From: Clostridia bacterium
Lineage (GTDB): Bacteria > Bacillota > Clostridia > CAKSNL01 > HGM11501
Assembly (NCBI GenBank): GCA_045545475.1
Contig: JAZQAZ010000031.1
Location: 25,164-89,163, forward strand
Length of the DNA stretch: 64,000 nt
Direction: 5' to 3'
How positions within the stretch are numbered: position 1 is the first letter of the stretch; every line of letters begins with the position of its first letter. A program made the position numbers and the translations under genes. Positions 1 to 64,000 of the stretch are shown in pieces. The notes beneath the pieces are model-generated. The model searched no databases. It was not told the origin of the DNA and was given only the letters and a program-made list of their open reading frames with translations.

Positions 1-546
1 GTAGGATTGGTGTTTATGGTGCTTTTTAAGAAAACACCATACTCAGAAGGACTTATAAATTTACTTCTCAGCCTGTTTAATGCCGGGCCCGTTGATTTTA
101 TGGAAGGCCCCTATTGGGCAAAGATGATGGTTTTATGCATCTATACAATATGGGTTGTAATGCCTTTTAAAATTTTGATTTTAACAAGTGCTCTTTCCTC
201 TGTTCCGGAAAGCTGCTACAATGCGGCCAGGGTTGACGGAACGGGAAAATGGAGGATTTTCACAAAAATCACACTGCCAATGATTTCGCCCACGGTATTT
301 TATCTTGTTATAACAGGCTTTATCGGGGCATTTAAATGTTATTCTGATGCGGTGGCTCTTTTCGGAACAAATCTTAATGCTTCGGGCATGAACACAATCG
401 TAGGCTATATTTACGATATGCTCTACAGCGATGGGGGAGGTTATCCGTCTTATGCCTCGGCTGCGGCGATTATACTTTTTGTAATAGTGCTTACGGTAAC
501 GGTTATAAATCTTCTTGTTTCAAAAAAATACGTTCACTATAATTGA
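1..546 (+). CDS. Carbohydrate ABC transporter permease (5' end lies outside the window)
   Basis: EAA-like loop YNAARVDGTGKWRIFTKITLP; hydrophobic TM segments; frame open from base 1. Confidence 0.9.
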   Translation, partial: VGLVFMVLFKKTPYSEGLINLLLSLFNAGPVDFMEGPYWAKMMVLCIYTIWVVMPFKILILTSALSSVPESCYNAARVDGTGKWRIFTKITLPMISPTVFYLVITGFIGAFKCYSDAVALFGTNLNASGMNTIVGYIYDMLYSDGGGYPSYASAAAIILFVIVLTVTVINLLVSKKYVHYN

Positions 547-554
547 GGGTAGTC

Positions 555-1427
555 ATGAAAGAATTAAATTTTGAAAAAAGAGAAAAGCGGGAAAAATTAA
601 AAAACGGGATTTTCAAAGGAGTTATTTATGCCTTTCTTTCATTTTGGGCATTATTTGTACTATTTCCGTTTTACTGGATGGTGCTTACATCTTTTAAAAG
701 CTATGCCACTTACAATTCCGAGTTTATCCCAAAGTTTTATTTAACTTCTCCCACCTTTGAAAATTATATAGAGGCTTTTACCGCAGTACCGCTTTTTACA
801 TATTTTATGAATACGGTGATTTTTACGGTCATCACGGTTAGTCTTATGCTGCTTGTAACGGTTCCTGCATCATTTGCTTTTGCAAGGTTGGAATTTAAGG
901 GAAAAAATTTGCTCTTTACCTTATTTTTATCCCTTATGATGATACCGAATGAGCTTGTCATTATTACAAATTTTGTGACGGTTACAAACCTGGAGCTCAG
1001 AAACACATTTACAGGGCTCATTCTTCCGTCAGTGATGTCGGTTTTCTATGTTTATCTGCTTAAAGAAAGCTTCGGAAGCGTTCCTGATGAGCTTTACCGT
1101 GCAGCAAAGGTGGACGGAACAAGTGACTTTAAGTTTATGATGAAAGTTATGGTTCCTATCTGCAAGCCCACTATCATCACTGTGACAATTCTTAAGGTTA
1201 TTGAGTGCTGGAACTCCTTTGTATGGCCCAGACTTATAACGGACGAGAGAGAATATTTCCTTGTTTCCAACGGAATTCAGGAAATACGTGAAGCGGGCTT
1301 CGGTCGTGAAAACATACCTGCCATGATGGCGGCGGTGGTCGTAATTTCCCTTCCGCTTATTCTGATTTTCATAATTTTCAGAAAGAAGATTATGGAGGGT
1401 GTGGCAAGAGGAGGCGTTAAAGGATGA
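555..1427 (+). CDS. Carbohydrate ABC transporter permease (MalG/UgpE-like)
   Basis: ELYRAAKVDG EAA motif, PFYWM and WNSFVWP motifs; start placed at ATG 555 after GAGGG. Confidence 0.9.
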   Translation: MKELNFEKREKREKLKNGIFKGVIYAFLSFWALFVLFPFYWMVLTSFKSYATYNSEFIPKFYLTSPTFENYIEAFTAVPLFTYFMNTVIFTVITVSLMLLVTVPASFAFARLEFKGKNLLFTLFLSLMMIPNELVIITNFVTVTNLELRNTFTGLILPSVMSVFYVYLLKESFGSVPDELYRAAKVDGTSDFKFMMKVMVPICKPTIITVTILKVIECWNSFVWPRLITDEREYFLVSNGIQEIREAGFGRENIPAMMAAVVVISLPLILIFIIFRKKIMEGVARGGVKG

Positions 1428-3016
1428 AAAAAGTTTTTTGCATTATTCTTGCTATGAGCTTTATTCTGCCGATTTTTTCCGGTTGTCACGGCAAAAAGGA
1501 AAGCAGAAGCTTTTTTATTCCGGAAAGCTTTGATGAAACGGAGAATTTTGAAATTACCTTCTGGGCTAAAAACGATACCAATAAAATACAGACGGCAATT
1601 TACGAAAAGGCGATTTCGGATTTTGAGGCACTTTATCCGAATATCAAAGTAAAAATGAAGCTTTATACCGATTACGGTAAAATATACAACGATGTTATAA
1701 CTAACATCGCTACGGACACAACGCCTAATCTGTGCATAACCTATCCCGACCATATAGCAACTTATATGTCGGGAGGGGATACGGTGGTTCCGTTAAATGA
1801 GCTTATGGAAGATGAAAGATTCGGCCTTTCAGGAAGTGAAGTTAAGTTTGACGCACCCAAGATAGAAGAAATTGTCCCTGAGTTTTTATCTGAATGTGCA
1901 TTCGGGGATACTTACTACGCACTTCCCTTTATGCGATCCGGCGAAGCTCTTTACATTAATAAAGATTATGTAGAGCGTCTTGGCTATGAAATTCCGGATA
2001 AAATTACATGGGATTTTATATGGGAGGTTTCCGACGCTGCGACGGAGAAAAACGAGGACGGAACATATAAGTTAAACGGGCAGAAGGTTATGATTCCCTT
2101 TATCTATAAGTCCACGGACAATATGATGATTCAATACCTAAAGCAAAAAGAGGCACCGTATTCTGAGCCGAACGGAGAAATCAAAATATTCAACGAAGAG
2201 ACTAAGGAGTTTTTGAAAGAAATTTCAAAGCATGTGGGAAACGGAGCGTTTTCCACATTCAAAATTTCCAGTTATCCAGGAAACTTCTTTAATGCTGGAC
2301 AGTGTATTTTTGCCATTGATTCCACGGCAGGAGCAACCTGGCTGGGAAGTGATGCACCGCTTTCCGACATTCATGAAAACAGCATAGTTGAATTTGAAAC
2401 TGTCGTGAAAATGATTCCGCAGGTAAATCCGGATGAACCTAAAGTTATTTCTCAGGGGCCGTCGGTGTGCGTGTTCAACAAGGAAAACCCTTCCGAGGTT
2501 TTAGCTTCCTGGCTCTTTCTTCAGTATCTTTTGACCAATGAGGTGCAGATTGCCTACTCGAAAACAGAAGGATATGTTCCCGTCACAAAAAAGGCCAGGG
2601 ACGATTTTGCCTACACAGAATATCTTTCACGACGGGGAGAGGATAACGACACATTTTACAGCGTAAAGATTGATGCATCAAAAATTGTGCTGGAAAATAC
2701 AAAGCACAGCTTTGTAACTCCTGTTTTTAACGGATCGGCATCGCTTCGTAATGCGGCAGGTCAGCTTATTGAAGAAACGGCAAAATCTGTTAGAAGGAAA
2801 GAAACAGTGGACGATGAGTATTTTGAAGAGCTTTTCAGTGAAATGGAAAGTTTATACAGGCTTGATCAGACAGGAGGGGTTGGTGGCGGCAGGAAAAAGG
2901 AACTTTCGCCGTTACCGGCAGAATCGAAGATACTTCTTATATCCCTTGCACTTATCTGGGTGCTGATTGCTGTTTATACAATCGGGGAAAAAGTCAAAAG
3001 CAAGAAAAAATATTGA
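1424..3016 (+). CDS. Extracellular solute-binding lipoprotein with extra C-terminal TM helix
   Basis: Lipobox FSGC; SBP-type motifs (EITFW, YYALPF, SWLFLQYL, EGYVP); ATGA overlap with permease; C-terminal hydrophobic stretch plus basic tail. Confidence 0.85.
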   Translation: MKKVFCIILAMSFILPIFSGCHGKKESRSFFIPESFDETENFEITFWAKNDTNKIQTAIYEKAISDFEALYPNIKVKMKLYTDYGKIYNDVITNIATDTTPNLCITYPDHIATYMSGGDTVVPLNELMEDERFGLSGSEVKFDAPKIEEIVPEFLSECAFGDTYYALPFMRSGEALYINKDYVERLGYEIPDKITWDFIWEVSDAATEKNEDGTYKLNGQKVMIPFIYKSTDNMMIQYLKQKEAPYSEPNGEIKIFNEETKEFLKEISKHVGNGAFSTFKISSYPGNFFNAGQCIFAIDSTAGATWLGSDAPLSDIHENSIVEFETVVKMIPQVNPDEPKVISQGPSVCVFNKENPSEVLASWLFLQYLLTNEVQIAYSKTEGYVPVTKKARDDFAYTEYLSRRGEDNDTFYSVKIDASKIVLENTKHSFVTPVFNGSASLRNAAGQLIEETAKSVRRKETVDDEYFEELFSEMESLYRLDQTGGVGGGRKKELSPLPAESKILLISLALIWVLIAVYTIGEKVKSKKKY

Positions 3017-3040
3017 CATATTTTTCTTTTGGAGTATAAT
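3013..3040 (+). promoter_or_regulatory. SigmaA promoter for the 3073 lipoprotein
   Basis: TTGACA(3013-3018)-16 bp-TATAAT(3035-3040). Confidence 0.75.
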
Positions 3041-3072
3041 ATTTAAAAATAAATAATAAAGGAGAAAAAATT

Positions 3073-3786
3073 ATGAAAAAGTTTTTAGCATTGGTACTGG
3101 CACTTCTTTTGGTATTCGCTATGGCAGGATGCACAGAAGAGGCAGCAAACGAAGAAGTTGTTGAAGAGGTGGTTGAAGAAGTTGCCGTAATGACATACGA
3201 GGAATTTGCAGCAGCCGAAATTGACACCGAGGTTACAGTTGAAACCTATGTTCAGGGCAAGCAGTCCTGGTGGGACAATAAGGGAACTTTCTATACTCAG
3301 AGCGAGGACGGAGCATACTTCCTTTATGAAATGCCCTGTACAGAAGAAGAATACAATCTTCTCACAGAAGGAACTAAAATCAGAGTAACAGGTTATAAGG
3401 CTCAGTGGGCAGGCGAAGTTGAAATTGTTGACGCAACATTTGAAATTCTTGAAGGTAACTTTGTTGCGGAAGCATTTGATGCTACAAGCCTCCTCGGAAC
3501 AGAAGAGCTTATAAACCATCAGAACAAGAAGGCACTCTTTAAGGGTCTCACCGTTGAATCTGTAAATTACAAGAATGACGAGCCCGGTGATGACATTTAT
3601 CTTACACTTACAGATGGAGAAGATGACTACAATTTCTGCGTTGAAGTTTACTTAACCGGCGTTGATACAGAGGTTTACACAACAGTTGGTGAGCTTGAAG
3701 CAGGCGACAAGGTTGACGTTGAAGCATTCCTTTACTGGTATGAAGGCGTAAATCCCCACATCACAGGAATTACAGTTATTGAATAA
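3073..3786 (+). CDS. Acidic lipoprotein, probably two tandem OB-fold domains
   Basis: Lipobox MAGC, AAGGAG RBS; repeated GTKIRVTG / GDKVDVEA beta-strand pattern typical of OB folds. Confidence 0.6.
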   Translation: MKKFLALVLALLLVFAMAGCTEEAANEEVVEEVVEEVAVMTYEEFAAAEIDTEVTVETYVQGKQSWWDNKGTFYTQSEDGAYFLYEMPCTEEEYNLLTEGTKIRVTGYKAQWAGEVEIVDATFEILEGNFVAEAFDATSLLGTEELINHQNKKALFKGLTVESVNYKNDEPGDDIYLTLTDGEDDYNFCVEVYLTGVDTEVYTTVGELEAGDKVDVEAFLYWYEGVNPHITGITVIE

Positions 3787-3789
3787 TAA

Positions 3790-3822
3790 AAAAAACAGCC
3801 TGAATATTCAGGCTGTTTTTTT
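3790..3822 (+). terminator. Rho-independent terminator
   Basis: AAAAAACAGCCTGAAT/ATTCAGGCTGTTTTTT inverted repeat with T tract. Confidence 0.85.
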
Positions 3823-3837
3823 ACCCAATATTATGAC

Positions 3838-3866
3838 TTGACAAGTTATGAGAAATGTGGTATAAT
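3838..3866 (+). promoter_or_regulatory. Perfect consensus extended sigmaA promoter
   Basis: TTGACA(3838-3843)-17 bp-TATAAT(3861-3866), with TG at the extended -10 position. Confidence 0.85.
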
Positions 3867-3946
3867 ATATATGCTTCACGGAAAGATCTGTGGGGTCTAT
3901 TTTTCTGTTCATTAAATAGCTTAATAAGTTAGAAAGGAGAGGTGCT

Positions 3947-4135
3947 ATGGAAATGTTGGAACATCCCGATATTACAAGAATGATGCGATACGGAACGCTT
4001 GAAGAAACTGCAAGAAGAAAAAGACGCCCATGCTTTCTTAACGGATTCGTATACGGAGGAGACAGCGAGGACGAGGCAGGAGGGAATGACGATGACGAAG
4101 AGGAAGGCTTCAAAAGGCAGGCCTGCACTAATTAA
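3947..4135 (+). CDS. Small hypothetical protein, phage-like (62 aa)
   Basis: Strong RBS AAAGGAGAGG; N-terminal EHPDITRMMRYG resembles small Clostridia prophage proteins from memory. Confidence 0.5.
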   Translation: MEMLEHPDITRMMRYGTLEETARRKRRPCFLNGFVYGGDSEDEAGGNDDDEEEGFKRQACTN

Positions 4136-4322
4136 GAGTATTGCGGGAAAAGCCATTAAAGAGCTTGAGAGGATTGCATTCAGCGAGGAGGAACCTATAA
4201 AAATAAGAATGGAAATACTTAAGTGGTTTACTGAGCTGGAAGTGGGAAAGCCTAAAGCTTCGGTGGATAATGAGGATAATGGCGATAAAGCCTTTGATAT
4301 AAATGTTTATATCGAGGAATAG
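4092..4322 (+). CDS. Small protein resembling part of a phage terminase small subunit (76 aa)
   Basis: AGGAGG(4078-4083) 8 nt before ATG 4092; KAIKELERIAFSE...RMEILKW pattern and C-terminal beta strand FDINVYIEE. Confidence 0.45.
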   Translation: MTKRKASKGRPALIKSIAGKAIKELERIAFSEEEPIKIRMEILKWFTELEVGKPKASVDNEDNGDKAFDINVYIEE

Positions 4323-4357
4323 AAAAAGACTGTGATTCAACGAATCACAGTCTTTTT
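4323..4357. terminator. Bidirectional terminator
   Basis: AAAAAGACTGTGATTC-AAC-GAATCACAGTCTTTTT between convergent genes. Confidence 0.85.
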
Positions 4358-4368
4358 ATTATATGATG

Positions 4369-7300
4369 TCAGGCGTTGAGATCACCTGTCTCTGGGTCAG
4401 TAGGATCGCCTGTCTCGGGATCTGTGGGATCACCTGTCTCGGAGTCAGTAGGATCGCCTGTCTCGGGGTCAGTAGGATCGCCGGCCTCGGGGTCAGTAGG
4501 ATCACCTGTCTCGAGGTCTGTGGGATCGCCTGTCTCGGGATCTGTAGGATCGCCTGTCTCGGGATCTGCGAGATCCTCCTTAGGATAGTTTGTTTCAACG
4601 AATTCATCAATCGCATCCGTCGCATTTTGATATACTTCGTTTATATCTCCTATGGAAGAAACGGCATCAAGATTTACCTTATGTTCCTCTAAGAGAGCAT
4701 CTAAATCAGTATCTTCAGAGAAATCGTATCCGGTATCTGATGATACTCCTGCGAGGTAATCATCAAGCTCAGCCTTTTTGTCTTCAACAACCTGAGAAAG
4801 TACAGCGTCATCAATGTTACTGTATGCACCCTCAATTATTGTTTCTATTTCTGCCTTTGATACAGATGCATCAATTTGATCCAGCGCATCGGATACAAAA
4901 CTTTCTGCGTCTTGATACTTGGTTACATCGATATAGTTTTCAACTTCGCTTTTGCTATCTTCTATATAGGAGTTTGTGGGGATGTCATCAGCCTTGGCCT
5001 TTGCATCCGCTAAAGCGTTTTCTATTTCGTTTTCGGATGTAGATGCGGAGATGGCTTCTTTTCCTTCGGAAAGAATATCAGAGAAAATGTCTTCGTTAAT
5101 TCCGAGAACAGTGCTGTAAAGAGAAACATCTATATCTTCAATATAATCTGTAAGCTCAGTCTTAGCTTCTGCTTTTACATCAGCCAAAGGATCGATTTCC
5201 GGTGTTTCAACACCCTCATAATTTTCGGGATCGCTCTGAGAACTTGTGCGGATCAGATATACAAATTTTACAACAGGCTCACCGGCTGAAACGCTTGCTG
5301 AGCCGTTGGAGGTGTAGATGAATAACTTATCTGCATCCGTGAAGCCGTACTTGTCTTCTGTGAAGAGGTTTTCTTTAAGATATCCCTTTGCAGATGTAGA
5401 AGAGGAATACATGGTTACCTTTTCTTCTTCTTCATCATAAACGAAGAGCTTTGTGGCTGAAGCGAAATTGTGTTCTTCATTAAGGGATTCATCCATTTCT
5501 TCAAAGTAGTCTGTGCTGAGCATGGGATTTACAATTACTGTACCGGTACCGGTGTTTTCGTATGAAACAGCTGTTCCGTAAATGGTACGGTATTCTGCAT
5601 TTTCTGCTTTATTCTGTGTCCCTGTGGGATAGATATTAAAGCCCTTTATTCTTCTGTCGGAGGTCTCTGCCGTGTTATAGAATAAAGTATCGTCATCCAC
5701 ACGCTTATGGGGAAGGTTAGTAATATCCAAAGCGTGATAGAAATCATACATGGATTTATCAAGTGTGGTTGAGAAAAGTATTACGTCTCCGACATTCAAG
5801 TCATCATATTTTTCTGCCGCAGGACTACCTTTTGCTAAAGCTATGGTGTTTTCGGTAGAGTTTGCAGCTGTGCGATATTTGATTTTAAGTACGTCGGGAT
5901 CGTCATTATCCTCGTCTTCCGTTGCAGTAATCACGGCCATTGTGGAGAAAGATGTAACAACATCTTTTCCGTCACTTACATACTGAAGAAGGAACTCGGC
6001 ATAGTTTCCGCTTACGTTATAGGCTTCTATATAATATTTCATTCCGTGGTAGAAGCTTTTGTAATCAAATTTGCTTGCAGAATAATATTTAGTCTCACTT
6101 CTGTTTCCGGGAACGAAAACAAGAGTGGATTTACTGCTGTTATTGTAAAGCTTTACTCTTGTGGAATAAGTTGAAGATGCTTTATAAAATCCGGGTGAAG
6201 AAGAACTTGAATAATATACATGTCTGCCTTCGTCTTCTCCGTTGTCATCGTAAATGAAAGTGCTGCTTCTGAACAAGGTGTTGAAGCGTTCATCGCTTTC
6301 TGTAGAAAGGGTTCTTCCGTCAGAGTCTAAAACGGTGTCGATGGTAATGATTTGTCCGCCTGACATTTCATAACGGATAAATGATGAATGTGAGGTATTC
6401 TTGTTAAGAGGAGCTTCTTTTCCTTCGTTTATAAGTTCTGCAGCTTTTAAGAGTCTGTCCATTACTTCCTCGGGGTTGTTCTTTATGATAACGCCGTCGA
6501 ATCTTACAGAGGAGTCAACCAGTATGGGGGAAGAAGTATGTGAGCCAATGGTGGATTTTGAAGGATCGACCTGATACAACATCATTGCAACTTTGTCACC
6601 CTCTTCGGGAGTTTCGGATGCATCTATATACTGTTCGTCTCCGCTTCCGTCGGCATCCTTGTATGCGAGCATTGTGATGTAGCCATATTTGGAGTCTGCG
6701 GTGGAAATGATCTCTTCTATAGCGGCAACCTTACCGTCAGCGTTGAAATAAAGCTTTACATTGTCATACTCCTGGGGGATAAACTTGTCATCTTCGGAGT
6801 AATCCTCAAGATAATCAATGTAGTTGTAGTTAAGCTCGTAATCGACCTTTTTATCTGTGGATTTGTTTCTTATCTGAATCTTTTTTGTATCATCTGTATC
6901 AATAAACTTCACGAAGCTTCCGGTAACGGCAGTTGTTTCTGCGGGTGTTACTTCTGCGGTAAGGAAATCGTGATCGATGGATTCCTTATAATCAATTACG
7001 TCATATTCCTTGACGTTAGATACTTCCATACTTGAAAGTGTTTTGGAGTTTTTCAGAGACGATACTGTTCTGTCTATTTTTTTGGTCGTATCGCTGTAAA
7101 GAACGTTTAAATCTTCTGCTCCGAACTTGAATTTAATTACACCCGAACTTGCTACTTTACCGTTTACAACGGCTGTTTTGTAGGATTCTACAAAAATTAT
7201 ATCATACTTTTTGTCGCCGTCATTGGAATAGAATGTGAAAGAACCAATTTCTGTATCTGTTATAAACGAGGAATCATATTCATAGTTTTCGGCATCTTCT

Positions 7301-8478
7301 GTGTTTATGGATTTATCGTTGTAGATGATATAAAGGCTTTCCGGATCGGCAAGAGTCAGTGTTTGCTTCTTTTCGTCGCTGTCGTAGTAGGTTACTATTG
7401 TTTCGCCGGTTTCGTCTGATGTAGACATATCAATGAAATCATCCAAAGATACGGAAACAGCACGGTTCTTCTTTTCAATGATTGTTATGTCGGAAATATA
7501 TTCTTTTCCGTCATCATCTTCCTTTATTGTTGCACGAATGTGCTTTCCGAGATAGGAATCAATTTTTTTAGCATATTTTGATGCAACAGGCAAATCCTCT
7601 CTAACGGTCTCGTCTTCGCTGTTTTGGTATACGATGGCAAGTTCGTCGGAATAGAGGATGCTCTTTGTTGTATCAAGCATTGTGGTTTCTGTACCCCATA
7701 CAACGCCGGTGATTTTGCGGGAGGACTCATCACGGCTACCACCGCCGCCACCGCCGCCACCGCCACCGCCGCCGCCACTGCTGCCTCCGCTTCCGAAGCT
7801 TACGCCGGTGAATGTTGCATTTGTGTTATCTGTGGTTTTGTTATTGGGAGTTATTGAAAGTGCGTTATAAACGAATATTGCAGTTGTTCCTCTGGTTATG
7901 GGAGAACTTTGTCCGCTTGTGTGGGGAGAGTTTACAAAGAGTTTTTTCTGCATTGCAAGCTGAATATATCCGTCGGGATAAGAAAGATTTGTGTAGCCAA
8001 GGGCACACATAATCATTTTTACAGCCTGTTCGTATGTAACGGGAGCGTCGGGCATAAATGTTCCGTCGGGAAACCCTGCAATTATTCCCATATCTTTTGC
8101 GATTTTTATATAATTCTTTGCCCAGTGAGCACTTCCGCCGACGTTGTCAACATCCGGAAAACCGGAGTCCTGATTGGTTTCGGTTGTAGTGCCTAAAAAA
8201 CAAACAATAATTTTTGCAAATTCTGCACGGGTCAAAGTCTGGTCGGCTTTATATGTCCCGTCGGGAAATCCTGTAATTATGGATTTATCAACCAGTGCTT
8301 CGATGGAAATACCCAGTGGAGTGGAGTAATCTATATCGGAGAATTCGGTTGAAACTTCGCCTGCGGTAGTGTCGGCAGATGAAGTGGTCTGAGCAGCTGC
8401 GTCTTCAGCATAACATACAGGTATTGTAAGCATGCAAAAAGCCAGAATAAGACACAGAGCTTTTTTTAGCATAGTCAT
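4369..8478 (-). CDS. Large S-layer homology (SLH) domain surface protein (1369 aa)
   Basis: Signal peptide; SLH motifs (GFPDGTYKADQTLTRAEF, GFPDGTFMPDAPVTYEQA, ITRGTTA); poly-Gly linker; acidic C-terminal repeats. Confidence 0.9.
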   Translation of the reverse strand: MTMLKKALCLILAFCMLTIPVCYAEDAAAQTTSSADTTAGEVSTEFSDIDYSTPLGISIEALVDKSIITGFPDGTYKADQTLTRAEFAKIIVCFLGTTTETNQDSGFPDVDNVGGSAHWAKNYIKIAKDMGIIAGFPDGTFMPDAPVTYEQAVKMIMCALGYTNLSYPDGYIQLAMQKKLFVNSPHTSGQSSPITRGTTAIFVYNALSITPNNKTTDNTNATFTGVSFGSGGSSGGGGGGGGGGGGGSRDESSRKITGVVWGTETTMLDTTKSILYSDELAIVYQNSEDETVREDLPVASKYAKKIDSYLGKHIRATIKEDDDGKEYISDITIIEKKNRAVSVSLDDFIDMSTSDETGETIVTYYDSDEKKQTLTLADPESLYIIYNDKSINTEDAENYEYDSSFITDTEIGSFTFYSNDGDKKYDIIFVESYKTAVVNGKVASSGVIKFKFGAEDLNVLYSDTTKKIDRTVSSLKNSKTLSSMEVSNVKEYDVIDYKESIDHDFLTAEVTPAETTAVTGSFVKFIDTDDTKKIQIRNKSTDKKVDYELNYNYIDYLEDYSEDDKFIPQEYDNVKLYFNADGKVAAIEEIISTADSKYGYITMLAYKDADGSGDEQYIDASETPEEGDKVAMMLYQVDPSKSTIGSHTSSPILVDSSVRFDGVIIKNNPEEVMDRLLKAAELINEGKEAPLNKNTSHSSFIRYEMSGGQIITIDTVLDSDGRTLSTESDERFNTLFRSSTFIYDDNGEDEGRHVYYSSSSSPGFYKASSTYSTRVKLYNNSSKSTLVFVPGNRSETKYYSASKFDYKSFYHGMKYYIEAYNVSGNYAEFLLQYVSDGKDVVTSFSTMAVITATEDEDNDDPDVLKIKYRTAANSTENTIALAKGSPAAEKYDDLNVGDVILFSTTLDKSMYDFYHALDITNLPHKRVDDDTLFYNTAETSDRRIKGFNIYPTGTQNKAENAEYRTIYGTAVSYENTGTGTVIVNPMLSTDYFEEMDESLNEEHNFASATKLFVYDEEEEKVTMYSSSTSAKGYLKENLFTEDKYGFTDADKLFIYTSNGSASVSAGEPVVKFVYLIRTSSQSDPENYEGVETPEIDPLADVKAEAKTELTDYIEDIDVSLYSTVLGINEDIFSDILSEGKEAISASTSENEIENALADAKAKADDIPTNSYIEDSKSEVENYIDVTKYQDAESFVSDALDQIDASVSKAEIETIIEGAYSNIDDAVLSQVVEDKKAELDDYLAGVSSDTGYDFSEDTDLDALLEEHKVNLDAVSSIGDINEVYQNATDAIDEFVETNYPKEDLADPETGDPTDPETGDPTDLETGDPTDPEAGDPTDPETGDPTDSETGDPTDPETGDPTDPETGDLNA
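4378..4570 (-). repeat. Coding tandem repeat, about 8 x 24 bp (DPETGDPT)
   Basis: Unit close to GGATCGCCTGTCTCGGGATCTGTA repeated head to tail, in frame with the SLH gene. Confidence 0.9.
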
Positions 8479-8519
8479 AAATGTACCTCCTTGATGAAAT
8501 ATTTATCCAGTATATTTCT

Positions 8520-8548
8520 ATTTTACCATAAAAGGCAAGGCAAGTCAA
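8520..8548 (-). promoter_or_regulatory. SigmaA promoter for the SLH gene
   Basis: TTGACT-17 bp-TAAAAT with TGn extension on the minus strand. Confidence 0.6.
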
Positions 8549-8561
8549 AGGAATTTTATAG

Positions 8562-9371
8562 TTAGTCTGATACTTTTTGCCTGTTTGCTTTTATGTTTTT
8601 TATAAGCATTGTGATGCCGACTATAAACAGAACCAGAGATAGTGCCTGGCTGGTTCTTATCTCCGTCCCCGGGATATAGAGACTGTCGGTTCTGAGACCT
8701 TCGATGAAGAATCGCACAAGGCCGTACCAGGTAAGATAGAAGTAAAGGCAAAAGCCGTCGTATTTTATTTTTTTTGATAAGAAGTGGAGAACTGTAAATC
8801 CTACTATATTAAGGACGGATTCGTACAAAAAGGTGGGGTGGAACGGGCCACTTCCGTTTATGCACATTCCCAGTAAAAAACCATCGGAACAAACAGAGCC
8901 GTGAGCTTCTCCGTTAACAAAGTTTCCCCAGCGTCCTACAGCCTGTCCTATAAAAAGGCCCATGGAAACAAGATCAAGATAGTGAAGAACAGAAAGCTTT
9001 TTTGTGCGGCAGTAAATTATTATAACGGCCATTGCTCCTATTATGCCGCCGTAAATTGCAAGTCCGCCTTCCCATATTTTGAAAATATCCGAAAGGTCCT
9101 CTTTATAGCTGTCAAATGAAAAAATAACATAGTAAAGTCTTGCACATATTATTGCGGTCGGGAGAGCATATAGAACCATATCGAGGATGGGTTCTGTGCT
9201 TTTTCCGGCCCTTTTTTCCTTGATGTTTATGTAGAGCCATGCCAGGAAAAATCCAAGGCATATGATGACGGCATAATAATATATGCCGCCACCAAGGGCA
9301 TCAAATTCGACTAATCTGCGATTTAGATTAAGGTCAATTCCCAGATTCGGAAACTCTATATGAGTCTTCAT
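8562..9371 (-). CDS. lgt: Prolipoprotein diacylglyceryl transferase
   Basis: ARLYYV, IWEGGLAIYGG, GQAVGRWGNFVNGEAHG and HPTFLYES motifs. Confidence 0.95.
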   Translation of the reverse strand: MKTHIEFPNLGIDLNLNRRLVEFDALGGGIYYYAVIICLGFFLAWLYINIKEKRAGKSTEPILDMVLYALPTAIICARLYYVIFSFDSYKEDLSDIFKIWEGGLAIYGGIIGAMAVIIIYCRTKKLSVLHYLDLVSMGLFIGQAVGRWGNFVNGEAHGSVCSDGFLLGMCINGSGPFHPTFLYESVLNIVGFTVLHFLSKKIKYDGFCLYFYLTWYGLVRFFIEGLRTDSLYIPGTEIRTSQALSLVLFIVGITMLIKNIKANRQKVSD

Positions 9372-9373
9372 AT

Positions 9374-10666
9374 TTAAGCCTCCTTTTTAGGATAAATAGC
9401 AGAAAGGACACACCTTTCGGGGTCAAGCTGATTGAGTCTTTCGCTGATTCCCTCATATGTTGCATTTCCTACAAATGAAGGATAGGTTAAAAGGTCAGCA
9501 TCCTTTGTGGCAAATCGGCAAAAAGCATTGGAAAAGCTTTCCTGCCTGTCAAATAAAGAAACAGATTTTCCGTAGCAAACACGTTTGGCTCGCTCAAAGG
9601 CTGCCTTATCTATACCCTCTTTCTTTAATAGATTAACTTCATCGCAAATGGCCTTGTATACGGCATCGGGGTCACGGCTTTCTCCCGAAAAAGCTGAAAA
9701 AGCATAGGTAAGCTCGCCTTCGTATGATGCATCAAATCCGTCACTTATGAGATTTTGTTCGTATAAGCTGTTATAAAGACGGCTGCCTCTGCCTGCGAGA
9801 ACTTCAAGAAGAATGGACATTTCGGCATCGGTTTTAACATAGTCATCGCCTTTGCCGGGAAGAGTGGTATCTTTGAATGCCACCACAAACTGAGGTGTTC
9901 CTATATCGTAATAGTCTTTGATTTCTTTTTTGGCAATATGAGGGGGTTCTTCCGGGAAATGATTTATTATTTCTCCCGGATTGCTGTCTGCTGAAATCAA
10001 ACGCTCAACATACTCTCCGACTTTGGTGGGGTTAACGGCACCTGTTGTAAAGAGTACCATGTTTGAAGGATGATAAAATGTGTTATAGCATTTATAAAGC
10101 TTTTCCTTTGTGATTTCGGAAATGGACTCAACCGTACCTGCAATGTCGATATTAACGGGATTTACATTATACATGGCACGAAGTGCATTAAAATATACGT
10201 TCCAGTCAGGCTCGTCCTCATACATTCTGATTTCCTGTCCTATTATGCCCTGTTCCTTTTCAACTGTCTCGTCTGTGTAGTAAGGATGCATGGTATAGTC
10301 AAGTAAAGATTCTAAATTTTCGTAGAAGTTGGATGCAGCAGAAAAAAGATATGCAGTCATGGTAAATCCGGTAAATGCATTGGCGTTTGCCCCGTAGGCG
10401 GAAAATTTGTCAAAAACATTGCTTCCGTCCTCCTGGTCAAACATTTTATGCTCCAGATAATGAGCAATACCGTCGGGGATTTTTGTAGGTTCTGTGTCCC
10501 CGGGAGCGGTAAAATGATTGTTAACAGAACCATATCTGGTGGCAAGAATTGCATAGCTTTTTGTAAAACCTGTTTTGGGAAGGACATAAACCTTAAGGCC
10601 GCTTTTATGCTCACCGACATATAAGGTTTCCTTCATATCGGAGTAATATTTTTCTGTAAAATACAT
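9374..10666 (-). CDS. M16 family zinc peptidase (YmfH-like, active subunit)
   Basis: Inverted zinc motif GIAHYLEHKMF, ANAFT, EQGIIGQEI. Confidence 0.9.
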   Translation of the reverse strand: MYFTEKYYSDMKETLYVGEHKSGLKVYVLPKTGFTKSYAILATRYGSVNNHFTAPGDTEPTKIPDGIAHYLEHKMFDQEDGSNVFDKFSAYGANANAFTGFTMTAYLFSAASNFYENLESLLDYTMHPYYTDETVEKEQGIIGQEIRMYEDEPDWNVYFNALRAMYNVNPVNIDIAGTVESISEITKEKLYKCYNTFYHPSNMVLFTTGAVNPTKVGEYVERLISADSNPGEIINHFPEEPPHIAKKEIKDYYDIGTPQFVVAFKDTTLPGKGDDYVKTDAEMSILLEVLAGRGSRLYNSLYEQNLISDGFDASYEGELTYAFSAFSGESRDPDAVYKAICDEVNLLKKEGIDKAAFERAKRVCYGKSVSLFDRQESFSNAFCRFATKDADLLTYPSFVGNATYEGISERLNQLDPERCVLSAIYPKKEA

Positions 10667-11919
10667 TATCTGTCAGCTCCTTTCAGGAAATAAATTGTCT
10701 TGGGAGCTATGCTTTTTCCTACTCTGACAACATCATCAACGGTAACTTTGTCAATTTTTTCTGCCAGAACTTCTCTTGAAAAGGTAATGTTCTGTGAAAT
10801 GGAAGAAAGGTAGAAAGATGCAATCGCTCCAACGGAATCTCCTGTTGCCTTAAGTGCATTAATAAGGGCTTTTTTTGAAACAGAAAGCTCGGTATCTGTT
10901 ATATCCCCTGTGGTCATTGATTTATGCTGAAGGAAAATTTCATCCCTGGCTTTTTCGAAATTTTTACTTTCAATGCCACTGGACACGATGATTATTCCTT
11001 TTGAGCGTTCGTAGGAACTTCCGGCATAATAAGCAAGAGAAAGCTTTTCCCTGACATTCATAAAAAGCTTGGAATGTGCACCGCCGCCAAAAATGGAGTT
11101 ATAAACCATTAATGCCGGATAATCCTCGCTTGAAGCTGAAGGAACCGGTGTTGTGAAGCCTATACAAAGTTTGCCCTGGGAAACTTCCATGTTTTCCGTA
11201 ACTGTGAATACATCATCGGGAACGGAGGGCTGAGTTACAGGATAGTTACCGTCTCTTTCCGGCAGGCGTAAAAGGCAGGATGAAATGATTTTTGAGGCAG
11301 CATCTTCATCAAAGTTTCCTACTATAAGAATATCTATTGGGGAGGTTTTGATTATATCAAGATAACGCTTTTCAAGATCGTCTGAGTTTATTTCATCTAG
11401 TTTGTCAGCATATCCGTTTTCGGGTACGGCATAGGGCGTGTTTTTATTCATTTCCTCTTTACACCTTGAAACAGAATAATGTCTTTTGTCATTCTTTTCG
11501 CTTTCTATAATGTCTCGAAGATGCTTTTTTTCGCTGCTTAAATATTCTTCGTTAAAGGGCAGAATGGGGTTAAGAGCTATGTCGGAAAGGAGATTTATTC
11601 CTCCGCTGAAACATTCTCCAAAAGGTGCAAAGCTGTCAGAAACTCCGCTTATCGAAAGGGAAAGAAGCTGGCTTTCTCCTTTTTTCTGAACGAAGGCGGA
11701 TAAAGATGCACCCATAAGCATATCAAGCTTTTCCGAAATTGCCGATTTTGAGGGATAGTTTTTGCTTCCTCTTTTAAGTATAAGAGGAATAAGTGCGTGC
11801 TCGGTGGCAGTGTCGGCATTAAGTGGGGTATGAAAATGAATGCCTGCATAATATGTCTTAAACTTTTTTTCGGGAAAAAGATAGAGGTTTATCCCGTTTT
11901 TAATTTCAATTTTTGTCAT
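10666..11919 (-). CDS. M16 family peptidase, inactive subunit (YmfF-like)
   Basis: KFKT, SKLFMNVREKLSLAYY; no HxxEH; coupled to YmfH-like gene. Confidence 0.88.
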   Translation of the reverse strand: MTKIEIKNGINLYLFPEKKFKTYYAGIHFHTPLNADTATEHALIPLILKRGSKNYPSKSAISEKLDMLMGASLSAFVQKKGESQLLSLSISGVSDSFAPFGECFSGGINLLSDIALNPILPFNEEYLSSEKKHLRDIIESEKNDKRHYSVSRCKEEMNKNTPYAVPENGYADKLDEINSDDLEKRYLDIIKTSPIDILIVGNFDEDAASKIISSCLLRLPERDGNYPVTQPSVPDDVFTVTENMEVSQGKLCIGFTTPVPSASSEDYPALMVYNSIFGGGAHSKLFMNVREKLSLAYYAGSSYERSKGIIIVSSGIESKNFEKARDEIFLQHKSMTTGDITDTELSVSKKALINALKATGDSVGAIASFYLSSISQNITFSREVLAEKIDKVTVDDVVRVGKSIAPKTIYFLKGADR

Positions 11920-11934
11920 AGAGTAGTCCTTTCT

Positions 11935-13044
11935 TTATCGCTGGCTTTCTCCGAGGCTTATGGCAAGGTCTGCCACATCGGAAGCGGAATTTGGATGAGC
12001 GTAGTGCTTTGCGAGTTCCTTCATGGAAGAAAGTATATTGCGGTTTTTGTTAAGACGGTATACTGCTTCTTCTAAGGGAAGGGAGCGGCTTACAGCAACT
12101 GCAAGGCCCGAGTTGAGCAGAAATTCTCTGTTTCTGGTTTCCTGACCGGGGATTGGCTCAACTAAAATCATGGGGAGGTGCTTTGAAAGGCTTTCGGAAA
12201 CAGAAAGTCCGCCTGGCTTTGTTATTATGAAGTCTGAAGCATCCATCATAATGTTTATATTGTCCACAAAACCATATGTATATACTTTATGTGAATACAC
12301 ACCGGAAGAAATTTCCTCGAAATTATTTTTGTTGTTTCCGCAGACACAAAGTATCTGAAAATCACCTTTGAGGGCGTCGATTTTCCTGATGAGTTCAGGC
12401 ACATTGCCGAATCCCATGCTGCCGGTCATGAAAAGGATGGTGTTTTTGTCTTCTATACCAAGAATATTTCTGGCTTCCCGACAAGGAATAATCTCCGAAA
12501 ACTTTTCCGAAATCGGAATGCCTAAAGGGAAAACTTTTTCTTCGGGTATATTTTTCTTCTGGCACTGATAGCCCAACAGTTCACTGGGAACCACATATGC
12601 ATCAAGGTTGCTCTTTTGCCAATAGGGGTGAACTGTGAAGTCGGTTATAATGCCTATTGTGGGAATATCACTGATTTTTTTGTGTTTCTTCGCAGACGTA
12701 AGCATTATCGCAGGGAAAACATGGGTGCAGATAAGGCAGTCGGGAGCGAAGTTATTTATATAATCGGAAACCTTTTTATACATGAGTTTCTGAGCTTCTT
12801 TGGTAAGACCTGAGCCAATTCCGTGTTCGTCAGCCATGCGGTAAAATTTCCCGTAAAGCTCGGGAATGTGCTTGGTGGACAAAAGATACCCTTTGTCAAT
12901 TGTTTCGCCCAGGGGAGAGAAAGCAAATTTATAAACATCCAATGTTTCTGCGGTATGTCCTTTTTTAACTAGGGCATCTGACAAAGCCTTTGCACATTTA
13001 TGATGTCCTTGTCCTGCGGTGACAGATAGAATTAAAAATCTCAT
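11935..13044 (-). CDS. Monogalactosyl/processive diacylglycerol glycosyltransferase (GT28, UgtP/MGDG synthase-like)
   Basis: GQGHH, CTHVFP, ITDF..HPYW, ITKPGGLS, PIPGQE motifs; start at ATG 13044 after AAAGGA. Confidence 0.88.
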   Translation of the reverse strand: MRFLILSVTAGQGHHKCAKALSDALVKKGHTAETLDVYKFAFSPLGETIDKGYLLSTKHIPELYGKFYRMADEHGIGSGLTKEAQKLMYKKVSDYINNFAPDCLICTHVFPAIMLTSAKKHKKISDIPTIGIITDFTVHPYWQKSNLDAYVVPSELLGYQCQKKNIPEEKVFPLGIPISEKFSEIIPCREARNILGIEDKNTILFMTGSMGFGNVPELIRKIDALKGDFQILCVCGNNKNNFEEISSGVYSHKVYTYGFVDNINIMMDASDFIITKPGGLSVSESLSKHLPMILVEPIPGQETRNREFLLNSGLAVAVSRSLPLEEAVYRLNKNRNILSSMKELAKHYAHPNSASDVADLAISLGESQR

Positions 13045-13083
13045 GATTTTATCCTTTCTCAAAATTAAATAAAATTATATGTA

Positions 13084-13110
13084 ACCAAAAATCGGCATTT
13101 CACATATTAT
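13084..13110 (+). promoter_or_regulatory. Possible sigmaK-type sporulation promoter
   Basis: AC(13084-85)-17 bp-CATATTAT(13103-10) matches AC-N16/17-CATAnnnT. Confidence 0.4.
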
Positions 13111-13173
13111 GTCATGGGAGCTTAAATAAAGCTCCTTAAGAGGAATATCCTCTTAAATAAAAGGAGGATTTTT

Positions 13174-13269
13174 ATGTTTTGCTCAAATAATAACAGCGGA
13201 TCATGGGTTATTATAATCCTTATTATAATCCTTTTATCCGGCACCGGCACATACGGCGGCTGTAACTGA
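13174..13269 (+). CDS. 31-aa single-TM peptide MFCSNNNSGSWVIIILIIILLSGTGTYGGCN (not in ORF track)
   Basis: AAGGAGG RBS, ATG 13174, TGA 13267-69; paralogous to the next peptide. Confidence 0.75.
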   Translation: MFCSNNNSGSWVIIILIIILLSGTGTYGGCN

Positions 13270-13358
13270 TTATAAGGCACCTGCCCGCTTTTTTGCGGGC
13301 AGGGAACGAAAAAATCTTCCCTGAAGCAATTGTTTCTTATTTTGAAAGGAGTTTTATT

Positions 13359-13490
13359 ATGTTTGGTTCAAACAACTGCGGATGTCTCTGGATTATTGTT
13401 CTTATACTTATTTTCTGTTGCTGCGGCACAGGCTGCAATACAGGAACAAATAACGGTGGCAACGACTGCAATTGCGGTTGCATCTGCTGA
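13359..13490 (+). CDS. 43-aa cysteine-rich single-TM peptide (10 Cys)
   Basis: AAAGGAG RBS before ATG 13359; MFGSNNCGCLWIIVLILIFCCCG...CNCGCIC. Confidence 0.75.
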   Translation: MFGSNNCGCLWIIVLILIFCCCGTGCNTGTNNGGNDCNCGCIC

Positions 13491-13504
13491 GAGAAAAATA
13501 TGGC

Positions 13505-13529
13505 AAGGCCGCTTATGCGGTCTTGTTTT
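13505..13529. terminator. Probable terminator between convergent genes
   Basis: AAGGCCGC-TTAT-GCGGTCTT followed by GTTTT. Confidence 0.55.
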
Positions 13530-14118
13530 ATTTTAAAATGCCACGTTGTTTAAGCTTATCGCACAGAGCAAAGAGAGCGTTTGCTCTGTGGCTGATTTTG
13601 TTTTTTTCTTCCAAGGAAAGCTCCGAAAAAGTTTTGCCGAGAGAGGGAACGTAGAAAACCGGGTCATATCCAAAACCACCGTTGCCTTTTTTTTCGTCAA
13701 TTATTTCGCCGGAACATTCACCTTCGGCGATTACAATATCATCTTCTGAGAAAGCGAGGGCGATTACGGATACAAACTTTGCTTTTTTATTTTCTTTTCC
13801 GGAAAGCTCTGAGTGAAGCTTTCCGATTAACTCGTCCTGAGTTGCACCTTCTCCTGCCCAGCGTGCAGAATATATTCCAGGAGCATCGGAAAGTGCCTCA
13901 ACGCAAAGGCCGGAATCATCTCCGATGGAGGGCATTTTTGTGATTCTATAGGTTTCGAGTGCTTTTTTGACTGCGTTTTCCGTAAAGGTGGTTCCGTCCT
14001 CTTCAACTTCAATTTCAAAGCCTGCTTCTTTTAAGGTTAATACCTCGAAATCGGAGCTTAAAAGGGCGGATAATTCTTTTACTTTTCCCTGGTTGTTTGT
14101 GGCCATTATAAGACGCAT
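13528..14118 (-). CDS. rdgB: Non-canonical purine NTP pyrophosphatase (XTP/dITP, Ham1 family)
   Basis: ATNNQGK, DDSGL, PGIYSAR, GFGYDP, KNKISHR. Confidence 0.95.
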   Translation of the reverse strand: MRLIMATNNQGKVKELSALLSSDFEVLTLKEAGFEIEVEEDGTTFTENAVKKALETYRITKMPSIGDDSGLCVEALSDAPGIYSARWAGEGATQDELIGKLHSELSGKENKKAKFVSVIALAFSEDDIVIAEGECSGEIIDEKKGNGGFGYDPVFYVPSLGKTFSELSLEEKNKISHRANALFALCDKLKQRGILK

Positions 14119-14133
14119 GGTATCATCCTTTCA

Positions 14134-14871
14134 TCATTTTAAAAGTGCCAGTTCGTTTTCTTTAAGCACGGCCTTTTGAGCATCGAAAAGGCGGGCTATG
14201 GATGCTGCTCCGAGTTCGAAAAGCTCGTCAAGCTCAGCTTTTTTATATGTGCCATGCTCTGCGGCTCCCTGGATTTCAACGATATTGAAGTCTCCGTCGA
14301 GGATTAAGTTCATGTCAACGTCTGCACGGCAATCTTCCTCATAGCAAAGGTCTGTCATTATTTCTCCGCCAACCTTACCGAGGCTTACTGCGGCAATCTG
14401 CGTTTTTACGGGATTTTCGGTTATAAGTCCTTCATCCATAAGCTTTGCTACGGCAATTAAGGTTGCAACAAAAGCACCTGTAATAGATGCGGTTCTTGTT
14501 CCGCCGTCCGCCTGGATTACGTCACAGTCAATCTGAATTGTACGTTCGCCTAATTTATCCATATCAAAGCCTGCTCTTATGCAGCGGCCGATAAGACGTT
14601 GTATTTCAGCACTGCGGCCGTTTAATTTAAGTTTTTGTATATCACGACTGTTACGTTCCGCCGTTGCTCCGGGGAGCATGGAATATTCTGCCGTTATAAA
14701 GCCTGAACCTGTATCCTTTTTGAAAGGCGGAACCTTTTCGTCAACGGATGCGGTAACTATTACCTTGGTTTCTCCAGTTTCTATTAAAACGCTGCCTTTG
14801 GCATATTTTGTAAAATCTCTTGTAATTTTAACATTTCTTGTTTCGTTTAAGCTTCTTCCGTCTGTTCTCAT
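14134..14871 (-). CDS. rph: Ribonuclease PH
   Basis: TAEYSMLP, GRSAEIQRLIGR, CDVIQADGGTRTASITG. Confidence 0.96.
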   Translation of the reverse strand: MRTDGRSLNETRNVKITRDFTKYAKGSVLIETGETKVIVTASVDEKVPPFKKDTGSGFITAEYSMLPGATAERNSRDIQKLKLNGRSAEIQRLIGRCIRAGFDMDKLGERTIQIDCDVIQADGGTRTASITGAFVATLIAVAKLMDEGLITENPVKTQIAAVSLGKVGGEIMTDLCYEEDCRADVDMNLILDGDFNIVEIQGAAEHGTYKKAELDELFELGAASIARLFDAQKAVLKENELALLK

Positions 14872-14998
14872 AGTTAACCTCCTTGGTGTTTATATATATT
14901 ATTGGTATCCTACAGTATATCATAAAAATGTCAAAAAGAAAAGCCTTTTTTGTTATCATAGTGATACTTTTTTGTGAATATTATGTGAAGAAAGGGGG

Positions 14999-17536
14999 AT
15001 GATCTCATTGATGTACCACAGCATGAAAAAAGAGGATGTTTTAAAAAAGCTTTCAACTGGTTTTTCCGGACTTACAGATGAAGAGTGCGGGAAAAGACTT
15101 ATATCTTACGGCAAGAATGTTATTGCGGGGAAAAAGAAAAAAGGAATAATCAGGCGTTTTTTATCGCAGTTTGCTGATTTTTCCATAATGGCACTGATTA
15201 TTGCTTCGGTTCTTTCCTATGGGGTATCACTTCTGGGAGGAGAAAACGATTTTACCGAACCTTTGATAATTCTTTCCATTGTCATAGTTAATGCAATTAT
15301 CGGAATTGTGCAAGAAAGCCGTGCCGATGCGGCAATAGAAGCCCTTAAAAGCATGATTGTGCCAAAGTGTACGGTTTTAAGAAACGGCATTAAGCAAACT
15401 GTGGATTCATCTCTTCTTGTTCCGGGCGATATAATATATCTGAAGGCAGGAGATAAAGCTACAGCGGATGCAAGGATACTTTCTTCATCTGCTTTTTCGT
15501 TGGACGAATCGGCTCTCACCGGAGAATCCTTGCCGGTTGAAAAGGGGGACTCGGTTTTAAGAGAAGATACGCCTCTTTCCGAGCGGACAAACTGCATTTA
15601 TTCTTCCGCTCTTGTCAGTAGCGGACACGCCATGTGTGTGGTCACGGAAACGGGAATGAACACCGCTGTGGGGCATCTTGCAACGATGATAAATGAAGAA
15701 AAGGAAGAAAAAACTCCGCTGGCTGAAAAGCTTTCAAAATCAGGTAAAGTAATGGCTCTTTCGGCCCTTTTTTGCTGCGTTCTTCTCTTTTTCATCGGAA
15801 TAGTTAAAAGGTATGATCCGCTCTTTATGTTTATGACGGCGGTGTCGCTGGCTGTGGCGGCGATTCCCGAAGGGCTTTCTGCCATAGTTACCGTTATGCT
15901 GGCACTTTCTGTATCGAAAATGGCAAAAAAGAAGGCGGTGGTAAGGAATTTATCAGCCGTAGAAACTTTGGGAAGTGCAACTTGCATATGCTCGGACAAA
16001 ACGGGAACATTAACAGAAAATAAGATGACTGTAAGGGAAATTACCGGAGATAAAGATTTGGTATTGAAACTTATGGCCATCTGTTCTGACGGAGAGGGAA
16101 ATCCTACTGAAAAGGCAATAATTGAAGCCTGCAAGGAAGATAAAAAAATTCTTGACGAAAATTATGACAGAGTGGACGAAATACCGTTTTCTTCAAAAAG
16201 AAAAAGAATGGTTACGGTAAACAGACTGCCTTCGGGATTAATGACACTGGTGAAAGGTGCATTTGATATTATTCTGCCCTTTTGCAGTAATATTTACGAA
16301 AACGGAAAAGTGAGAAGCATGTCTCCAAAGGATAGAGAAAAACTCAGAAAAAGCTGCGAGGATTTGGCTAAAAAAGGAAGACGGGTAATTGCTGTTGCGG
16401 CCAAGAAAACGTCCTCCCCCGACAAGAGCGAAGATAATCTTACGTTCATCGGCATGGTGGCACTTTCCGATCCTTTGCGGAAGGAGGCATATGGTGCGGT
16501 AAGGCTTTGCAGGAAGGCCGGAATAAGAGTTATTATGATAACAGGAGACCATAAGAGTACGGCTATGGCCGTTGCTGAGGAACTTTCCATTGCAAAGGGC
16601 GGAGTTCTCACAGGGGAAGAAATTGATGATTTAAGCGAGGAGGAGTTTATGCGAGCCCTGTCCAAAGTATCTGTTTTTGCAAGAGTATTGCCCGAGCATA
16701 AGGTAAAGATAGTCAGGGCACTTAAGAGGCAGGGACACATTGTGGCGATGACAGGTGACGGAGTGAACGATGCTCCGGCCTTATCGTCGGCGGATATTGG
16801 CTGTGCCATGGGTAAAAGCGGAACGGAAGTTGCAAGATCATCTGCCGATATGGTTTTAACTGATGATAATTTTGCAACTATAGTTGAAGCGGTAAGCGAG
16901 GGAAGAATTCTTTTTGATAATATAAAAAACGCAATACATTTTCTTCTGTCTTCAAATATCGGAGAGGTATTTCTGATGATGGCGGGATTTTTAATGGGAA
17001 AGGGAGCTATTCTTTATCCCGTGGAGCTTTTGTGGGTTAACTTAATAACCGATTCGCTTCCTGCAATCTCTTTGGGAATGGATAAAGGCGACGGAGAGAT
17101 AATGAAGAGAAAACCCAGAAATCCGCAAAAAGGTTTCTTTGCGGACGGATTGTTCGGGCAGATTATTTTGGAAGGATTGCTTATAGGCGTTACGGCTTAT
17201 GCGGCATTTGTTTACGGCTCGACAAGAGTTGGCGGAGGAGAAGCACTCGGACGCAGCATGGCGTTTTGTACCCTAAGCATTTCTCAGCTGATTCACGCCT
17301 TTTCCGTGAGAAGCGAAAGAAGCGTATTTTCTTCGGGAAGAAAGAAAAATGTATGGCTTATTGCGTCCTTTTTTATAGGTGTTTTCCTGCAATATCTCTC
17401 CTGCAGTGTTCCTTTTATGTGCAGGATTTTCAAAACGGTGAGTTTGTCTTTTCAGCATGCTTTGACAACCTTGCTTTTTGCACTTGTGCCTCTTGTGGCA
17501 TCGGAGGTTTCAAAGTTGACAAAGAAGGATTTTTGA
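14999..17536 (+). CDS. Cation-translocating P-type ATPase, Ca2+ (P2A/YloB-like); start may be ATG 15011
   Basis: TGES, PEGL, CSDKTGTLT, KGA, TGD, GDGVNDAP; LWVNLITD Ca-site residues. Confidence 0.92.
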   Translation: MISLMYHSMKKEDVLKKLSTGFSGLTDEECGKRLISYGKNVIAGKKKKGIIRRFLSQFADFSIMALIIASVLSYGVSLLGGENDFTEPLIILSIVIVNAIIGIVQESRADAAIEALKSMIVPKCTVLRNGIKQTVDSSLLVPGDIIYLKAGDKATADARILSSSAFSLDESALTGESLPVEKGDSVLREDTPLSERTNCIYSSALVSSGHAMCVVTETGMNTAVGHLATMINEEKEEKTPLAEKLSKSGKVMALSALFCCVLLFFIGIVKRYDPLFMFMTAVSLAVAAIPEGLSAIVTVMLALSVSKMAKKKAVVRNLSAVETLGSATCICSDKTGTLTENKMTVREITGDKDLVLKLMAICSDGEGNPTEKAIIEACKEDKKILDENYDRVDEIPFSSKRKRMVTVNRLPSGLMTLVKGAFDIILPFCSNIYENGKVRSMSPKDREKLRKSCEDLAKKGRRVIAVAAKKTSSPDKSEDNLTFIGMVALSDPLRKEAYGAVRLCRKAGIRVIMITGDHKSTAMAVAEELSIAKGGVLTGEEIDDLSEEEFMRALSKVSVFARVLPEHKVKIVRALKRQGHIVAMTGDGVNDAPALSSADIGCAMGKSGTEVARSSADMVLTDDNFATIVEAVSEGRILFDNIKNAIHFLLSSNIGEVFLMMAGFLMGKGAILYPVELLWVNLITDSLPAISLGMDKGDGEIMKRKPRNPQKGFFADGLFGQIILEGLLIGVTAYAAFVYGSTRVGGGEALGRSMAFCTLSISQLIHAFSVRSERSVFSSGRKKNVWLIASFFIGVFLQYLSCSVPFMCRIFKTVSLSFQHALTTLLFALVPLVASEVSKLTKKDF

Positions 17537-17567
17537 TATATAATTATTCAATACTGAGGTGATGCAA

Positions 17568-18473
17568 ATGAAAAAAATTTATAAACTTACGCCCGCATTT
17601 AAGGACGTCCTTTGGGGAGGAAAAAGTCTTAAGGATTTATACGGGAAAAATATTCCCACAGAAACTACAGGAGAGTCCTTTGAGGCTTCTGTGGTTAAGG
17701 GTTTTTGCAGTAAAACTGAGGAGGGGGATTTTAATCTTCTCACAGAAAATCCCGAAATGACAGGAAAGGGCGGCTTTAATCTTTTGTTTAAGCTTATTGA
17801 TGCAAGGGAAAAGCTCTCTGTCCAGGTTCATCCCGATAAGGCTGCTGCGGAATTTTTAGGTGGCGGAGAAAGTAAAACCGAATGCTGGTATGTACTCTCG
17901 GCAAAGGAGGGGGCTTTCCTTTACCTTGGATTTAAAGAAGGGGTTACTTCTGCGGAATTTAAGTCTGCATGCTATGATGGCGGAATGGAAAAACTCTTAT
18001 CAAAGGTTCCCGTTAAAAAGGGTGACTTTTTCTTTGTTCCCGCTAAAACCGTTCATGCCATAGGCGAAGGAATAGTAATTGCAGAGCTTCAGCAGTCAAG
18101 CGATACCACTTTCCGTGTGTATGACTATGAAAGACGGGATAAAAACGGTAATTTAAGAGAAATACACAGGGAAGAAGCCATTGCCACAGCTGAGGTTTTG
18201 CCTTATAAAAATGTGGAAAGAGAAAAGCTTTCGGATAAAAGAACACGTCTTTGCAAATGCGAGCATTTCCGCCTTGTTAAAGTTGTCGGAAGCGAAGAAA
18301 AGGAAACAACAACCGACCGCTATGCACTTATATTTTTCGAGGAAGGCTCTGCAGAAATCAGCTATAATGGAGGAACTGTTGAGGCAAAGGCGGGAGATAC
18401 CTTCTTTGTTCCTGCCGGCATCGGAGAATTTAATGTGGAAGGAAACTTCACTTATTTATATATGACAGAATGA
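17568..18473 (+). CDS. manA: Class I mannose-6-phosphate isomerase
   Basis: WGG, KLIDA..KLSVQVHP, KTECWY, HAIGEG, ELQQSSDTTFRVYDY. Confidence 0.9.
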   Translation: MKKIYKLTPAFKDVLWGGKSLKDLYGKNIPTETTGESFEASVVKGFCSKTEEGDFNLLTENPEMTGKGGFNLLFKLIDAREKLSVQVHPDKAAAEFLGGGESKTECWYVLSAKEGAFLYLGFKEGVTSAEFKSACYDGGMEKLLSKVPVKKGDFFFVPAKTVHAIGEGIVIAELQQSSDTTFRVYDYERRDKNGNLREIHREEAIATAEVLPYKNVEREKLSDKRTRLCKCEHFRLVKVVGSEEKETTTDRYALIFFEEGSAEISYNGGTVEAKAGDTFFVPAGIGEFNVEGNFTYLYMTE

Positions 18474-18483
18474 GGAGAAACTT

Positions 18484-19140
18484 ATGAAAGCAGTAATTTT
18501 TGACCTTGACGGAACGCTTCTTAATACCATTGACACCATTGCGTACTATGCGAATAAAGCGTTAGCTGATTTTGGATTTTCCACATTCCCAGTTGACCGC
18601 TATAAATATTTTGCAGGGAACGGTGCAGTTAAGCTTATAAGACGGGCACTTGAAGCAACCGGCGGATATACAGAGGAAGATTTTGACAAGGTTTTTAAAT
18701 ACTACAACGAAATATACAACGCAGATAGCTTATATCTTACACGTCCCTATGACGGAATCGTGGAAATGCTTAAAAAGCTTAAAGATGCAGGAATCAAAAC
18801 CGGTGTTATCTCAAATAAGCCGGACTTTGCAACGGTTGACGTTGTAAAGAAAGTGCTTGGTGATGAACTTATCGACATCTGCCACGGAGCAAGAGACGCT
18901 TTTCCCTTAAAGCCTGATCCCGCTTCTGCCCTGGATATTTTAGGGGAACTTAAAGGAGATAAGGCAAACTCCGCTTTTGTTGGGGATACTTCCGTTGATA
19001 TTGAAACCGGAAAAGCGGCGTCTTTACATACAATCGGAGTTAAATGGGGATTCAGAACAGAGGATGAGCTTAAAGGAGCCGGGGCGGAATTTATCATATC
19101 CCATCCAAAAGAGCTTTTTGATATAATCATTAGTTTATAG
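18484..19140 (+). CDS. HAD hydrolase (phosphoglycolate phosphatase-like)
   Basis: FDLDGTL, SNK, KPDP, VGDTSVD motifs. Confidence 0.9.
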   Translation: MKAVIFDLDGTLLNTIDTIAYYANKALADFGFSTFPVDRYKYFAGNGAVKLIRRALEATGGYTEEDFDKVFKYYNEIYNADSLYLTRPYDGIVEMLKKLKDAGIKTGVISNKPDFATVDVVKKVLGDELIDICHGARDAFPLKPDPASALDILGELKGDKANSAFVGDTSVDIETGKAASLHTIGVKWGFRTEDELKGAGAEFIISHPKELFDIIISL

Positions 19141-19148
19141 GTGATACC

Positions 19149-20375
19149 ATGAAATTTGCAAAAGAGGCACTTTTTCCTGAAAATCCGAAATGGGAAAATG
19201 CCGTAAAGAGGGAAAATTCAATATATAACAGAAGTGCCGATGTAAGAACGGAGTTCGGGCGTGACTACACAAGAATTATACACTCCATGGCATACCGCAG
19301 ATTGAAGCATAAAACTCAGGTGTTCTTTTCACCGAAAAGTGACCACATCTGCACAAGAATTGAGCATGTGGGACATGTGGAATCCGTCAGCTATACGATA
19401 GGAAGTCATCTCGGACTTAATACGGAACTGACCCGTGCTATATCCATGGGACACGATTTGGGACATGCACCCTTCGGCCATTCGGGAGAAGGGGTTCTTC
19501 ACAGAATTGCAGTAAATAATGAGGTAAAAGAAGGCTTCTGGCACGAACGAAACAGCCTTCACCTTGTGGATGATCTGGAGCTTCTGGAAGACGACAAGAG
19601 CCGACGTAAAAACATGAATCTTACTTATGCCGTAAGAGACGGAATAATTGCCCATTGCGGAGAGGTGGACGAGAATAATCTTTTTCCCAGGGATGAAGCT
19701 GTTGACCTTAAGACGTTCAAAAAAGCATCAGATTTTTCCCCATATACTTGGGAAGGCTGTGTTGTAAAGCTGGCAGATAAAATATCATATCTCGGAAGAG
19801 ACCTGGAGGATGCACTCATTCTTAAAATTTTAACCCGCGAGCAGTTAGCGGAGCTGGTTAAAATTTTGAAAGAAGACAAGCGTTTATCCGGTATGAGCAT
19901 TGAACATATAAATAACACTGTTTTAATAAGTGAGTTTATTTCCGATGTGTGCAAAAACAGCAATTTGGAAGACGGAATATGCTTGTCCGAGCAGCGTGTT
20001 CATTTAATGAAGCTTATAAAAGAGTTTAATTACCAGCACATTTACGGACACTATCGTCTTGCAGGCTATAAGGAGTTTGCCGAGGTTGCGTTAAATAAAA
20101 TTTTTGACACGCTCTACATGGCGTACAGCGGTGAAAAAACACCTGATGAGATAAAGAAGGCTTCCACATATTATCCTTTTATGAAAAGCTTTTTGCATTG
20201 GATAGAGCAATATTGGGAGCTTTCGGGAGACTTTGACGAATCAAAACTCAAAAACAAGAAAATTTACAATATTTCTGAAAATAAAGTGGATTATGCAAGA
20301 GCAATAATTGATTACATTTCGGGAATGAGCGACACCTATGCCGAGCAGGTTTACAGAACAATCATAAATTTCTGA
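19149..20375 (+). CDS. HD-domain dNTP triphosphohydrolase (dGTPase-like)
   Basis: RDYTRIIHS..RRLKHKTQVF, HDLGHAPFGHSGE, ADKISY, DYISGMSD. Confidence 0.88.
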   Translation: MKFAKEALFPENPKWENAVKRENSIYNRSADVRTEFGRDYTRIIHSMAYRRLKHKTQVFFSPKSDHICTRIEHVGHVESVSYTIGSHLGLNTELTRAISMGHDLGHAPFGHSGEGVLHRIAVNNEVKEGFWHERNSLHLVDDLELLEDDKSRRKNMNLTYAVRDGIIAHCGEVDENNLFPRDEAVDLKTFKKASDFSPYTWEGCVVKLADKISYLGRDLEDALILKILTREQLAELVKILKEDKRLSGMSIEHINNTVLISEFISDVCKNSNLEDGICLSEQRVHLMKLIKEFNYQHIYGHYRLAGYKEFAEVALNKIFDTLYMAYSGEKTPDEIKKASTYYPFMKSFLHWIEQYWELSGDFDESKLKNKKIYNISENKVDYARAIIDYISGMSDTYAEQVYRTIINF

Positions 20376-20382
20376 GGTACAT

Positions 20383-20958
20383 ATGCTTAAGATAGAAAGA
20401 ACAATTATAGTTGAAGGAAATTACGATAAAATAAAACTGGGAAACATTGTGGATGCTCATATTATTGCTACAAACGGTTTTAGGATTTTCCGTGATAAGG
20501 CAATGAAGGATATGATTTCGGCACTCTGTAAAAAAACAGGAATAATTATTTTAACCGATTCTGACAGGGCAGGCTTTGTGATAAGAAACCACATAAAAAG
20601 CTTCTGCCATGAAGGAGAGATTATAAACGTCTATATCCCTGACGTTAAAGGAAAGGAAAAGCGGAAGGCGGAACCGTCAAAGGAAGGACTTTTGGGCGTA
20701 GAGGGGATGGAAGATGAGGTTTTGTTAAAACTGCTCTCGGAGGCTGATGTAAAGCGTGAAAAAAAGAGCGAGGTTTCCTATTATGAATTTTATTCCGATG
20801 GTTTTGCCGGCGGTATGGGAAGTGCTTCCTTAAGGGAAAAATTCTTAAAAGAAGTAAACCTTCCGAAAAGGCTGTCAGCAAAGGAAATGCTTAATGTAAT
20901 AAACCGACTTTTAACTCCGGAGGAGTACAGAAAAATAAGAGAAAAAATAAAAGCTTGA
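20383..20958 (+). CDS. rnmV: Toprim-domain ribonuclease M5-like protein
   Basis: IIVEGNYD, ILTDSDRAGFVIR, LGVEG. Confidence 0.8.
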   Translation: MLKIERTIIVEGNYDKIKLGNIVDAHIIATNGFRIFRDKAMKDMISALCKKTGIIILTDSDRAGFVIRNHIKSFCHEGEIINVYIPDVKGKEKRKAEPSKEGLLGVEGMEDEVLLKLLSEADVKREKKSEVSYYEFYSDGFAGGMGSASLREKFLKEVNLPKRLSAKEMLNVINRLLTPEEYRKIREKIKA

Positions 20959-20984
20959 GTTTTCCTCTCAAGCTTTTATTTTTT
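20942..20984. terminator. Bidirectional terminator
   Basis: 18-bp perfect inverted repeat AAAAAATAAAAGCTTGAG / CTCAAGCTTTTATTTTTT. Confidence 0.85.
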
Positions 20985-23178
20985 AAACCAGTTTATCGCA
21001 AAGTGCGGAATATCTCTTTTTTTCCGAGTTGTTTCTTACCATTTCCTCGCAGGCTTCCATCATTCCCACAAGGACAACCAGGGTTTTGGCTCGGGTTACG
21101 GCTGTGTAGAATAAATTCCTTGTCATAAGCTGGGGTGCACATTTATAAACAGGCATTATGACGCACTCAAATTCGCTGCCCTGGCTTTTATGCACGGTTA
21201 CTGCATAGGCAAGAGTGATATGAGTCATCTGTTCATATGTATAGTGGGCTTCACGTCCATCATCAAATCGGATTTTAACTGCTTTGTTGAATTTGTTTAT
21301 GCTTTCGATTATTCCCATATCGCCGTTGAAGATGCCGCTTCCTTTTTCACTGTTTTTTGTCCACTCGATGTTATAATCGTTTTCCGTCTGCATAACTTTG
21401 TCGCCTTCACGGAAAATAATATCCGCCATTCTCAATTCGGCCTTGTTTTTATCGGGTGGATTAAGGGATTCCTGTAAAGATGAATTAAGGGCAAAGGTGC
21501 CGATTAAGGATTTTTTTATGGGTGTAACCACCTGAATATCGGTCATGGGATTAAAGTTATATTTTCTCGGCAGACGGTTTTTACAAAGGTCTGTTATAGT
21601 GTCGGTTATAGCCTGGGCATTTTGCCTCACCACAAGGAAAAAGTCATTATCGGATTTGTTGTAGGTTGGCATTTCTCCGTTATTGATTCTGTGGGCATTG
21701 GTTACTATCATGCTTTCCGCTGCCTGACGGTAGATGTAGGTAAGGTGAAGGGTTTCAACAGCCTCGCTTTGAATAATATCCTTAAGGACGCTGCCGGCAC
21801 CTACAGAGGGGAGCTGATCGGCATCGCCGAGAAGTATAAGTCCCGTGCCGGGAGCCAGAGCTTTGGTAAGGCTGTGCATTAAAAGCGTGTCCACCATGCT
21901 GACCTCGTCCACAATTAAAAAGTCAGTATCCAGCGGATTATTTTCATCGTGGGAAAAGTAGGGGACATCCCCCTTTGAATATTCAATTTCAAGGAGACGG
22001 TGCAGAGTTTTGGCTTCACAGAGGCAGGCGTCTGACATTCTTTTTGCCGCACGGCCCGTGGGGGCGGCAAGGCAATAACTTTGTCCTATTGCATTGAGGC
22101 AATGAATGATGGTTCTGATTATGGTTGTTTTACCTGTACCTGGACCGCCGGTAATTACGGTGACTCCGCCGAAGATGGCTTTTTTAACCGCATATTTTTG
22201 TTCTTCCGAAAGAATAATTCCGCTTTTTTTCTCCGAATTTCTTATATGGGCATCCAGGGATGAAAGCTCGTTTTCCAATGGATCTCTGCGAAGATGTGAA
22301 AGCTTTTTTGAAATTTCTCTTTCGGCATGATAATACATGGCAAGCTGAAAACATTTACCTTCATCGTAGGATTCGAAAGCATAAAGTTCCCTTTCACGAA
22401 GAAGAGCGGTGTATTGGTTCAGCACAAGCTCCTCATCTACGTTTAGTAATCCGGATGCATATTCCGTAAGCTGAGTTTCAGGAAGATATGTATGGCCGAG
22501 CGTTGCTGCAACGGTGGATAAAACGTGGCGTATACCGCTTTTTATTCTGTCGGGAGATGATGTTTCGCCCTGCATTGCCATAGCAATTTTGTCGGCTGCT
22601 TCAAAACCAATTCCGTGAACCTTGTCACAAAGTACATAAGGGTTTTGCTTTATCTCGTTTACGGCATTACTACCCAGTGTTGTGTGAGCACGCATTGCAA
22701 ATTCAACGCTTACACCATAGTTTTGCAAAAACATAATTGTGTTCTGAACAGTTCTTTTTTCTATATATGATGCTTGGATTGCAAAAGCTTTGTCCTTTGT
22801 TATGCCCTTAATCTTTGATAGCTTAACGGGGTCTGATTCTATGATTTTTAATGTGTCGCTTCCAAATTCATCAACGATTTTACGGGCGGTGGCTTCGCCC
22901 ACGCCCTTTATTATTCCGGAGGAAAGGTATAAAAGGATGGCACCTGCTTCCTTCGGCATAAGACGTTCAAACATGGTGACGGAAAACTGCTCTCCGTAGG
23001 AAGGATTGTTTACCCAAGAGCCGGTAAGACGAACCTGTTCGCCGCACGCAAGTGAAGGCATACAGCCTACGGCACAGATTAAAGCGTTGTCGCTGGAAAT
23101 GTCGCAGACGGTATACCCGTTGTTCTGATTTTGATATGTTATGTGTTCAACTGTTCCTTCAAGTATCTCTGTCGACAA
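20983..23178 (-). CDS. recD2: ATP-dependent RecD-like DNA helicase
   Basis: HhH N-terminal region, TGGPGTGKTT, APTGRAAKR, DEVSM, GDADQLPSVG, YAVTVHKSQGSE, YTAVTRAK. Confidence 0.95.
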   Translation of the reverse strand: MSTEILEGTVEHITYQNQNNGYTVCDISSDNALICAVGCMPSLACGEQVRLTGSWVNNPSYGEQFSVTMFERLMPKEAGAILLYLSSGIIKGVGEATARKIVDEFGSDTLKIIESDPVKLSKIKGITKDKAFAIQASYIEKRTVQNTIMFLQNYGVSVEFAMRAHTTLGSNAVNEIKQNPYVLCDKVHGIGFEAADKIAMAMQGETSSPDRIKSGIRHVLSTVAATLGHTYLPETQLTEYASGLLNVDEELVLNQYTALLRERELYAFESYDEGKCFQLAMYYHAEREISKKLSHLRRDPLENELSSLDAHIRNSEKKSGIILSEEQKYAVKKAIFGGVTVITGGPGTGKTTIIRTIIHCLNAIGQSYCLAAPTGRAAKRMSDACLCEAKTLHRLLEIEYSKGDVPYFSHDENNPLDTDFLIVDEVSMVDTLLMHSLTKALAPGTGLILLGDADQLPSVGAGSVLKDIIQSEAVETLHLTYIYRQAAESMIVTNAHRINNGEMPTYNKSDNDFFLVVRQNAQAITDTITDLCKNRLPRKYNFNPMTDIQVVTPIKKSLIGTFALNSSLQESLNPPDKNKAELRMADIIFREGDKVMQTENDYNIEWTKNSEKGSGIFNGDMGIIESINKFNKAVKIRFDDGREAHYTYEQMTHITLAYAVTVHKSQGSEFECVIMPVYKCAPQLMTRNLFYTAVTRAKTLVVLVGMMEACEEMVRNNSEKKRYSALCDKLV

Positions 23179-23428
23179 CTGTAAGTACCTCCCTTATAAG
23201 ATAGTGTTTTTCAAGATATTTAAAATATTTTTCATCGTATGTGTTGGTAACAATATAAACCGAATTGGATTTTGCATTTTCCGATGCAGCTAAAAGATGT
23301 GCAATGTTTTCTGGCGAAAGAGCAGTTATTATAATGCTACACTTTGGCTTTTCACGTATTGCCCAAAGTAGGACAAACATTGATAAAAATACAAAAACTG
23401 AAATTAACGAAATGATAACAGGAAACAT
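23159..23428 (-). CDS. Small hypothetical protein with N-terminal TM helix
   Basis: AAGGAGG RBS; hydrophobic first 25 aa; overlaps recD2 start. Confidence 0.6.
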   Translation of the reverse strand: MFPVIISLISVFVFLSMFVLLWAIREKPKCSIIITALSPENIAHLLAASENAKSNSVYIVTNTYDEKYFKYLEKHYLIREVLTVVDRDT

Positions 23429-23473
23429 AAAATCCTCCTTTTTACCATGGTATGAAAAAAGAGGATTTTGGTG

Positions 23474-23974
23474 TTAAAATAAGGAGAATAAAAACTTTAC
23501 TGCCTGAGAACCCAAAGTCATGATAATTCCGGCACTTACGACACCTGCTGCTATTGCAGGGAAGCTATGCTTTATTCTCATATCAAGGAAGGAGGCCACC
23601 AGTGCCCCTGTCCATGCCCCTGTTCCGGGGAGAGGAATTGCGACGAATATGAAAAGCCCTAATTTTTCATATTTCGTGATTTTATCCTTGTTTTTCTCAA
23701 CCTTTTCTTCAAGCTTGTTTGCAAGAGGGGAGAATAAACGGGTTTTCTTAAGCCATCTTACAATCGGTCTTGCGAAAAGAATGATAAAAGGAACTGGAAC
23801 AAGGTTTCCGATTATGGAAACAACTAAAATCCACAGTGTATCAAGACCGAGAGCTGTGCCTACAGGAACAGCTCCGCGAAGCTCCACAATGGGAATCATG
23901 GAAATCAAAAATGTCATTATGTATTTCATGCCTTCGGAAAGGTTTGTAAATTGTTCTATGAAAAATTCTGTCAA
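23474..23974 (-). CDS. Small multi-drug export family membrane protein (COG2426)
   Basis: SMIPIVELRGAVP, GNLVPVPFI, FVAIPLPGTGAWTG; TTG start at 23974 after AAGGAG. Confidence 0.85.
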   Translation of the reverse strand: MTEFFIEQFTNLSEGMKYIMTFLISMIPIVELRGAVPVGTALGLDTLWILVVSIIGNLVPVPFIILFARPIVRWLKKTRLFSPLANKLEEKVEKNKDKITKYEKLGLFIFVAIPLPGTGAWTGALVASFLDMRIKHSFPAIAAGVVSAGIIMTLGSQAVKFLFSLF

Positions 23975-24129
23975 CTTTGGACACTCCTTTTTGACTATTA
24001 TATTAATCATACCTTAAATAAAGAATAATGTCAACGAAAATTTTATTTATAAAATTTATTTAATATACTTGATTTTTTATTTGAAATAGTGTATTATTAA
24101 TTAGTTAGTATATAAAAGGAGTGAAGAAC

Positions 24130-24867
24130 ATGTCAGGCCATTCCAAATGGAATAACATTAAAAGAAAAAAAGAAAAGACAGACGGCGAGAGAGCGAAGAT
24201 TTTCACAAAGCTCGGTCGTGAAATTGCCGTAATCGTTAAGATGGGCGGTCCAGACCCTAACGCAAATGCAAGACTTAAGGATATTATTGCGAAAGCAAAG
24301 TCCAACAATATGCCCAATGACAATATTCAGCGTTGTATTAAGAAGGCAGCAGGCGAGGGCGAAGCAGATAATTACGAGGATATCACATATGAAGGCTACG
24401 GACCCAACGGTATTGCGGTAATGGTAAAGGCACTTACCGATAACCGTAACCGTACGGCAGCCAATATGCGTCACTATTTCGATAAGTATGGCGGAAATTT
24501 AGGTACAAACGGCTGTGCTTCCATTATGTTTGAGAGAAAGGGCATAATCCTTGTTGAAAAAGAAAATGTTGCAGACGAGGACGAGCTTACAATGACAGCA
24601 CTTGAATCAGGTGCACTTGATATTTCAGATAATGAAGATTGCTTTGAAATTATAACAGAGCCTGCCGACGTATGGAACGTATCAGAGGCACTTACAAATG
24701 CAGGTGTTACAGTTTCGGATACCGAAGATACCTATGCTCCCATAACAACTGTTGAGCTTACAGATCCCGACCAGATTAAGAATATGACAAAGCTGGTTGA
24801 GATGCTGGAAGATGATGACGATGTTCAGGACGTTTACCATAACTGGGACGAGCCCGACGAAGAGTAA
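24130..24867 (+). CDS. yebC: YebC/PmpR family protein
   Basis: MSGHSKWNNIK, YEGYGP, TDNRNRT, DDVQDVYHN. Confidence 0.95.
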   Translation: MSGHSKWNNIKRKKEKTDGERAKIFTKLGREIAVIVKMGGPDPNANARLKDIIAKAKSNNMPNDNIQRCIKKAAGEGEADNYEDITYEGYGPNGIAVMVKALTDNRNRTAANMRHYFDKYGGNLGTNGCASIMFERKGIILVEKENVADEDELTMTALESGALDISDNEDCFEIITEPADVWNVSEALTNAGVTVSDTEDTYAPITTVELTDPDQIKNMTKLVEMLEDDDDVQDVYHNWDEPDEE

Positions 24868-24875
24868 TTAAAATG

Positions 24876-24908
24876 AAAATGCTTCAGGCAAAGCCTGAAG
24901 CATTTTTT
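24876..24908. repeat. 33-bp palindromic element, copy 1 (bidirectional terminator)
   Basis: AAAATGCTTCAGGC-AAA-GCCTGAAGCATTTTTT, identical to 28286-28318. Confidence 0.9.
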
Positions 24909-26800
24909 TAGTCTTCTTCTTCGTATTCTATACGGAAAGTTTTTACTATGGATTCAAATTCCTTTTCAATCTGCTCTGTATGTGAAAGTTCATCCGTTGC
25001 GGTGAAAATTATAAATGTAACGCCGTCCTTGTGTACGGTATAGCCTGTTGTATACAGAGTAGAATCATCGGATTCTGTTACATAGGAATAAGTGAAGTAT
25101 TTGTTTCCGTTGAATTTTATGCTCTTAACATTTTCTGTAATTGTAACGCCTTCTTCTGCGGAAAGTTCACGTACAGCTTTTCTTGTAAGTGATTCAAGCT
25201 GACTGTCGGTAAGTCTGCCGTCTCCTGTGCTGCCAACTATTGAAATTATTGCATCGCAGTATGCATGAGAGTAAATTGCACCTGAGATTGAAGGACTGAT
25301 TACAGCATTCCAGATAGCGGGGATCTGCATGGACCAGTAGGAGTTTTTAACGGGGATGATGATGCCGGGGTCATTCTCATTTCTTAAAAGAGTACCGGTT
25401 GCATTTGCATCAAGTTCTTCGGCTTTGAGTGTGGCAAGGATTGCATCCACATCAAGCACTGCATCTTCGTCACGGTAGAAGCAGAAGTTGTATACATATT
25501 CGCCTTTGTCAAAGAATACATCTGTGGTTAAAGAATTATCGCTTTTTGTTCCTTTGATTTCGTGTGTATAAATGTAGCATACGGTTCCGTTAATTTCTTT
25601 TTCGCTTACCGAAGAAACTGTTGAAAATTCCTTGTTGTAATATTTGGCTCTTGTTTCGCAGTCATTTTCTGCAAGCGTTTTAGCGTTTGCCTTGTCTGTT
25701 TTGGAGCTTATGAAAAGATTTACATATGAGTAGGGGTCATCATCTGTTTTAGTTAAAGCGTAGAAGAAACGTTCGTTTACGGAGCTTTCTTCCACAGAAT
25801 AGTTGGCGGGAAGGCTTAAGCTGAACTTTAAGTCCTCGTCTGTATACTTTCTCATGCCGTCTTTAACTTCTGATAAATCATATACAGCATCGGTAAGTTC
25901 TTCGGCCTTGAAGGAATCAAGAATTGAAAGGATGCTTTCCTTTGCTGTTGCGTCGTTTCCGGTAACCTCAGTGAAAAAGCTGTAAACAAAATCTTCGGTA
26001 CTGTATCTTCTTGCATCTATAAAGCTTTCGGAGTCCTTAACCTGTATGATGTAATAGGTGTTACCGTTTTCGTCTTTAAGAAGATCTGCACGAACTAAAG
26101 CACCCATGCTTGAAGCACTGCTCTTTATATCGATGAAATCGCTTTCAATAGAAAAGTCTTCCGGATTGTCATATATATCAAGTTCAACCTCAGTGGTGTC
26201 GCCTGAGAATACAAGTTCTCTTCCGTCAAAGCTCTTATAAGAGAGAGTGAGGTTTTTGGGAGTATTCATTGTCCAGCCGTAATATGAATCGCCGATTTTT
26301 TCTTTCTGTGTAAGTACAGAAACAGTTGTTCCGAAATCATCGGCACTCTTGGTTACGGTAATGGCTCCTTCGTTGTAGCCTACCTCGGCACCAAAGGTTT
26401 CGGAGATAAAGCGGAGGGGAACCATGGTAACGCCTGATGCTGAAAGAGTGGGAGCTACCGGTAATTCTTCTGTGTGGTCATTAACCTTTGCGATGCGGTT
26501 ATCTATCTGAAGAATAATGGTTACGTCGGGATAATTTAAGGTTATGGTTTTTGTTTCGCCTTCCCATAAAACCTCGGCTCCGAAAGCCTCGGTTATAACC
26601 CTTAAAGGTACAAGTGTTGTACCTTCTCCTGCGATATAAGGAGTTTCGACAGTAACTTCTTTTCCGTTGATTAAAAGAGTGGAATCTCCAACTTTAAAGG
26701 AAATCTCAATCTTTGAAGTATCTTTTTCTTCCTCGGCAAAAGAGGCGATGAGAGAAAAGGACATGGCGAGACATAAGAGTAAAGCAAGTATCTTTTTCAT
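24908..26800 (-). CDS. Secreted protein with copper amine oxidase N-terminal (stalk) domain and PsbP-like C-terminal domains
   Basis: Signal peptide; TLVPLRVITEAFGAEVLW and TMVPLRFISETFGAEV repeats; GWTMNTP / FSLSLPANY / WSMQIPAIW starts of three PsbP-like units. Confidence 0.7.
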   Translation of the reverse strand: MKKILALLLCLAMSFSLIASFAEEEKDTSKIEISFKVGDSTLLINGKEVTVETPYIAGEGTTLVPLRVITEAFGAEVLWEGETKTITLNYPDVTIILQIDNRIAKVNDHTEELPVAPTLSASGVTMVPLRFISETFGAEVGYNEGAITVTKSADDFGTTVSVLTQKEKIGDSYYGWTMNTPKNLTLSYKSFDGRELVFSGDTTEVELDIYDNPEDFSIESDFIDIKSSASSMGALVRADLLKDENGNTYYIIQVKDSESFIDARRYSTEDFVYSFFTEVTGNDATAKESILSILDSFKAEELTDAVYDLSEVKDGMRKYTDEDLKFSLSLPANYSVEESSVNERFFYALTKTDDDPYSYVNLFISSKTDKANAKTLAENDCETRAKYYNKEFSTVSSVSEKEINGTVCYIYTHEIKGTKSDNSLTTDVFFDKGEYVYNFCFYRDEDAVLDVDAILATLKAEELDANATGTLLRNENDPGIIIPVKNSYWSMQIPAIWNAVISPSISGAIYSHAYCDAIISIVGSTGDGRLTDSQLESLTRKAVRELSAEEGVTITENVKSIKFNGNKYFTYSYVTESDDSTLYTTGYTVHKDGVTFIIFTATDELSHTEQIEKEFESIVKTFRIEYEEED

Positions 26801-26815
26801 TTTATTTTTCCTTTC

Positions 26816-27916
26816 TTATTTTAATATATAAGGAACGGTTACGCTGAAAGTTTCACCGTTTCTTTTAATGGTTAAAACGATGTTTCCGTCTTTGGCTGTA
26901 TCACGGAGTGCTGTGTTATAGTCAGTGATACTGTGAACGGATACGCCGTTTACGGAAATTAATTCATCACCCTTTACGATCGATGCGTTGGAGGATGAAA
27001 CAACGGTTATGCCTTTGGATGTGGGAAGACCTACACTTGCTTCCCATGAATTTTCAAGAGAAATTCCTATATCGGGGCGAAGAACCCTGCCGTTTTGCTC
27101 AAACTGAGAAAGTACGAAATTTATGGTATCCAGCGGAATTGAGAAGGCGAGTCCTTCTATACCGAGTCCCACAAATTTTGAAGAATTGATACCCACAAGC
27201 TTTCCTTCCGAGTTAATTAAAGGACCGCCTGAATTACCGCCGTTTATTGCTGCATCGGTCTGAAGAAGAGGATAATATGAATCTGTAGCAGCAACATTAA
27301 CAGCACTTACTATTCCTTTTGTAACAGTGTTTCTCATGGAAAGAGAAAGGGGAGTGCCTATGGCATAAACTGTCATTCCCGGAATAACAGTAGACGCATC
27401 ACCGAAGCTTAAAGGCTTTAAGCCAAGTTTGTTTATTTTTACAACAGCAAGGTCTGCAATGGCATCTATGTACTGTACTTTGGCGGCGTAGTTACTTCCG
27501 TCGTGAAGAATTACGGTAAGATTTTCCATATCCTCAACAACATGGGCATTGGTTAAAATGATTCCGGCAGACTTTATAACAACGCCTGTTCCGTGGGACA
27601 TAAGGCCGAAATGGTTTTTGGCATTTCCGGTAATTGCAACAACGCTTTTACTTGCTTCGTTAATAGCGTCGGTAACGGTACTTTCGCTGTCGGCAGAATT
27701 TACAATGGCACTTTTAGTGTCGCCGTCCCAGGCAACTTCGGCCCCCATGGACTCCGATACTGCACGAAGAGGTACATATGTTACTCCGTCAATCAGGAGG
27801 GCGGGTGTGTCAAGCTTTTGGCCGTCCACAATTACCGAAACGGCATCGTTTGCCGTAACTGTTATGAATGAAACTAATAGTATAGAAATCAGCAGTATGT
27901 AAAGTGACTTTTTCAT
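26816..27916 (-). CDS. htrA: HtrA/DegP-type serine protease with stalk domain and PDZ
   Basis: TYVPLRAVSESMGAEVAWD; catalytic TNAHV, DLAV, GNSGGPL; C-terminal PDZ-like GDELISVNG. Confidence 0.85.
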   Translation of the reverse strand: MKKSLYILLISILLVSFITVTANDAVSVIVDGQKLDTPALLIDGVTYVPLRAVSESMGAEVAWDGDTKSAIVNSADSESTVTDAINEASKSVVAITGNAKNHFGLMSHGTGVVIKSAGIILTNAHVVEDMENLTVILHDGSNYAAKVQYIDAIADLAVVKINKLGLKPLSFGDASTVIPGMTVYAIGTPLSLSMRNTVTKGIVSAVNVAATDSYYPLLQTDAAINGGNSGGPLINSEGKLVGINSSKFVGLGIEGLAFSIPLDTINFVLSQFEQNGRVLRPDIGISLENSWEASVGLPTSKGITVVSSSNASIVKGDELISVNGVSVHSITDYNTALRDTAKDGNIVLTIKRNGETFSVTVPYILK

Positions 27917-27945
27917 AAAAAACTCCTTAATATTATAATAAACTT

Positions 27946-27974
27946 ATTATATCACATATTCAAAGTGCCGTCAA
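27946..27974 (-). promoter_or_regulatory. Extended sigmaA promoter of the htrA operon
   Basis: TTGACG-17 bp-TATAAT with TGn on the minus strand. Confidence 0.7.
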
Positions 27975-28102
27975 TAAATATATGTTTACATACTAACACA
28001 ATTTTAGCGGAAAGTCAAGCCCTGACGAATATAAAATGAATATAAATATAATATACATTAATGGATATAAAAATATTATAATTATATCAAGAGGTGATGT
28101 TA

Positions 28103-28285
28103 ATGTCTAAGGGGAGTATAAAGATAAATAAAAAAGGCGATGACGGATATAAAGTAATCTCTGTACGGATAAAAGAGGGGACACTTAAAAAGATAGATGA
28201 TTTGTCTACAGAAAGCAACCGTTCAAGGAATGAGCTTATAAATATTTTGCTGGAAAGCTCCGTTGATGATGTGGAAATAAATTGA
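28103..28285 (+). CDS. Ribbon-helix-helix (CopG-type) DNA-binding protein
   Basis: KVISVRI ribbon, SNRSRNELINILL helix; GAGGTG RBS. Confidence 0.8.
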   Translation: MSKGSIKINKKGDDGYKVISVRIKEGTLKKIDDLSTESNRSRNELINILLESSVDDVEIN

Positions 28286-28318
28286 AAAATGCTTCAGGCA
28301 AAGCCTGAAGCATTTTTT
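28286..28318. repeat. 33-bp palindromic element, copy 2 (bidirectional terminator)
   Basis: Identical to 24876-24908 and in the same orientation. Confidence 0.9.
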
Positions 28319-30086
28319 ATTCGTACTGTGAGTTGTACATTGATGCATAAATTCCGCCCTTTTCAAGCAGCTCTTTATGCGTGCCGTGTTCTTTTATTTC
28401 ACCGTCATTTATAACAAGTATGACGTCGGCGTTTTCGACAGTTGAAAGACGGTGTGCTATTACAAAGCAGGTTTTACCTTTCATAAGGGCGGTCATGGCA
28501 GCCTGGATTTCCTTTTCGGTGCGGGTGTCAACGTTGCTTGTGGCTTCATCAAGAATAAGCATTTTGGAGTCAAGAAGCATTGCTCTTGCAATTGTGAGCA
28601 GTTGCTTTTGCCCCTGAGAAATGTTTATTCCGTCCTCTGAAAGATAGGTGTCATAGCCATCGGGAAGTGCCATTATGTAGTTGTGGATTTTAGCAGCTTT
28701 TGCACACCTTACCACATCCTTGCGTGTGGCGTTTTTGTTTCCGTAGGCAATGTTTTCATAAATTGTTCCGCCAAAGAGCCATGTGTCCTGAAGCACCATG
28801 GCGTAGGATGAACGCAGTGAATCTCTGGTTATGTCAAGGTATGGCGTGCCGTCAAGAGTTATTTCACCTGTTACAGGATCGTAAAACCTCATTAAAAGAT
28901 TTATTATAGTGGTTTTACCTGCACCTGTAGGTCCCACAATTGCAATGAGCGAGCCTTTATCTGCTTTGAGATTGACATTTTTTAATACAGTTTTTACACC
29001 GTCATATGAAAAATTTACATCTTTCAATTCCACATTACCGCAGACGTTTTCCATAGACTTAGCACCGGATAAATCGGCAGGTTCGCTTTCTTCATCGATA
29101 AGGCGAAAAACACGTTCCGCAGCCGCTAAGGATGACTGAAGCTCACTTAAAATGTTGGCAATTTCGTTTATGGGGCCGGAAAATTTTCTTGAATACAAAA
29201 CAAAGGTGGATAAATTACCCGGTGTAAGCTTGCCTTTTAAGAAAAGTATCGCCCCAAACATACTTATAAGAGCCAGAGACAGATTGTTTACAAAGTTTAC
29301 AGAAGGCCCCATGGTGCTTCCGTGATACTCTGCTTCATAGTGGGCACTTACCGCATCAGTGTTTTTATCGTCGAAACGGTCAATCATGACTTCTTCCGAA
29401 TTATATGCCTTAATGGATTTTTGCCCCGTTATGATTTCTTCGGCATATCCGTTAAGCTCTCCCAGCTTTGCACTTCTCTTCTTAAATAAGGGACGTACCT
29501 TTTTTGCTTTGTATCTTGTCATAAGAAGGGAAATGGGAATGGTTATCGCAAATACCAAAACCAAAACCGGAGAAATTTTTATCATCATGAAAAGTGAGCC
29601 GAGGATTGTTATGGCACTTGTTGATATCTGAACAAAATCGTGGGATAGGGATGAGTTTATTGTGTCAATGTCGTAAGACATTCGGCTTACTATATCTCCT
29701 GTCTGATGGCGGTCAAAAAAGCTTACAGGCATAGAAAGGAGCTTGTCCGATAAATCCTTCCTCATTTTGTAAATTATTTTCTGGCTTAAATTCACCATTA
29801 ACACAGAAAGGGCATAGGAAAGAAGCGCAGAAAGTGCGTACATTATAATCATTAATGTGCAGTAGTAAAATACCTTTGGAAAATCCGCTTCGCCCTTTGA
29901 AAGGCCGATTGCATCGATGGCGTTACCGGAAAGACGGGGACCTACAAGGGAAAAAACATTGCTTGTTACGGTTAAAAGAATTGAACCAAGGAGCATTAAT
30001 TTATGCTGCATAAGATATTTTCCGAGCCTTAGCAAGGTTTTCTTTTTATCCTGTACCTGATTTTTTTCGTTTCTTTCCTTACTCAA
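28317..30086 (-). CDS. ABC exporter fused permease/ATPase, consensus-site subunit of a heterodimer
   Basis: GPTGAGKTT, ISQGQKQ, LILDEATS, IAHRL; TTG start at 30086 after GGAGG. Confidence 0.92.
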   Translation of the reverse strand: MSKERNEKNQVQDKKKTLLRLGKYLMQHKLMLLGSILLTVTSNVFSLVGPRLSGNAIDAIGLSKGEADFPKVFYYCTLMIIMYALSALLSYALSVLMVNLSQKIIYKMRKDLSDKLLSMPVSFFDRHQTGDIVSRMSYDIDTINSSLSHDFVQISTSAITILGSLFMMIKISPVLVLVFAITIPISLLMTRYKAKKVRPLFKKRSAKLGELNGYAEEIITGQKSIKAYNSEEVMIDRFDDKNTDAVSAHYEAEYHGSTMGPSVNFVNNLSLALISMFGAILFLKGKLTPGNLSTFVLYSRKFSGPINEIANILSELQSSLAAAERVFRLIDEESEPADLSGAKSMENVCGNVELKDVNFSYDGVKTVLKNVNLKADKGSLIAIVGPTGAGKTTIINLLMRFYDPVTGEITLDGTPYLDITRDSLRSSYAMVLQDTWLFGGTIYENIAYGNKNATRKDVVRCAKAAKIHNYIMALPDGYDTYLSEDGINISQGQKQLLTIARAMLLDSKMLILDEATSNVDTRTEKEIQAAMTALMKGKTCFVIAHRLSTVENADVILVINDGEIKEHGTHKELLEKGGIYASMYNSQYE

Positions 30087-31794
30087 AGTGACCGCCTCCC
30101 ATCTGTGTTTCGGCAATTTCTCTGTAGGCGGGACAATTTGCCATTAAGTCTTCGTGCGTGCCGCTTCCTATAATTTCGCCTTCGTCAAGCATTAATATTA
30201 GGTCAGCGTGCTTTATGGAGCTTATTCGCTGTGCAATTATTATGGACGTGGTATCTTTGAAGTTTTCCTTTATATTGCGTCGGAGTGCAGCATCTGTCCT
30301 GTAATCAAGAGCACTTGATGAGTCGTCCAGAATTAAAATGTCATTGTCTCCGGCAAAGGCACGGGCAAGAAGAACTCGTTGCTTCTGACCGCCGGAAAGA
30401 TTTGCACCCTTTCCTGTCAGCATATGACAGAATTTGTCAGGCAGGGAGTCAATAAATTCAAAGGCACAGGCGTGCTTTGCGGCGTTTTCTATTTGCTCAT
30501 CTGTCAGATTTCTTCCGAAATCAATATTGTTTTTTATGGTATCAGCAAAAAGCACATCGCCCTGAAAAACCGTACCAAACATTCTGTGAAGCTTTTCGTG
30601 GGGGATTGAACGCACCGATTTGCCGTTTATGTAAATCCTTCCGGTATCTGTATCGTAAAGGCGCATAAGAAGATTTATGATGGTGCTTTTTCCGCTTCCG
30701 GTGGCACCGATGATTCCGAGGGTTTCTCCTTTCTTTAAGGAGAAACTTATATTTTTTATGTTGTCTCTTTTCTTGTTATACGAAAAGGTCACATTGTCAA
30801 AAACGATATGGGCATCTGTTTTGACTGGGTCATCATCTATTATGGGAAGATTTCCCGGGGACGACAAAACATCACCGATTCGCTTTGCGGAGGCACTTCC
30901 CTTAGATGTCATAACAAATATTCTTGTAATGGACATCATTGCGTTTAAGATAATGGTGAAATAGGACAAAAAAGCAATAATTTTACCTGTTTCGGAAACA
31001 CCTGCATTGACACGGTAAGCACCGACCAGGATAACCAAAGTAAGTCCCGTATTAAGGTAGATGTTCATAACAGGGTTTGTGAGAGCCATGGTGAGGCCTG
31101 CTCTCTTTTCGTTTTTCACAACATTGTGGTTTGCTTCATCGAAGCGTTCTTTTTCGTAATCAACTTTAGAAAGAGCTTTTATTACCCTTATTCCGCTGGC
31201 ATGTTCTCTTACGGCCCTTATCATATTGTCAACGGAGGACTGAAGGGAAGAATAAAGCGGAACACCTTTTTTTGAAATTGTCCATACGGAATATCCCATA
31301 AAGGGGAGAAGACATAAAAGAACGAGTGCTAAAACAGGCTCCAGAGAAAAAGCTATTAAGAGACCGCCTATAAGAAGGATAGGGGCTCTTACACCCATTC
31401 GCTGCATCATTCCTATCATGTGGTGTAAATGATAAGTATCGCTGGTAAGTCTAGTTTCGAGGGAGGGTATGGTGAATGAATCTATCTCTGAGGAAGAAAG
31501 GTATGAAATTTTGGTAAACAAATCGTGGCGGATTGCTTTAGTAGTATTTTTTGCAACCTTTGCAGCCATGCGGTTTGCGACTACGTTTCCGATTAAAGCA
31601 ATGGCAGAAACAATAATCATGACTCCACCCCAGAAATAAACCTCGTTTATGTTTCCTGTCGGGACAACATTATCTATAATATGGGCAAGAATATATGGGA
31701 GAAAAAGGTCCATGATAGTGCCGATGAATTTAATGGTAAGACCGATGATTATGGCAAAAAGCTGAGGTTTTATATATGGATAAATCTTTTTCAC
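30079..31794 (-). CDS. ABC exporter fused permease/ATPase, degenerate-site subunit of a heterodimer
   Basis: GATGSGKST, LSGGQKQR, ILDDSSSALD (D for catalytic E), IAQRI (Q for H). Confidence 0.92.
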   Translation of the reverse strand: MKKIYPYIKPQLFAIIIGLTIKFIGTIMDLFLPYILAHIIDNVVPTGNINEVYFWGGVMIIVSAIALIGNVVANRMAAKVAKNTTKAIRHDLFTKISYLSSSEIDSFTIPSLETRLTSDTYHLHHMIGMMQRMGVRAPILLIGGLLIAFSLEPVLALVLLCLLPFMGYSVWTISKKGVPLYSSLQSSVDNMIRAVREHASGIRVIKALSKVDYEKERFDEANHNVVKNEKRAGLTMALTNPVMNIYLNTGLTLVILVGAYRVNAGVSETGKIIAFLSYFTIILNAMMSITRIFVMTSKGSASAKRIGDVLSSPGNLPIIDDDPVKTDAHIVFDNVTFSYNKKRDNIKNISFSLKKGETLGIIGATGSGKSTIINLLMRLYDTDTGRIYINGKSVRSIPHEKLHRMFGTVFQGDVLFADTIKNNIDFGRNLTDEQIENAAKHACAFEFIDSLPDKFCHMLTGKGANLSGGQKQRVLLARAFAGDNDILILDDSSSALDYRTDAALRRNIKENFKDTTSIIIAQRISSIKHADLILMLDEGEIIGSGTHEDLMANCPAYREIAETQMGGGHFE

Positions 31795-31815
31795 AAAAAC
31801 ACCTCCTTATTATAT

Positions 31816-31844
31816 ATGATACACCTTTAAATTTTTGGTGTCAA
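31816..31844 (-). promoter_or_regulatory. SigmaA promoter of the ABC exporter operon
   Basis: TTGACA-17 bp-TATCAT on the minus strand; -35 overlaps the upstream terminator. Confidence 0.65.
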
Positions 31845-31877
31845 TAAAAAAAGAGGCCTAGCCTCTTTTTTTATTGA
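31841..31877 (-). terminator. Terminator overlapping the NUDIX stop codon
   Basis: 17-bp perfect inverted repeat TCAATAAAAAAAGAGGC-CTA-GCCTCTTTTTTTATTGA. Confidence 0.8.
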
Positions 31878-32751
31878 ACAAGTACATGAAAAATGCACTT
31901 TGTGTAAAACCATCTTTTATTTCTCCGTTTATGATTTTTTGGGAAAGCTCGTTATCCGTTAGTGTGATATAGCCTTTTATTCCTTCCTCATCGGTGTTTA
32001 CTTCATTTATTTCCTTTCTTAGATGTGCAAGGTAAATGGAAACTATTGCGGAGGAAAGCCCTGAATCTGGATATGTATCTCCGAGGCGGGAAATAGCTTC
32101 AACATAAGTATCGGAGAAACCCGGCTTTTTTGAAAGTTCTTCGGAAAGCTCCTTAAGTGCATTTTCGTTCTCGGTGCATCCGTTCTCTAAAAATCCTCTC
32201 GGAAATTCAAAGGATTCCTTTCTTATGGGATGACGCATATTTTTAATGAGAATGAATTTGTCCTCTCCTGTTTCGGAAGTATATACAGGAACGATAACGG
32301 TTCCGCCGCATTCTTTGGGATAAACTATTCTCGAATAGGTGTAGGGTTTCTCTCCTTCGATAAGGTCTGAAACGACCACATAGAAGGGAGAGTTGTCAAA
32401 CATAACCCCGACTTTGAAATTACGGTCCTCTTTGTCCTTGTTATCCTCCTGGAAAGAGAGAATTTTTTTTAGATCTCTGCATATGGGAAACTTTCCATCA
32501 AGTGGTGAAAAAAGCCAGGGTTTTTCTTCCATTAGGCGGAAATATTTTTCGGTACGTTCTTTAAGTTCGGGGTCAAGGAAAAGGGGATATTCAACTAATT
32601 TTTTGTCAAGCCATTCCTTAATCCACATCCATTTTTCGTGAATTTCTGCGTATAGGGGAGGTTTTGCATCGCTTTTGGGATCGTAGGCATTAAACACATC
32701 TTCGGGGACACAGCGGGACATAATATATCTTTTTAAGTATCTATATTCCAT
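31858..32751 (-). CDS. NUDIX hydrolase (ADP-ribose pyrophosphatase-like) with long N-terminal extension
   Basis: NMRHPIRKESFEFPRGFLENGCTENENALKELSEEL variant Nudix box, YPDSGL, EEGI, IKDGFT. Confidence 0.8.
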   Translation of the reverse strand: MEYRYLKRYIMSRCVPEDVFNAYDPKSDAKPPLYAEIHEKWMWIKEWLDKKLVEYPLFLDPELKERTEKYFRLMEEKPWLFSPLDGKFPICRDLKKILSFQEDNKDKEDRNFKVGVMFDNSPFYVVVSDLIEGEKPYTYSRIVYPKECGGTVIVPVYTSETGEDKFILIKNMRHPIRKESFEFPRGFLENGCTENENALKELSEELSKKPGFSDTYVEAISRLGDTYPDSGLSSAIVSIYLAHLRKEINEVNTDEEGIKGYITLTDNELSQKIINGEIKDGFTQSAFFMYLFNKKRG

Positions 32752-32752
32752 G

Positions 32753-35700
32753 TTATACTCTCCTTTTACGCTCTAAGTGCAAAGTACTGTCTGATGTGTC
32801 TTTATCGGAATTGGCAACGGAAAGATTTTCGCCTGATGTTATCTGAAGCTTTGCTTCATCAAGCACCAATGCACCTTCTTTTCCTATACTGTATGATAAA
32901 GAGGAATTTGAAAGGGTATACGCCACTTTATCGGGAAGAAAGGTGTCTTTTGTTTCCTTTATATTTCTTTCCATAAATGAAAGATAGGAGAAAAGTGCTT
33001 CAAAGTCTATGGTTTCGCCTGTTTCGTCCACTCGGAGAATATCGTTATATTTAGTTTCGCTCTCCGACGATATTGACTTTAAGGACTCGCCTTCGGGAGC
33101 CAGGAGCTTACTTTCACTGCGGTATGTATAATGGATGAAGGGAGATACGCGGGAGCCTAAAACAGTGTTCTGACATTCTGTTAAAATGTCAGCCATAAGA
33201 GCTGAGGTTTGAGTATTGTCCGGTGATGAAAAGGATAAAAGGAAGTTTTTGTCCGCTGCTGAAAGGCTTAAGCCTTTTAAGTTGCCCTTTTCGATTCGGT
33301 CTGTATAAAGCTTGTAATGGCTTCGCTCGTAGTTTTCTGGCATATGAGTTCTTATTATATTGTGTATGCGGGAAAGTGAAGAGAATTTCGCAAGGCTTTT
33401 CCTTTTTTCAAAAAAGCCATCCATCTGCTCAGAGAAGCTTAAGCTTTTGCCGAGAGGTCTTTGGTAATTATAATATCTCGAAGCGGTAGGAAGATTTTCA
33501 TCAAGTAGGGTAATGCGGTCTTTATAGAGAGAAAGGCTCTCTCTTAAGGCTGTGGGAAGAGCGGATATATCCTTGTTTCCTAAGATATAATCCATTGCAA
33601 GCAGTCTTTTTTCCATTATGGCAGCAGCTTTTTTGCTGTCAGAGTTTTCTCCGTAATAGTTAAGCTCGGGGAGAGAACTAAATATAAAACTCTGCTTCTT
33701 AAAGCTTGATGCTACATACTCCTTAAGTGATTTTATATTGCCGTAAAGAGAAAGGGAAACGTAGCCCTTCTGAAGTAAGGTGAGAAAACCGGGAGAGTCT
33801 GAAAGACGTAAAAGCTCCGGATTATCTGCAAGCTGATTTGCAGTTAATTTAATGGTGTTGCCGCTTAAAACTGATTTCATAAGTAGCGGCTGTATATCTT
33901 CGGAAGTAAGATTCTTTCTTACGGTAAGCTCGCTGTCAAAATCCGTCACATAGAAGGGGCGGAGAAATTGTCCATGCTCTCTTTTGTGGGGAATCCACGT
34001 ATGTGCACTTTTTCTGACATCTTCGGGTATTTCGTCAAGCTTAAGTCTTGATGAATATTCTTTGAGAATAGAATAGTCCAGCGTAAACGGGATTCTAATG
34101 CTTTCGTCGGAAGAAAGAACTTTAAGTATCGGAGAAGAAGGGGAATAGAATGTATCGCTGCAAAATTCAACCGCCTCAGAATAGCATCTTTTGGATATTG
34201 TAAATTCTGCACATTCTATGTTGGGTGTACTTTCTAAAAGCTCTTCCGCTTCATTCAGACACTTTGATGCGGGAATTACGGCATCACTTAAAAGCATAGT
34301 GGCAGAATGTTCCGTATGTCTTACAAGTGCAAGATTTGCATAGCCTTCCGCACAAAGTGATGAGGCATCGGCGGCTGTGAAAATATCGCTTAAAGAGAGG
34401 GCGATTCCCTTTGCATCCTTTGAAAGCTTTAATGATGTGGTTATGTAGTATTCCGCAACATCATAATTTTCCGCAGCTAGTGCCGAAGATGCTACGCCGA
34501 GAGCGTCCTCCGAAGCTGACAGCTTGATTTTTGCCAGCAAAATATTTTCTTTTCTTTTGTTAAATGTAAGGTTCTTTCTATCTGCATCCTTTATTTTATC
34601 AAAAAAGTCCGGAATGGAACCTATAGCTCTGCTTGCCGTAACGGGGCGTGCCGAAAGGAGCTTTGCGAGGCGGAACTCGCTTTCAAAACGTTCCTTTGTG
34701 CCTGTCAAAAGAAGTCTTGAGGATACCCAATGGGCTATGGTAAGCACTTTTGTGAGAACAGTTTCCAGCTTTAAATTCTTCTTATCCTGAGCATCTTCAT
34801 CTCCCAATGAGGCAAGGAGGGTTACAAGCTCCTTAGGGAAGGTAAAAAGCCCTTTATCTATGTGGTGTAAATGGTTTTTGTAAAGAGCCTTAAGTTCTTT
34901 TTGCTGTGATGCATAAATTTCACTTAAAAATCTGTGCATCACAGCTTCAAGATCAGGGTGCTCTGAAATTTTTTTCAGAAGATTTATTCCTTCCTTTGTT
35001 TCGGGAAGACCGCTGTCGTAGCCGCCTGCGGTTACAAGCCGTGTGTATTTTGAACCCGGAACAACGAAGGGATATAAAAGACCGCTGTAAATAAGACGCT
35101 TAATATATACAGATTCAAGAAGCCCAGCATCTTCAAGAATTTCAACAGTGAGGCTTCCGGAAAACGGAGCAAGCAGTGTATAAAGAAGTAAGTCTTCCCG
35201 GCTGTCTGATTTTATGTTAATGCGATTTCCTGAAAAGCCGTGTCCCTGATTGTCAAGGGCGATTATGGCAAGTCGTGCAATAAGATTTGCATAATGATTG
35301 GACAAATCGGTTTTGTTGAAAGTGGCCAATGTGTCGCTTGATGCACCTGCAAGCTGACGCAACAGATGATGAACAGCACTTTCGTTAAAGCCCTCTTTAT
35401 CGCTGAAGGTCTTGATAAGCTCCTTACCGACCTTTGTCATATTTTCGTGCATATATGTGATTTTTGAATTATACAGAAGTTCGTAGGGAGAGAGGATGAG
35501 AAGAACTTCTGAAAGCCTTTTTAATACAGAATCAAATTTTTTCAGGAGGTTGGAAAGCATAATATGACGGTAAAGCTTATATCTGCTGCTTTTTTCGGGA
35601 CGTAGGTGATCAACGGCGGTATCCTCCGGAACAGAAGATACATCCTCAAGTAAAAGAGCGGATAATATAAGCTGATAGGCGTTTTTGTCTGTTGATTCTC

Positions 35701-36058
35701 GTACACGGTGAATAGCAGAAATCAACCGGTACAGCGAAAGCCCGTCTCCGCATTTTGCGAAAGAAGGCGAAATTTCTTCTTCGACGGAAAGACGATAATA
35801 AATACACTTATTAAGTATACTCATATATTTTGCTTCAAGGTCTAAGTTGATAGAAGCGTGATATAAGTCGGAAAGTGATTCTTCGGGTAGGACTACGTTA
35901 CTTTTACCGTATTTTTTGATATATCCTGCAAGCGGATGGTAGTCTTCGTCTGTTGCCCTTTTTACATATTCTTCTTTATCTCTTTTGTTTTTTGGTGTTG
36001 GCTGTTTATCAAGCCATTCTCCGAATTTTCTTATATTTTCTTCTCTGTCGATTGCCAT
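32753..36058 (-). CDS. Hypothetical protein, 1101 aa, mostly helical, no signal peptide
   Basis: Long uninterrupted ORF, AAGGAGG RBS, own consensus promoter, stop 1 nt from the NUDIX start. Confidence 0.85.
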   Translation of the reverse strand: MAIDREENIRKFGEWLDKQPTPKNKRDKEEYVKRATDEDYHPLAGYIKKYGKSNVVLPEESLSDLYHASINLDLEAKYMSILNKCIYYRLSVEEEISPSFAKCGDGLSLYRLISAIHRVRESTDKNAYQLILSALLLEDVSSVPEDTAVDHLRPEKSSRYKLYRHIMLSNLLKKFDSVLKRLSEVLLILSPYELLYNSKITYMHENMTKVGKELIKTFSDKEGFNESAVHHLLRQLAGASSDTLATFNKTDLSNHYANLIARLAIIALDNQGHGFSGNRINIKSDSREDLLLYTLLAPFSGSLTVEILEDAGLLESVYIKRLIYSGLLYPFVVPGSKYTRLVTAGGYDSGLPETKEGINLLKKISEHPDLEAVMHRFLSEIYASQQKELKALYKNHLHHIDKGLFTFPKELVTLLASLGDEDAQDKKNLKLETVLTKVLTIAHWVSSRLLLTGTKERFESEFRLAKLLSARPVTASRAIGSIPDFFDKIKDADRKNLTFNKRKENILLAKIKLSASEDALGVASSALAAENYDVAEYYITTSLKLSKDAKGIALSLSDIFTAADASSLCAEGYANLALVRHTEHSATMLLSDAVIPASKCLNEAEELLESTPNIECAEFTISKRCYSEAVEFCSDTFYSPSSPILKVLSSDESIRIPFTLDYSILKEYSSRLKLDEIPEDVRKSAHTWIPHKREHGQFLRPFYVTDFDSELTVRKNLTSEDIQPLLMKSVLSGNTIKLTANQLADNPELLRLSDSPGFLTLLQKGYVSLSLYGNIKSLKEYVASSFKKQSFIFSSLPELNYYGENSDSKKAAAIMEKRLLAMDYILGNKDISALPTALRESLSLYKDRITLLDENLPTASRYYNYQRPLGKSLSFSEQMDGFFEKRKSLAKFSSLSRIHNIIRTHMPENYERSHYKLYTDRIEKGNLKGLSLSAADKNFLLSFSSPDNTQTSALMADILTECQNTVLGSRVSPFIHYTYRSESKLLAPEGESLKSISSESETKYNDILRVDETGETIDFEALFSYLSFMERNIKETKDTFLPDKVAYTLSNSSLSYSIGKEGALVLDEAKLQITSGENLSVANSDKDTSDSTLHLERKRRV

Positions 36059-36085
36059 AATTATTCCTCCTTGAATGGTAATTTA

Positions 36086-36114
36086 ATTATAATAAAGTGT
36101 TCTTTATCTGTCAA
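36086..36114 (-). promoter_or_regulatory. Perfect sigmaA promoter with palindrome in the spacer
   Basis: TTGACA(36114-36109)-17 bp-TATAAT(36091-36086); ATAAAG-TGTT-CTTTAT at 36092-36107. Confidence 0.8.
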
Positions 36115-36203
36115 TATTTTTACCACAGAAAGAGAAATAAGAGAAGTTATCGAAAAAATCACCTCTGAAACGTCGGCGGTTTGATGTATTTATAGCCAAA
36201 AAT

Positions 36204-36233
36204 AAAAGCAGATTGTTTTTACAATCTGCTTTT
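36204..36233 (-). terminator. Terminator after the DeoR gene
   Basis: AAAAGCAGATTGT-TTTT-ACAATCTGCTTTT. Confidence 0.85.
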
Positions 36234-36239
36234 GATTTA

Positions 36240-37001
36240 TTATACTTCTGTAACCTTAACATCTAAGTCTGCCAGTAACTTGGATATTTCTTCGTCTAAG
36301 GGTTTTTCTGTTATAAAATGGTCGATTTCCGAAAAGTCAGCCAGCTTTGCAAAGCCGATTCTTCCGATTTTCGACTTATCGCAAAGATAAAACTTGCGGT
36401 CGGAATTTTTAATCATACATTTCTTTATGCCACATTCAGCTTCGTTACTGTCAAGGATGCCGCCGTTTTTGGTTACGCCGCGGCTGGAGAAGAACACCTT
36501 TGTGGCAAAGAAGTTTTCTTCAATATAGTTCGATGCAAGCGTTCCCACGAAGGACTGGTTACTGCTGGTAAAACCTCCGACGCCGATCACCTTGATGTTG
36601 GGGTTTCCTGCAAGCTCTGTTATAACTCTCATAGAGTTTGTAACGATTGTTACGTCCTTCATATTTTTAAGCTCACGCGCCATATAGAAGGTGGTGGTGG
36701 AAGCGTCTAAAAATATGGTATCACCGGGAACAACGTGACTTGCAGCTTCTTTTGCAAGGCGTTCCTTTGCCTCGGTATTTAAGTATTTTCTCTTTTCCAG
36801 AGACATTTCACGGTTGCTTTCGTCAATGGGAATCGCACCGCCGTGAGTTCTTACCAATGCTTCCTGCTTTTCAAGCTTTTCAAGGTCACGACGTACCGTT
36901 TCCTCCGTAACACCAAGCTCCTGGCTTAATTTGCTTACCCATACGGAGCCCTCAAGTCTCAATGTTTCCAGAATGTGTTTCTGTCTTTCTACAGCAAACA
37001 T
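36240..37001 (-). CDS. DeoR/GlpR family regulator (FucR-like)
   Basis: VTEETVRRDLEKLE, RTHGGA, IFLDASTT, VTNS. Confidence 0.93.
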   Translation of the reverse strand: MFAVERQKHILETLRLEGSVWVSKLSQELGVTEETVRRDLEKLEKQEALVRTHGGAIPIDESNREMSLEKRKYLNTEAKERLAKEAASHVVPGDTIFLDASTTTFYMARELKNMKDVTIVTNSMRVITELAGNPNIKVIGVGGFTSSNQSFVGTLASNYIEENFFATKVFFSSRGVTKNGGILDSNEAECGIKKCMIKNSDRKFYLCDKSKIGRIGFAKLADFSEIDHFITEKPLDEEISKLLADLDVKVTEV

Positions 37002-37021
37002 TTTTATTTCTCCTCTTCAAA

Positions 37022-37056
37022 AAAACTGCTGCACATAGTTTTTATGCAGCAGTTTT
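37022..37056 (-). terminator. Terminator at the end of the BMC structural operon
   Basis: AAAACTGCTGCA / TGCAGCAGTTTT inverted repeat with T tract on the minus strand. Confidence 0.75.
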
Positions 37057-37060
37057 AATG

Positions 37061-37705
37061 TTATTTCTTTATGATTTTTACAAGGTCACCGTTTTTGATA
37101 CCTGCGGAGTTTGCATCGTCGGTATCAATGTGCATTTCAACGTTGAAATCGTCTCTTACTCTTACCTGAACATCATAAAAGAGTGTGGGTTTTACGCTTT
37201 CAACAGATACATCTACATAATCGCCGTCCTTGATTCCGTGACGAGTAGCGTATTCTGGTGTCAGATGGATGTGGCGGTTAGCAATGATTACGCCCTGCTT
37301 TAAGTAGATAGTACCCTTGGGGCCTACAACCACAAGCTTTTCTGATCCTTCAATTTTACCTGAAGGTCTTACCGGGGGGCTTACTTTAAGTATGAACGTA
37401 TCTGTTCTTGAAATTTCAACCTGTGTGTCCTTTCTTACGGGACCAAGTACTCTTACCTTTTCGATGGACTTTAAGGAAGGACCAACGAGTGTAACACACT
37501 CTTCAGCGGCATATTCTCTTCCCATAAGGGTTTTCTTCTTGGTAAGCTCATAGCCTTTGCCGAAGAGAATATCAAGGTCTTCTCTGGATAAGTGAATGTG
37601 GCGCTGTGAAACACCAACCTTGATTTCGCCGTCCTGATCTTTTTTATATTCGGATAAGATTTTGGCAACTGCTGCGCCTATTTTATCAGCATCATACATA
37701 GTCAT
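37061..37705 (-). CDS. pduL: Phosphate propanoyltransferase (PduL) with N-terminal encapsulation peptide
   Basis: VSQRHIHL, VRVLGPVR..TQVEIS, ANRHIHL, EMHIDTDDAN. Confidence 0.93.
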   Translation of the reverse strand: MTMYDADKIGAAVAKILSEYKKDQDGEIKVGVSQRHIHLSREDLDILFGKGYELTKKKTLMGREYAAEECVTLVGPSLKSIEKVRVLGPVRKDTQVEISRTDTFILKVSPPVRPSGKIEGSEKLVVVGPKGTIYLKQGVIIANRHIHLTPEYATRHGIKDGDYVDVSVESVKPTLFYDVQVRVRDDFNVEMHIDTDDANSAGIKNGDLVKIIKK

Positions 37706-37715
37706 TCACCTTGCC

Positions 37716-38369
37716 TTACTCTTCATCAAGTATTGTTGTATCGAAATACTTCATAAGCTCGGGGTGGGGGCTGGGGATGCATTCAGAGCCGAATACTTCA
37801 CCCAAGGGAGCGCATTCCTCTGCACCGTGATCAAGAGAAGCCTTAACTGCAGATACGTTACCTGCCACAACAAGTGTAACAAGTCTTCCGCCGAGACGCT
37901 CTTCCTTGTGAAGAAGTCTTACACTTGCAGCCTTGAGCATAGCATCTAAGCCTACAACTGCGGCGGTGAAGCCCGAAACCTCGAAGATACCGAGAGCCTT
38001 GCCGAAGGAAACATCACTTGCGGGAACGTCCTTCATGCTCTTTGGGAATTTCTTATTGAATTTATCTCTGTTAAAATCAAGTAAATATGCCATCTTTTCA
38101 GCCTGCTCGTCAGGGCGGGCGATAACGTGGGAAACAATAAATCTTCCCTTGGACTTGGCATATTCTTCACCTGCTTCAACAGCTGCCTTAACTGCCGCAA
38201 CGCTACCTTCAACCTTTACACCCATAATGAGGGGAGCAGGAATTTTGGGAGCGAAAGGACGATTTCTGTCAAAGGCGATAAGCTTGACATCTGCTGCCTT
38301 TACCATTACATCAGCGGCACAGAGGGCTGTTGTCAGGCTGTATACTTCTATCATGCCGAATGCATTCAT
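37716..38369 (-). CDS. Tandem BMC-domain shell protein
   Basis: Two BMC domains (AFGMIEV..AADVMVKAA..VIARP; ALGIFEV..DAMLKAA..IPSPH). Confidence 0.88.
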   Translation of the reverse strand: MNAFGMIEVYSLTTALCAADVMVKAADVKLIAFDRNRPFAPKIPAPLIMGVKVEGSVAAVKAAVEAGEEYAKSKGRFIVSHVIARPDEQAEKMAYLLDFNRDKFNKKFPKSMKDVPASDVSFGKALGIFEVSGFTAAVVGLDAMLKAASVRLLHKEERLGGRLVTLVVAGNVSAVKASLDHGAEECAPLGEVFGSECIPSPHPELMKYFDTTILDEE

Positions 38370-38388
38370 TTATCTCAATCCTCTCAAA

Positions 38389-39783
38389 TTAAACAATATG
38401 GAAGCCGTCAACAAGTACGCAACGTCTGCTTCTTGTGAAGGAGTGTGCTGCGGTTAAGCCTTCTCCTGTGGGACCTGCGATGGTGAAGGTGGTATAACCC
38501 TCGCCGCCTGCGCCGATTCCGGCATAGGAGGGAGCGTTCTTAACGAAGATTGTTGTTTCAACTTCGCGTGCAAATCTTGTAAGATGGTCAACGTTCTTGG
38601 AGTGGATGTGAGCAGAGTGGCGGTTGCCGTGTTCTGCCTGTACTGCAAGAGTGATTGCCTCATCAATATCGTCAACTCTTACGATTGCGAGGATGGGCAT
38701 CATCATTTCAACCTGAACGAAGGGATGGTTTGCATCAGTTTCGCAGATGATGAGCTTTGTGCCTGCGGGAGCATCAATTCCGAGAGCGGCAAGGAACTTA
38801 ACAGCGTCCTTTCCAACCCACTTCTTATTGATGTCGTACTTGCCGTTCTTATTAACAAGGCAAAGCTCCATAAGTCTGTCGATGTCAGCACCCTTTAAGA
38901 GGTATGCACCGTGCTTCTGCATTTCGGAAATAAGGATATCGGCGATATTTCTGAATGCAAAGCATTCTTTTTCAGCGATACAGGGAAGGTTGTTGTCGAA
39001 GCTTGAGCCGTCAACAATGTCCTTTGCAGCCTTGTATACGTCAGCTGTGTCGTCAACGATAACGGGAGGATTACCTGCACCTGCACCGATTGCCTTTTTA
39101 CCTGAGGATAAAAGAGCCTTAACAACGCCGGGTCCGCCTGTTGCAACAAGCATTCTTACGATGGGAGACTGCATCATTTCGTCGGAGGATTCCTTTGTGG
39201 GATTCTCAACGGAAACAACTAAGTTCTCAGGTCCGCCTGCTTCAAGTACCGCACGATTTACAAGGTCAACTGCATAGTTTGCAGTATCCTTTGCATTGGG
39301 GTGGGGGTTAAATACTACTGCATTACCGCCTGCAATCATACCTATGGAGTTACAAAGAACTGTTTCACTGGGGTTGGTGGAGGGGGTGATGCTTCCGATA
39401 ACTCCGTAGGGAGCCATTTCGATTAAGGTAAGACCTTCGTCGCCTGTCATAGCAGTGGGCTTTAAGTCTTCTGTACCGGGAGTCTTCTTCGCAACAAGCT
39501 GATGCTTTATAATCTTGTCGTGAACGTTACCCATTCCGGTTTCCTTAACGCCGAGCTCAGCCATAACTTCAGCTTCTTCCAAGGTGAGGCGTCTGATATT
39601 TTTAATCATTTCCTCTCTTTGGGCAACTGTGTAGCTCTTAAGTTCTTTATAAGCCTTGCTTACTGCGTTAAGTGCGTCTGTCATATTGGTGAAAACGCCC
39701 TTTTTGTGAGTCTGGGGACGAACCTCGCCCATGGACTTGATTACGCTTGCAACGATTTCACTTATCATTTTTTCGTTATCCAT
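38389..39783 (-). CDS. pduP: CoA-acylating aldehyde dehydrogenase (PduP/EutE) with encapsulation peptide
   Basis: ITPSTNPSET, ATGGPGVV, GAGAGNPP, FDNNLPCIAEK, GPTGEG. Confidence 0.93.
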   Translation of the reverse strand: MDNEKMISEIVASVIKSMGEVRPQTHKKGVFTNMTDALNAVSKAYKELKSYTVAQREEMIKNIRRLTLEEAEVMAELGVKETGMGNVHDKIIKHQLVAKKTPGTEDLKPTAMTGDEGLTLIEMAPYGVIGSITPSTNPSETVLCNSIGMIAGGNAVVFNPHPNAKDTANYAVDLVNRAVLEAGGPENLVVSVENPTKESSDEMMQSPIVRMLVATGGPGVVKALLSSGKKAIGAGAGNPPVIVDDTADVYKAAKDIVDGSSFDNNLPCIAEKECFAFRNIADILISEMQKHGAYLLKGADIDRLMELCLVNKNGKYDINKKWVGKDAVKFLAALGIDAPAGTKLIICETDANHPFVQVEMMMPILAIVRVDDIDEAITLAVQAEHGNRHSAHIHSKNVDHLTRFAREVETTIFVKNAPSYAGIGAGGEGYTTFTIAGPTGEGLTAAHSFTRSRRCVLVDGFHIV

Positions 39784-39802
39784 AATTCATCCGGCCTTTC
39801 TA

Positions 39803-40351
39803 TTAAAGAATTGATTTCCAAATTTCCTTTGTGGGACGGGCAATAACGGCGCTGTCAAGGTAAGTGCCTTCTTCTTTTATTGCCTGTTTTGCCTTTTCGA
39901 TTGCCGCTTCGACTGCAGCAACTTCTCCCGTTATGAACATATAGCTCTTGCCGCTCATACCCTTTGCAATTCTAAGTTCAATAAGCTTTACAATGGCTGT
40001 TTTTGCGGCAATATCTGCGGCAACTATGATAGATGACGCAGTAAATGTTTCAAGTATACCGAGGGCGGATACCTCACCGGGATCTGATGAACCGTACATG
40101 GCGGGGAAGATGTCCTCGTGGGGATTTCCAAGTATGAAGCTGTCAACAAGCTTTGCCGGAAAGTGTGTTTTTGCGGCATCCACCGCTGCTTTTACAGCAC
40201 TCAGCGCACCGCTTACTATTACAATATACTTGCCGGGGCAGACTGTCATAGCCGTGATAATTTCAACTTCTGCAGTTTTTGACATAATGTCTGCTGCCTG
40301 TACGCCGGTGGTTACGTTAAAGTACTCCACCATTCCGATTGCTTTTGGCAT
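39803..40351 (-). CDS. pduT: Tandem BMC shell protein, PduT-like (Fe-S pore Cys)
   Basis: Two BMC domains, TVCPGKY motif, GMSGK. Confidence 0.88.
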   Translation of the reverse strand: MPKAIGMVEYFNVTTGVQAADIMSKTAEVEIITAMTVCPGKYIVIVSGALSAVKAAVDAAKTHFPAKLVDSFILGNPHEDIFPAMYGSSDPGEVSALGILETFTASSIIVAADIAAKTAIVKLIELRIAKGMSGKSYMFITGEVAAVEAAIEKAKQAIKEEGTYLDSAVIARPTKEIWKSIL

Positions 40352-40376
40352 AATGTGCTTCCTTTCAGTTTAATTC

Positions 40377-41705
40377 TCAGTTTATTTTTACGGTAACGCT
40401 CTTCTCCGTCACATCTGTTACAGTTCCGTTTACGGAAGAGTGGATAGGAAGGGAAAGTGCATTTTCGGCTGCAGCGGCAATTATGTCGCCGACCTTAACC
40501 GTATCGCCCTTCTTAACGGCAACTACCGGGGGTGCACCGATACTCTGGGCTAAAGATATTTTTACTTTTGCTGTCTTTATTTCAGTCTCGTCAAGGGGTG
40601 CGTCATGATCGTATTTTACTATGTCAAGACGGCTTATAAGACGTGACATGGGAACAAGTCTTCCGTCTCTTTCTTCCTTGGCATCAATGGGTGCAGGAAG
40701 GGGATCGGGTTTAAGTCCGTTTTTACGGAGCTTGGATTTATATATTCCGATAAGTGCGGCGGGGCTTAAGCCCTGAGGGCAGGAATACATCTCACAAAGA
40801 CCGCAGCCTGAACAGTAAAGGGTGTTAACCAGTGCGGGAACATCCGTATTACCGCTTGAAATGCAGCGCATAAAAGCTGCAGGGTCTATCGGGTGATTGA
40901 GTAAGTTTCTTGAGCAAAGGTCGGTGCAGGTTCTGCACTGACAGCAAGTGCCCATTGCCCTTGTTACACTTATGGTAACTTTCTGAGTCCTTGTGCCTAC
41001 GATATGATGATTTTTAGGAAGTACGATGATGGCATTGCTTGTCTTTGTAACAGTGCCGGATTCATCTGTAAGTCTTCCTGTCATAGGTCCTCCGTGAATA
41101 ATTGCAGTATCTTCTGCGGTTTTGCCGCCGCAAAGTGCAATCAAATCAGAAAAGGACGTACCGATAGGCGCTAAAACCGTTTTGGGATTTTTTACTTCGC
41201 CCGTAACGGTTATATATTTATGGGTTACGCTTTTTCCTTCGAAAACCGCACGGTAAATATTAAGGGCGGTTTCTACGTTTATTACGGCAGCACCCACATC
41301 AAGGGGAAGGCCGCCGGCAGGAACGACTCTTTTAATGGTGTCGTAAACGAGGATTACCTCGTCACCTGCGGGATAAATTTCTTTCAGCAGATGAAGTCTG
41401 CCTTTTTCGTGGTCGGGAAGTACACGGTTAACAGCATCAACGGCGTTTTTGTATGCCCCCTTAACCGCCACGATAAATTCTTTGGCACCAAGCACTTCAC
41501 AAACCAGTGAGAGTGCCTTCATTATTTCTTCTGCGTATGTAGCAATAATCTGTCTGTGAACGCGAAGCAGTGGCTCGCATTCAGCGCAGTTCAAAATAAC
41601 GTATTCTGCCTTTTCGCTCATTTTAGCGTAAGTGGGGAAACCGGCACCTCCGGCACCGGCTACACCGCTAGCCTTGAGTATTTCTTTTAATTTTGTAATA
41701 TCCAT
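40377..41705 (-). CDS. pduS: PduS/RnfC-like flavin Fe-S oxidoreductase
   Basis: GAGGAGFPT, NCAECEPLL, YPAGDE, GGPMTG, CCQCRTCTDLC, CSGCGLCEMYSC. Confidence 0.9.
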   Translation of the reverse strand: MDITKLKEILKASGVAGAGGAGFPTYAKMSEKAEYVILNCAECEPLLRVHRQIIATYAEEIMKALSLVCEVLGAKEFIVAVKGAYKNAVDAVNRVLPDHEKGRLHLLKEIYPAGDEVILVYDTIKRVVPAGGLPLDVGAAVINVETALNIYRAVFEGKSVTHKYITVTGEVKNPKTVLAPIGTSFSDLIALCGGKTAEDTAIIHGGPMTGRLTDESGTVTKTSNAIIVLPKNHHIVGTRTQKVTISVTRAMGTCCQCRTCTDLCSRNLLNHPIDPAAFMRCISSGNTDVPALVNTLYCSGCGLCEMYSCPQGLSPAALIGIYKSKLRKNGLKPDPLPAPIDAKEERDGRLVPMSRLISRLDIVKYDHDAPLDETEIKTAKVKISLAQSIGAPPVVAVKKGDTVKVGDIIAAAAENALSLPIHSSVNGTVTDVTEKSVTVKIN

Positions 41706-41708
41706 TAA

Positions 41709-41978
41709 TTAAAACTCCAATTCTGTGCCGGAGTCCACGATGCCGACAATTGCCGCATCAATGGGACTTGATTCCTTTCCGCAGCCGATTCTTGCTGCGC
41801 TACCTGTTGCAATTAAAACTGTTTCGCCGATACCGCAACCTACGTTATCGACTGCAACAAAGCGTTCGGATGGTTGAGCCTTGCCTAAGGCAGGCTCAAC
41901 CACCATGAATTTGCTTCCGACCAGATTGTCATTTTTTCTTGTGGATACGATGCTTCCGACTACTTTTGCAATAATCAT
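41709..41978 (-). CDS. BMC vertex pentamer (EutN/CcmL/PduN family)
   Basis: VVGSIVSTRK, VAVDNVGCGIGE, GSAAR, PIDAAIVGIVD. Confidence 0.95.
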   Translation of the reverse strand: MIIAKVVGSIVSTRKNDNLVGSKFMVVEPALGKAQPSERFVAVDNVGCGIGETVLIATGSAARIGCGKESSPIDAAIVGIVDSGTELEF

Positions 41979-42020
41979 AATAGAGCATCCTTTCTTGGAA
42001 AAAATGATTTTTTGAAAAAA

Positions 42021-42461
42021 TTACTTAAGTACGGGAATAATCTTTTCAACGTCTGAGTGAGGTCTGGGAATAACGTGAGTAGCGATGATTTCACCAAGCT
42101 TGGAAGCATTGGTCTGACCTGCTTCTACAGCAGACTTAACAGCGCCTACGTCACCTCTAACCATAACGCTTACAAGACCGGAACCGATCTTCTCTGTGCC
42201 AACTAACTGAACGTTAGCAGCCTTGAGCATTGCGTCAGCAGCTTCGATTGCTGCAACTAAACCTCTTGTTTCGATGATACCTAAAGCTTCGAGTGACATT
42301 TTCTTTTCCTCCTTAACTTTAATTACTTCTTCTTTTTTTACCGGAGCTTCTGCTACGGCTTTATTTTCAGCCTCTGCCTTTGCGGGCTCAGCCTTTGCTG
42401 CTGCGGGAGAAGCAGCCTTGGGAGCCGCCTTCTTCGGAGCAGTTTTCTTTTCTTCAGCCAT
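42021..42461 (-). CDS. BMC hexamer (PduA/J-like) with 54-aa Ala/Lys/Glu/Pro-rich N-terminal extension and internal start at 42299
   Basis: [37 protein letters not shown]; RBS at both starts. Confidence 0.92.
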
Positions 42462-42494
42462 GTTGTTTACCGCCTTTCGTTAAAAGGTAATAAA

Positions 42495-42770
42495 TCAGAA
42501 CTTGGGAAGGATCTTTTCAACGTCTTCGTGGGGTCTGGGAATTACGTGTACAGCGATGAGCTCACCAAGTCTGGATGCAGCAGCGCTTCCAGCTTCTGTA
42601 GCAGCCTTAACAGCACCTACATCGCCTCTAACCATAACGCTTACAAGACCGGAACCGATCTTTTCTGTGCCGATGAGAACTACCTCAGCAGCCTTAACCA
42701 TTGCATCTGCTGCTTCAACAGCTGCGGTTAAACCTCTTGTTTCAATCATACCTAATGCTTCTTTTGCCAT
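42495..42770 (-). CDS. BMC hexamer (PduA/EutM-like)
   Basis: [30 protein letters not shown]. Confidence 0.95.
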
Positions 42771-42808
42771 TTTGATATCCTCCTAAAAATTAATTTCTTT
42801 TTTATTTA

Positions 42809-44380
42809 TTATTCATTAATGATTGCGATTTTAAGTCCGCTCATTGCAAGATTTGTCTTGTGAGCTTCGTTGATTTCGGAAAGGGGGAACTTATGTGTGA
42901 TAAGCTTTCCAATCGGAAGACCGATTCCCTTAGCTCTCTTTAAGAAATCAAAGGTTGTTGCGTAGTCACGAAGTGTGTATACCCAAGAACCAACTGTTGT
43001 GATTTCCTTTGAGCAAATATCGAAATGGGGGTTGATTGTTGCGTCTCCGCCGTTGATGAAGAAGCCGAGCTCGCAAAGACCGCCGCCGTTTCTTATGAAC
43101 TTATAGATGTTTGCGTGAGCGATGGGGGAGCCTGTGCACTGGAATGCAAAGTCAGCAAGATAGCCGCCGAATGCATTTTCAACACCCTTTGCAAGTTCTT
43201 CAACACCCTTGTGGTTTTTGAAGTTTACTGTGCCGGTTGCACCCATTTCCTTAGCAAAGTCAAGTCTCTTGTCCTCACCGTCAACTGCAACGATGTTTTC
43301 GATACCCATTGTACGAAGTATTGCGATACAGATGAGTCCGATGGGGCCGCAGCCCTGAACAACAACTCTTGAGTTGAAGCGAAGGATTCCTGTTGTCTTG
43401 GCACGCTCAACTGCGTGGATTAAAACTGCACAGGGTTCGATTAAGATTCTTGAATCTAAGTCAAGGTCGCTTACGTTAAATACGGTAGAACCGCCTCTTA
43501 CTACTATGTAATCAGCAAACCATCCGTTTAAGTGAATGTCGTCGTCGGGAAGAAGTCCGTAAACGTCTGCACCGCCTACATTCTGCTTATTTAAGTCAAA
43601 CATTGTGATGTCGGGGTTGTCTTTGAAAATCATACAGGTTACAACCTTGTCGCCTACTGCGAGGGGCTTTCCTGCACTGTCTTTCTTGACATTTTTACCC
43701 ATCTTTACGATCTCACCTGTTCCCTCGTGACCGAGTACAACGGGGATAAGACCGAAGGGGTCTCTCTTGAATTCATGAGCATCTGTTCCGCAGACACCGC
43801 AGCCTTCTACTTTAACAAGGATGTCGTCATCGCCAAGCTCGGGGATGGGGAATTCCTTGATTTCGTAGTTTTCAAGCTTTGTGAGCATTGCTGCGCGGCT
43901 TGTTTTCGGAATGGGGCCTGCTGCCTTAGGAGCACTTGCCTTGGGTGCAGCTGACTGATTCATTTCGGAAAGAACCTGCTGAACAATAGCCTGAATCTTG
44001 TCCTGGTTAATATCCATAGCTATTCTCCTCTCAGATTTATTTTGTTTTATTATGTCGCCTTCAATGACGCCGATCGCGGGGAAGGGAAGTTTCTTCTCTA
44101 AAAGACTGTCGCCATTAAAGGAATCGTAGATGATGAATTTGGGTGTTGCGTTTGTAATTGCGTGGCAGGCAAAGAGTACTGCACTTATGCTTTTTGTATT
44201 CTTTGAAACACGAAAGATTGTTTCTGCCTGCACCCTTGATGCCGGATAACCGCCGTTTTCAATAAGGTGGTAGATAAACTCGCCTTTTTTATCGGAAGGA
44301 ACGGTTACTTTTGCGTTGCCTTTAACCGTTTCAGCCAGCTTTTCGGCATTTTTCGCAAAGTCATCTGTTATGCTTTGCAT
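42809..44380 (-). CDS. Zn-dependent (MDR) alcohol dehydrogenase with 121-aa unknown N-terminal segment; internal start at 44017
   Basis: CGVCGTD, GHEGTG, GCGPIG; encapsulation peptide DKIQAIVQQVLSEM after Met122; RBS at both starts. Confidence 0.88.
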   Translation of the reverse strand: MQSITDDFAKNAEKLAETVKGNAKVTVPSDKKGEFIYHLIENGGYPASRVQAETIFRVSKNTKSISAVLFACHAITNATPKFIIYDSFNGDSLLEKKLPFPAIGVIEGDIIKQNKSERRIAMDINQDKIQAIVQQVLSEMNQSAAPKASAPKAAGPIPKTSRAAMLTKLENYEIKEFPIPELGDDDILVKVEGCGVCGTDAHEFKRDPFGLIPVVLGHEGTGEIVKMGKNVKKDSAGKPLAVGDKVVTCMIFKDNPDITMFDLNKQNVGGADVYGLLPDDDIHLNGWFADYIVVRGGSTVFNVSDLDLDSRILIEPCAVLIHAVERAKTTGILRFNSRVVVQGCGPIGLICIAILRTMGIENIVAVDGEDKRLDFAKEMGATGTVNFKNHKGVEELAKGVENAFGGYLADFAFQCTGSPIAHANIYKFIRNGGGLCELGFFINGGDATINPHFDICSKEITTVGSWVYTLRDYATTFDFLKRAKGIGLPIGKLITHKFPLSEINEAHKTNLAMSGLKIAIINE

Positions 44381-44398
44381 TGTAACCTTCCTTTCTTC

Positions 44399-44908
44399 TC
44401 AGACGAGATTATTTTTGAAATAATCAGCACCGTAGGCTGAAAGGTAGGTATCCAGTTCCTCTGTTCCACCGGAAACGCCAAGGCCTCCGACAACAGCATC
44501 GCCGATCTTTAAGGGATCGCCGCCGCCGAACACCACGATACGGCAGTCATTTGTAAACTGTATTCCGTATAAGGGCTGGTTTGGCTGAGCCATGCTCTTT
44601 AAAGCGCTTGTAGGCATCTTAAGTGCCACAGAGGTATATGCCTTCTGCAAAGCAACATCATAGCTTGCGATGAAGGAATCATCGGTTGCGTGAATCAAAA
44701 TCGGGTTTGCACCGGAATTTGTAATGGCGATTACCGCCTTCACACCAACCTTTGCTGCTTCCTTTTCAACGGCTTCGGCTAAAAGCTTTGCAGTATTCAA
44801 GGTTATGTTATCTGTTTTGTAAGTAGAAGAACTACCTGTATTAAAGGAAGGCGATTTTATATTATCCTTTACGGCATCGACGATTTTTCTTAAATCTTTC
44901 TCGTCCAT
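44399..44908 (-). CDS. GlcG/HbpS/PduO-C-terminal heme-binding protein with encapsulation peptide
   Basis: VALQKAYTSV, VFGGG.PL, GGLGVSGGT..D. Confidence 0.88.
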   Translation of the reverse strand: MDEKDLRKIVDAVKDNIKSPSFNTGSSSTYKTDNITLNTAKLLAEAVEKEAAKVGVKAVIAITNSGANPILIHATDDSFIASYDVALQKAYTSVALKMPTSALKSMAQPNQPLYGIQFTNDCRIVVFGGGDPLKIGDAVVGGLGVSGGTEELDTYLSAYGADYFKNNLV

Positions 44909-44933
44909 AAAACCATCCTTTATATAACGGAAA

Positions 44934-45743
44934 TTACTTTCCGAGGCTTTCCATTACTTTCTTTGTGATCTGTGCGATAAGCTCTGCATCGGAGCAAGAA
45001 GAAGTGCATCCGCCTTCTTCAACGCCCTGGTGGCAGTTGTGGCAGCTCTGAACGCCTGCTTTTGCATTTAAGCAGATGTCAGCGGGGTGCTTACCTGTCA
45101 TACCGAATGCACGGCGAACTTCGTAAAGTCTCTTAACCTGTTCCTTGGAAAGCTCCTTGGGACCGCCGAGCTGCTTTGACTGATAGAGAAGCTGAGCATA
45201 GAACTCAACGGATTCCATCTTGTGATAAGCAGAAAGAAGGCTGTCAGAGAAGGAAAGAGCACCGTGGTTTGCAAGGAGTACAGCGTCAAAGTGCTGAAGG
45301 TACTTTTCAACTGCATCGGGAATTTCCTCTGTGGAGGGTGTACCGTAATCAGCAATCGGAACGCAGCCAAGTGCGATTACAGCTTCGGGCATGATGGGTG
45401 CTGTAAGGGGAACACCTGCGATTGCAAAGCTTGTTGCATAAAGGGGATGAGCGTGAACAACAGCTTTAACGTCAGGTCTCTGCTTATAAACTCTCATATG
45501 CATCTTGATTTCGGAGGAGGGACGGAAATTACCTGTTGCTGAAATTACCTTACCGTCGCCGTCAACCTTACAGATATAGTCGGGTGTCATGAAGCCCTTG
45601 GAAACACCTGTGGGTGTGCAAAGGAATTCGTTTTCACCGATCTTAACAGAAATGTTACCGTCGTTGGAAGCAACCATTCCCTTGTCATAGATTCTTTTAC
45701 CGATGTCGCAAATTTGTTTTTTGATTTCGTATTCGTTTACCAT
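44934..45743 (-). CDS. fucA: Class II aldolase (L-fuculose-1-phosphate aldolase-like) with C-terminal encapsulation peptide
   Basis: DGNIS, TPTG, PSSEIKMH, VVHAHP, LANHG; C-terminal ELIAQITKKVMESL. Confidence 0.85.
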   Translation of the reverse strand: MVNEYEIKKQICDIGKRIYDKGMVASNDGNISVKIGENEFLCTPTGVSKGFMTPDYICKVDGDGKVISATGNFRPSSEIKMHMRVYKQRPDVKAVVHAHPLYATSFAIAGVPLTAPIMPEAVIALGCVPIADYGTPSTEEIPDAVEKYLQHFDAVLLANHGALSFSDSLLSAYHKMESVEFYAQLLYQSKQLGGPKELSKEQVKRLYEVRRAFGMTGKHPADICLNAKAGVQSCHNCHQGVEEGGCTSSCSDAELIAQITKKVMESLGK

Positions 45744-45784
45744 AAATCATTTCTCCTTCTTCTTAAAGAATATTCGACAACATA

Positions 45785-45826
45785 ATATTATCACATTATC
45801 TTTGGTTTGTCAACAATAAAATGTTG
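45785..45826 (-). promoter_or_regulatory. Internal sigmaA promoter upstream of the aldolase with overlapping palindrome
   Basis: TTGACA(45813-45808)-17 bp-TAATAT with TGn; CAACA-N6-TGTTG at 45811-45826. Confidence 0.7.
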
Positions 45827-45831
45827 TTTTT

Positions 45832-46305
45832 TTACTTTTTTTCTGTGGATTTGTTGGTTTTATCTGTCCATCCCAAATAATCCTTAAGCTCGTCTATCCC
45901 CTGGTTTGCGGTGGAGTTGACGAAAAATATCTTTTTACAGCCTGCCAGACGAAGCCAGTTTTCCGCATTTTTTATGTTTGCGTTTTTGTGGTCTATCTTG
46001 GTTACTATTCCGATTACCTCTTTCGGCGTCATACAGGTGATGCAGGGAGGGTAAAGGGAATAGGGCTCTGTTGCACTTAAAAGAAGACCTATTACATCCG
46101 CTTCGTAGGAATAGATGGCGATGGCTGTGCCCAGGTTTTTTGTTTGTATGTATTCGCCGGGGGTATCGATTAAAATATCGTCCATGGCGATTGCCTGGGT
46201 TTTAACGTAATCAACGGTCTGTCCTCTTATTGCCTGAGTGAGTGTGGTTTTTCCCGCCTCACTTCTGCCTAAGAGTAAAAGACGCTTGTGCTTTCTTTTA
46301 ATCAT
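45832..46305 (-). CDS. EutP/PduV family small P-loop NTPase
   Basis: GRSEAGKTT, KTQAI, IDTPGEY, VTKID; ATGA overlap with the upstream gene. Confidence 0.9.
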   Translation of the reverse strand: MIKRKHKRLLLLGRSEAGKTTLTQAIRGQTVDYVKTQAIAMDDILIDTPGEYIQTKNLGTAIAIYSYEADVIGLLLSATEPYSLYPPCITCMTPKEVIGIVTKIDHKNANIKNAENWLRLAGCKKIFFVNSTANQGIDELKDYLGWTDKTNKSTEKK

Positions 46306-46664
46306 GTCTTTGTTATTTCGCACACCGTATAGCCAAGCTTTTCTTTGCAGTAAGCACAGATTGCACGGAGGGATTCCTCAACGGAGGAAACGGTGCCTGT
46401 GATTATGAGTGAGCCTGAAAAGCGGTCAACAAAGCCAAGCTCCGCACCGGAGGACTTTATTGCAATGTCGCCGCAGATTATTGCTGTTTCGGCAGGGGAT
46501 ACTGTGAGTATGCCGATTGCACTGCTTGTGTAATCGATTGATGTGTCAAGTCCCAGCTTCTGGTATAAAACTTCATCGGGGTTTGCGATGATGTGGGCAA
46601 GGGTTATCTGCTTACCGGGAACCAGTTCCTGGACTATTCTTGCTTTATCGTGCAATATTTCCAT
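46302..46664 (-). CDS. Permuted BMC shell protein (EutS/PduU family)
   Basis: RIVQELVPGKQITLAH, AIGILTVSPAE, FVDRFSGSL. Confidence 0.92.
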   Translation of the reverse strand: MEILHDKARIVQELVPGKQITLAHIIANPDEVLYQKLGLDTSIDYTSSAIGILTVSPAETAIICGDIAIKSSGAELGFVDRFSGSLIITGTVSSVEESLRAICAYCKEKLGYTVCEITKT

Positions 46665-46688
46665 CGGAATCTTCCTTTCTTATAAAGG

Positions 46689-47471
46689 TCAGCCGCCTAT
46701 CTGACATTTTAATCCTGCGGACTCGGCAACGCCCTTAAGCATTTCCATATGCTCGTCCGTGGGAGGCAGGATGTCCTTAAGCTCGTATTCACGGCCAAGA
46801 CCTGCGTATTTGTCAGCCCCTAAGCGGTGATAGGGGAGAAGGTGAATTTCCGTAACGCCCGTCAGAGTTTTTGCGAAGGTGGCGATATCCCTTATTTCTT
46901 CGGGAGTATCGTTAAAGCCGGGGATTACGGGAACTCTTACGGTTAATTTTACACGCTCTGCAATTTTGGGAGCGTTTTCAAGAATTCTCTCGTTTGGCTG
47001 AGTTGTGAACTTCTTATGCTTTTCGGAGTTCATATGCTTTATATCCATAAGGTAGTAGTCAAGGTGGGGGAGAATTTTCTGAATTGTGGAAAAGGGGGCA
47101 AAGCCCGTAGACTCAATTGCCGTGGTAAGGCCGTTTTCCTTTGCGGCTGCAAGGAGTGCTGCTGCAAAATCAGCCTGAAGAAGGCTTTCGCCACCCGACA
47201 GGGTAAGGCCGCCGCCGCTTCGTCTGAAATAAATTCTGTCCTTTAATACCTCGTCTATAACCTCACGGACGGTAACGTCTCTGCCCACAACCTTTGTTTT
47301 TCCGCCGAGAGTCATATTCTGTATTTCAAATGACTGGGATTCAGGATTACAGCACCATTTGCATCTTAAGGCACAGCCTTTAAGGAAAACGATGGTGCGG
47401 ATTCCCGGTCCGTCGTGTACGGAGAATTTCTGAATGTCAAAAATTCTTCCTTTTACATCGTATTTATCCAT
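46689..47471 (-). CDS. Glycyl-radical activating enzyme (radical SAM), short form
   Basis: HDGPGIRT..FLKGCALRCKWCCNPES, TLSGGE, LLPYH; no ferredoxin insert. Confidence 0.93.
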   Translation of the reverse strand: MDKYDVKGRIFDIQKFSVHDGPGIRTIVFLKGCALRCKWCCNPESQSFEIQNMTLGGKTKVVGRDVTVREVIDEVLKDRIYFRRSGGGLTLSGGESLLQADFAAALLAAAKENGLTTAIESTGFAPFSTIQKILPHLDYYLMDIKHMNSEKHKKFTTQPNERILENAPKIAERVKLTVRVPVIPGFNDTPEEIRDIATFAKTLTGVTEIHLLPYHRLGADKYAGLGREYELKDILPPTDEHMEMLKGVAESAGLKCQIGG

Positions 47472-49981
47472 TAAAATCCACCCTGTTCGGTACGTTTGAT
47501 AATGTCATCCTGCAAGGATTTTGAAAGTGTGGTGAAGAGTGCGGAATAACCTGCAACTCTTACAACCAAGTTTTTGTAGTTTTCGGGATGTGCCTGAGCA
47601 TCAAGAAGTGTTTCACGGCTTACTACGTTAAACTGCATATGGCTGCCCTTCTGATCGAAGTAACCTCTTACCAGTGCAACGAAGCTTTCAAGACCGCTCT
47701 GTCCTTTGAGTGCAGAGGGATGGAACTTCATATTGAAGAGTGTTCCGTTGGAAGCTATAAAGTGGTCAAGTCTTGAAACTGAGTTGGCTGATGCTGTGGG
47801 GCCTTTAACGTCACGTCCCGCAACGGGGGATACACCATCTGCAACGGGAGTGTAAGCTCTTCTTCCGTCGGGGGTTGCACCTGTCTGTGCACCGAGGGGC
47901 ACGTTTGCAGATACGGGGTAAAGACCTGCGTGGAACATACCGCCTCTGGGATTTTTGAACTTTTCAAGGGGCTTTGTATAGGTGTATGCTACCTCACGGG
48001 CAATGGCGTCAACCTCCATAATGTCATTGCCGAACTTGGGAAGTGCTTCGATTGCCTCAAGTAATGCGGCATACTTTCCGTTTCCTGCACCTTTTGCCTT
48101 TTTGAATATTTCGGCAATCTGGTTATCTGTGATTTCCATACCGCCGGATACAAGCTGACGAACGATTTCTGTTGTAATCTTTGTTGCATCCTCATCGGAA
48201 ATGCCTTCACCGAAGTTATCGTCCATAGCGTTCTTGAAGTCAGCAAGTGTGAACTTCTTTTCTTCAAATACAAGCTTCTTTATTGCATAGCAAGCGTCTG
48301 CCATATTTGCGATACCGAAGCCCTGAGGACCTGTGAAGTTGTAAACTGCGCCGCCTTCCTGAGCAGATTTTCCTCTGCCTATGCAGTCTTCAATCATTGA
48401 AGACAAGAAGGGAAGGGGGCAACGCTTTGCGTGAGCCACGTCAATTGCGTTATCTGCATTAACCATAAGGCGGATTGCATAGCTCATCTGCTTTTTATAA
48501 GCATTGAAGAATTCTTCGTATGTTGTAAATTCTGTTACCTCGCCGGTCTTGGGGCCAACCTGAACGCCCTTATCCATACCGTTGTGGAAGGTAAGCTCCA
48601 TAATACGGCACATATTGAAGAATGCGGCGTCATGCCAGCCTTCTGTCTTACCGGACTTCTGAGGCTCAACACAACCGATGATGTTGTAGTCTCTTGCGTC
48701 CTCCATTGTAAGACCGCGGGAAACCAGGGCAGGGATTATAACCTCGTCATTATAGTATGCGGGAAGACCGTAGCCCAGTCTTGTGAGCTTTGCTGCCGCC
48801 ATTAAGAACTCGTGGGGGGAACCGTTCCATACTCGAACAGAGAAGGAAGGCTGGGGGAGTGCAACGTGCATTGTTGCATATATTGTCATAAAGGAAAGCT
48901 CGTTTGTAGCGTCCAATCCTTCTTTTGTCTGACCGCCGGCAATTAAGTTCTGGAATAAGCTGTAGCCTGCAAAGCCTTCTGCACTTGCGGCGTCTCTGAC
49001 TTTGGTAAAGTCGTTGAGCTTAACCCATACGCAGTCGATTAATTCCTGTGCTTCTTCCTGAGTGATTGCACCCTTTTCTATGTCAGCTTTATAATAAGGA
49101 TACATATACTGGTCGAAACGTCCGGGAGAGATGGAGTGACCGGAGGATTCTGTCTGGATCAAAAGCTGAACAAACCAGAAAGCCTGACAAGCTTCACGGA
49201 AGCTCTTTGCACCGTTTTCAAGAGCGTTGTCGCAGGCTGCTGCTATGTCCAAAAGCTCTTTTCTTCTTACGGAATTACCTTCTCTGTCAGCCATTTCTCT
49301 TGCAAGAGATGCATAACGCTTGGAATATTCGATGGCACCCTTCAAGCTTTCAATTACTGCACGGAGGAAAGCTGACTTTTCTATATAATCTTCGCAGGCA
49401 ACGCACATTTCGGAAAGTGCTTTTTCTGCCTTTGCCATAATTCCCTTAAGACCGATTGCAAGAACTTCGCCGTAGTTTACCGTTACGTGGCCTACGCCGT
49501 TGTAGAAGTAGTTACCGGGAGTGAAGATGTTATGCTCCATAGCTGTTAAGGTTTCCTTTGCCATGGTAGCTTCTGCAAGCTCGGAAGAAGTCTTGCCCTT
49601 CCAGTAGGAATATGCGTCACGGAGACGTGTCTTTGTTTCCTCGGAAATCTTAAAGGGGTCTGCACTTCTTGTTTCAACTGTGTCAAACTCATCCAAGAGC
49701 CACTGATAAGAAAATTCGGGGAAGGTCTGACATCCTCTTGAAACCTTTGTGGCACTGCCTACGATTAATTCCTCGTCACGGATGGTGATGGGAATGTTAC
49801 GGAGAATGTGACAGAATGCCTTTGCACGTCTCTCTATAATAGGAAGGTTTTCCGTCTGCTTGTAGGATTCTGTTAAAAGAACGGCACGGTCAGCTTCAAT
49901 TTCGGGCATCTTCTTAAAAAGATTTTCGATTAAGCGGCCAATTCTTTCGCTTCTTTCTGTTTCTTTAATTGTAAAGTTCAT
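47471..49981 (-). CDS. Glycyl-radical 1,2-propanediol dehydratase (B12-independent)
   Basis: GCVEP, RVAGYSA, GVGH, SGHS, WHDAAF, FAGYSLFQN, GLYPVSAN; BMC and aldolase context; ATG 49981 after AAAGGA. Confidence 0.85.
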   Translation of the reverse strand: MNFTIKETERSERIGRLIENLFKKMPEIEADRAVLLTESYKQTENLPIIERRAKAFCHILRNIPITIRDEELIVGSATKVSRGCQTFPEFSYQWLLDEFDTVETRSADPFKISEETKTRLRDAYSYWKGKTSSELAEATMAKETLTAMEHNIFTPGNYFYNGVGHVTVNYGEVLAIGLKGIMAKAEKALSEMCVACEDYIEKSAFLRAVIESLKGAIEYSKRYASLAREMADREGNSVRRKELLDIAAACDNALENGAKSFREACQAFWFVQLLIQTESSGHSISPGRFDQYMYPYYKADIEKGAITQEEAQELIDCVWVKLNDFTKVRDAASAEGFAGYSLFQNLIAGGQTKEGLDATNELSFMTIYATMHVALPQPSFSVRVWNGSPHEFLMAAAKLTRLGYGLPAYYNDEVIIPALVSRGLTMEDARDYNIIGCVEPQKSGKTEGWHDAAFFNMCRIMELTFHNGMDKGVQVGPKTGEVTEFTTYEEFFNAYKKQMSYAIRLMVNADNAIDVAHAKRCPLPFLSSMIEDCIGRGKSAQEGGAVYNFTGPQGFGIANMADACYAIKKLVFEEKKFTLADFKNAMDDNFGEGISDEDATKITTEIVRQLVSGGMEITDNQIAEIFKKAKGAGNGKYAALLEAIEALPKFGNDIMEVDAIAREVAYTYTKPLEKFKNPRGGMFHAGLYPVSANVPLGAQTGATPDGRRAYTPVADGVSPVAGRDVKGPTASANSVSRLDHFIASNGTLFNMKFHPSALKGQSGLESFVALVRGYFDQKGSHMQFNVVSRETLLDAQAHPENYKNLVVRVAGYSALFTTLSKSLQDDIIKRTEQGGF

Positions 49982-50000
49982 ATAAGTCAATCCTTTCTTA

Positions 50001-50696
50001 TCAGATTAATTTTCTAATTTCGGTATCCATTCCGGTTACCACCTTGTCCGCCGCCTTCTTAACGGCAGGGAGGGCGTTTGCCACGGCATAGGATGTTCCT
50101 GATGCTTCGAACATTGGTATATCGTTTAAGTTATCTCCGAAGGAAGCACAATCTTCTTTCGGGATATCAAGATGTCTTAAAAGATTTTTCAGGGCGATGC
50201 CCTTATCAACTCCGAAGGCGATGTATTCCTTCATTGACCTGTCTTCGTAAACAAGGGGCAAATCGTCATATTTTATTTTTGTATAGTCCGTTATTTTGTA
50301 AATCGGCTCGTCGGGGAAATTTGCATCAAGCACCTTGACGTGGTTATGATACTGCTTTAAGATTTTTCTTGTTAAAAGAGCATCCTTTGTTTTGATGTAG
50401 GTTAAATATTTCCCGTGAAGAGCAAAAGAATCGGACGTGAAAGTTTTTGTTATGGGAAATTCTGACAGAGTTTCTTCCTTATATATAGTCTGGGCTCCGT
50501 CGTTTGCCATAAAGTAGATATCATTTTCAAATGGGGCAAAGAACTTTTTCAGCTCCGCATAGGTTCTGCCAGACGATACGGCAAAGGCTACATTATTTGA
50601 AAGTATGTATTCGATGGCTGAAAGAATGTTTCTGTTAAGCTCTTTCTCGCCGCGTTTTAAAATCGTTCCGTCAAGGTCTGACACAACCAGCTTCAT
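50001..50696 (-). CDS. Cof-type HAD phosphatase (subfamily IIB)
   Basis: SDLDGT, SSGR, DKG, FGDNLNDIPMF. Confidence 0.88.
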   Translation of the reverse strand: MKLVVSDLDGTILKRGEKELNRNILSAIEYILSNNVAFAVSSGRTYAELKKFFAPFENDIYFMANDGAQTIYKEETLSEFPITKTFTSDSFALHGKYLTYIKTKDALLTRKILKQYHNHVKVLDANFPDEPIYKITDYTKIKYDDLPLVYEDRSMKEYIAFGVDKGIALKNLLRHLDIPKEDCASFGDNLNDIPMFEASGTSYAVANALPAVKKAADKVVTGMDTEIRKLI

Positions 50697-50747
50697 GAAA
50701 AGGCTCCTTTCCTAACGTTTTGGAATAAGGATATTCCGCTAATATAT

Positions 50748-50776
50748 ATAATACAACATATCTTCACAAAAGTCAA
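50748..50776 (-). promoter_or_regulatory. SigmaA promoter of the HAD-dehydratase operon
   Basis: TTGACT-17 bp-TATTAT on the minus strand. Confidence 0.65.
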
Positions 50777-50851
50777 GAGAAACTAACAAAAATAAAAAGA
50801 AAAACACAGAAAACCAAAAAAATGGGGATTTGGGTGGTAAGAACAAGCATT

Positions 50852-50992
50852 AAAACAGCTTTTTCTGCGGCTATTTTGCAAAACCCGATTTGGGTTTTGA
50901 TGTCTTTTGTTTCACAAAACTGTTCGGCGATTTGCCTCACGGTCGTTTTGTAAAACTCTCGCAGAAAAATTCCTTTGTGGGAATTTTTCTGC
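50852..50992. other. Cluster of four stem-loops in a divergent intergenic region
   Basis: Stems at 50852-50877, 50879-50899 (8 bp), 50909-50956 (12 bp, 1 mismatch) and 50961-50992 (13 bp perfect). Confidence 0.7.
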
Positions 50993-51031
50993 TAAAAGTC
51001 AATATAGTTCAAAAACAAGCCAATATAGTGC

Positions 51032-51060
51032 TTGAAAATTGCAAAATATTTTGATAAAAT
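51032..51060 (+). promoter_or_regulatory. Extended sigmaA promoter for the 51091 operon
   Basis: TTGAAA-17 bp-TAAAAT with TGn. Confidence 0.6.
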
Positions 51061-51090
51061 ATAGTTAAGTGTATAAAAGGAGGTTTTTTA

Positions 51091-53853
51091 ATGAAAAGAT
51101 GTTTATGCTTCATCCTTTCCGTACTCATGGTTATGTCCATGGCAGTACCCGCACTGGCAAAAGGGGTTACACTGTCAGTTTCTGAGTACGATAAGGAAAA
51201 AACTATAGGGGTTGATATTTCGGGAGGTAAAACCACCTTCTGGTCTCCCTATGACCCAAAAAACGGAAAGCTCTGCTTTTCAAGTGTTGACTTAACGGGA
51301 GTAAAATCCGTGAGAGTAAGTGCAAGTCAGGTTGACTCTCTTGCGAAAAAGGGCAACGGCGAAATTTTAAGAATTTATATTGACGACCCCGTGGGCGGAG
51401 AGTGCATCGGATATATCAACATCATGTCCGATGTTCTGGATAAAAAGGAATACGGCGGTAATATAAAGGAAGTTTCAGGCAAGCACGATGTATATTTGTG
51501 CCAGACCTACAACGAAACAGGTACATATCTTACCGTTTACGATGTGACCTTTTCGGAAGAAGAATGGGTGAGAAAAAGCGTAACTCCCGTTCCGGATTCT
51601 GCTATAGTTGACAATTACAGCGATACATGGACAGCGGTTGACAATGTGGGAAGAAAGCTTGCAGACTTTGAAGAAACAGGTCCCGTCAAGGAAGGCACTC
51701 ACAAAATTGCCATGTTCTACTGGGACTGGCATATCGGAAGCAACTCAAAAGCAAAGATTATTCCCGAAGTAATCAAGGCAAACCCTGAAGCAAAGGATGA
51801 CTATTACCATTCCGAGTGGCAGGGCGCTTCCTGCTACTGGGATGAACCCATCTACGGCTTTTACACTTCCTTTGATTACTTCGTATACCGCAAGCAGGCG
51901 GAGCTTATGTCTGCTGCCGGGGTTGATGCAATTTTCTTCGACTACACCAACTATCAGAATTGCTATGCTTATCCTATGACAGTTTTACTTAACGCATTCC
52001 ATGATGCAAGAGCTGCCGGGGTTGATGCTCCGAAAGTGAGTGCATATCTTCAGATGGGCTGGGATGCTGAAAACCGCTTCAACAGCTTAAAGGCAATGTA
52101 CTATAACTTCCACGCTTATGATGATTACAAGGACTTGTGGTTCACCGTGGACGGAAAGCCTATGCTTGTTCAGGTAAGAAGTAATGAAATTTACTGGGCG
52201 GTTCGAGAGGGTGATAAGGCAGAACGTGAAATGGCTGACTTCCTTTTAGATTTTTATACCATAAGAGGACACGGAAACAGGGCAACCGGACCGTCTTCTC
52301 CCGACGAAAAGAGTTGGCTGTGGCTTGAAAATTATCCCCAGTATGAATGGGGATTGACCGAGGACGGCAGAGTAGAGTGCATGGGCCTCGGTATGGCAAT
52401 AAATGAATCCACCGTATTCGGTTCTGCGGGAACTGGTGTATTCTCAGATCCTTACTGTAAGGGTAAGAGCTATACGGAAGCCTTCGGTGAAGATTATTCA
52501 GAAGGTGCATTCCATCAGGGTTATTTCTTTAAGGAACAGGCATCACGTGTGCTTGATACAGATCCGGCCTATGTTTTTGTTGACGGATGGAACGAGTGGA
52601 ATACCGCAAGATCACTTAACTACGGCGGACAGGCTAATGCATTTATCGACCTTTATGACTCTGAAAACAGCCGTGACTTTGAGCCCACCAAAGGTGAGCT
52701 TAAGGATGATTATTATATGCTCCTTACAGACTTTTCAAGAAAGTATAAGGGAACCCGCCCTGCACCTGTGGCATCTTCTGAGATTACGATTGATATAACA
52801 GGCGATGCATCGGCGTGGGCAGAGGTTACCCCGGAATTTATCAATACCGACGGCGGTTATGAACGTGATGCTGACGGCTTTCTTGATAAGGATGGAAACA
52901 GGCTTCATTATACAACCGAGGTTATAAACCACATTGTAAGAAGCAAGGTTGCAAGGGATAAGGACAATTTCTATTTCTACGTTGAAACAGAAAAGGATAT
53001 TGTTACAACTCACAAAAATGCAATGGTTCTCTACATTAATACAGACCGCAACAAGGCAACGGGATGGGAAGGCTATGACTATGCTCTTAATCTTGATGGT
53101 ATGGGCGTGCTTTCATCCTTTAGCGGAAATAAATTTGAAACTGCACCTTTAGGAAATGTTGAATATACCGTTTCAGGTAACGTAATGCAGGTTAAAATTC
53201 CGAGAACATTAATTGGCGAAACAGGAATGGCCGAGCTTGAATTCAAGTGGACAGATAATATCGATGCCAAAGGCGAGCTTATGAACTTCTACACAGAAGG
53301 CTCATCGGCACCGGTCGGAAGATTTAACTATCTCTATACAGAAATTACTCAGACGGCATTGCGTGATGCAGAGCGTAACAAGCTTTGCGATACAACAATC
53401 CTTAAGGCCGGTAGCCAAAAGATGATTGTTGATGGTGCAAAGATGAATGTTTACGATGCAGACATAAGGGTGTCGGCATATGAAACAAACGGCACACTTT
53501 ATGTTCCCATGACTGCGATGGAGGAATTTATGGGTTACGGCGAGACAAAGATTACCTATGATTATCTCCTTAACATGCTTTACATAAAAACACATGAATT
53601 AACAAATCGTGAAATAACTGATTTTCAATGGATTAATACGGTGCTTGGAACAAATGTGGCTTTTGTAGACGGAAAAGAAACCGTGATTTCCAACGCTGTA
53701 ACCGTAAATAACGGAATTATTTATATTCCTGTGTCAATTCTTTCCGAGTGCTTCGGATGGAGTGTAAACTCCATTGGTGACGGAGTATATGTATTAAGTC
53801 AGCACGAGGCAGAAGTGGAAACAGCAAAAAGCGTGCTTTCACATCTTAATTAA
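51091..53853 (+). CDS. Secreted modular glycoside hydrolase: CBM6-like + GH99/GH71-like barrel + beta-sandwich + stalk domain
   Basis: Signal peptide; VSGKHDVYL (CBM6-like); MFYWDWH, YWDEPIYGFY, AGVDAIFFD, DGKPML, GWNEW, RDFEP; LYVPM / IYIPV stalk repeats. Confidence 0.7.
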   Translation: MKRCLCFILSVLMVMSMAVPALAKGVTLSVSEYDKEKTIGVDISGGKTTFWSPYDPKNGKLCFSSVDLTGVKSVRVSASQVDSLAKKGNGEILRIYIDDPVGGECIGYINIMSDVLDKKEYGGNIKEVSGKHDVYLCQTYNETGTYLTVYDVTFSEEEWVRKSVTPVPDSAIVDNYSDTWTAVDNVGRKLADFEETGPVKEGTHKIAMFYWDWHIGSNSKAKIIPEVIKANPEAKDDYYHSEWQGASCYWDEPIYGFYTSFDYFVYRKQAELMSAAGVDAIFFDYTNYQNCYAYPMTVLLNAFHDARAAGVDAPKVSAYLQMGWDAENRFNSLKAMYYNFHAYDDYKDLWFTVDGKPMLVQVRSNEIYWAVREGDKAEREMADFLLDFYTIRGHGNRATGPSSPDEKSWLWLENYPQYEWGLTEDGRVECMGLGMAINESTVFGSAGTGVFSDPYCKGKSYTEAFGEDYSEGAFHQGYFFKEQASRVLDTDPAYVFVDGWNEWNTARSLNYGGQANAFIDLYDSENSRDFEPTKGELKDDYYMLLTDFSRKYKGTRPAPVASSEITIDITGDASAWAEVTPEFINTDGGYERDADGFLDKDGNRLHYTTEVINHIVRSKVARDKDNFYFYVETEKDIVTTHKNAMVLYINTDRNKATGWEGYDYALNLDGMGVLSSFSGNKFETAPLGNVEYTVSGNVMQVKIPRTLIGETGMAELEFKWTDNIDAKGELMNFYTEGSSAPVGRFNYLYTEITQTALRDAERNKLCDTTILKAGSQKMIVDGAKMNVYDADIRVSAYETNGTLYVPMTAMEEFMGYGETKITYDYLLNMLYIKTHELTNREITDFQWINTVLGTNVAFVDGKETVISNAVTVNNGIIYIPVSILSECFGWSVNSIGDGVYVLSQHEAEVETAKSVLSHLN

Positions 53854-53866
53854 GGAGGCGATATAA

Positions 53867-56866
53867 ATGAAAAAAATAATATCTGTTGTATTAACACTTT
53901 CAATATTAATATCTGCACTTTCGTTTGTCGCTTCCGTTTCGGCAGCAGACTATGACACAAGTCAGTTTATAGAAAGAAAGGGCTGGACTGTTACCGTTTC
54001 CTGCTATAAAAAGCCTCATAACAATGCTCTCAACCTTGTTGACGGAAGGACGGATACCTTCTGGCATTCTGATTATGTGGAAGCAGACGGTGCCATCACA
54101 AGTCACGATGAGCCCCCTTATGAAATAAATGTAACACTTCCTGAAGCTGCAACAATTTCGGGCTTCGGAATATGTCCCAGAACAGGAAACCTTACGGGAA
54201 ACATCACGGGCTATGAGTTTTACTACTCCAAAGAGGATAATGGAGACTGGTACTTTGCTTCAAAGGGTAATTTCGTAAACGACTGGACTCCCAAGTATGT
54301 GCGCTTCGATGAAAACATCACCGTTAAAAAGGTACGCTTTGTAATAACAAGCTCTCATAATGGATACGGCGTTTTAACGGAGTTTGATCTTCTTTCCGAG
54401 TGGGACGGATCTACTGCACTTCCCGACGGAAGCACAGAGACAGTAAAAGTCGAGGGAACAAAGGCGGAAGGTGTAGCAGGTAAAACCATAAGCAGAAAGG
54501 GCTGGAAGGTAACAGCCTCCGATTATAAGAGCTATAACCATCCTGCAAATATGGTTGACGGAAGAAGCGACACCTACTGGCACTCCGACTATGAGGATGA
54601 CGGAACAAATATAACAAGTCAGGTGCCCTGTCCTCACGAGGTGGTAATTGAGCTTCCGGAAGCAACGGATGTTTCGGCACTTAAAATTCTGCCAAGATCC
54701 GGCAATCCTACGGGGCTTATAAAAGCCTATGAGGTTTACGTAAGTGCGGATGATTCCGATAACTGGACCAAGGTAGTATCCGGCACAATGGAAGAAAACT
54801 ATGACGAAAAGACCATTGATTTTGGAACAACCGTTAAAGCAAAAAAAGTACGCCTTGTAATAACAGAATCCGTTAAGGATTTTGCTCTTATTGCAGAAAT
54901 AAACCTTGAAGGAGCATCATCGGGAACATCTTCTGCTCCTTCGGAAAATACAAATGCAGGCGGAACTACCGCAGAGGGTTTTGTTGAAAGGTCAGGTTGG
55001 CAGGCAAAAGCATCCAGCGAATATAATGAGGATTTACGCGGTGCACGCCTCTTTGACGGGGATACCAATTCCTACTGGCACAGCTCGTATACCGCTGAAG
55101 GCAGTACCATCACAGGTCAGGATCAGCCTCCCTTCTATGTTGTGGCAAAATTCCCTTCTGAGACGGCATTTTCCGGCTTTCGTTACACTCCCCGTGTTGA
55201 CAACAACACAGGAACAGTTTTAGCCTATGAGTTTTACGTAATAGATTCTGATACTTCCGCAAAACTTGTTAAATCGGGAAAGATGGAGCTTTCAAAAAAT
55301 GCGACAACCGTTGAGTTTGGCTTTAACATAAAGGGTAAGGGTATCGTATTTAAGGTAACGGAAGGCCTTCACGGCTACGGAACAGGAAGCGAACTTGACC
55401 TTTTGGTTGCTGCCTCCGGAGTCAGTGAGAAAAAAGTATCTGATTTTGCCGACAGTAAAAGAGACCTTAAGATAGACGGATTTACCGTAACTGACACATA
55501 TGAGCTTTCAAAACTGAAGGCCTCGGATTTTGTCAAGAAAACCGGATGGAAGGCAGAGGTTTCCTCGGAATACCCACAGAACCCCGGGAAGTACGCCATC
55601 GACGGAAATGCCGCATCATTCTGGCATACCTACTACAAGGCAGAGGGTTCAAGCATTGTTGACTATGCGACTCTTCCTCATAGCCTTACGGTGACTCTTC
55701 CTGAAACCACGGCTGTAAGCGGCTTTGCCGTAACACCCAGAGGTGAAGCAGGCGGAAGAGTTACGGAATATGAGTTTTACGGTGCACTTGGGGACGGAGA
55801 ATTTGAACTGATTTCCGTGGGTACTCTTGCCAACAAATCTGAAACACAGATTATAGAATTTCCCGCAAACATTGCTCTTTCCAAGGTTATGTTAAAGGCC
55901 GTAGCAACCCACGGCGGAAAGTACTGTGCTATAGCAGAGTTTGACCTTCTTGCAGAGAACAAGGAAAAGGAAACAGCTACATCTTTTAAGGAGCTTTACG
56001 AACTTATTGACGGAGAAACGTTGGTTCCTCTTTCAAAAACGGGCTTTACGGCAAATGCTACAAGCGGTGTTAAGAGTGCAATGCTTGCAATTGACGGAAT
56101 GGGAACCTCCACATCATGGCATTCTGATGCAGATAAACAGCACGACTTTCCTATAACATATTCCGTTGATATGGGTGATATCTACACTCTTTCCTATCTT
56201 CAGTATTCTCCCAGAGGCGGAGACGCTGAAATGATAGGCTACTGGACAGATTTTGATGTTTTCGTAAGTGCTGACGGCGAGGAATATGAGCAGGTGGTTT
56301 CCCACGGCAGTGTGGAGCTTACTCAGAATAAGATATCCTTAATTGAATTTTCGAAAACCTGCGATGTACGTTATATCGATATTGAAATCTACGATGGTAA
56401 CCACGGTTATGCAGTGTGCGGTGAGCTTGACTTCCTTGTTCCCAAAAAGGAAATTGAGGCAAGAAAGAAAAATAACTACTACAAACTTCAGATTGGTTCA
56501 AACACCGTTACAACAGTAAAGAACGGCGTAGAAACCGTAAAGGAGATTGACGTTGCACCGTATATTATGAATGGCTCTACGCTTATTCCTTTAAGAGGAC
56601 TTTTAGAAGAAATGGGAGCTACCTTTACATGGGACGGTGAGCACAGAAAAATCGGCATTACTAAAGATGAAACTCAAATCGAAATGCAGATTTTCAATAA
56701 CCTGGTTTATGTAACAAACAATATTTACGGAAGAGTGAGATACACTCTTTCGGTGGTTCCGCAGATAAAGGATTCAAGAACTTTTGTGCCTGTAAGATTC
56801 ATATCGGAGCAGCTTGGGTACGAGGTTGTATGGGAAGCTGAAACTCAGTCAATTTATATTTATTAA
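53867..56866 (+). CDS. Secreted protein with five discoidin (F5/8 type C, CBM32-like) domains and a C-terminal stalk domain
   Basis: Five repeats of R.GW...DG...T.WH[ST]...PR...E[FL]D; TLIPLRGLLEEMGA and TFVPVRFISEQLGYEVVW. Confidence 0.85.
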   Translation: MKKIISVVLTLSILISALSFVASVSAADYDTSQFIERKGWTVTVSCYKKPHNNALNLVDGRTDTFWHSDYVEADGAITSHDEPPYEINVTLPEAATISGFGICPRTGNLTGNITGYEFYYSKEDNGDWYFASKGNFVNDWTPKYVRFDENITVKKVRFVITSSHNGYGVLTEFDLLSEWDGSTALPDGSTETVKVEGTKAEGVAGKTISRKGWKVTASDYKSYNHPANMVDGRSDTYWHSDYEDDGTNITSQVPCPHEVVIELPEATDVSALKILPRSGNPTGLIKAYEVYVSADDSDNWTKVVSGTMEENYDEKTIDFGTTVKAKKVRLVITESVKDFALIAEINLEGASSGTSSAPSENTNAGGTTAEGFVERSGWQAKASSEYNEDLRGARLFDGDTNSYWHSSYTAEGSTITGQDQPPFYVVAKFPSETAFSGFRYTPRVDNNTGTVLAYEFYVIDSDTSAKLVKSGKMELSKNATTVEFGFNIKGKGIVFKVTEGLHGYGTGSELDLLVAASGVSEKKVSDFADSKRDLKIDGFTVTDTYELSKLKASDFVKKTGWKAEVSSEYPQNPGKYAIDGNAASFWHTYYKAEGSSIVDYATLPHSLTVTLPETTAVSGFAVTPRGEAGGRVTEYEFYGALGDGEFELISVGTLANKSETQIIEFPANIALSKVMLKAVATHGGKYCAIAEFDLLAENKEKETATSFKELYELIDGETLVPLSKTGFTANATSGVKSAMLAIDGMGTSTSWHSDADKQHDFPITYSVDMGDIYTLSYLQYSPRGGDAEMIGYWTDFDVFVSADGEEYEQVVSHGSVELTQNKISLIEFSKTCDVRYIDIEIYDGNHGYAVCGELDFLVPKKEIEARKKNNYYKLQIGSNTVTTVKNGVETVKEIDVAPYIMNGSTLIPLRGLLEEMGATFTWDGEHRKIGITKDETQIEMQIFNNLVYVTNNIYGRVRYTLSVVPQIKDSRTFVPVRFISEQLGYEVVWEAETQSIYIY

Positions 56867-56867
56867 T

Positions 56868-56900
56868 AAAAAAATGCCGAAAATTCTTCGGCATTTTTTT
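56868..56900 (+). terminator. Rho-independent terminator
   Basis: AAAAAAATGCCGAA / TTCGGCATTTTTTT. Confidence 0.88.
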
Positions 56901-56954
56901 TTGCGTTTAAATAGGCATAAAAACGCCGTTTGAGAATAAAATGTTTAAAAAGTC

Positions 56955-56983
56955 TTTACAAAATTGTTAAGATATGATATAAT
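56955..56983 (+). promoter_or_regulatory. Extended sigmaA promoter
   Basis: TTTACA-17 bp-TATAAT with TGn. Confidence 0.65.
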
Positions 56984-57006
56984 TCTTGCCATTGAGGTGA
57001 TGAAAA

Positions 57007-58170
57007 GTGAAACTCAAGGATGCAACAGGAATGCCGGGAAAGAGAATTTCAACCTTGGTGTTGGCAACATTACTTGCACTTCTTACAGTGGCTACGGTAT
57101 CCGGTTATAACTTCGGATACAATCTTTATATAGATGATGTTTATATGGGTTCATTTACTTCTGAGGAAGATGCGAAAAAGGTTGCCGGAACCATTTTGGA
57201 TAAAGACGGAATCGACTTAAGCGGAAAAGAAAAAATAGAATTCGGAATAATGGACGATGAACGTTTTACCGATGTATCCGAAGCCTGCGATAACTTCAGA
57301 AAGCAGGATGAAAGATTTACGGAAGCTTATTCTCTTTATCTTGACGGAGAAAGGATATTTTCATCATTTGCACTTCAGGAAGTGATTGATGTAAAATATG
57401 GCTACCTTGCACGCTTTCATGAAGAAGGTGCTGTCAGCGTAGAATTTACCGAAAGCTGTGTAATGACAAAGGAGTTTGTGGTTAAAGAACTTGTTGTATC
57501 CAAGGATGAGGCTTATAATATGCTGGAAGGGGCATCTGATGTCAAGACCGTAATTAAAGTGAGCTATTATGAATCTATCCCTTATGAAACAGTGGAAATT
57601 GGGGATGCAACACTTTATGTTGATGAAACTGCAATTGAGAGCGAGGGCGTTACAGGGGAAAAGTACGTTGAATATACAACGGAAAAGATTAACGGAGAAA
57701 CTGTTTCTGAAAGTATAACAGGTGAAACTGTTTTAACTGAGGTTGAGGCAAGAGTAATCAGAAAGGGAGAAAAGAATTATCAAAAGGGAGTTGCCGTCGG
57801 AACATTCAAAAATCCTGCTGAAGGAGTTCTTACATCCCCCTTTGGTCCCCGTTGGGGAAGGATGCATAAAGGCATTGATATAGCTGCTGCTACAGGTACT
57901 CCTATGTATGCCGCAGACGGCGGAGAAGTAATTTATTCCGGCTGGATGAGCGGATATGGTTATCTTGTCCAGATAGATCACAAAAACGGATATACCACTT
58001 ATTATGCACATTGCTCAACTCTCCATGTAAATGTGGGGGATAAAGTGGCAAAGGGAGATTTAATTGCAGACATGGGCTCTACGGGAAATTCGACAGGTCC
58101 TCATCTTCATTTTGAGATAAGGCTTGACAATGTTCCCATGGATCCTGAAGATTATGTTAATTACAGATGA
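57007..58170 (+). CDS. M23 family peptidoglycan endopeptidase with G5 domain
   Basis: HKGID, YAH, GNSTGPHLHFE; G5-like segment IPYET...GVTGEK...VIRKG. Confidence 0.92.
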   Translation: MKLKDATGMPGKRISTLVLATLLALLTVATVSGYNFGYNLYIDDVYMGSFTSEEDAKKVAGTILDKDGIDLSGKEKIEFGIMDDERFTDVSEACDNFRKQDERFTEAYSLYLDGERIFSSFALQEVIDVKYGYLARFHEEGAVSVEFTESCVMTKEFVVKELVVSKDEAYNMLEGASDVKTVIKVSYYESIPYETVEIGDATLYVDETAIESEGVTGEKYVEYTTEKINGETVSESITGETVLTEVEARVIRKGEKNYQKGVAVGTFKNPAEGVLTSPFGPRWGRMHKGIDIAAATGTPMYAADGGEVIYSGWMSGYGYLVQIDHKNGYTTYYAHCSTLHVNVGDKVAKGDLIADMGSTGNSTGPHLHFEIRLDNVPMDPEDYVNYR

Positions 58171-58171
58171 A

Positions 58172-58199
58172 AAAAGCCGATTCACATGAATCGGCTTTT
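58172..58199 (+). terminator. Terminator
   Basis: AAAAGCCGATTCA-CA-TGAATCGGCTTTT. Confidence 0.8.
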
Positions 58200-58207
58200 C
58201 TTATTGA

Positions 58208-58236
58208 TTGACACAAAGTATGTTTTATGATATTAT
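58208..58236 (+). promoter_or_regulatory. Extended sigmaA promoter of the nfeD-SPFH operon
   Basis: TTGACA-17 bp-TATTAT with TGn. Confidence 0.7.
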
Positions 58237-58258
58237 AAAAAAGAAAGGAAGTGAGTCT

Positions 58259-58690
58259 ATGCAAAGTGCAATCTGGCTTATAATAGCAGTGGTTCTTGCA
58301 GTTATTGAGGCTTCTACCGTGCAGCTTGTGTGCATATGGTTTGCACTGGGTGCGGTTTTGGCACTTATAACTTCAATTTTCACGGAAAGCATACTGATTC
58401 AGGTGCTTGTGTTCATTTTCTCATCGGTGATAATTCTGGCTCTTACGAGAAAAATCGTAAATCGCCTTACCGGAGAAAGAAAGGTTGCGACAAATGCCGA
58501 TTCTTTGATAGGGAAAACCTTTGCTATAACAGAAGAGGTTGATAACGATAAAGGAACAGGAAGTCTTAAAGCACTTGGTACAGTGTGGAGCGTAGTAAAT
58601 ACTGAGGATGCTGTATTACCGGCAGGAACAAAGGTTATAATAGAAAGAATAGAAGGAGTTAAGCTCCTTGTAAAAGAAAAAGAAAATTAA
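58259..58690 (+). CDS. NfeD family protein
   Basis: Hydrophobic N-terminus, LIGK, GTVWS, IEGVKLLV OB domain; upstream of SPFH gene. Confidence 0.88.
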   Translation: MQSAIWLIIAVVLAVIEASTVQLVCIWFALGAVLALITSIFTESILIQVLVFIFSSVIILALTRKIVNRLTGERKVATNADSLIGKTFAITEEVDNDKGTGSLKALGTVWSVVNTEDAVLPAGTKVIIERIEGVKLLVKEKEN

Positions 58691-58702
58691 GGAGGATTTT
58701 TT

Positions 58703-59599
58703 ATGGAATGGATTATCATATTATTAGTAATTTTAGTGGCACTTATTATTGCCAATATAAGAATTGTGTCTCAGGCACATGCCTGCATTGTTGAACGCTT
58801 CGGGGCTTATAATGCAACCTGGGGCGTGGGTATTCATTTCAAGCTTCCTTTCATAGACAGGGTTTCCAAAATGATAAGCCTTAAAGAACATGTGGCAGAT
58901 TTTCCGCCTCAGCCGGTGATAACAAAGGATAATGTAACAATGCAGATAGATACTGTTGTTTACTATCAGATAACAGATCCCAAGCTTTTCACCTACGGTG
59001 TTGAACGCCCCATGATGGCAATTGAAAACCTTACTGCAACAACACTCAGAAATATCATAGGTGATCTGGAGCTTGACGAAACTTTAACCAGCCGTGATAC
59101 CATAAATACAAAGATGCGTGCAATTCTGGATGAAGCAACTGATCCCTGGGGAATTAAAATAAACAGAGTGGAGCTTAAGAATATTATTCCTCCCAGAGAA
59201 ATTCAGGATGCCATGGAAAAGCAGATGAAGGCAGAACGTGAACGCCGTGAAGCAATACTCCGTGCTGAGGGTGACAAAAAATCTGCGATTTTGATTGCAG
59301 AAGGTGAAAAAGAATCAGCTATTCTCCGTGCAGATGCCAAGAAAGAAGCGGCAATTCGCGAAGCAGAAGGCCAGGCAGAGGCAATAGTAAAGGTGCAGGA
59401 AGCTATAGCAGAAGGTATCAGGAAAATAAACGAGGCCGCTCCCGGCGAGGCGTACCTTACCATGAAATCATTGGAGGCATTTGAAAAGGCTTCCGACGGT
59501 AAGGCGACGAAGATAATTATTCCTTCGGATTTTCAGGGAATAGCAGGACTTGCCACGGGAATAAAAGAGGTTCTTACCGATCCTGAAAATAAAAAATAA
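58703..59599 (+). CDS. SPFH/band 7 (QmcA/stomatin-like) protein
   Basis: IVERFG, VITKDNV, TTLRNIIG, MEKQMKAERERR. Confidence 0.95.
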   Translation: MEWIIILLVILVALIIANIRIVSQAHACIVERFGAYNATWGVGIHFKLPFIDRVSKMISLKEHVADFPPQPVITKDNVTMQIDTVVYYQITDPKLFTYGVERPMMAIENLTATTLRNIIGDLELDETLTSRDTINTKMRAILDEATDPWGIKINRVELKNIIPPREIQDAMEKQMKAERERREAILRAEGDKKSAILIAEGEKESAILRADAKKEAAIREAEGQAEAIVKVQEAIAEGIRKINEAAPGEAYLTMKSLEAFEKASDGKATKIIIPSDFQGIAGLATGIKEVLTDPENKK

Positions 59600-59667
59600 A
59601 AAATGCAACCTTTTTTGAGGTTATTTTGTATTATTACAGGAATACTAAAAAAGAAAGGAAGATTTTT

Positions 59668-60162
59668 GTGAAAAAAATATTGGCATTAATTCTTGCCGCA
59701 ACATTTTTGTTTGCACTTGCGGCATGCACTAAAACCGAGGAGGAATTAACTCTCGGAGGAAAACTTAAAAAGCAGTTTGTTGAAATAACAGACGGTGGAG
59801 AAACAGACCCCTATACAATAGCGGAAGCCTTAATGACAAATGAAGCGATTGAATTTGCTCCCATGGTTATGGAAATTGAACCCGGAACATTTTTACAGGG
59901 TTTTACCCTTGATGAAATGACAGGATTCAGCAAAGCGGCTATGTTCGGGCCTATGATAGGTTCTATTCCCTTTATCGGCTATATCTTCAGCCTTAGCGAT
60001 GATGCGGATGTTGACGGATTTATCAATACGCTTACGGAAAATGCGGATCTCAGATGGAATATCTGCGTGAGTGCAGATGAGATGCATACGGAAAAGAGCG
60101 GAACAACCGTGTTTTTCCTTATGAGTCCCTTAAGCTTAGATACCGAAGTACCACAGGAATAA
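59668..60162 (+). CDS. Lipoprotein associated with the MBOAT/DHHW cluster
   Basis: GTG start after AAAGGAAG, lipobox LAAC. Confidence 0.75.
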   Translation: MKKILALILAATFLFALAACTKTEEELTLGGKLKKQFVEITDGGETDPYTIAEALMTNEAIEFAPMVMEIEPGTFLQGFTLDEMTGFSKAAMFGPMIGSIPFIGYIFSLSDDADVDGFINTLTENADLRWNICVSADEMHTEKSGTTVFFLMSPLSLDTEVPQE

Positions 60163-60165
60163 GAA

Positions 60166-60197
60166 AAAAAGCGGAAAGATTTTTCTTTCCGCTTTTT
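60166..60197 (+). terminator. Terminator-like hairpin between lipoprotein and MBOAT genes
   Basis: AAAAAGCGGAAAGA / TCTTTCCGCTTTTT. Confidence 0.75.
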
Positions 60198-60216
60198 ATA
60201 AAGAAACGGTGATTTT

Positions 60217-61611
60217 ATGCTTTTTTCAGGAATACCATTTTTGTTTTATTTCCTTCCGGCAGTTCTTATCTTTTACTTCTTGCTTTCTCAAAAAGCGAGA
60301 AACGGATGTTTGATTTTATTCAGCCTTATCTTTTATGCATGGGGCGAACCGGTGTATATTTTTCTCATGATAGCGTCCATTGTTTCGGGGTACTTTCTTG
60401 CCAGGGGAATAGAGAAATATCGGAAAAGTACAATAGGAAATATTTGCTTTTTCCTGGCGGTGGCCATAAGCCTTTCGGCACTTGGCTTTTTCAAGTATTT
60501 TGATTTCGTTACAGGAAGTATTAATTCTTTTACGGGACTAAATCTCCCCATACTTAAGATTGCACTGCCAATAGGAATAAGCTTTTACACATTCCAGCTT
60601 TTAAGCTATGTGATAGATGTTAAAAGGGGAGATGTGCCGGCACAGAAAAATATAATAGATCTTGCCTGCTACATTACCATGTTTCCGCAGCTTATCGCAG
60701 GCCCGATTGTGAGATATTCTGATATTTTAACAGAGCTTAATGAGCGTACTCACAGCTTTGAACGTGCCTCTCTCGGTATAAGAAGGTTTGTGATGGGACT
60801 TTCCAAAAAGGTTCTTATAGCAAATACTCTGGGGGAGCTTTGTGACGTATTCAGAGAGACAAACGAAGTCAGTGTGGTATTTTACTGGATGTATGCCCTT
60901 TGCACCGCACTTCAGCTTTATTTCGACTTTTCCGGCTACAGCGATATGGCAATTGGTATTGGACATATTTTTGGATTTCATTTTATTGAAAACTTCAACT
61001 ATCCGTTTATTTCTAAGAGCATAGCGGAATTCTGGAGAAGATGGCACATGTCTCTGGGAAGCTGGTTTCGTGACTATGTCTATATCCCCATGGGCGGAAA
61101 CAGAGTCAAGCCGTTACGGTGGTTTTTCAATATTCTTACGGTGTGGATGCTTACCGGATTGTGGCACGGTGCGGCGTGGAATTTTGTTGTCTGGGGACTC
61201 TACTTTGCATTCTTTCTGGTTATCGAGAAACTGTTTTTGTCAAAGCTTCTTGAAAAGAGTGTGGTGCTTTCCCATATATATGTGATAATAACCGTGCTTA
61301 TCAGCTTTGTGATTTTCTCATCCTCGGACATACCGACTGCCGGCTATGAAATTAAAGCTCTTTTAGGTTTAAGCGACATTCCGTTTATTACAAATGAGAC
61401 CATTTACTATCTTAAGAGCTATGCCTTTTTAATATGTCTTGCTTTAATAGGAAGCACACCTTTCGTAAAAACTGTGGCAGAAAAAGTTTCGATTAAATGG
61501 GAAAAGGCAGTAAATGTTTTGGAAGTACCGGTACTTTTTGCTCTTTTTGTAATTTCGGTTGCGTATCTTGTTGACGGAAGCTTTAATCCGTTTTTATACT
61601 TCAGATTTTAA
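60217..61611 (+). CDS. MBOAT O-acyltransferase (AlgI/PatA/DltB family)
   Basis: LPIGISFYTFQ, FPQLIAGPIVR, YFDFSGYSDMA, FWRRWHMSL, LWHGA, NPFLYFRF. Confidence 0.93.
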   Translation: MLFSGIPFLFYFLPAVLIFYFLLSQKARNGCLILFSLIFYAWGEPVYIFLMIASIVSGYFLARGIEKYRKSTIGNICFFLAVAISLSALGFFKYFDFVTGSINSFTGLNLPILKIALPIGISFYTFQLLSYVIDVKRGDVPAQKNIIDLACYITMFPQLIAGPIVRYSDILTELNERTHSFERASLGIRRFVMGLSKKVLIANTLGELCDVFRETNEVSVVFYWMYALCTALQLYFDFSGYSDMAIGIGHIFGFHFIENFNYPFISKSIAEFWRRWHMSLGSWFRDYVYIPMGGNRVKPLRWFFNILTVWMLTGLWHGAAWNFVVWGLYFAFFLVIEKLFLSKLLEKSVVLSHIYVIITVLISFVIFSSSDIPTAGYEIKALLGLSDIPFITNETIYYLKSYAFLICLALIGSTPFVKTVAEKVSIKWEKAVNVLEVPVLFALFVISVAYLVDGSFNPFLYFRF

Positions 61612-61622
61612 AGGAGGACGCT

Positions 61623-62723
61623 ATGAATAAAAATATAAAAAATAAAATAACAGTCTTCCTGTTCGGATTCTTTATATTAGCTTTTTTGCTGGGTGCGGTA
61701 TTTATGAAAAAAGATAAATATACGGAAAGCGAAAGAAGAGCCTTGGCGGAATTTCCGAAGGTAAGTAAAGAAAGCATTTTGTCAGGAGAATTTTCTTCTG
61801 AATTTGAAACGTACGCCACGGATAATTTTCCGTTGAGAGATGTGTTCCGGGGAATTAAAAACGCTTCCGAGCTTTATCTTTTCGGTAAAGAGGACACTAA
61901 CGGACTTTATTTGAAGGATGGACACATTTCCAAAACAGAGTATCCCGAAAGTGAAAAAATGGTGAATAATACCGTAAGGAAAATTACGGATATTTATGAA
62001 ACGTATCTTAAGGATAAGGCTGAAAATATCTACGTTTCCGTAATTCCCGATAAAGGAAAGTTCCTTTCGGAGGGCAAGCTTTCACTGGACTATGAGGGCT
62101 TTGAGAAACGCTTTACGGAAAAAGTATCTTTCGCAACTCCCATAAAAATATCTGATTTGCTTTCAGCAGACTCATATTATAAAACGGATTCGCACTGGAG
62201 ACAGGAAAAAATCATTCCAATAGCAGAAAGACTTCTTTCCGGTATGGGAAAGAGCCTTTCAGAGAGCTTTAAGGAAAAGACGGTTAGGGAAGATTTTTAC
62301 GGCGTTTATGCAGGGCAAAGTGCATTTTACGGCATAAAGGATGAAATTGTAATTTTGGAATCAGAAAGCATAGAAAATGCAATCGTTACAAGCTTTGACA
62401 CGGGGAAGGCGGTTGAAACAGCGGTTTACACCATGGAGGAACTTGAAAGTGCCGATCCTTATGAGGTATATCTTTCCGGTGCAGATGCACTTCTTGTAAT
62501 AGAAAATCCTGCGGCAAAAGGAAAGGGACATCTTATAATTTTCAGAGATTCTTTCGGATCTTCAATAGCACCGCTGTTAATATCTGAATATGAAAAAATT
62601 ACGTTGGCAGACACACGCTATATCCTTCCTTCGGCAATATCGTCCTATGTGGACTTTGATGGAGCTGATGTACTTTTCCTTTATTCCACTTCCATAATAA
62701 ATAACAGCAGTATGTTAAAATGA
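61623..62723 (+). CDS. DHHW family (AlgJ/AlgX-like) O-acetyltransferase
   Basis: ERRALA, DNFPLRD, YYKTDSHW, FRDSFG; follows MBOAT. Confidence 0.85.
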   Translation: MNKNIKNKITVFLFGFFILAFLLGAVFMKKDKYTESERRALAEFPKVSKESILSGEFSSEFETYATDNFPLRDVFRGIKNASELYLFGKEDTNGLYLKDGHISKTEYPESEKMVNNTVRKITDIYETYLKDKAENIYVSVIPDKGKFLSEGKLSLDYEGFEKRFTEKVSFATPIKISDLLSADSYYKTDSHWRQEKIIPIAERLLSGMGKSLSESFKEKTVREDFYGVYAGQSAFYGIKDEIVILESESIENAIVTSFDTGKAVETAVYTMEELESADPYEVYLSGADALLVIENPAAKGKGHLIIFRDSFGSSIAPLLISEYEKITLADTRYILPSAISSYVDFDGADVLFLYSTSIINNSSMLK

Positions 62724-62770
62724 GCAGACGCAGGTCTGCTCATTTGGCTTTTAAAATACCCGATTTAATA

Positions 62771-62798
62771 TTGACAATGGGTGATAAAATGTTATAAT
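62771..62798 (+). promoter_or_regulatory. SigmaA promoter of the fucosidase gene
   Basis: TTGACA-16 bp-TATAAT with TGn. Confidence 0.7.
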
Positions 62799-62829
62799 AT
62801 ATAGTGTAATAAATTAGAAGGAGAAGGCT

Positions 62830-63792
62830 ATGGATAACAAACTGTGGTTTAGAGAGGCTAAATTCGGAATGATGATTCATTTCGGCCTTTATTCCATACT
62901 TGGCGGCGAATGGCAAGGGAAAAGAACCGATCAGATAGGTGAGTGGGCACAGTCTTATTTCAGGATTCCGAATAAGGAATATCACCGCCTTGCAGAAATT
63001 TTCAACCCCCTTTATTTTAACGCTGAGGAATGGGTTAAAACCGCAAAGGATGCGGGAATGAAATATTTCGTAATAACAAGCAAGCATCACGACGGCTTTG
63101 CACTTTTTAAGTCGGAGGCAAGCTCCTTCAACGTGGTTGATGCAACGCCTTTCAAGAGAGACATAATTGCTGAAATTGCAGAAGCCTGCTATAAATACGA
63201 CATTAAGCTGGGGTTATATTATTCCCAGGCACTTGACTGGGCACATCCCCACGGCTCCGGGTATGAAGCCGGGTACGGTTTGAATTGCGGTGTTATGGAC
63301 TGGGGTAACACCTGGGATTTTCCGGATTATGAAAAGAAGGACTACAGAATTTGTTATGAGGAAAAAATAAAACCTCAGGTAAAGGAAATTCTCACAAAGT
63401 ATGGAGATTTATGCCTGATATGGTTTGATACTCCGATAAATATGCCAAAAGAACTGAGTTTGGAGCTATACGAAATGGTTAAGCATTATCAGCCGGATTG
63501 TCTCATAAATTCGAGACTTGGACATGGTGTATGTGACTATGAGTCGGCGGGAGATAACGAAATTCCCGAGGATAAAAAGGATATGCTTTTTGAAACTCCG
63601 GCGACGCTTAACGATACATGGGGTTATAAATCCTTTGACCAGAACTGGAAAAATGCAGACGAAGTAATAAGAATAAAGAATCACTTAAACGAGCGAGGAA
63701 TAAATTATCTTCTTAACGTGGGACCAGATCATCTTGGAAGATTCCCTGCTCCCGCAACGGAAATTCTTCTGGAAGTGGGAAGGGCATTATAA
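62830..63792 (+). CDS. Alpha-L-fucosidase (GH29), cytoplasmic, catalytic domain only
   Basis: WFREAKFGMMIHFG, TSKHHDGF, GLYYS..DW, LIWFD nucleophile, INSR, WGY, NYLLNVGP; no signal peptide. Confidence 0.92.
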   Translation: MDNKLWFREAKFGMMIHFGLYSILGGEWQGKRTDQIGEWAQSYFRIPNKEYHRLAEIFNPLYFNAEEWVKTAKDAGMKYFVITSKHHDGFALFKSEASSFNVVDATPFKRDIIAEIAEACYKYDIKLGLYYSQALDWAHPHGSGYEAGYGLNCGVMDWGNTWDFPDYEKKDYRICYEEKIKPQVKEILTKYGDLCLIWFDTPINMPKELSLELYEMVKHYQPDCLINSRLGHGVCDYESAGDNEIPEDKKDMLFETPATLNDTWGYKSFDQNWKNADEVIRIKNHLNERGINYLLNVGPDHLGRFPAPATEILLEVGRAL

Positions 63793-63824
63793 AAAAATGA
63801 TATGTTTTAAGCAAAAAAATGGCA

Positions 63825-63853
63825 TTTACTAAAAAATATTGATATGATATACT
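63825..63853 (+). promoter_or_regulatory. Possible extended sigmaA promoter for a transcript leaving the window
   Basis: TTTACT-17 bp-TATACT with TGn. Confidence 0.5.
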
Positions 63854-64000
63854 TAAAATAAAGGAGCTAACTATATAAAAATCAAGTAGTTTTTGAATTT
63901 TTTAAAATTAGTTAGCGAAACACTGTACATTGAAAATATATAAATAATTGTGGATTTTGTGGCATGGCAAATAAACCTTCAAGAGAAGGCGATTTGTAAA

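What the first reader, a model, noticed from the sequence alone, without database searches (positions are those of the whole stretch)
31858..36114. Candidate undescribed two-gene conflict/defence system: 1101-aa orphan plus NUDIX hydrolase
Seen: a self-contained operon (perfect promoter, strong RBS, 1-nt gap between genes, 17-bp terminator) unrelated to the flanking ABC exporter and BMC locus. The large cytoplasmic protein has a segment like the winged helix of STAND/NB-ARC proteins (about aa 290-330, LYTLLAPFSGSLTVEILE..IKRLIYSGLL), TPR-like helices (about aa 515-615, ENYDVAEYYITTSLKL, AEGYANLALV) and a distinct alpha/beta C-terminal domain with acidic motifs (FYVTDFDS, LTANQLADNP, FLTLLQKGYVSLSLY), but no Walker A. 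Known: NUDIX enzymes occur in nucleotide-based conflict systems, and STAND-TPR proteins are phage sensors. Inference: sensor/effector plus nucleotide-signal-degrading or detoxifying partner.
Basis: partly seen in the sequence, partly recalled or inferred. Interest (0 to 1): 0.75.

Follow-up and report, generated by a model that had tools for sequence, protein, structure and literature searches.

The report
Orphan-domain protein paired with NUDIX
A rare two-gene cassette, inserted between conserved genes of a gut Clostridia bacterium, pairs a large protein carrying an undescribed domain with a dedicated ADP-ribose-pyrophosphatase-like NUDIX enzyme, and looks like an uncharacterised nucleotide-based conflict (probably anti-phage) module.

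Summary
In detail: the 1101-aa and 297-aa ORFs lie on the minus strand 1 nt apart, with a 12-of-12 promoter, an AAGGAGG RBS and a 17-bp perfect hairpin. Two same-genus genomes have the flanking ABC exporter and DeoR genes about 80 bp apart, so the cassette is an insertion.

The large protein hits nothing in Pfam, PADLOC, NCBIfam or PHROGs. Its C-terminal ~400 aa ("C-dom") models at pLDDT 91.5 and finds no convincing PDB fold. An exhaustive search gave 52 cluster representatives.

The conserved core is C-dom plus one NUDIX clade. They are adjacent in G000/G002, G213 and G827 (reversed order there) and fused in G672 and P0036. The rest varies: a helical/winged-helix/TPR-like N-half here, TM helices in G213, SIR2 in P0041.

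There is no Walker A, so it is not a STAND NTPase. Defence is plausible (sporadic, inserted, IS-associated, SIR2 fusion) but unproven. The window holds no defence island, and two distant loci abut capsule/EPS operons.

Verdict: a real, previously unannotated two-component module and a good candidate conflict system; its mechanism is inferred only.

The parts
36086..36114 (-). sigma-70-type promoter TTGACA-17 nt-TATAAT of the cassette
   Evidence: 12 of 12 consensus matches; sequence read
36066..36072 (-). ribosome-binding site AAGGAGG, 7 nt before the ATG
   Evidence: sequence read
32753..36058 (-). large gene, 1101 aa (P0001)
   Evidence: ORF and translation. 90% identical ortholog in G002 with dN/dS 0.126. 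No Pfam, PADLOC, NCBIfam or PHROG family
35219..36058 (-). aa 1-280: all-helical N-terminal region of unknown function, shared with the full-length relatives P0005 and P0006
   Evidence: AF2 secondary structure; alignment A2
35030..35200 (-). aa 287-343: winged-helix-like element (three helices plus a beta-hairpin)
   Evidence: AF2 model elements H287-299, H305-310, H317-324, E328-332, E339-343; topology only, no family match
34049..34996 (-). aa 355-670: TPR-like helical repeats
32756..33976 (-). aa 695-1101: 'C-dom', the conserved hallmark domain. It has three parallel strands with D708/S709, N741-Q742-x-x-D745-N746 and S770, a helical bundle with R912/Y915, and a beta-rich tail
   Evidence: Model m13e41b135e82: pLDDT 91.5, pTM 0.91. 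Conserved columns. No PDB fold match. Lowest dN/dS of the protein's parts, 0.086
31858..32751 (-). NUDIX gene, 297 aa (P0002), start 1 nt after the stop of the large gene
   Evidence: Pfam NUDIX at aa 152-266. Closest solved relatives are ADP-ribose/ADP-sugar pyrophosphatases. dN/dS 0.077
31954..32298 (-). NUDIX fold, aa 152-266. The box reads G186-x5-C-x7-K-E201-L-S-E204-E205-L-S
   Evidence: Read. E201, E204 and E205 are invariant in 8 of 8 clade members
31841..31877 (-). intrinsic-terminator-like hairpin (17-nt perfect arms, 3-nt loop) followed by a T run; it overlaps the NUDIX stop codon
   Evidence: Inverted repeat I3; sequence
36204..36233 (-). terminator-like hairpin after the upstream DeoR gene; it isolates the cassette from the microcompartment locus

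Best explanation
The cassette is a two-component module. Its conserved engine is an undescribed domain (C-dom, aa ~695-1101 of the large protein) working together with a dedicated clade of ADP-ribose-pyrophosphatase-like NUDIX hydrolase that has its own N-terminal extension. I read it as a nucleotide-centred (NAD+/ADP-ribose-type) conflict module, most likely an abortive-infection-type anti-phage system. Shown: the two genes are real, under purifying selection, and inserted as a unit. C-dom and this NUDIX clade travel together as neighbours in either order or as fusions in either order. Everything else is swapped between relatives. Inferred: the 680-aa helical, winged-helix-like and TPR-like N-half is the sensing or regulatory part. 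C-dom is a catalytic or ligand-handling domain, because its invariant residues are polar (D708, Q742, D745, S770, R912). The NUDIX partner, whose metal-binding glutamates are invariant, hydrolyses an NDP-X compound that C-dom makes, binds or exposes. That hydrolysis either keeps the system harmless until it is triggered or completes a two-step breakdown of a nucleotide or capped RNA. Effector parts added in relatives (SIR2 NADase, transmembrane helices) fit a cell-suicide output.
For: (1) Unit and insertion. The cassette has its own promoter, RBS and terminator and a 1-nt gene gap. In same-genus G009 and G007 the ABC exporter and DeoR genes are 80 and 83 bp apart. G002 has the cassette plus an extra M23-peptidase gene at the same spot.
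(2) Sporadic distribution. C-dom was found in G000 plus 1 of 11 other genus members, in 4 of 399 scored class genomes including one fragment, in 2 of 401 phylum genomes, and in 2 of 351 genomes of the class of G672.
(3) Linkage. G213 has a 465-aa C-dom (hhalign prob 98.6, E 7.6e-16) followed after 12 nt by a 211-aa NUDIX (prob 99.9, E 8.8e-31 to the P0002 clade). G827 has a 267-aa NUDIX overlapping a 410-aa C-dom. G672 has a 744-aa C-dom-NUDIX fusion. P0036 is a NUDIX-helical-C-dom fusion (BLASTP to P0002 E 3e-24). The NUDIX-clade profile scored <=1.3e-39 only in G000, G002 and G213 among 399 class genomes, exactly the three with an intact C-dom gene; the next best was 6.3e-16 and covered the core only. 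An all-against-all BLAST of ORFs in the four loci found no third shared gene.
(4) Conflict flavour. P0041 fuses C-dom to SIR2_2 (Pfam E 2.3e-20), which hits PADLOC ThsA, LmuA and Dsr1 models. The G213 copies are tandem paralogs with C-terminal TM helices beside an IS66 transposase fragment. The G105 copy is a remnant next to a transposase-like ORF. The G672 locus has a PDC-M36A-like gene (E 1.2e-12) and endolysin and replication-initiator-like genes nearby.
(5) Functional genes. dN/dS is 0.126 and 0.077 between G000 and G002.
(6) NUDIX type. The best solved relatives are NudF, ADP-ribose and ADP-sugar pyrophosphatases. E201, E204 and E205 are invariant in 8 of 8.
Against: There is no experimental data of any kind. 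The window holds no defence island: PADLOC on 28 other window ORFs hit only a dGTPase-like gene, RecD2 and an HtrA-like protease, all plausibly housekeeping. There were no tblastn hits in 72,556 plasmids or 50,697 phage records, and none in viral contigs with A7. The G213 and G672 loci lie co-directionally against capsule/EPS operons, which could point to nucleotide-sugar or envelope biology. No flanking repeats or integrase mark the insertion, and its GC content matches the flanks. Context is known for only 5 genomes (4 independent lineages) plus 2 fusion proteins; the neighbours of the other ~45 cluster representatives could not be seen. The P0002 NUDIX box departs from consensus at three positions (E to C, R to K, G to S), so activity is not certain. 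Nothing shows what C-dom does.
Confidence: 0.5

Rival explanations
1. Accessory cell-envelope or nucleotide-sugar (or NAD/ADPR salvage) metabolism. The NUDIX trims an NDP-sugar or ADP-ribose pool, and C-dom is an unrecognised transferase or hydrolase acting on the same metabolite. The pair rides along with surface-polysaccharide loci.
For: The G213 pair lies directly upstream of, and co-directional with, VanZ/CpsB/Wzz/LytR capsule genes. The G672 fusion lies 82 nt downstream of, and co-directional with, an EPS operon (Acyl_transf_3, GLF, NTP_transferase, EpsG, GT1). G827 has an LtaS-type sulfatase-family gene about 5 kb away, and G002 has an M23 peptidase next to the cassette. The closest solved NUDIX relatives include ADP-sugar pyrophosphatases. 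The G213 C-dom proteins are membrane-anchored.
Against: In the window the flanks are an ABC exporter and a microcompartment locus, not polysaccharide genes. The cassette is missing at the empty site in sister species. The family is very rare. One relative is fused to a defence-type SIR2. A 680-aa helical-repeat sensor-like region is not expected for a metabolic enzyme. IS and transposase association and a decayed copy were seen. Polysaccharide loci are themselves variable regions.
Confidence: 0.2
2. A selfish toxin-antitoxin-like addiction pair without a dedicated anti-phage role. C-dom makes or releases a toxic nucleotide or damages RNA, and the NUDIX enzyme neutralises the product (an enzyme-type antitoxin).
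For: The genes are tightly coupled with a 1-nt gap or an overlap. The pair is invariable and no third gene is shared. Distribution is sporadic and copies are IS-associated.
Against: Covalent fusions in both orders (G672, P0036) do not suit a labile-antitoxin addiction logic. The long sensor-like N-half and the SIR2 or TM additions suggest regulated triggering. No plasmid copies were found. This reading overlaps with the main explanation, because many such pairs act in defence.
Confidence: 0.15
3. RNA 5'-end attack module. The NUDIX removes a 5' pyrophosphate, NAD or ADPR-type cap, and C-dom is a highly diverged PIN/FEN-like nuclease that then degrades the RNA. This is a mechanistic variant that could sit inside either the defence or the TA reading.
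Against: Those scores are at noise level. No Pfam PIN or other nuclease family hit any of 13 C-dom proteins even at E<=10. The NUDIX is closest to ADPR/ADP-sugar enzymes; the RNA pyrophosphohydrolase RppH model scores only 12.6 bits against a cut-off of 259.
Confidence: 0.08
4. A STAND-type (NB-ARC/AAA+) NTPase sensor with TPR repeats.
For: There is a winged-helix-like element followed by TPR-like repeats. Foldseek lists the STAND-TPR protein 6mfv at E 8e-3.
Against: P0001 has no Walker A. The 5 family members with a regex match have it at unrelated positions. No P-loop family appears in Pfam, NCBIfam or PADLOC. The region before the winged helix is all-helical in the model, with no alpha/beta NTPase core.
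Confidence: 0.03

Closest known systems
ADP-ribose / ADP-sugar pyrophosphatases of the NUDIX superfamily (NudF 5c7q, 8wv3/9jax ADPRase, human NUDT5)
   Same: P0002 aa ~122-290 aligns to them (profile E 5.9e-10 to 1e-6; single sequence E 3.5e-7). The metal-binding glutamates of the Nudix helix are kept.
   Different: The clade has a ~120-aa N-terminal extension (the YF.L.E..P.LF region) found only in copies linked to C-dom. The box has C, K and S at three consensus positions. NCBIfam equivalog models are far below cut-off (NudE 16.8 against 169). G000 keeps a separate ~189-aa housekeeping-type copy on contig C46.
Sirtuin-based defence proteins (ThsA of Thoeris, DSR1/DSR2, Lamassu LmuA-SIR2)
   Same: The relative P0041 has an N-terminal SIR2_2 that hits these PADLOC models (E 8e-11 to 5.5e-7), followed by a helical linker and a C-terminal non-catalytic-looking module. 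This is the same layout logic as SIR2 plus sensor.
   Different: The C-terminal module is C-dom, not SLOG or HEAT-like repeats. The window protein itself has no SIR2. None of these systems has an obligatory NUDIX partner (recalled, not tested here).
Phage cREC-Nudix fusions and sirtuin-Nudix-cREC neighbourhoods predicted to process ADPr derivatives (Iyer et al. 2022, PMC9503650; passages read)
   Same: A Nudix domain is fused or adjacent to a small Rossmann-like domain with two key aspartates, and is linked to sirtuins. The theme is NAD+/ADPr-derived small molecules in virus-host conflict.
   Different: The Pfam cREC_REC model (PF20274) does not match any of the C-dom loci in G000, G002, G213, G672 or G827. 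C-dom is ~280-400 aa with a helical bundle. The family is chromosomal in bacteria and was not found in phage records.
Single-chain helical-repeat sensors of defence systems and TPR/Rap-type receptors
   Different: There is no NTPase domain and no sequence family match. The structural scores lie below the tool's caution line for helical repeats.

Membership tests
NUDIX superfamily (PF00293) | Pfam model at or above the gathering score | tested here: met
   P0002 scores 21.8 bits against a cut-off of 21.1, E 2e-4, which is marginal. Linked relatives score higher: G213 30.3, G672 36.8, G827 38.1 bits.
NUDIX superfamily (PF00293) | Nudix box GX5EX7REUXEEXGU (consensus recalled) | tested here: inconclusive
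   P0002 reads G186-x5-C-x7-K-E-L-S-E-E-L-S-K. The three glutamates of REUXEE are present and invariant in 8 of 8. The first E, the R and the last G are replaced. P0036 has RETQEEIG.
ADP-ribose pyrophosphatase (NudF/NudE equivalogs) | NCBIfam equivalog score above cut-off | tested here: not met
   NudE NF008736 scores 16.8 bits against 169. The protein is ADPRase-like by PDB similarity only. Its substrate is not known.
STAND / NB-ARC NTPases | P-loop (Walker A) NTPase core before the winged helix | tested here: not met
   No [AG]xxxxGK[ST] in P0001 and none conserved in the family. The N-region is all-helical in the model. No AAA or NACHT family was found.
STAND / NB-ARC NTPases | Winged helix followed by repeat sensor | tested here: inconclusive
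   The topology at aa 287-343 and the TPR-like repeats are present in the model, but there is no family-level match.
TPR repeat proteins | Pfam TPR model or a clear structural match | tested here: inconclusive
Known or candidate defence systems in PADLOC-DB v2.0.0 | A PADLOC HMM hit for either protein | tested here: not met
   P0001 has 0 families. P0002 has only PDC-S07 at E 0.0065 over 45 residues of the Nudix box. Of 47 relatives scanned, 46 had none and only P0041 hit, through its SIR2. The G213, G672 and L008 proteins had none.
cREC (PF20274, cREC_REC) | Pfam model match at the C-dom gene | tested here: not met
   A genome search of G000, G002, G213, G672 and G827 at E<=10 gave matches only elsewhere (G213 contig C18; G000 contig C19 at E 0.21), none at the C-dom loci. 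A distant structural relation is not excluded.
PIN / FEN-like nucleases | Family HMM or fold match with four acidic residues | tested here: inconclusive
Toxin-antitoxin / abortive-infection pair | Toxicity of one partner relieved by the other | not testable with these tools
   This needs expression experiments.

The most novel reading that the evidence does not exclude
C-dom is a new enzyme or receptor fold that, with its private NUDIX partner, forms a previously unrecognised NAD+/ADP-ribose-type immune signalling or nucleotide-attack core. The core is modular enough to be wired to different outputs (SIR2 NADase, membrane helices) and inputs (helical-repeat sensors). That would make it a new family of bacterial immune systems with a new chemistry, rather than a variant of Thoeris, DSR or CBASS.
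Probability: 0.3. Interest if true: 0.85.

Novelty: new variant of a known kind. Interest (0 to 1): 0.64.

Why it matters
If it is a defence or conflict system, it adds a new conserved domain and a new role for ADPRase-like NUDIX enzymes to the NAD+/ADP-ribose branch of bacterial immunity. NUDIX proteins have so far been discussed there mainly as phage counter-measures (passages of PMC9503650). The fusions in both orders give an unusually clean computational case that the two proteins work together, so a small set of experiments could define a new chemistry. C-dom also models with high confidence yet has no detectable solved relative, which makes it a worthwhile structural target. If it instead turns out to be envelope or nucleotide-sugar metabolism, it still defines an unannotated protein family with a dedicated hydrolase partner.

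Tried and rejected
- Family scans. Pfam, PADLOC and NCBIfam on P0001 gave nothing, and PHROGs gave nothing. Pfam at E<=10 on 13 C-dom proteins gave no family shared by more than 2 members.
- PDB sequence profiles A2 and A8 gave only designed helical proteins or a ribosomal protein at E>=0.013.
- ESM Atlas on the whole protein gave a best score of 0.83 to unnamed clusters; on aa 690-1101 it gave no usable hit.
- Whole model: Foldseek against the PDB gave a best E of 1.1e-3 (TPR proteins), and against BFVD a best E of 0.029.
- The search for related loci with A1, A2 and A3 returned errors because no conserved stretch was found. With A4 on genome contigs it found only L008. With A7 it found nothing on metagenome contigs or viral contigs.
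- The search for homologous proteins with A8 and 'longer' found only P0001, P0003 and P0004.
- tblastn of P0001 against plasmids and phages gave no match.
- Complex prediction of C-dom with NUDIX gave no verdict (score 0.00, controls not run).
- cREC_REC (PF20274) gave no match at the loci.
- A search for flanking direct or inverted repeats around the cassette found nothing convincing.
- Sequencing runs gave only small, low-depth contig pieces. One metatranscriptome run (X8) holds two exact contigs inside the large gene (33808-34063 and 35476-35725), which does not show transcription.
- Literature searches (listings and abstracts; PMC9503650: passages on Nudix and cREC) found no description of this family. 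That is three full-text searches of an open-access library, not proof that it is unpublished. Supplements were not opened.

Full report
WHAT IS THERE

On the minus strand of the window lie an ORF of 1101 aa (32753-36058, P0001) and an ORF of 297 aa (31858-32751, P0002). The junction reads TAA-C-ATG, a 1-nt gap, with AAGGAG just upstream. A TTGACA-17-TATAAT promoter with 12 of 12 matches sits at 36114-36086. AAGGAGG sits at 36072-36066. A hairpin with 17-nt perfectly complementary arms (31841-31857 and 31861-31877), followed by a T run, closes the unit. A separate hairpin at 36204-36233 ends the upstream DeoR gene.

THE SURROUNDINGS AND THE INSERTION

Downstream is a pair of ABC exporter genes (28317-31794). 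Upstream are a DeoR regulator and a glycyl-radical-enzyme microcompartment locus (36240-50696). A same-genus genome (G002, which has the same layout as the named record L008, a goat-colon Clostridia MAG) carries a 90% identical large gene and an 86% identical NUDIX gene. They lie at the same place, with an extra M23-peptidase gene between DeoR and the large gene.

In two other same-genus genomes the orthologous ABC gene (74% aa identity) and DeoR gene (85-87%) are separated by only 80 bp (G009) and 83 bp (G007). That spacer holds one terminator and the ABC promoter. The roughly 4.4-kb cassette is therefore an insertion into a conserved junction. I found no flanking repeats or recombinase, and the GC content (about 0.40) is like the flanks.

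Between G000 and G002 both genes are under purifying selection, with dN/dS of 0.126 and 0.077, against 0.049 and 0.033 for the flanking ABC and DeoR genes.

THE LARGE PROTEIN

P0001 has no family in Pfam, PADLOC, NCBIfam or PHROGs. A word-indexed search of 5.8 billion proteins found only two relatives, at 87% and 51% identity. An exhaustive phmmer run over 1.84 billion cluster representatives found 52 at E<=1e-3, 21 at <=1e-10 and 9 at <=1e-30. Most matched only aa ~690-1100.

The AF2 model of the whole protein (28-sequence alignment, pLDDT 82.6, pTM 0.68) shows these parts in order:
- an all-helical N-region;
- a three-helix plus beta-hairpin element at aa 287-343 (winged-helix-like);
- antiparallel helix pairs to about aa 670;
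- a disordered linker at aa 674-693;
- a separate C-terminal domain.

C-DOM

Modelled alone with 52 sequences, aa 685-1101 gives pLDDT 91.5 and pTM 0.91. The layout is:
- three short parallel strands, each followed by conserved polar residues (D708-S709; N741-Q742-x-x-D745-N746; G765...S770);
- a conserved FxFSSLP loop;
- a helical bundle carrying R912 and Y915;
- a beta-rich tail.

Across all forms, including the short ones, Q742, D745, F758, G765 and S770 are invariant. D708, S794, Y865 and R912 are nearly so.

No solved structure matches convincingly:
- Foldseek against the PDB: best E 0.084.
- PDB sequence profiles: nothing.
- ESM Atlas: nothing.
- Pfam at E<=10 on 13 C-dom proteins: nothing shared.

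The alpha/beta part could not be folded on its own, so I do not claim a new fold. I claim only that none was found.

THE NUDIX PARTNER

Pfam NUDIX is just over threshold for P0002 (21.8 against 21.1 bits). The clade profile finds NudF, ADP-ribose and ADP-sugar pyrophosphatases in the PDB at E 5.9e-10 to 1e-6 (single sequence). The box reads G-x5-C-x7-K-E-L-S-E-E-L-S. The three glutamates are invariant in 8 of 8 clade members, which suggests an active enzyme, though three other consensus positions differ. NCBIfam equivalogs are far below cut-off. The clade has its own N-terminal extension of about 120 aa.

THE KEY RESULT: C-DOM AND THIS NUDIX CLADE TRAVEL TOGETHER

- G000 and G002: C-dom protein, then NUDIX after 1 nt.
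- G213 (another family of the class): two tandem C-dom proteins of 484 and 465 aa (hhalign prob 98.0 and 98.6). The 465-aa one is followed after 12 nt by a 211-aa NUDIX that matches the P0002 clade at prob 99.9, E 8.8e-31.
- G827 (another class): a 267-aa NUDIX (prob 99.8, E 2.2e-29) overlapping the start of a 410-aa C-dom gene, so the order is reversed.
- G672 (complete genome, another class): one 744-aa protein with C-dom at the N-terminus and the NUDIX clade at aa 469-736 (prob 99.6, E 4e-24).
- P0036 (1202 aa): the NUDIX clade at the N-terminus (32% identity to P0002 aa 68-297, E 3e-24), then a helical region, then C-dom.
- G105 holds only a C-dom remnant beside a transposase-like ORF.

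Conversely, the NUDIX-clade profile scored <=1.3e-39 in exactly three of 399 class genomes: G000, G002 and G213, the three with an intact C-dom gene. The next best hit was 6.3e-16 and covered only the catalytic core of ~180-aa housekeeping-type proteins; G000 itself keeps one on another contig. An all-against-all BLAST of every ORF of 60 aa or more in the four loci found no third shared gene.

WHAT VARIES

- The 680-aa helical N-half occurs in the ~1100-aa forms (A2).
- C-terminal transmembrane helices occur in the G213 proteins, with a small 2-TM ORF upstream.
- An N-terminal SIR2_2 occurs in P0041 (Pfam E 2.3e-20). It hits PADLOC ThsA, LmuA, Dsr1 and Avs5 models through that domain. Its C-dom is confirmed; that profile includes the close relative P0055, so the E-value there is inflated.
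- Of the 47 of 52 representatives scanned, 43 had no Pfam family at E<=0.01 and 46 had no PADLOC hit. I left out the near-identical P0003 and four short pieces (P0009, P0020, P0025, P0038).

DISTRIBUTION AND CONTEXT

C-dom was found in:
- G000 plus 1 of 11 other genus members;
- 4 of 399 scored class genomes, with 2 genomes not scored;
- 2 of 401 phylum genomes;
- 2 of 351 genomes in the class of G672.

It was not found in plasmid or phage records, or in viral or JGI metagenome contigs, with the queries used.

The contexts are mixed. An IS66 fragment lies beside the G213 genes, and a PDC-M36A-like gene, an endolysin and a replication-initiator-like gene lie near the G672 fusion. However, both of those loci also lie co-directionally against capsule/EPS operons. 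The window itself holds no recognisable defence neighbours.

INTERPRETATION

Shown: this is a real, selected, inserted two-gene unit, and an obligate partnership exists between an unannotated domain and a private ADPRase-like NUDIX clade, with modular accessory parts.

Inferred: a nucleotide-centred conflict module, most likely anti-phage and abortive, in which the helical N-half senses or regulates, C-dom handles an NDP-X-type molecule or a nucleic-acid end, and NUDIX hydrolyses it. I put this at about 0.5.

Rivals:
- an envelope or nucleotide-sugar accessory pair (0.2), suggested by the capsule/EPS neighbours;
- a selfish TA-like pair (0.15);
- an RNA-end attack mechanism with a diverged PIN/FEN-like C-dom (0.08, a lead only);
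- a STAND NTPase (0.03, contradicted).

COMPARISON WITH THE KNOWN

The NUDIX is like ADPR/ADP-sugar pyrophosphatases but is not an equivalog. The SIR2 fusion echoes ThsA and DSR layouts with a different partner domain. Phage cREC-Nudix fusions and sirtuin-Nudix-cREC neighbourhoods, predicted to process ADPr derivatives (PMC9503650, passages read), are the nearest described theme. The cREC Pfam model does not match the C-dom loci, though.

Three full-text searches (listings and abstracts seen) found no description of this family. That does not prove it is unpublished, and no supplements were opened.

VERDICT

This is a genuine, previously unannotated two-component module with strong comparative evidence for functional coupling. 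A defence role is plausible and testable but not shown. I rate it a new variant of a known kind, with a sizeable chance of new chemistry.

Noticed in passing
window 36240-50696 (minus strand): A DeoR regulator plus a glycyl-radical-enzyme microcompartment locus: PFL-like enzyme, activase, class II aldolase, PduL, aldehyde dehydrogenase, BMC shell genes, an RnfC-like flavoprotein and EutP/PduV.
   Followed up: no
window 19149-20375 (+): A 408-aa protein matches the PADLOC dGTPase model at E 8.5e-58. It may be a housekeeping dGTP triphosphohydrolase rather than a defence gene.
   Followed up: no
window 4369-8478 (-): A 1369-aa ORF with no PADLOC hit. It was not examined further.
   Followed up: no
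L008 8830-9894: The sister genome carries an extra M23-peptidase gene between DeoR and the large gene, so the same intergenic junction has taken up other cargo.
   Followed up: partly
L009 1134-5768 (G213): A small 2-TM ORF (phrog_7395, E 3.5e-5), two tandem C-dom paralogs with C-terminal transmembrane helices, and the linked NUDIX. They sit between an IS66 transposase fragment and a capsule operon.
   Followed up: partly
L005 292-756 (G105): A 154-aa remnant carrying the C-dom strand-3 motif abuts a transposase-like ORF. It looks like a decayed copy.
   Followed up: partly
L013 6431-7459 (G672): A 342-aa protein two genes downstream of the C-dom-NUDIX fusion matches the PADLOC candidate PDC-M36A (E 1.2e-12) and phrog_27295 (E 6.6e-20). 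An endolysin and a replication-initiator-like gene lie nearby.
   Followed up: no
window 33808-34063 and 35476-35725: A gut metatranscriptome run (X8) holds two contigs identical to these parts of the large gene. DNA carry-over is not excluded, so this is only a weak hint of transcription.
   Followed up: partly
G000 contig C46 19442-19822: A second, ~189-aa NUDIX of the housekeeping ADPRase type is present in the same genome (E 6.5e-13 to the clade profile, core only). The cassette NUDIX is therefore an extra copy.
   Followed up: no
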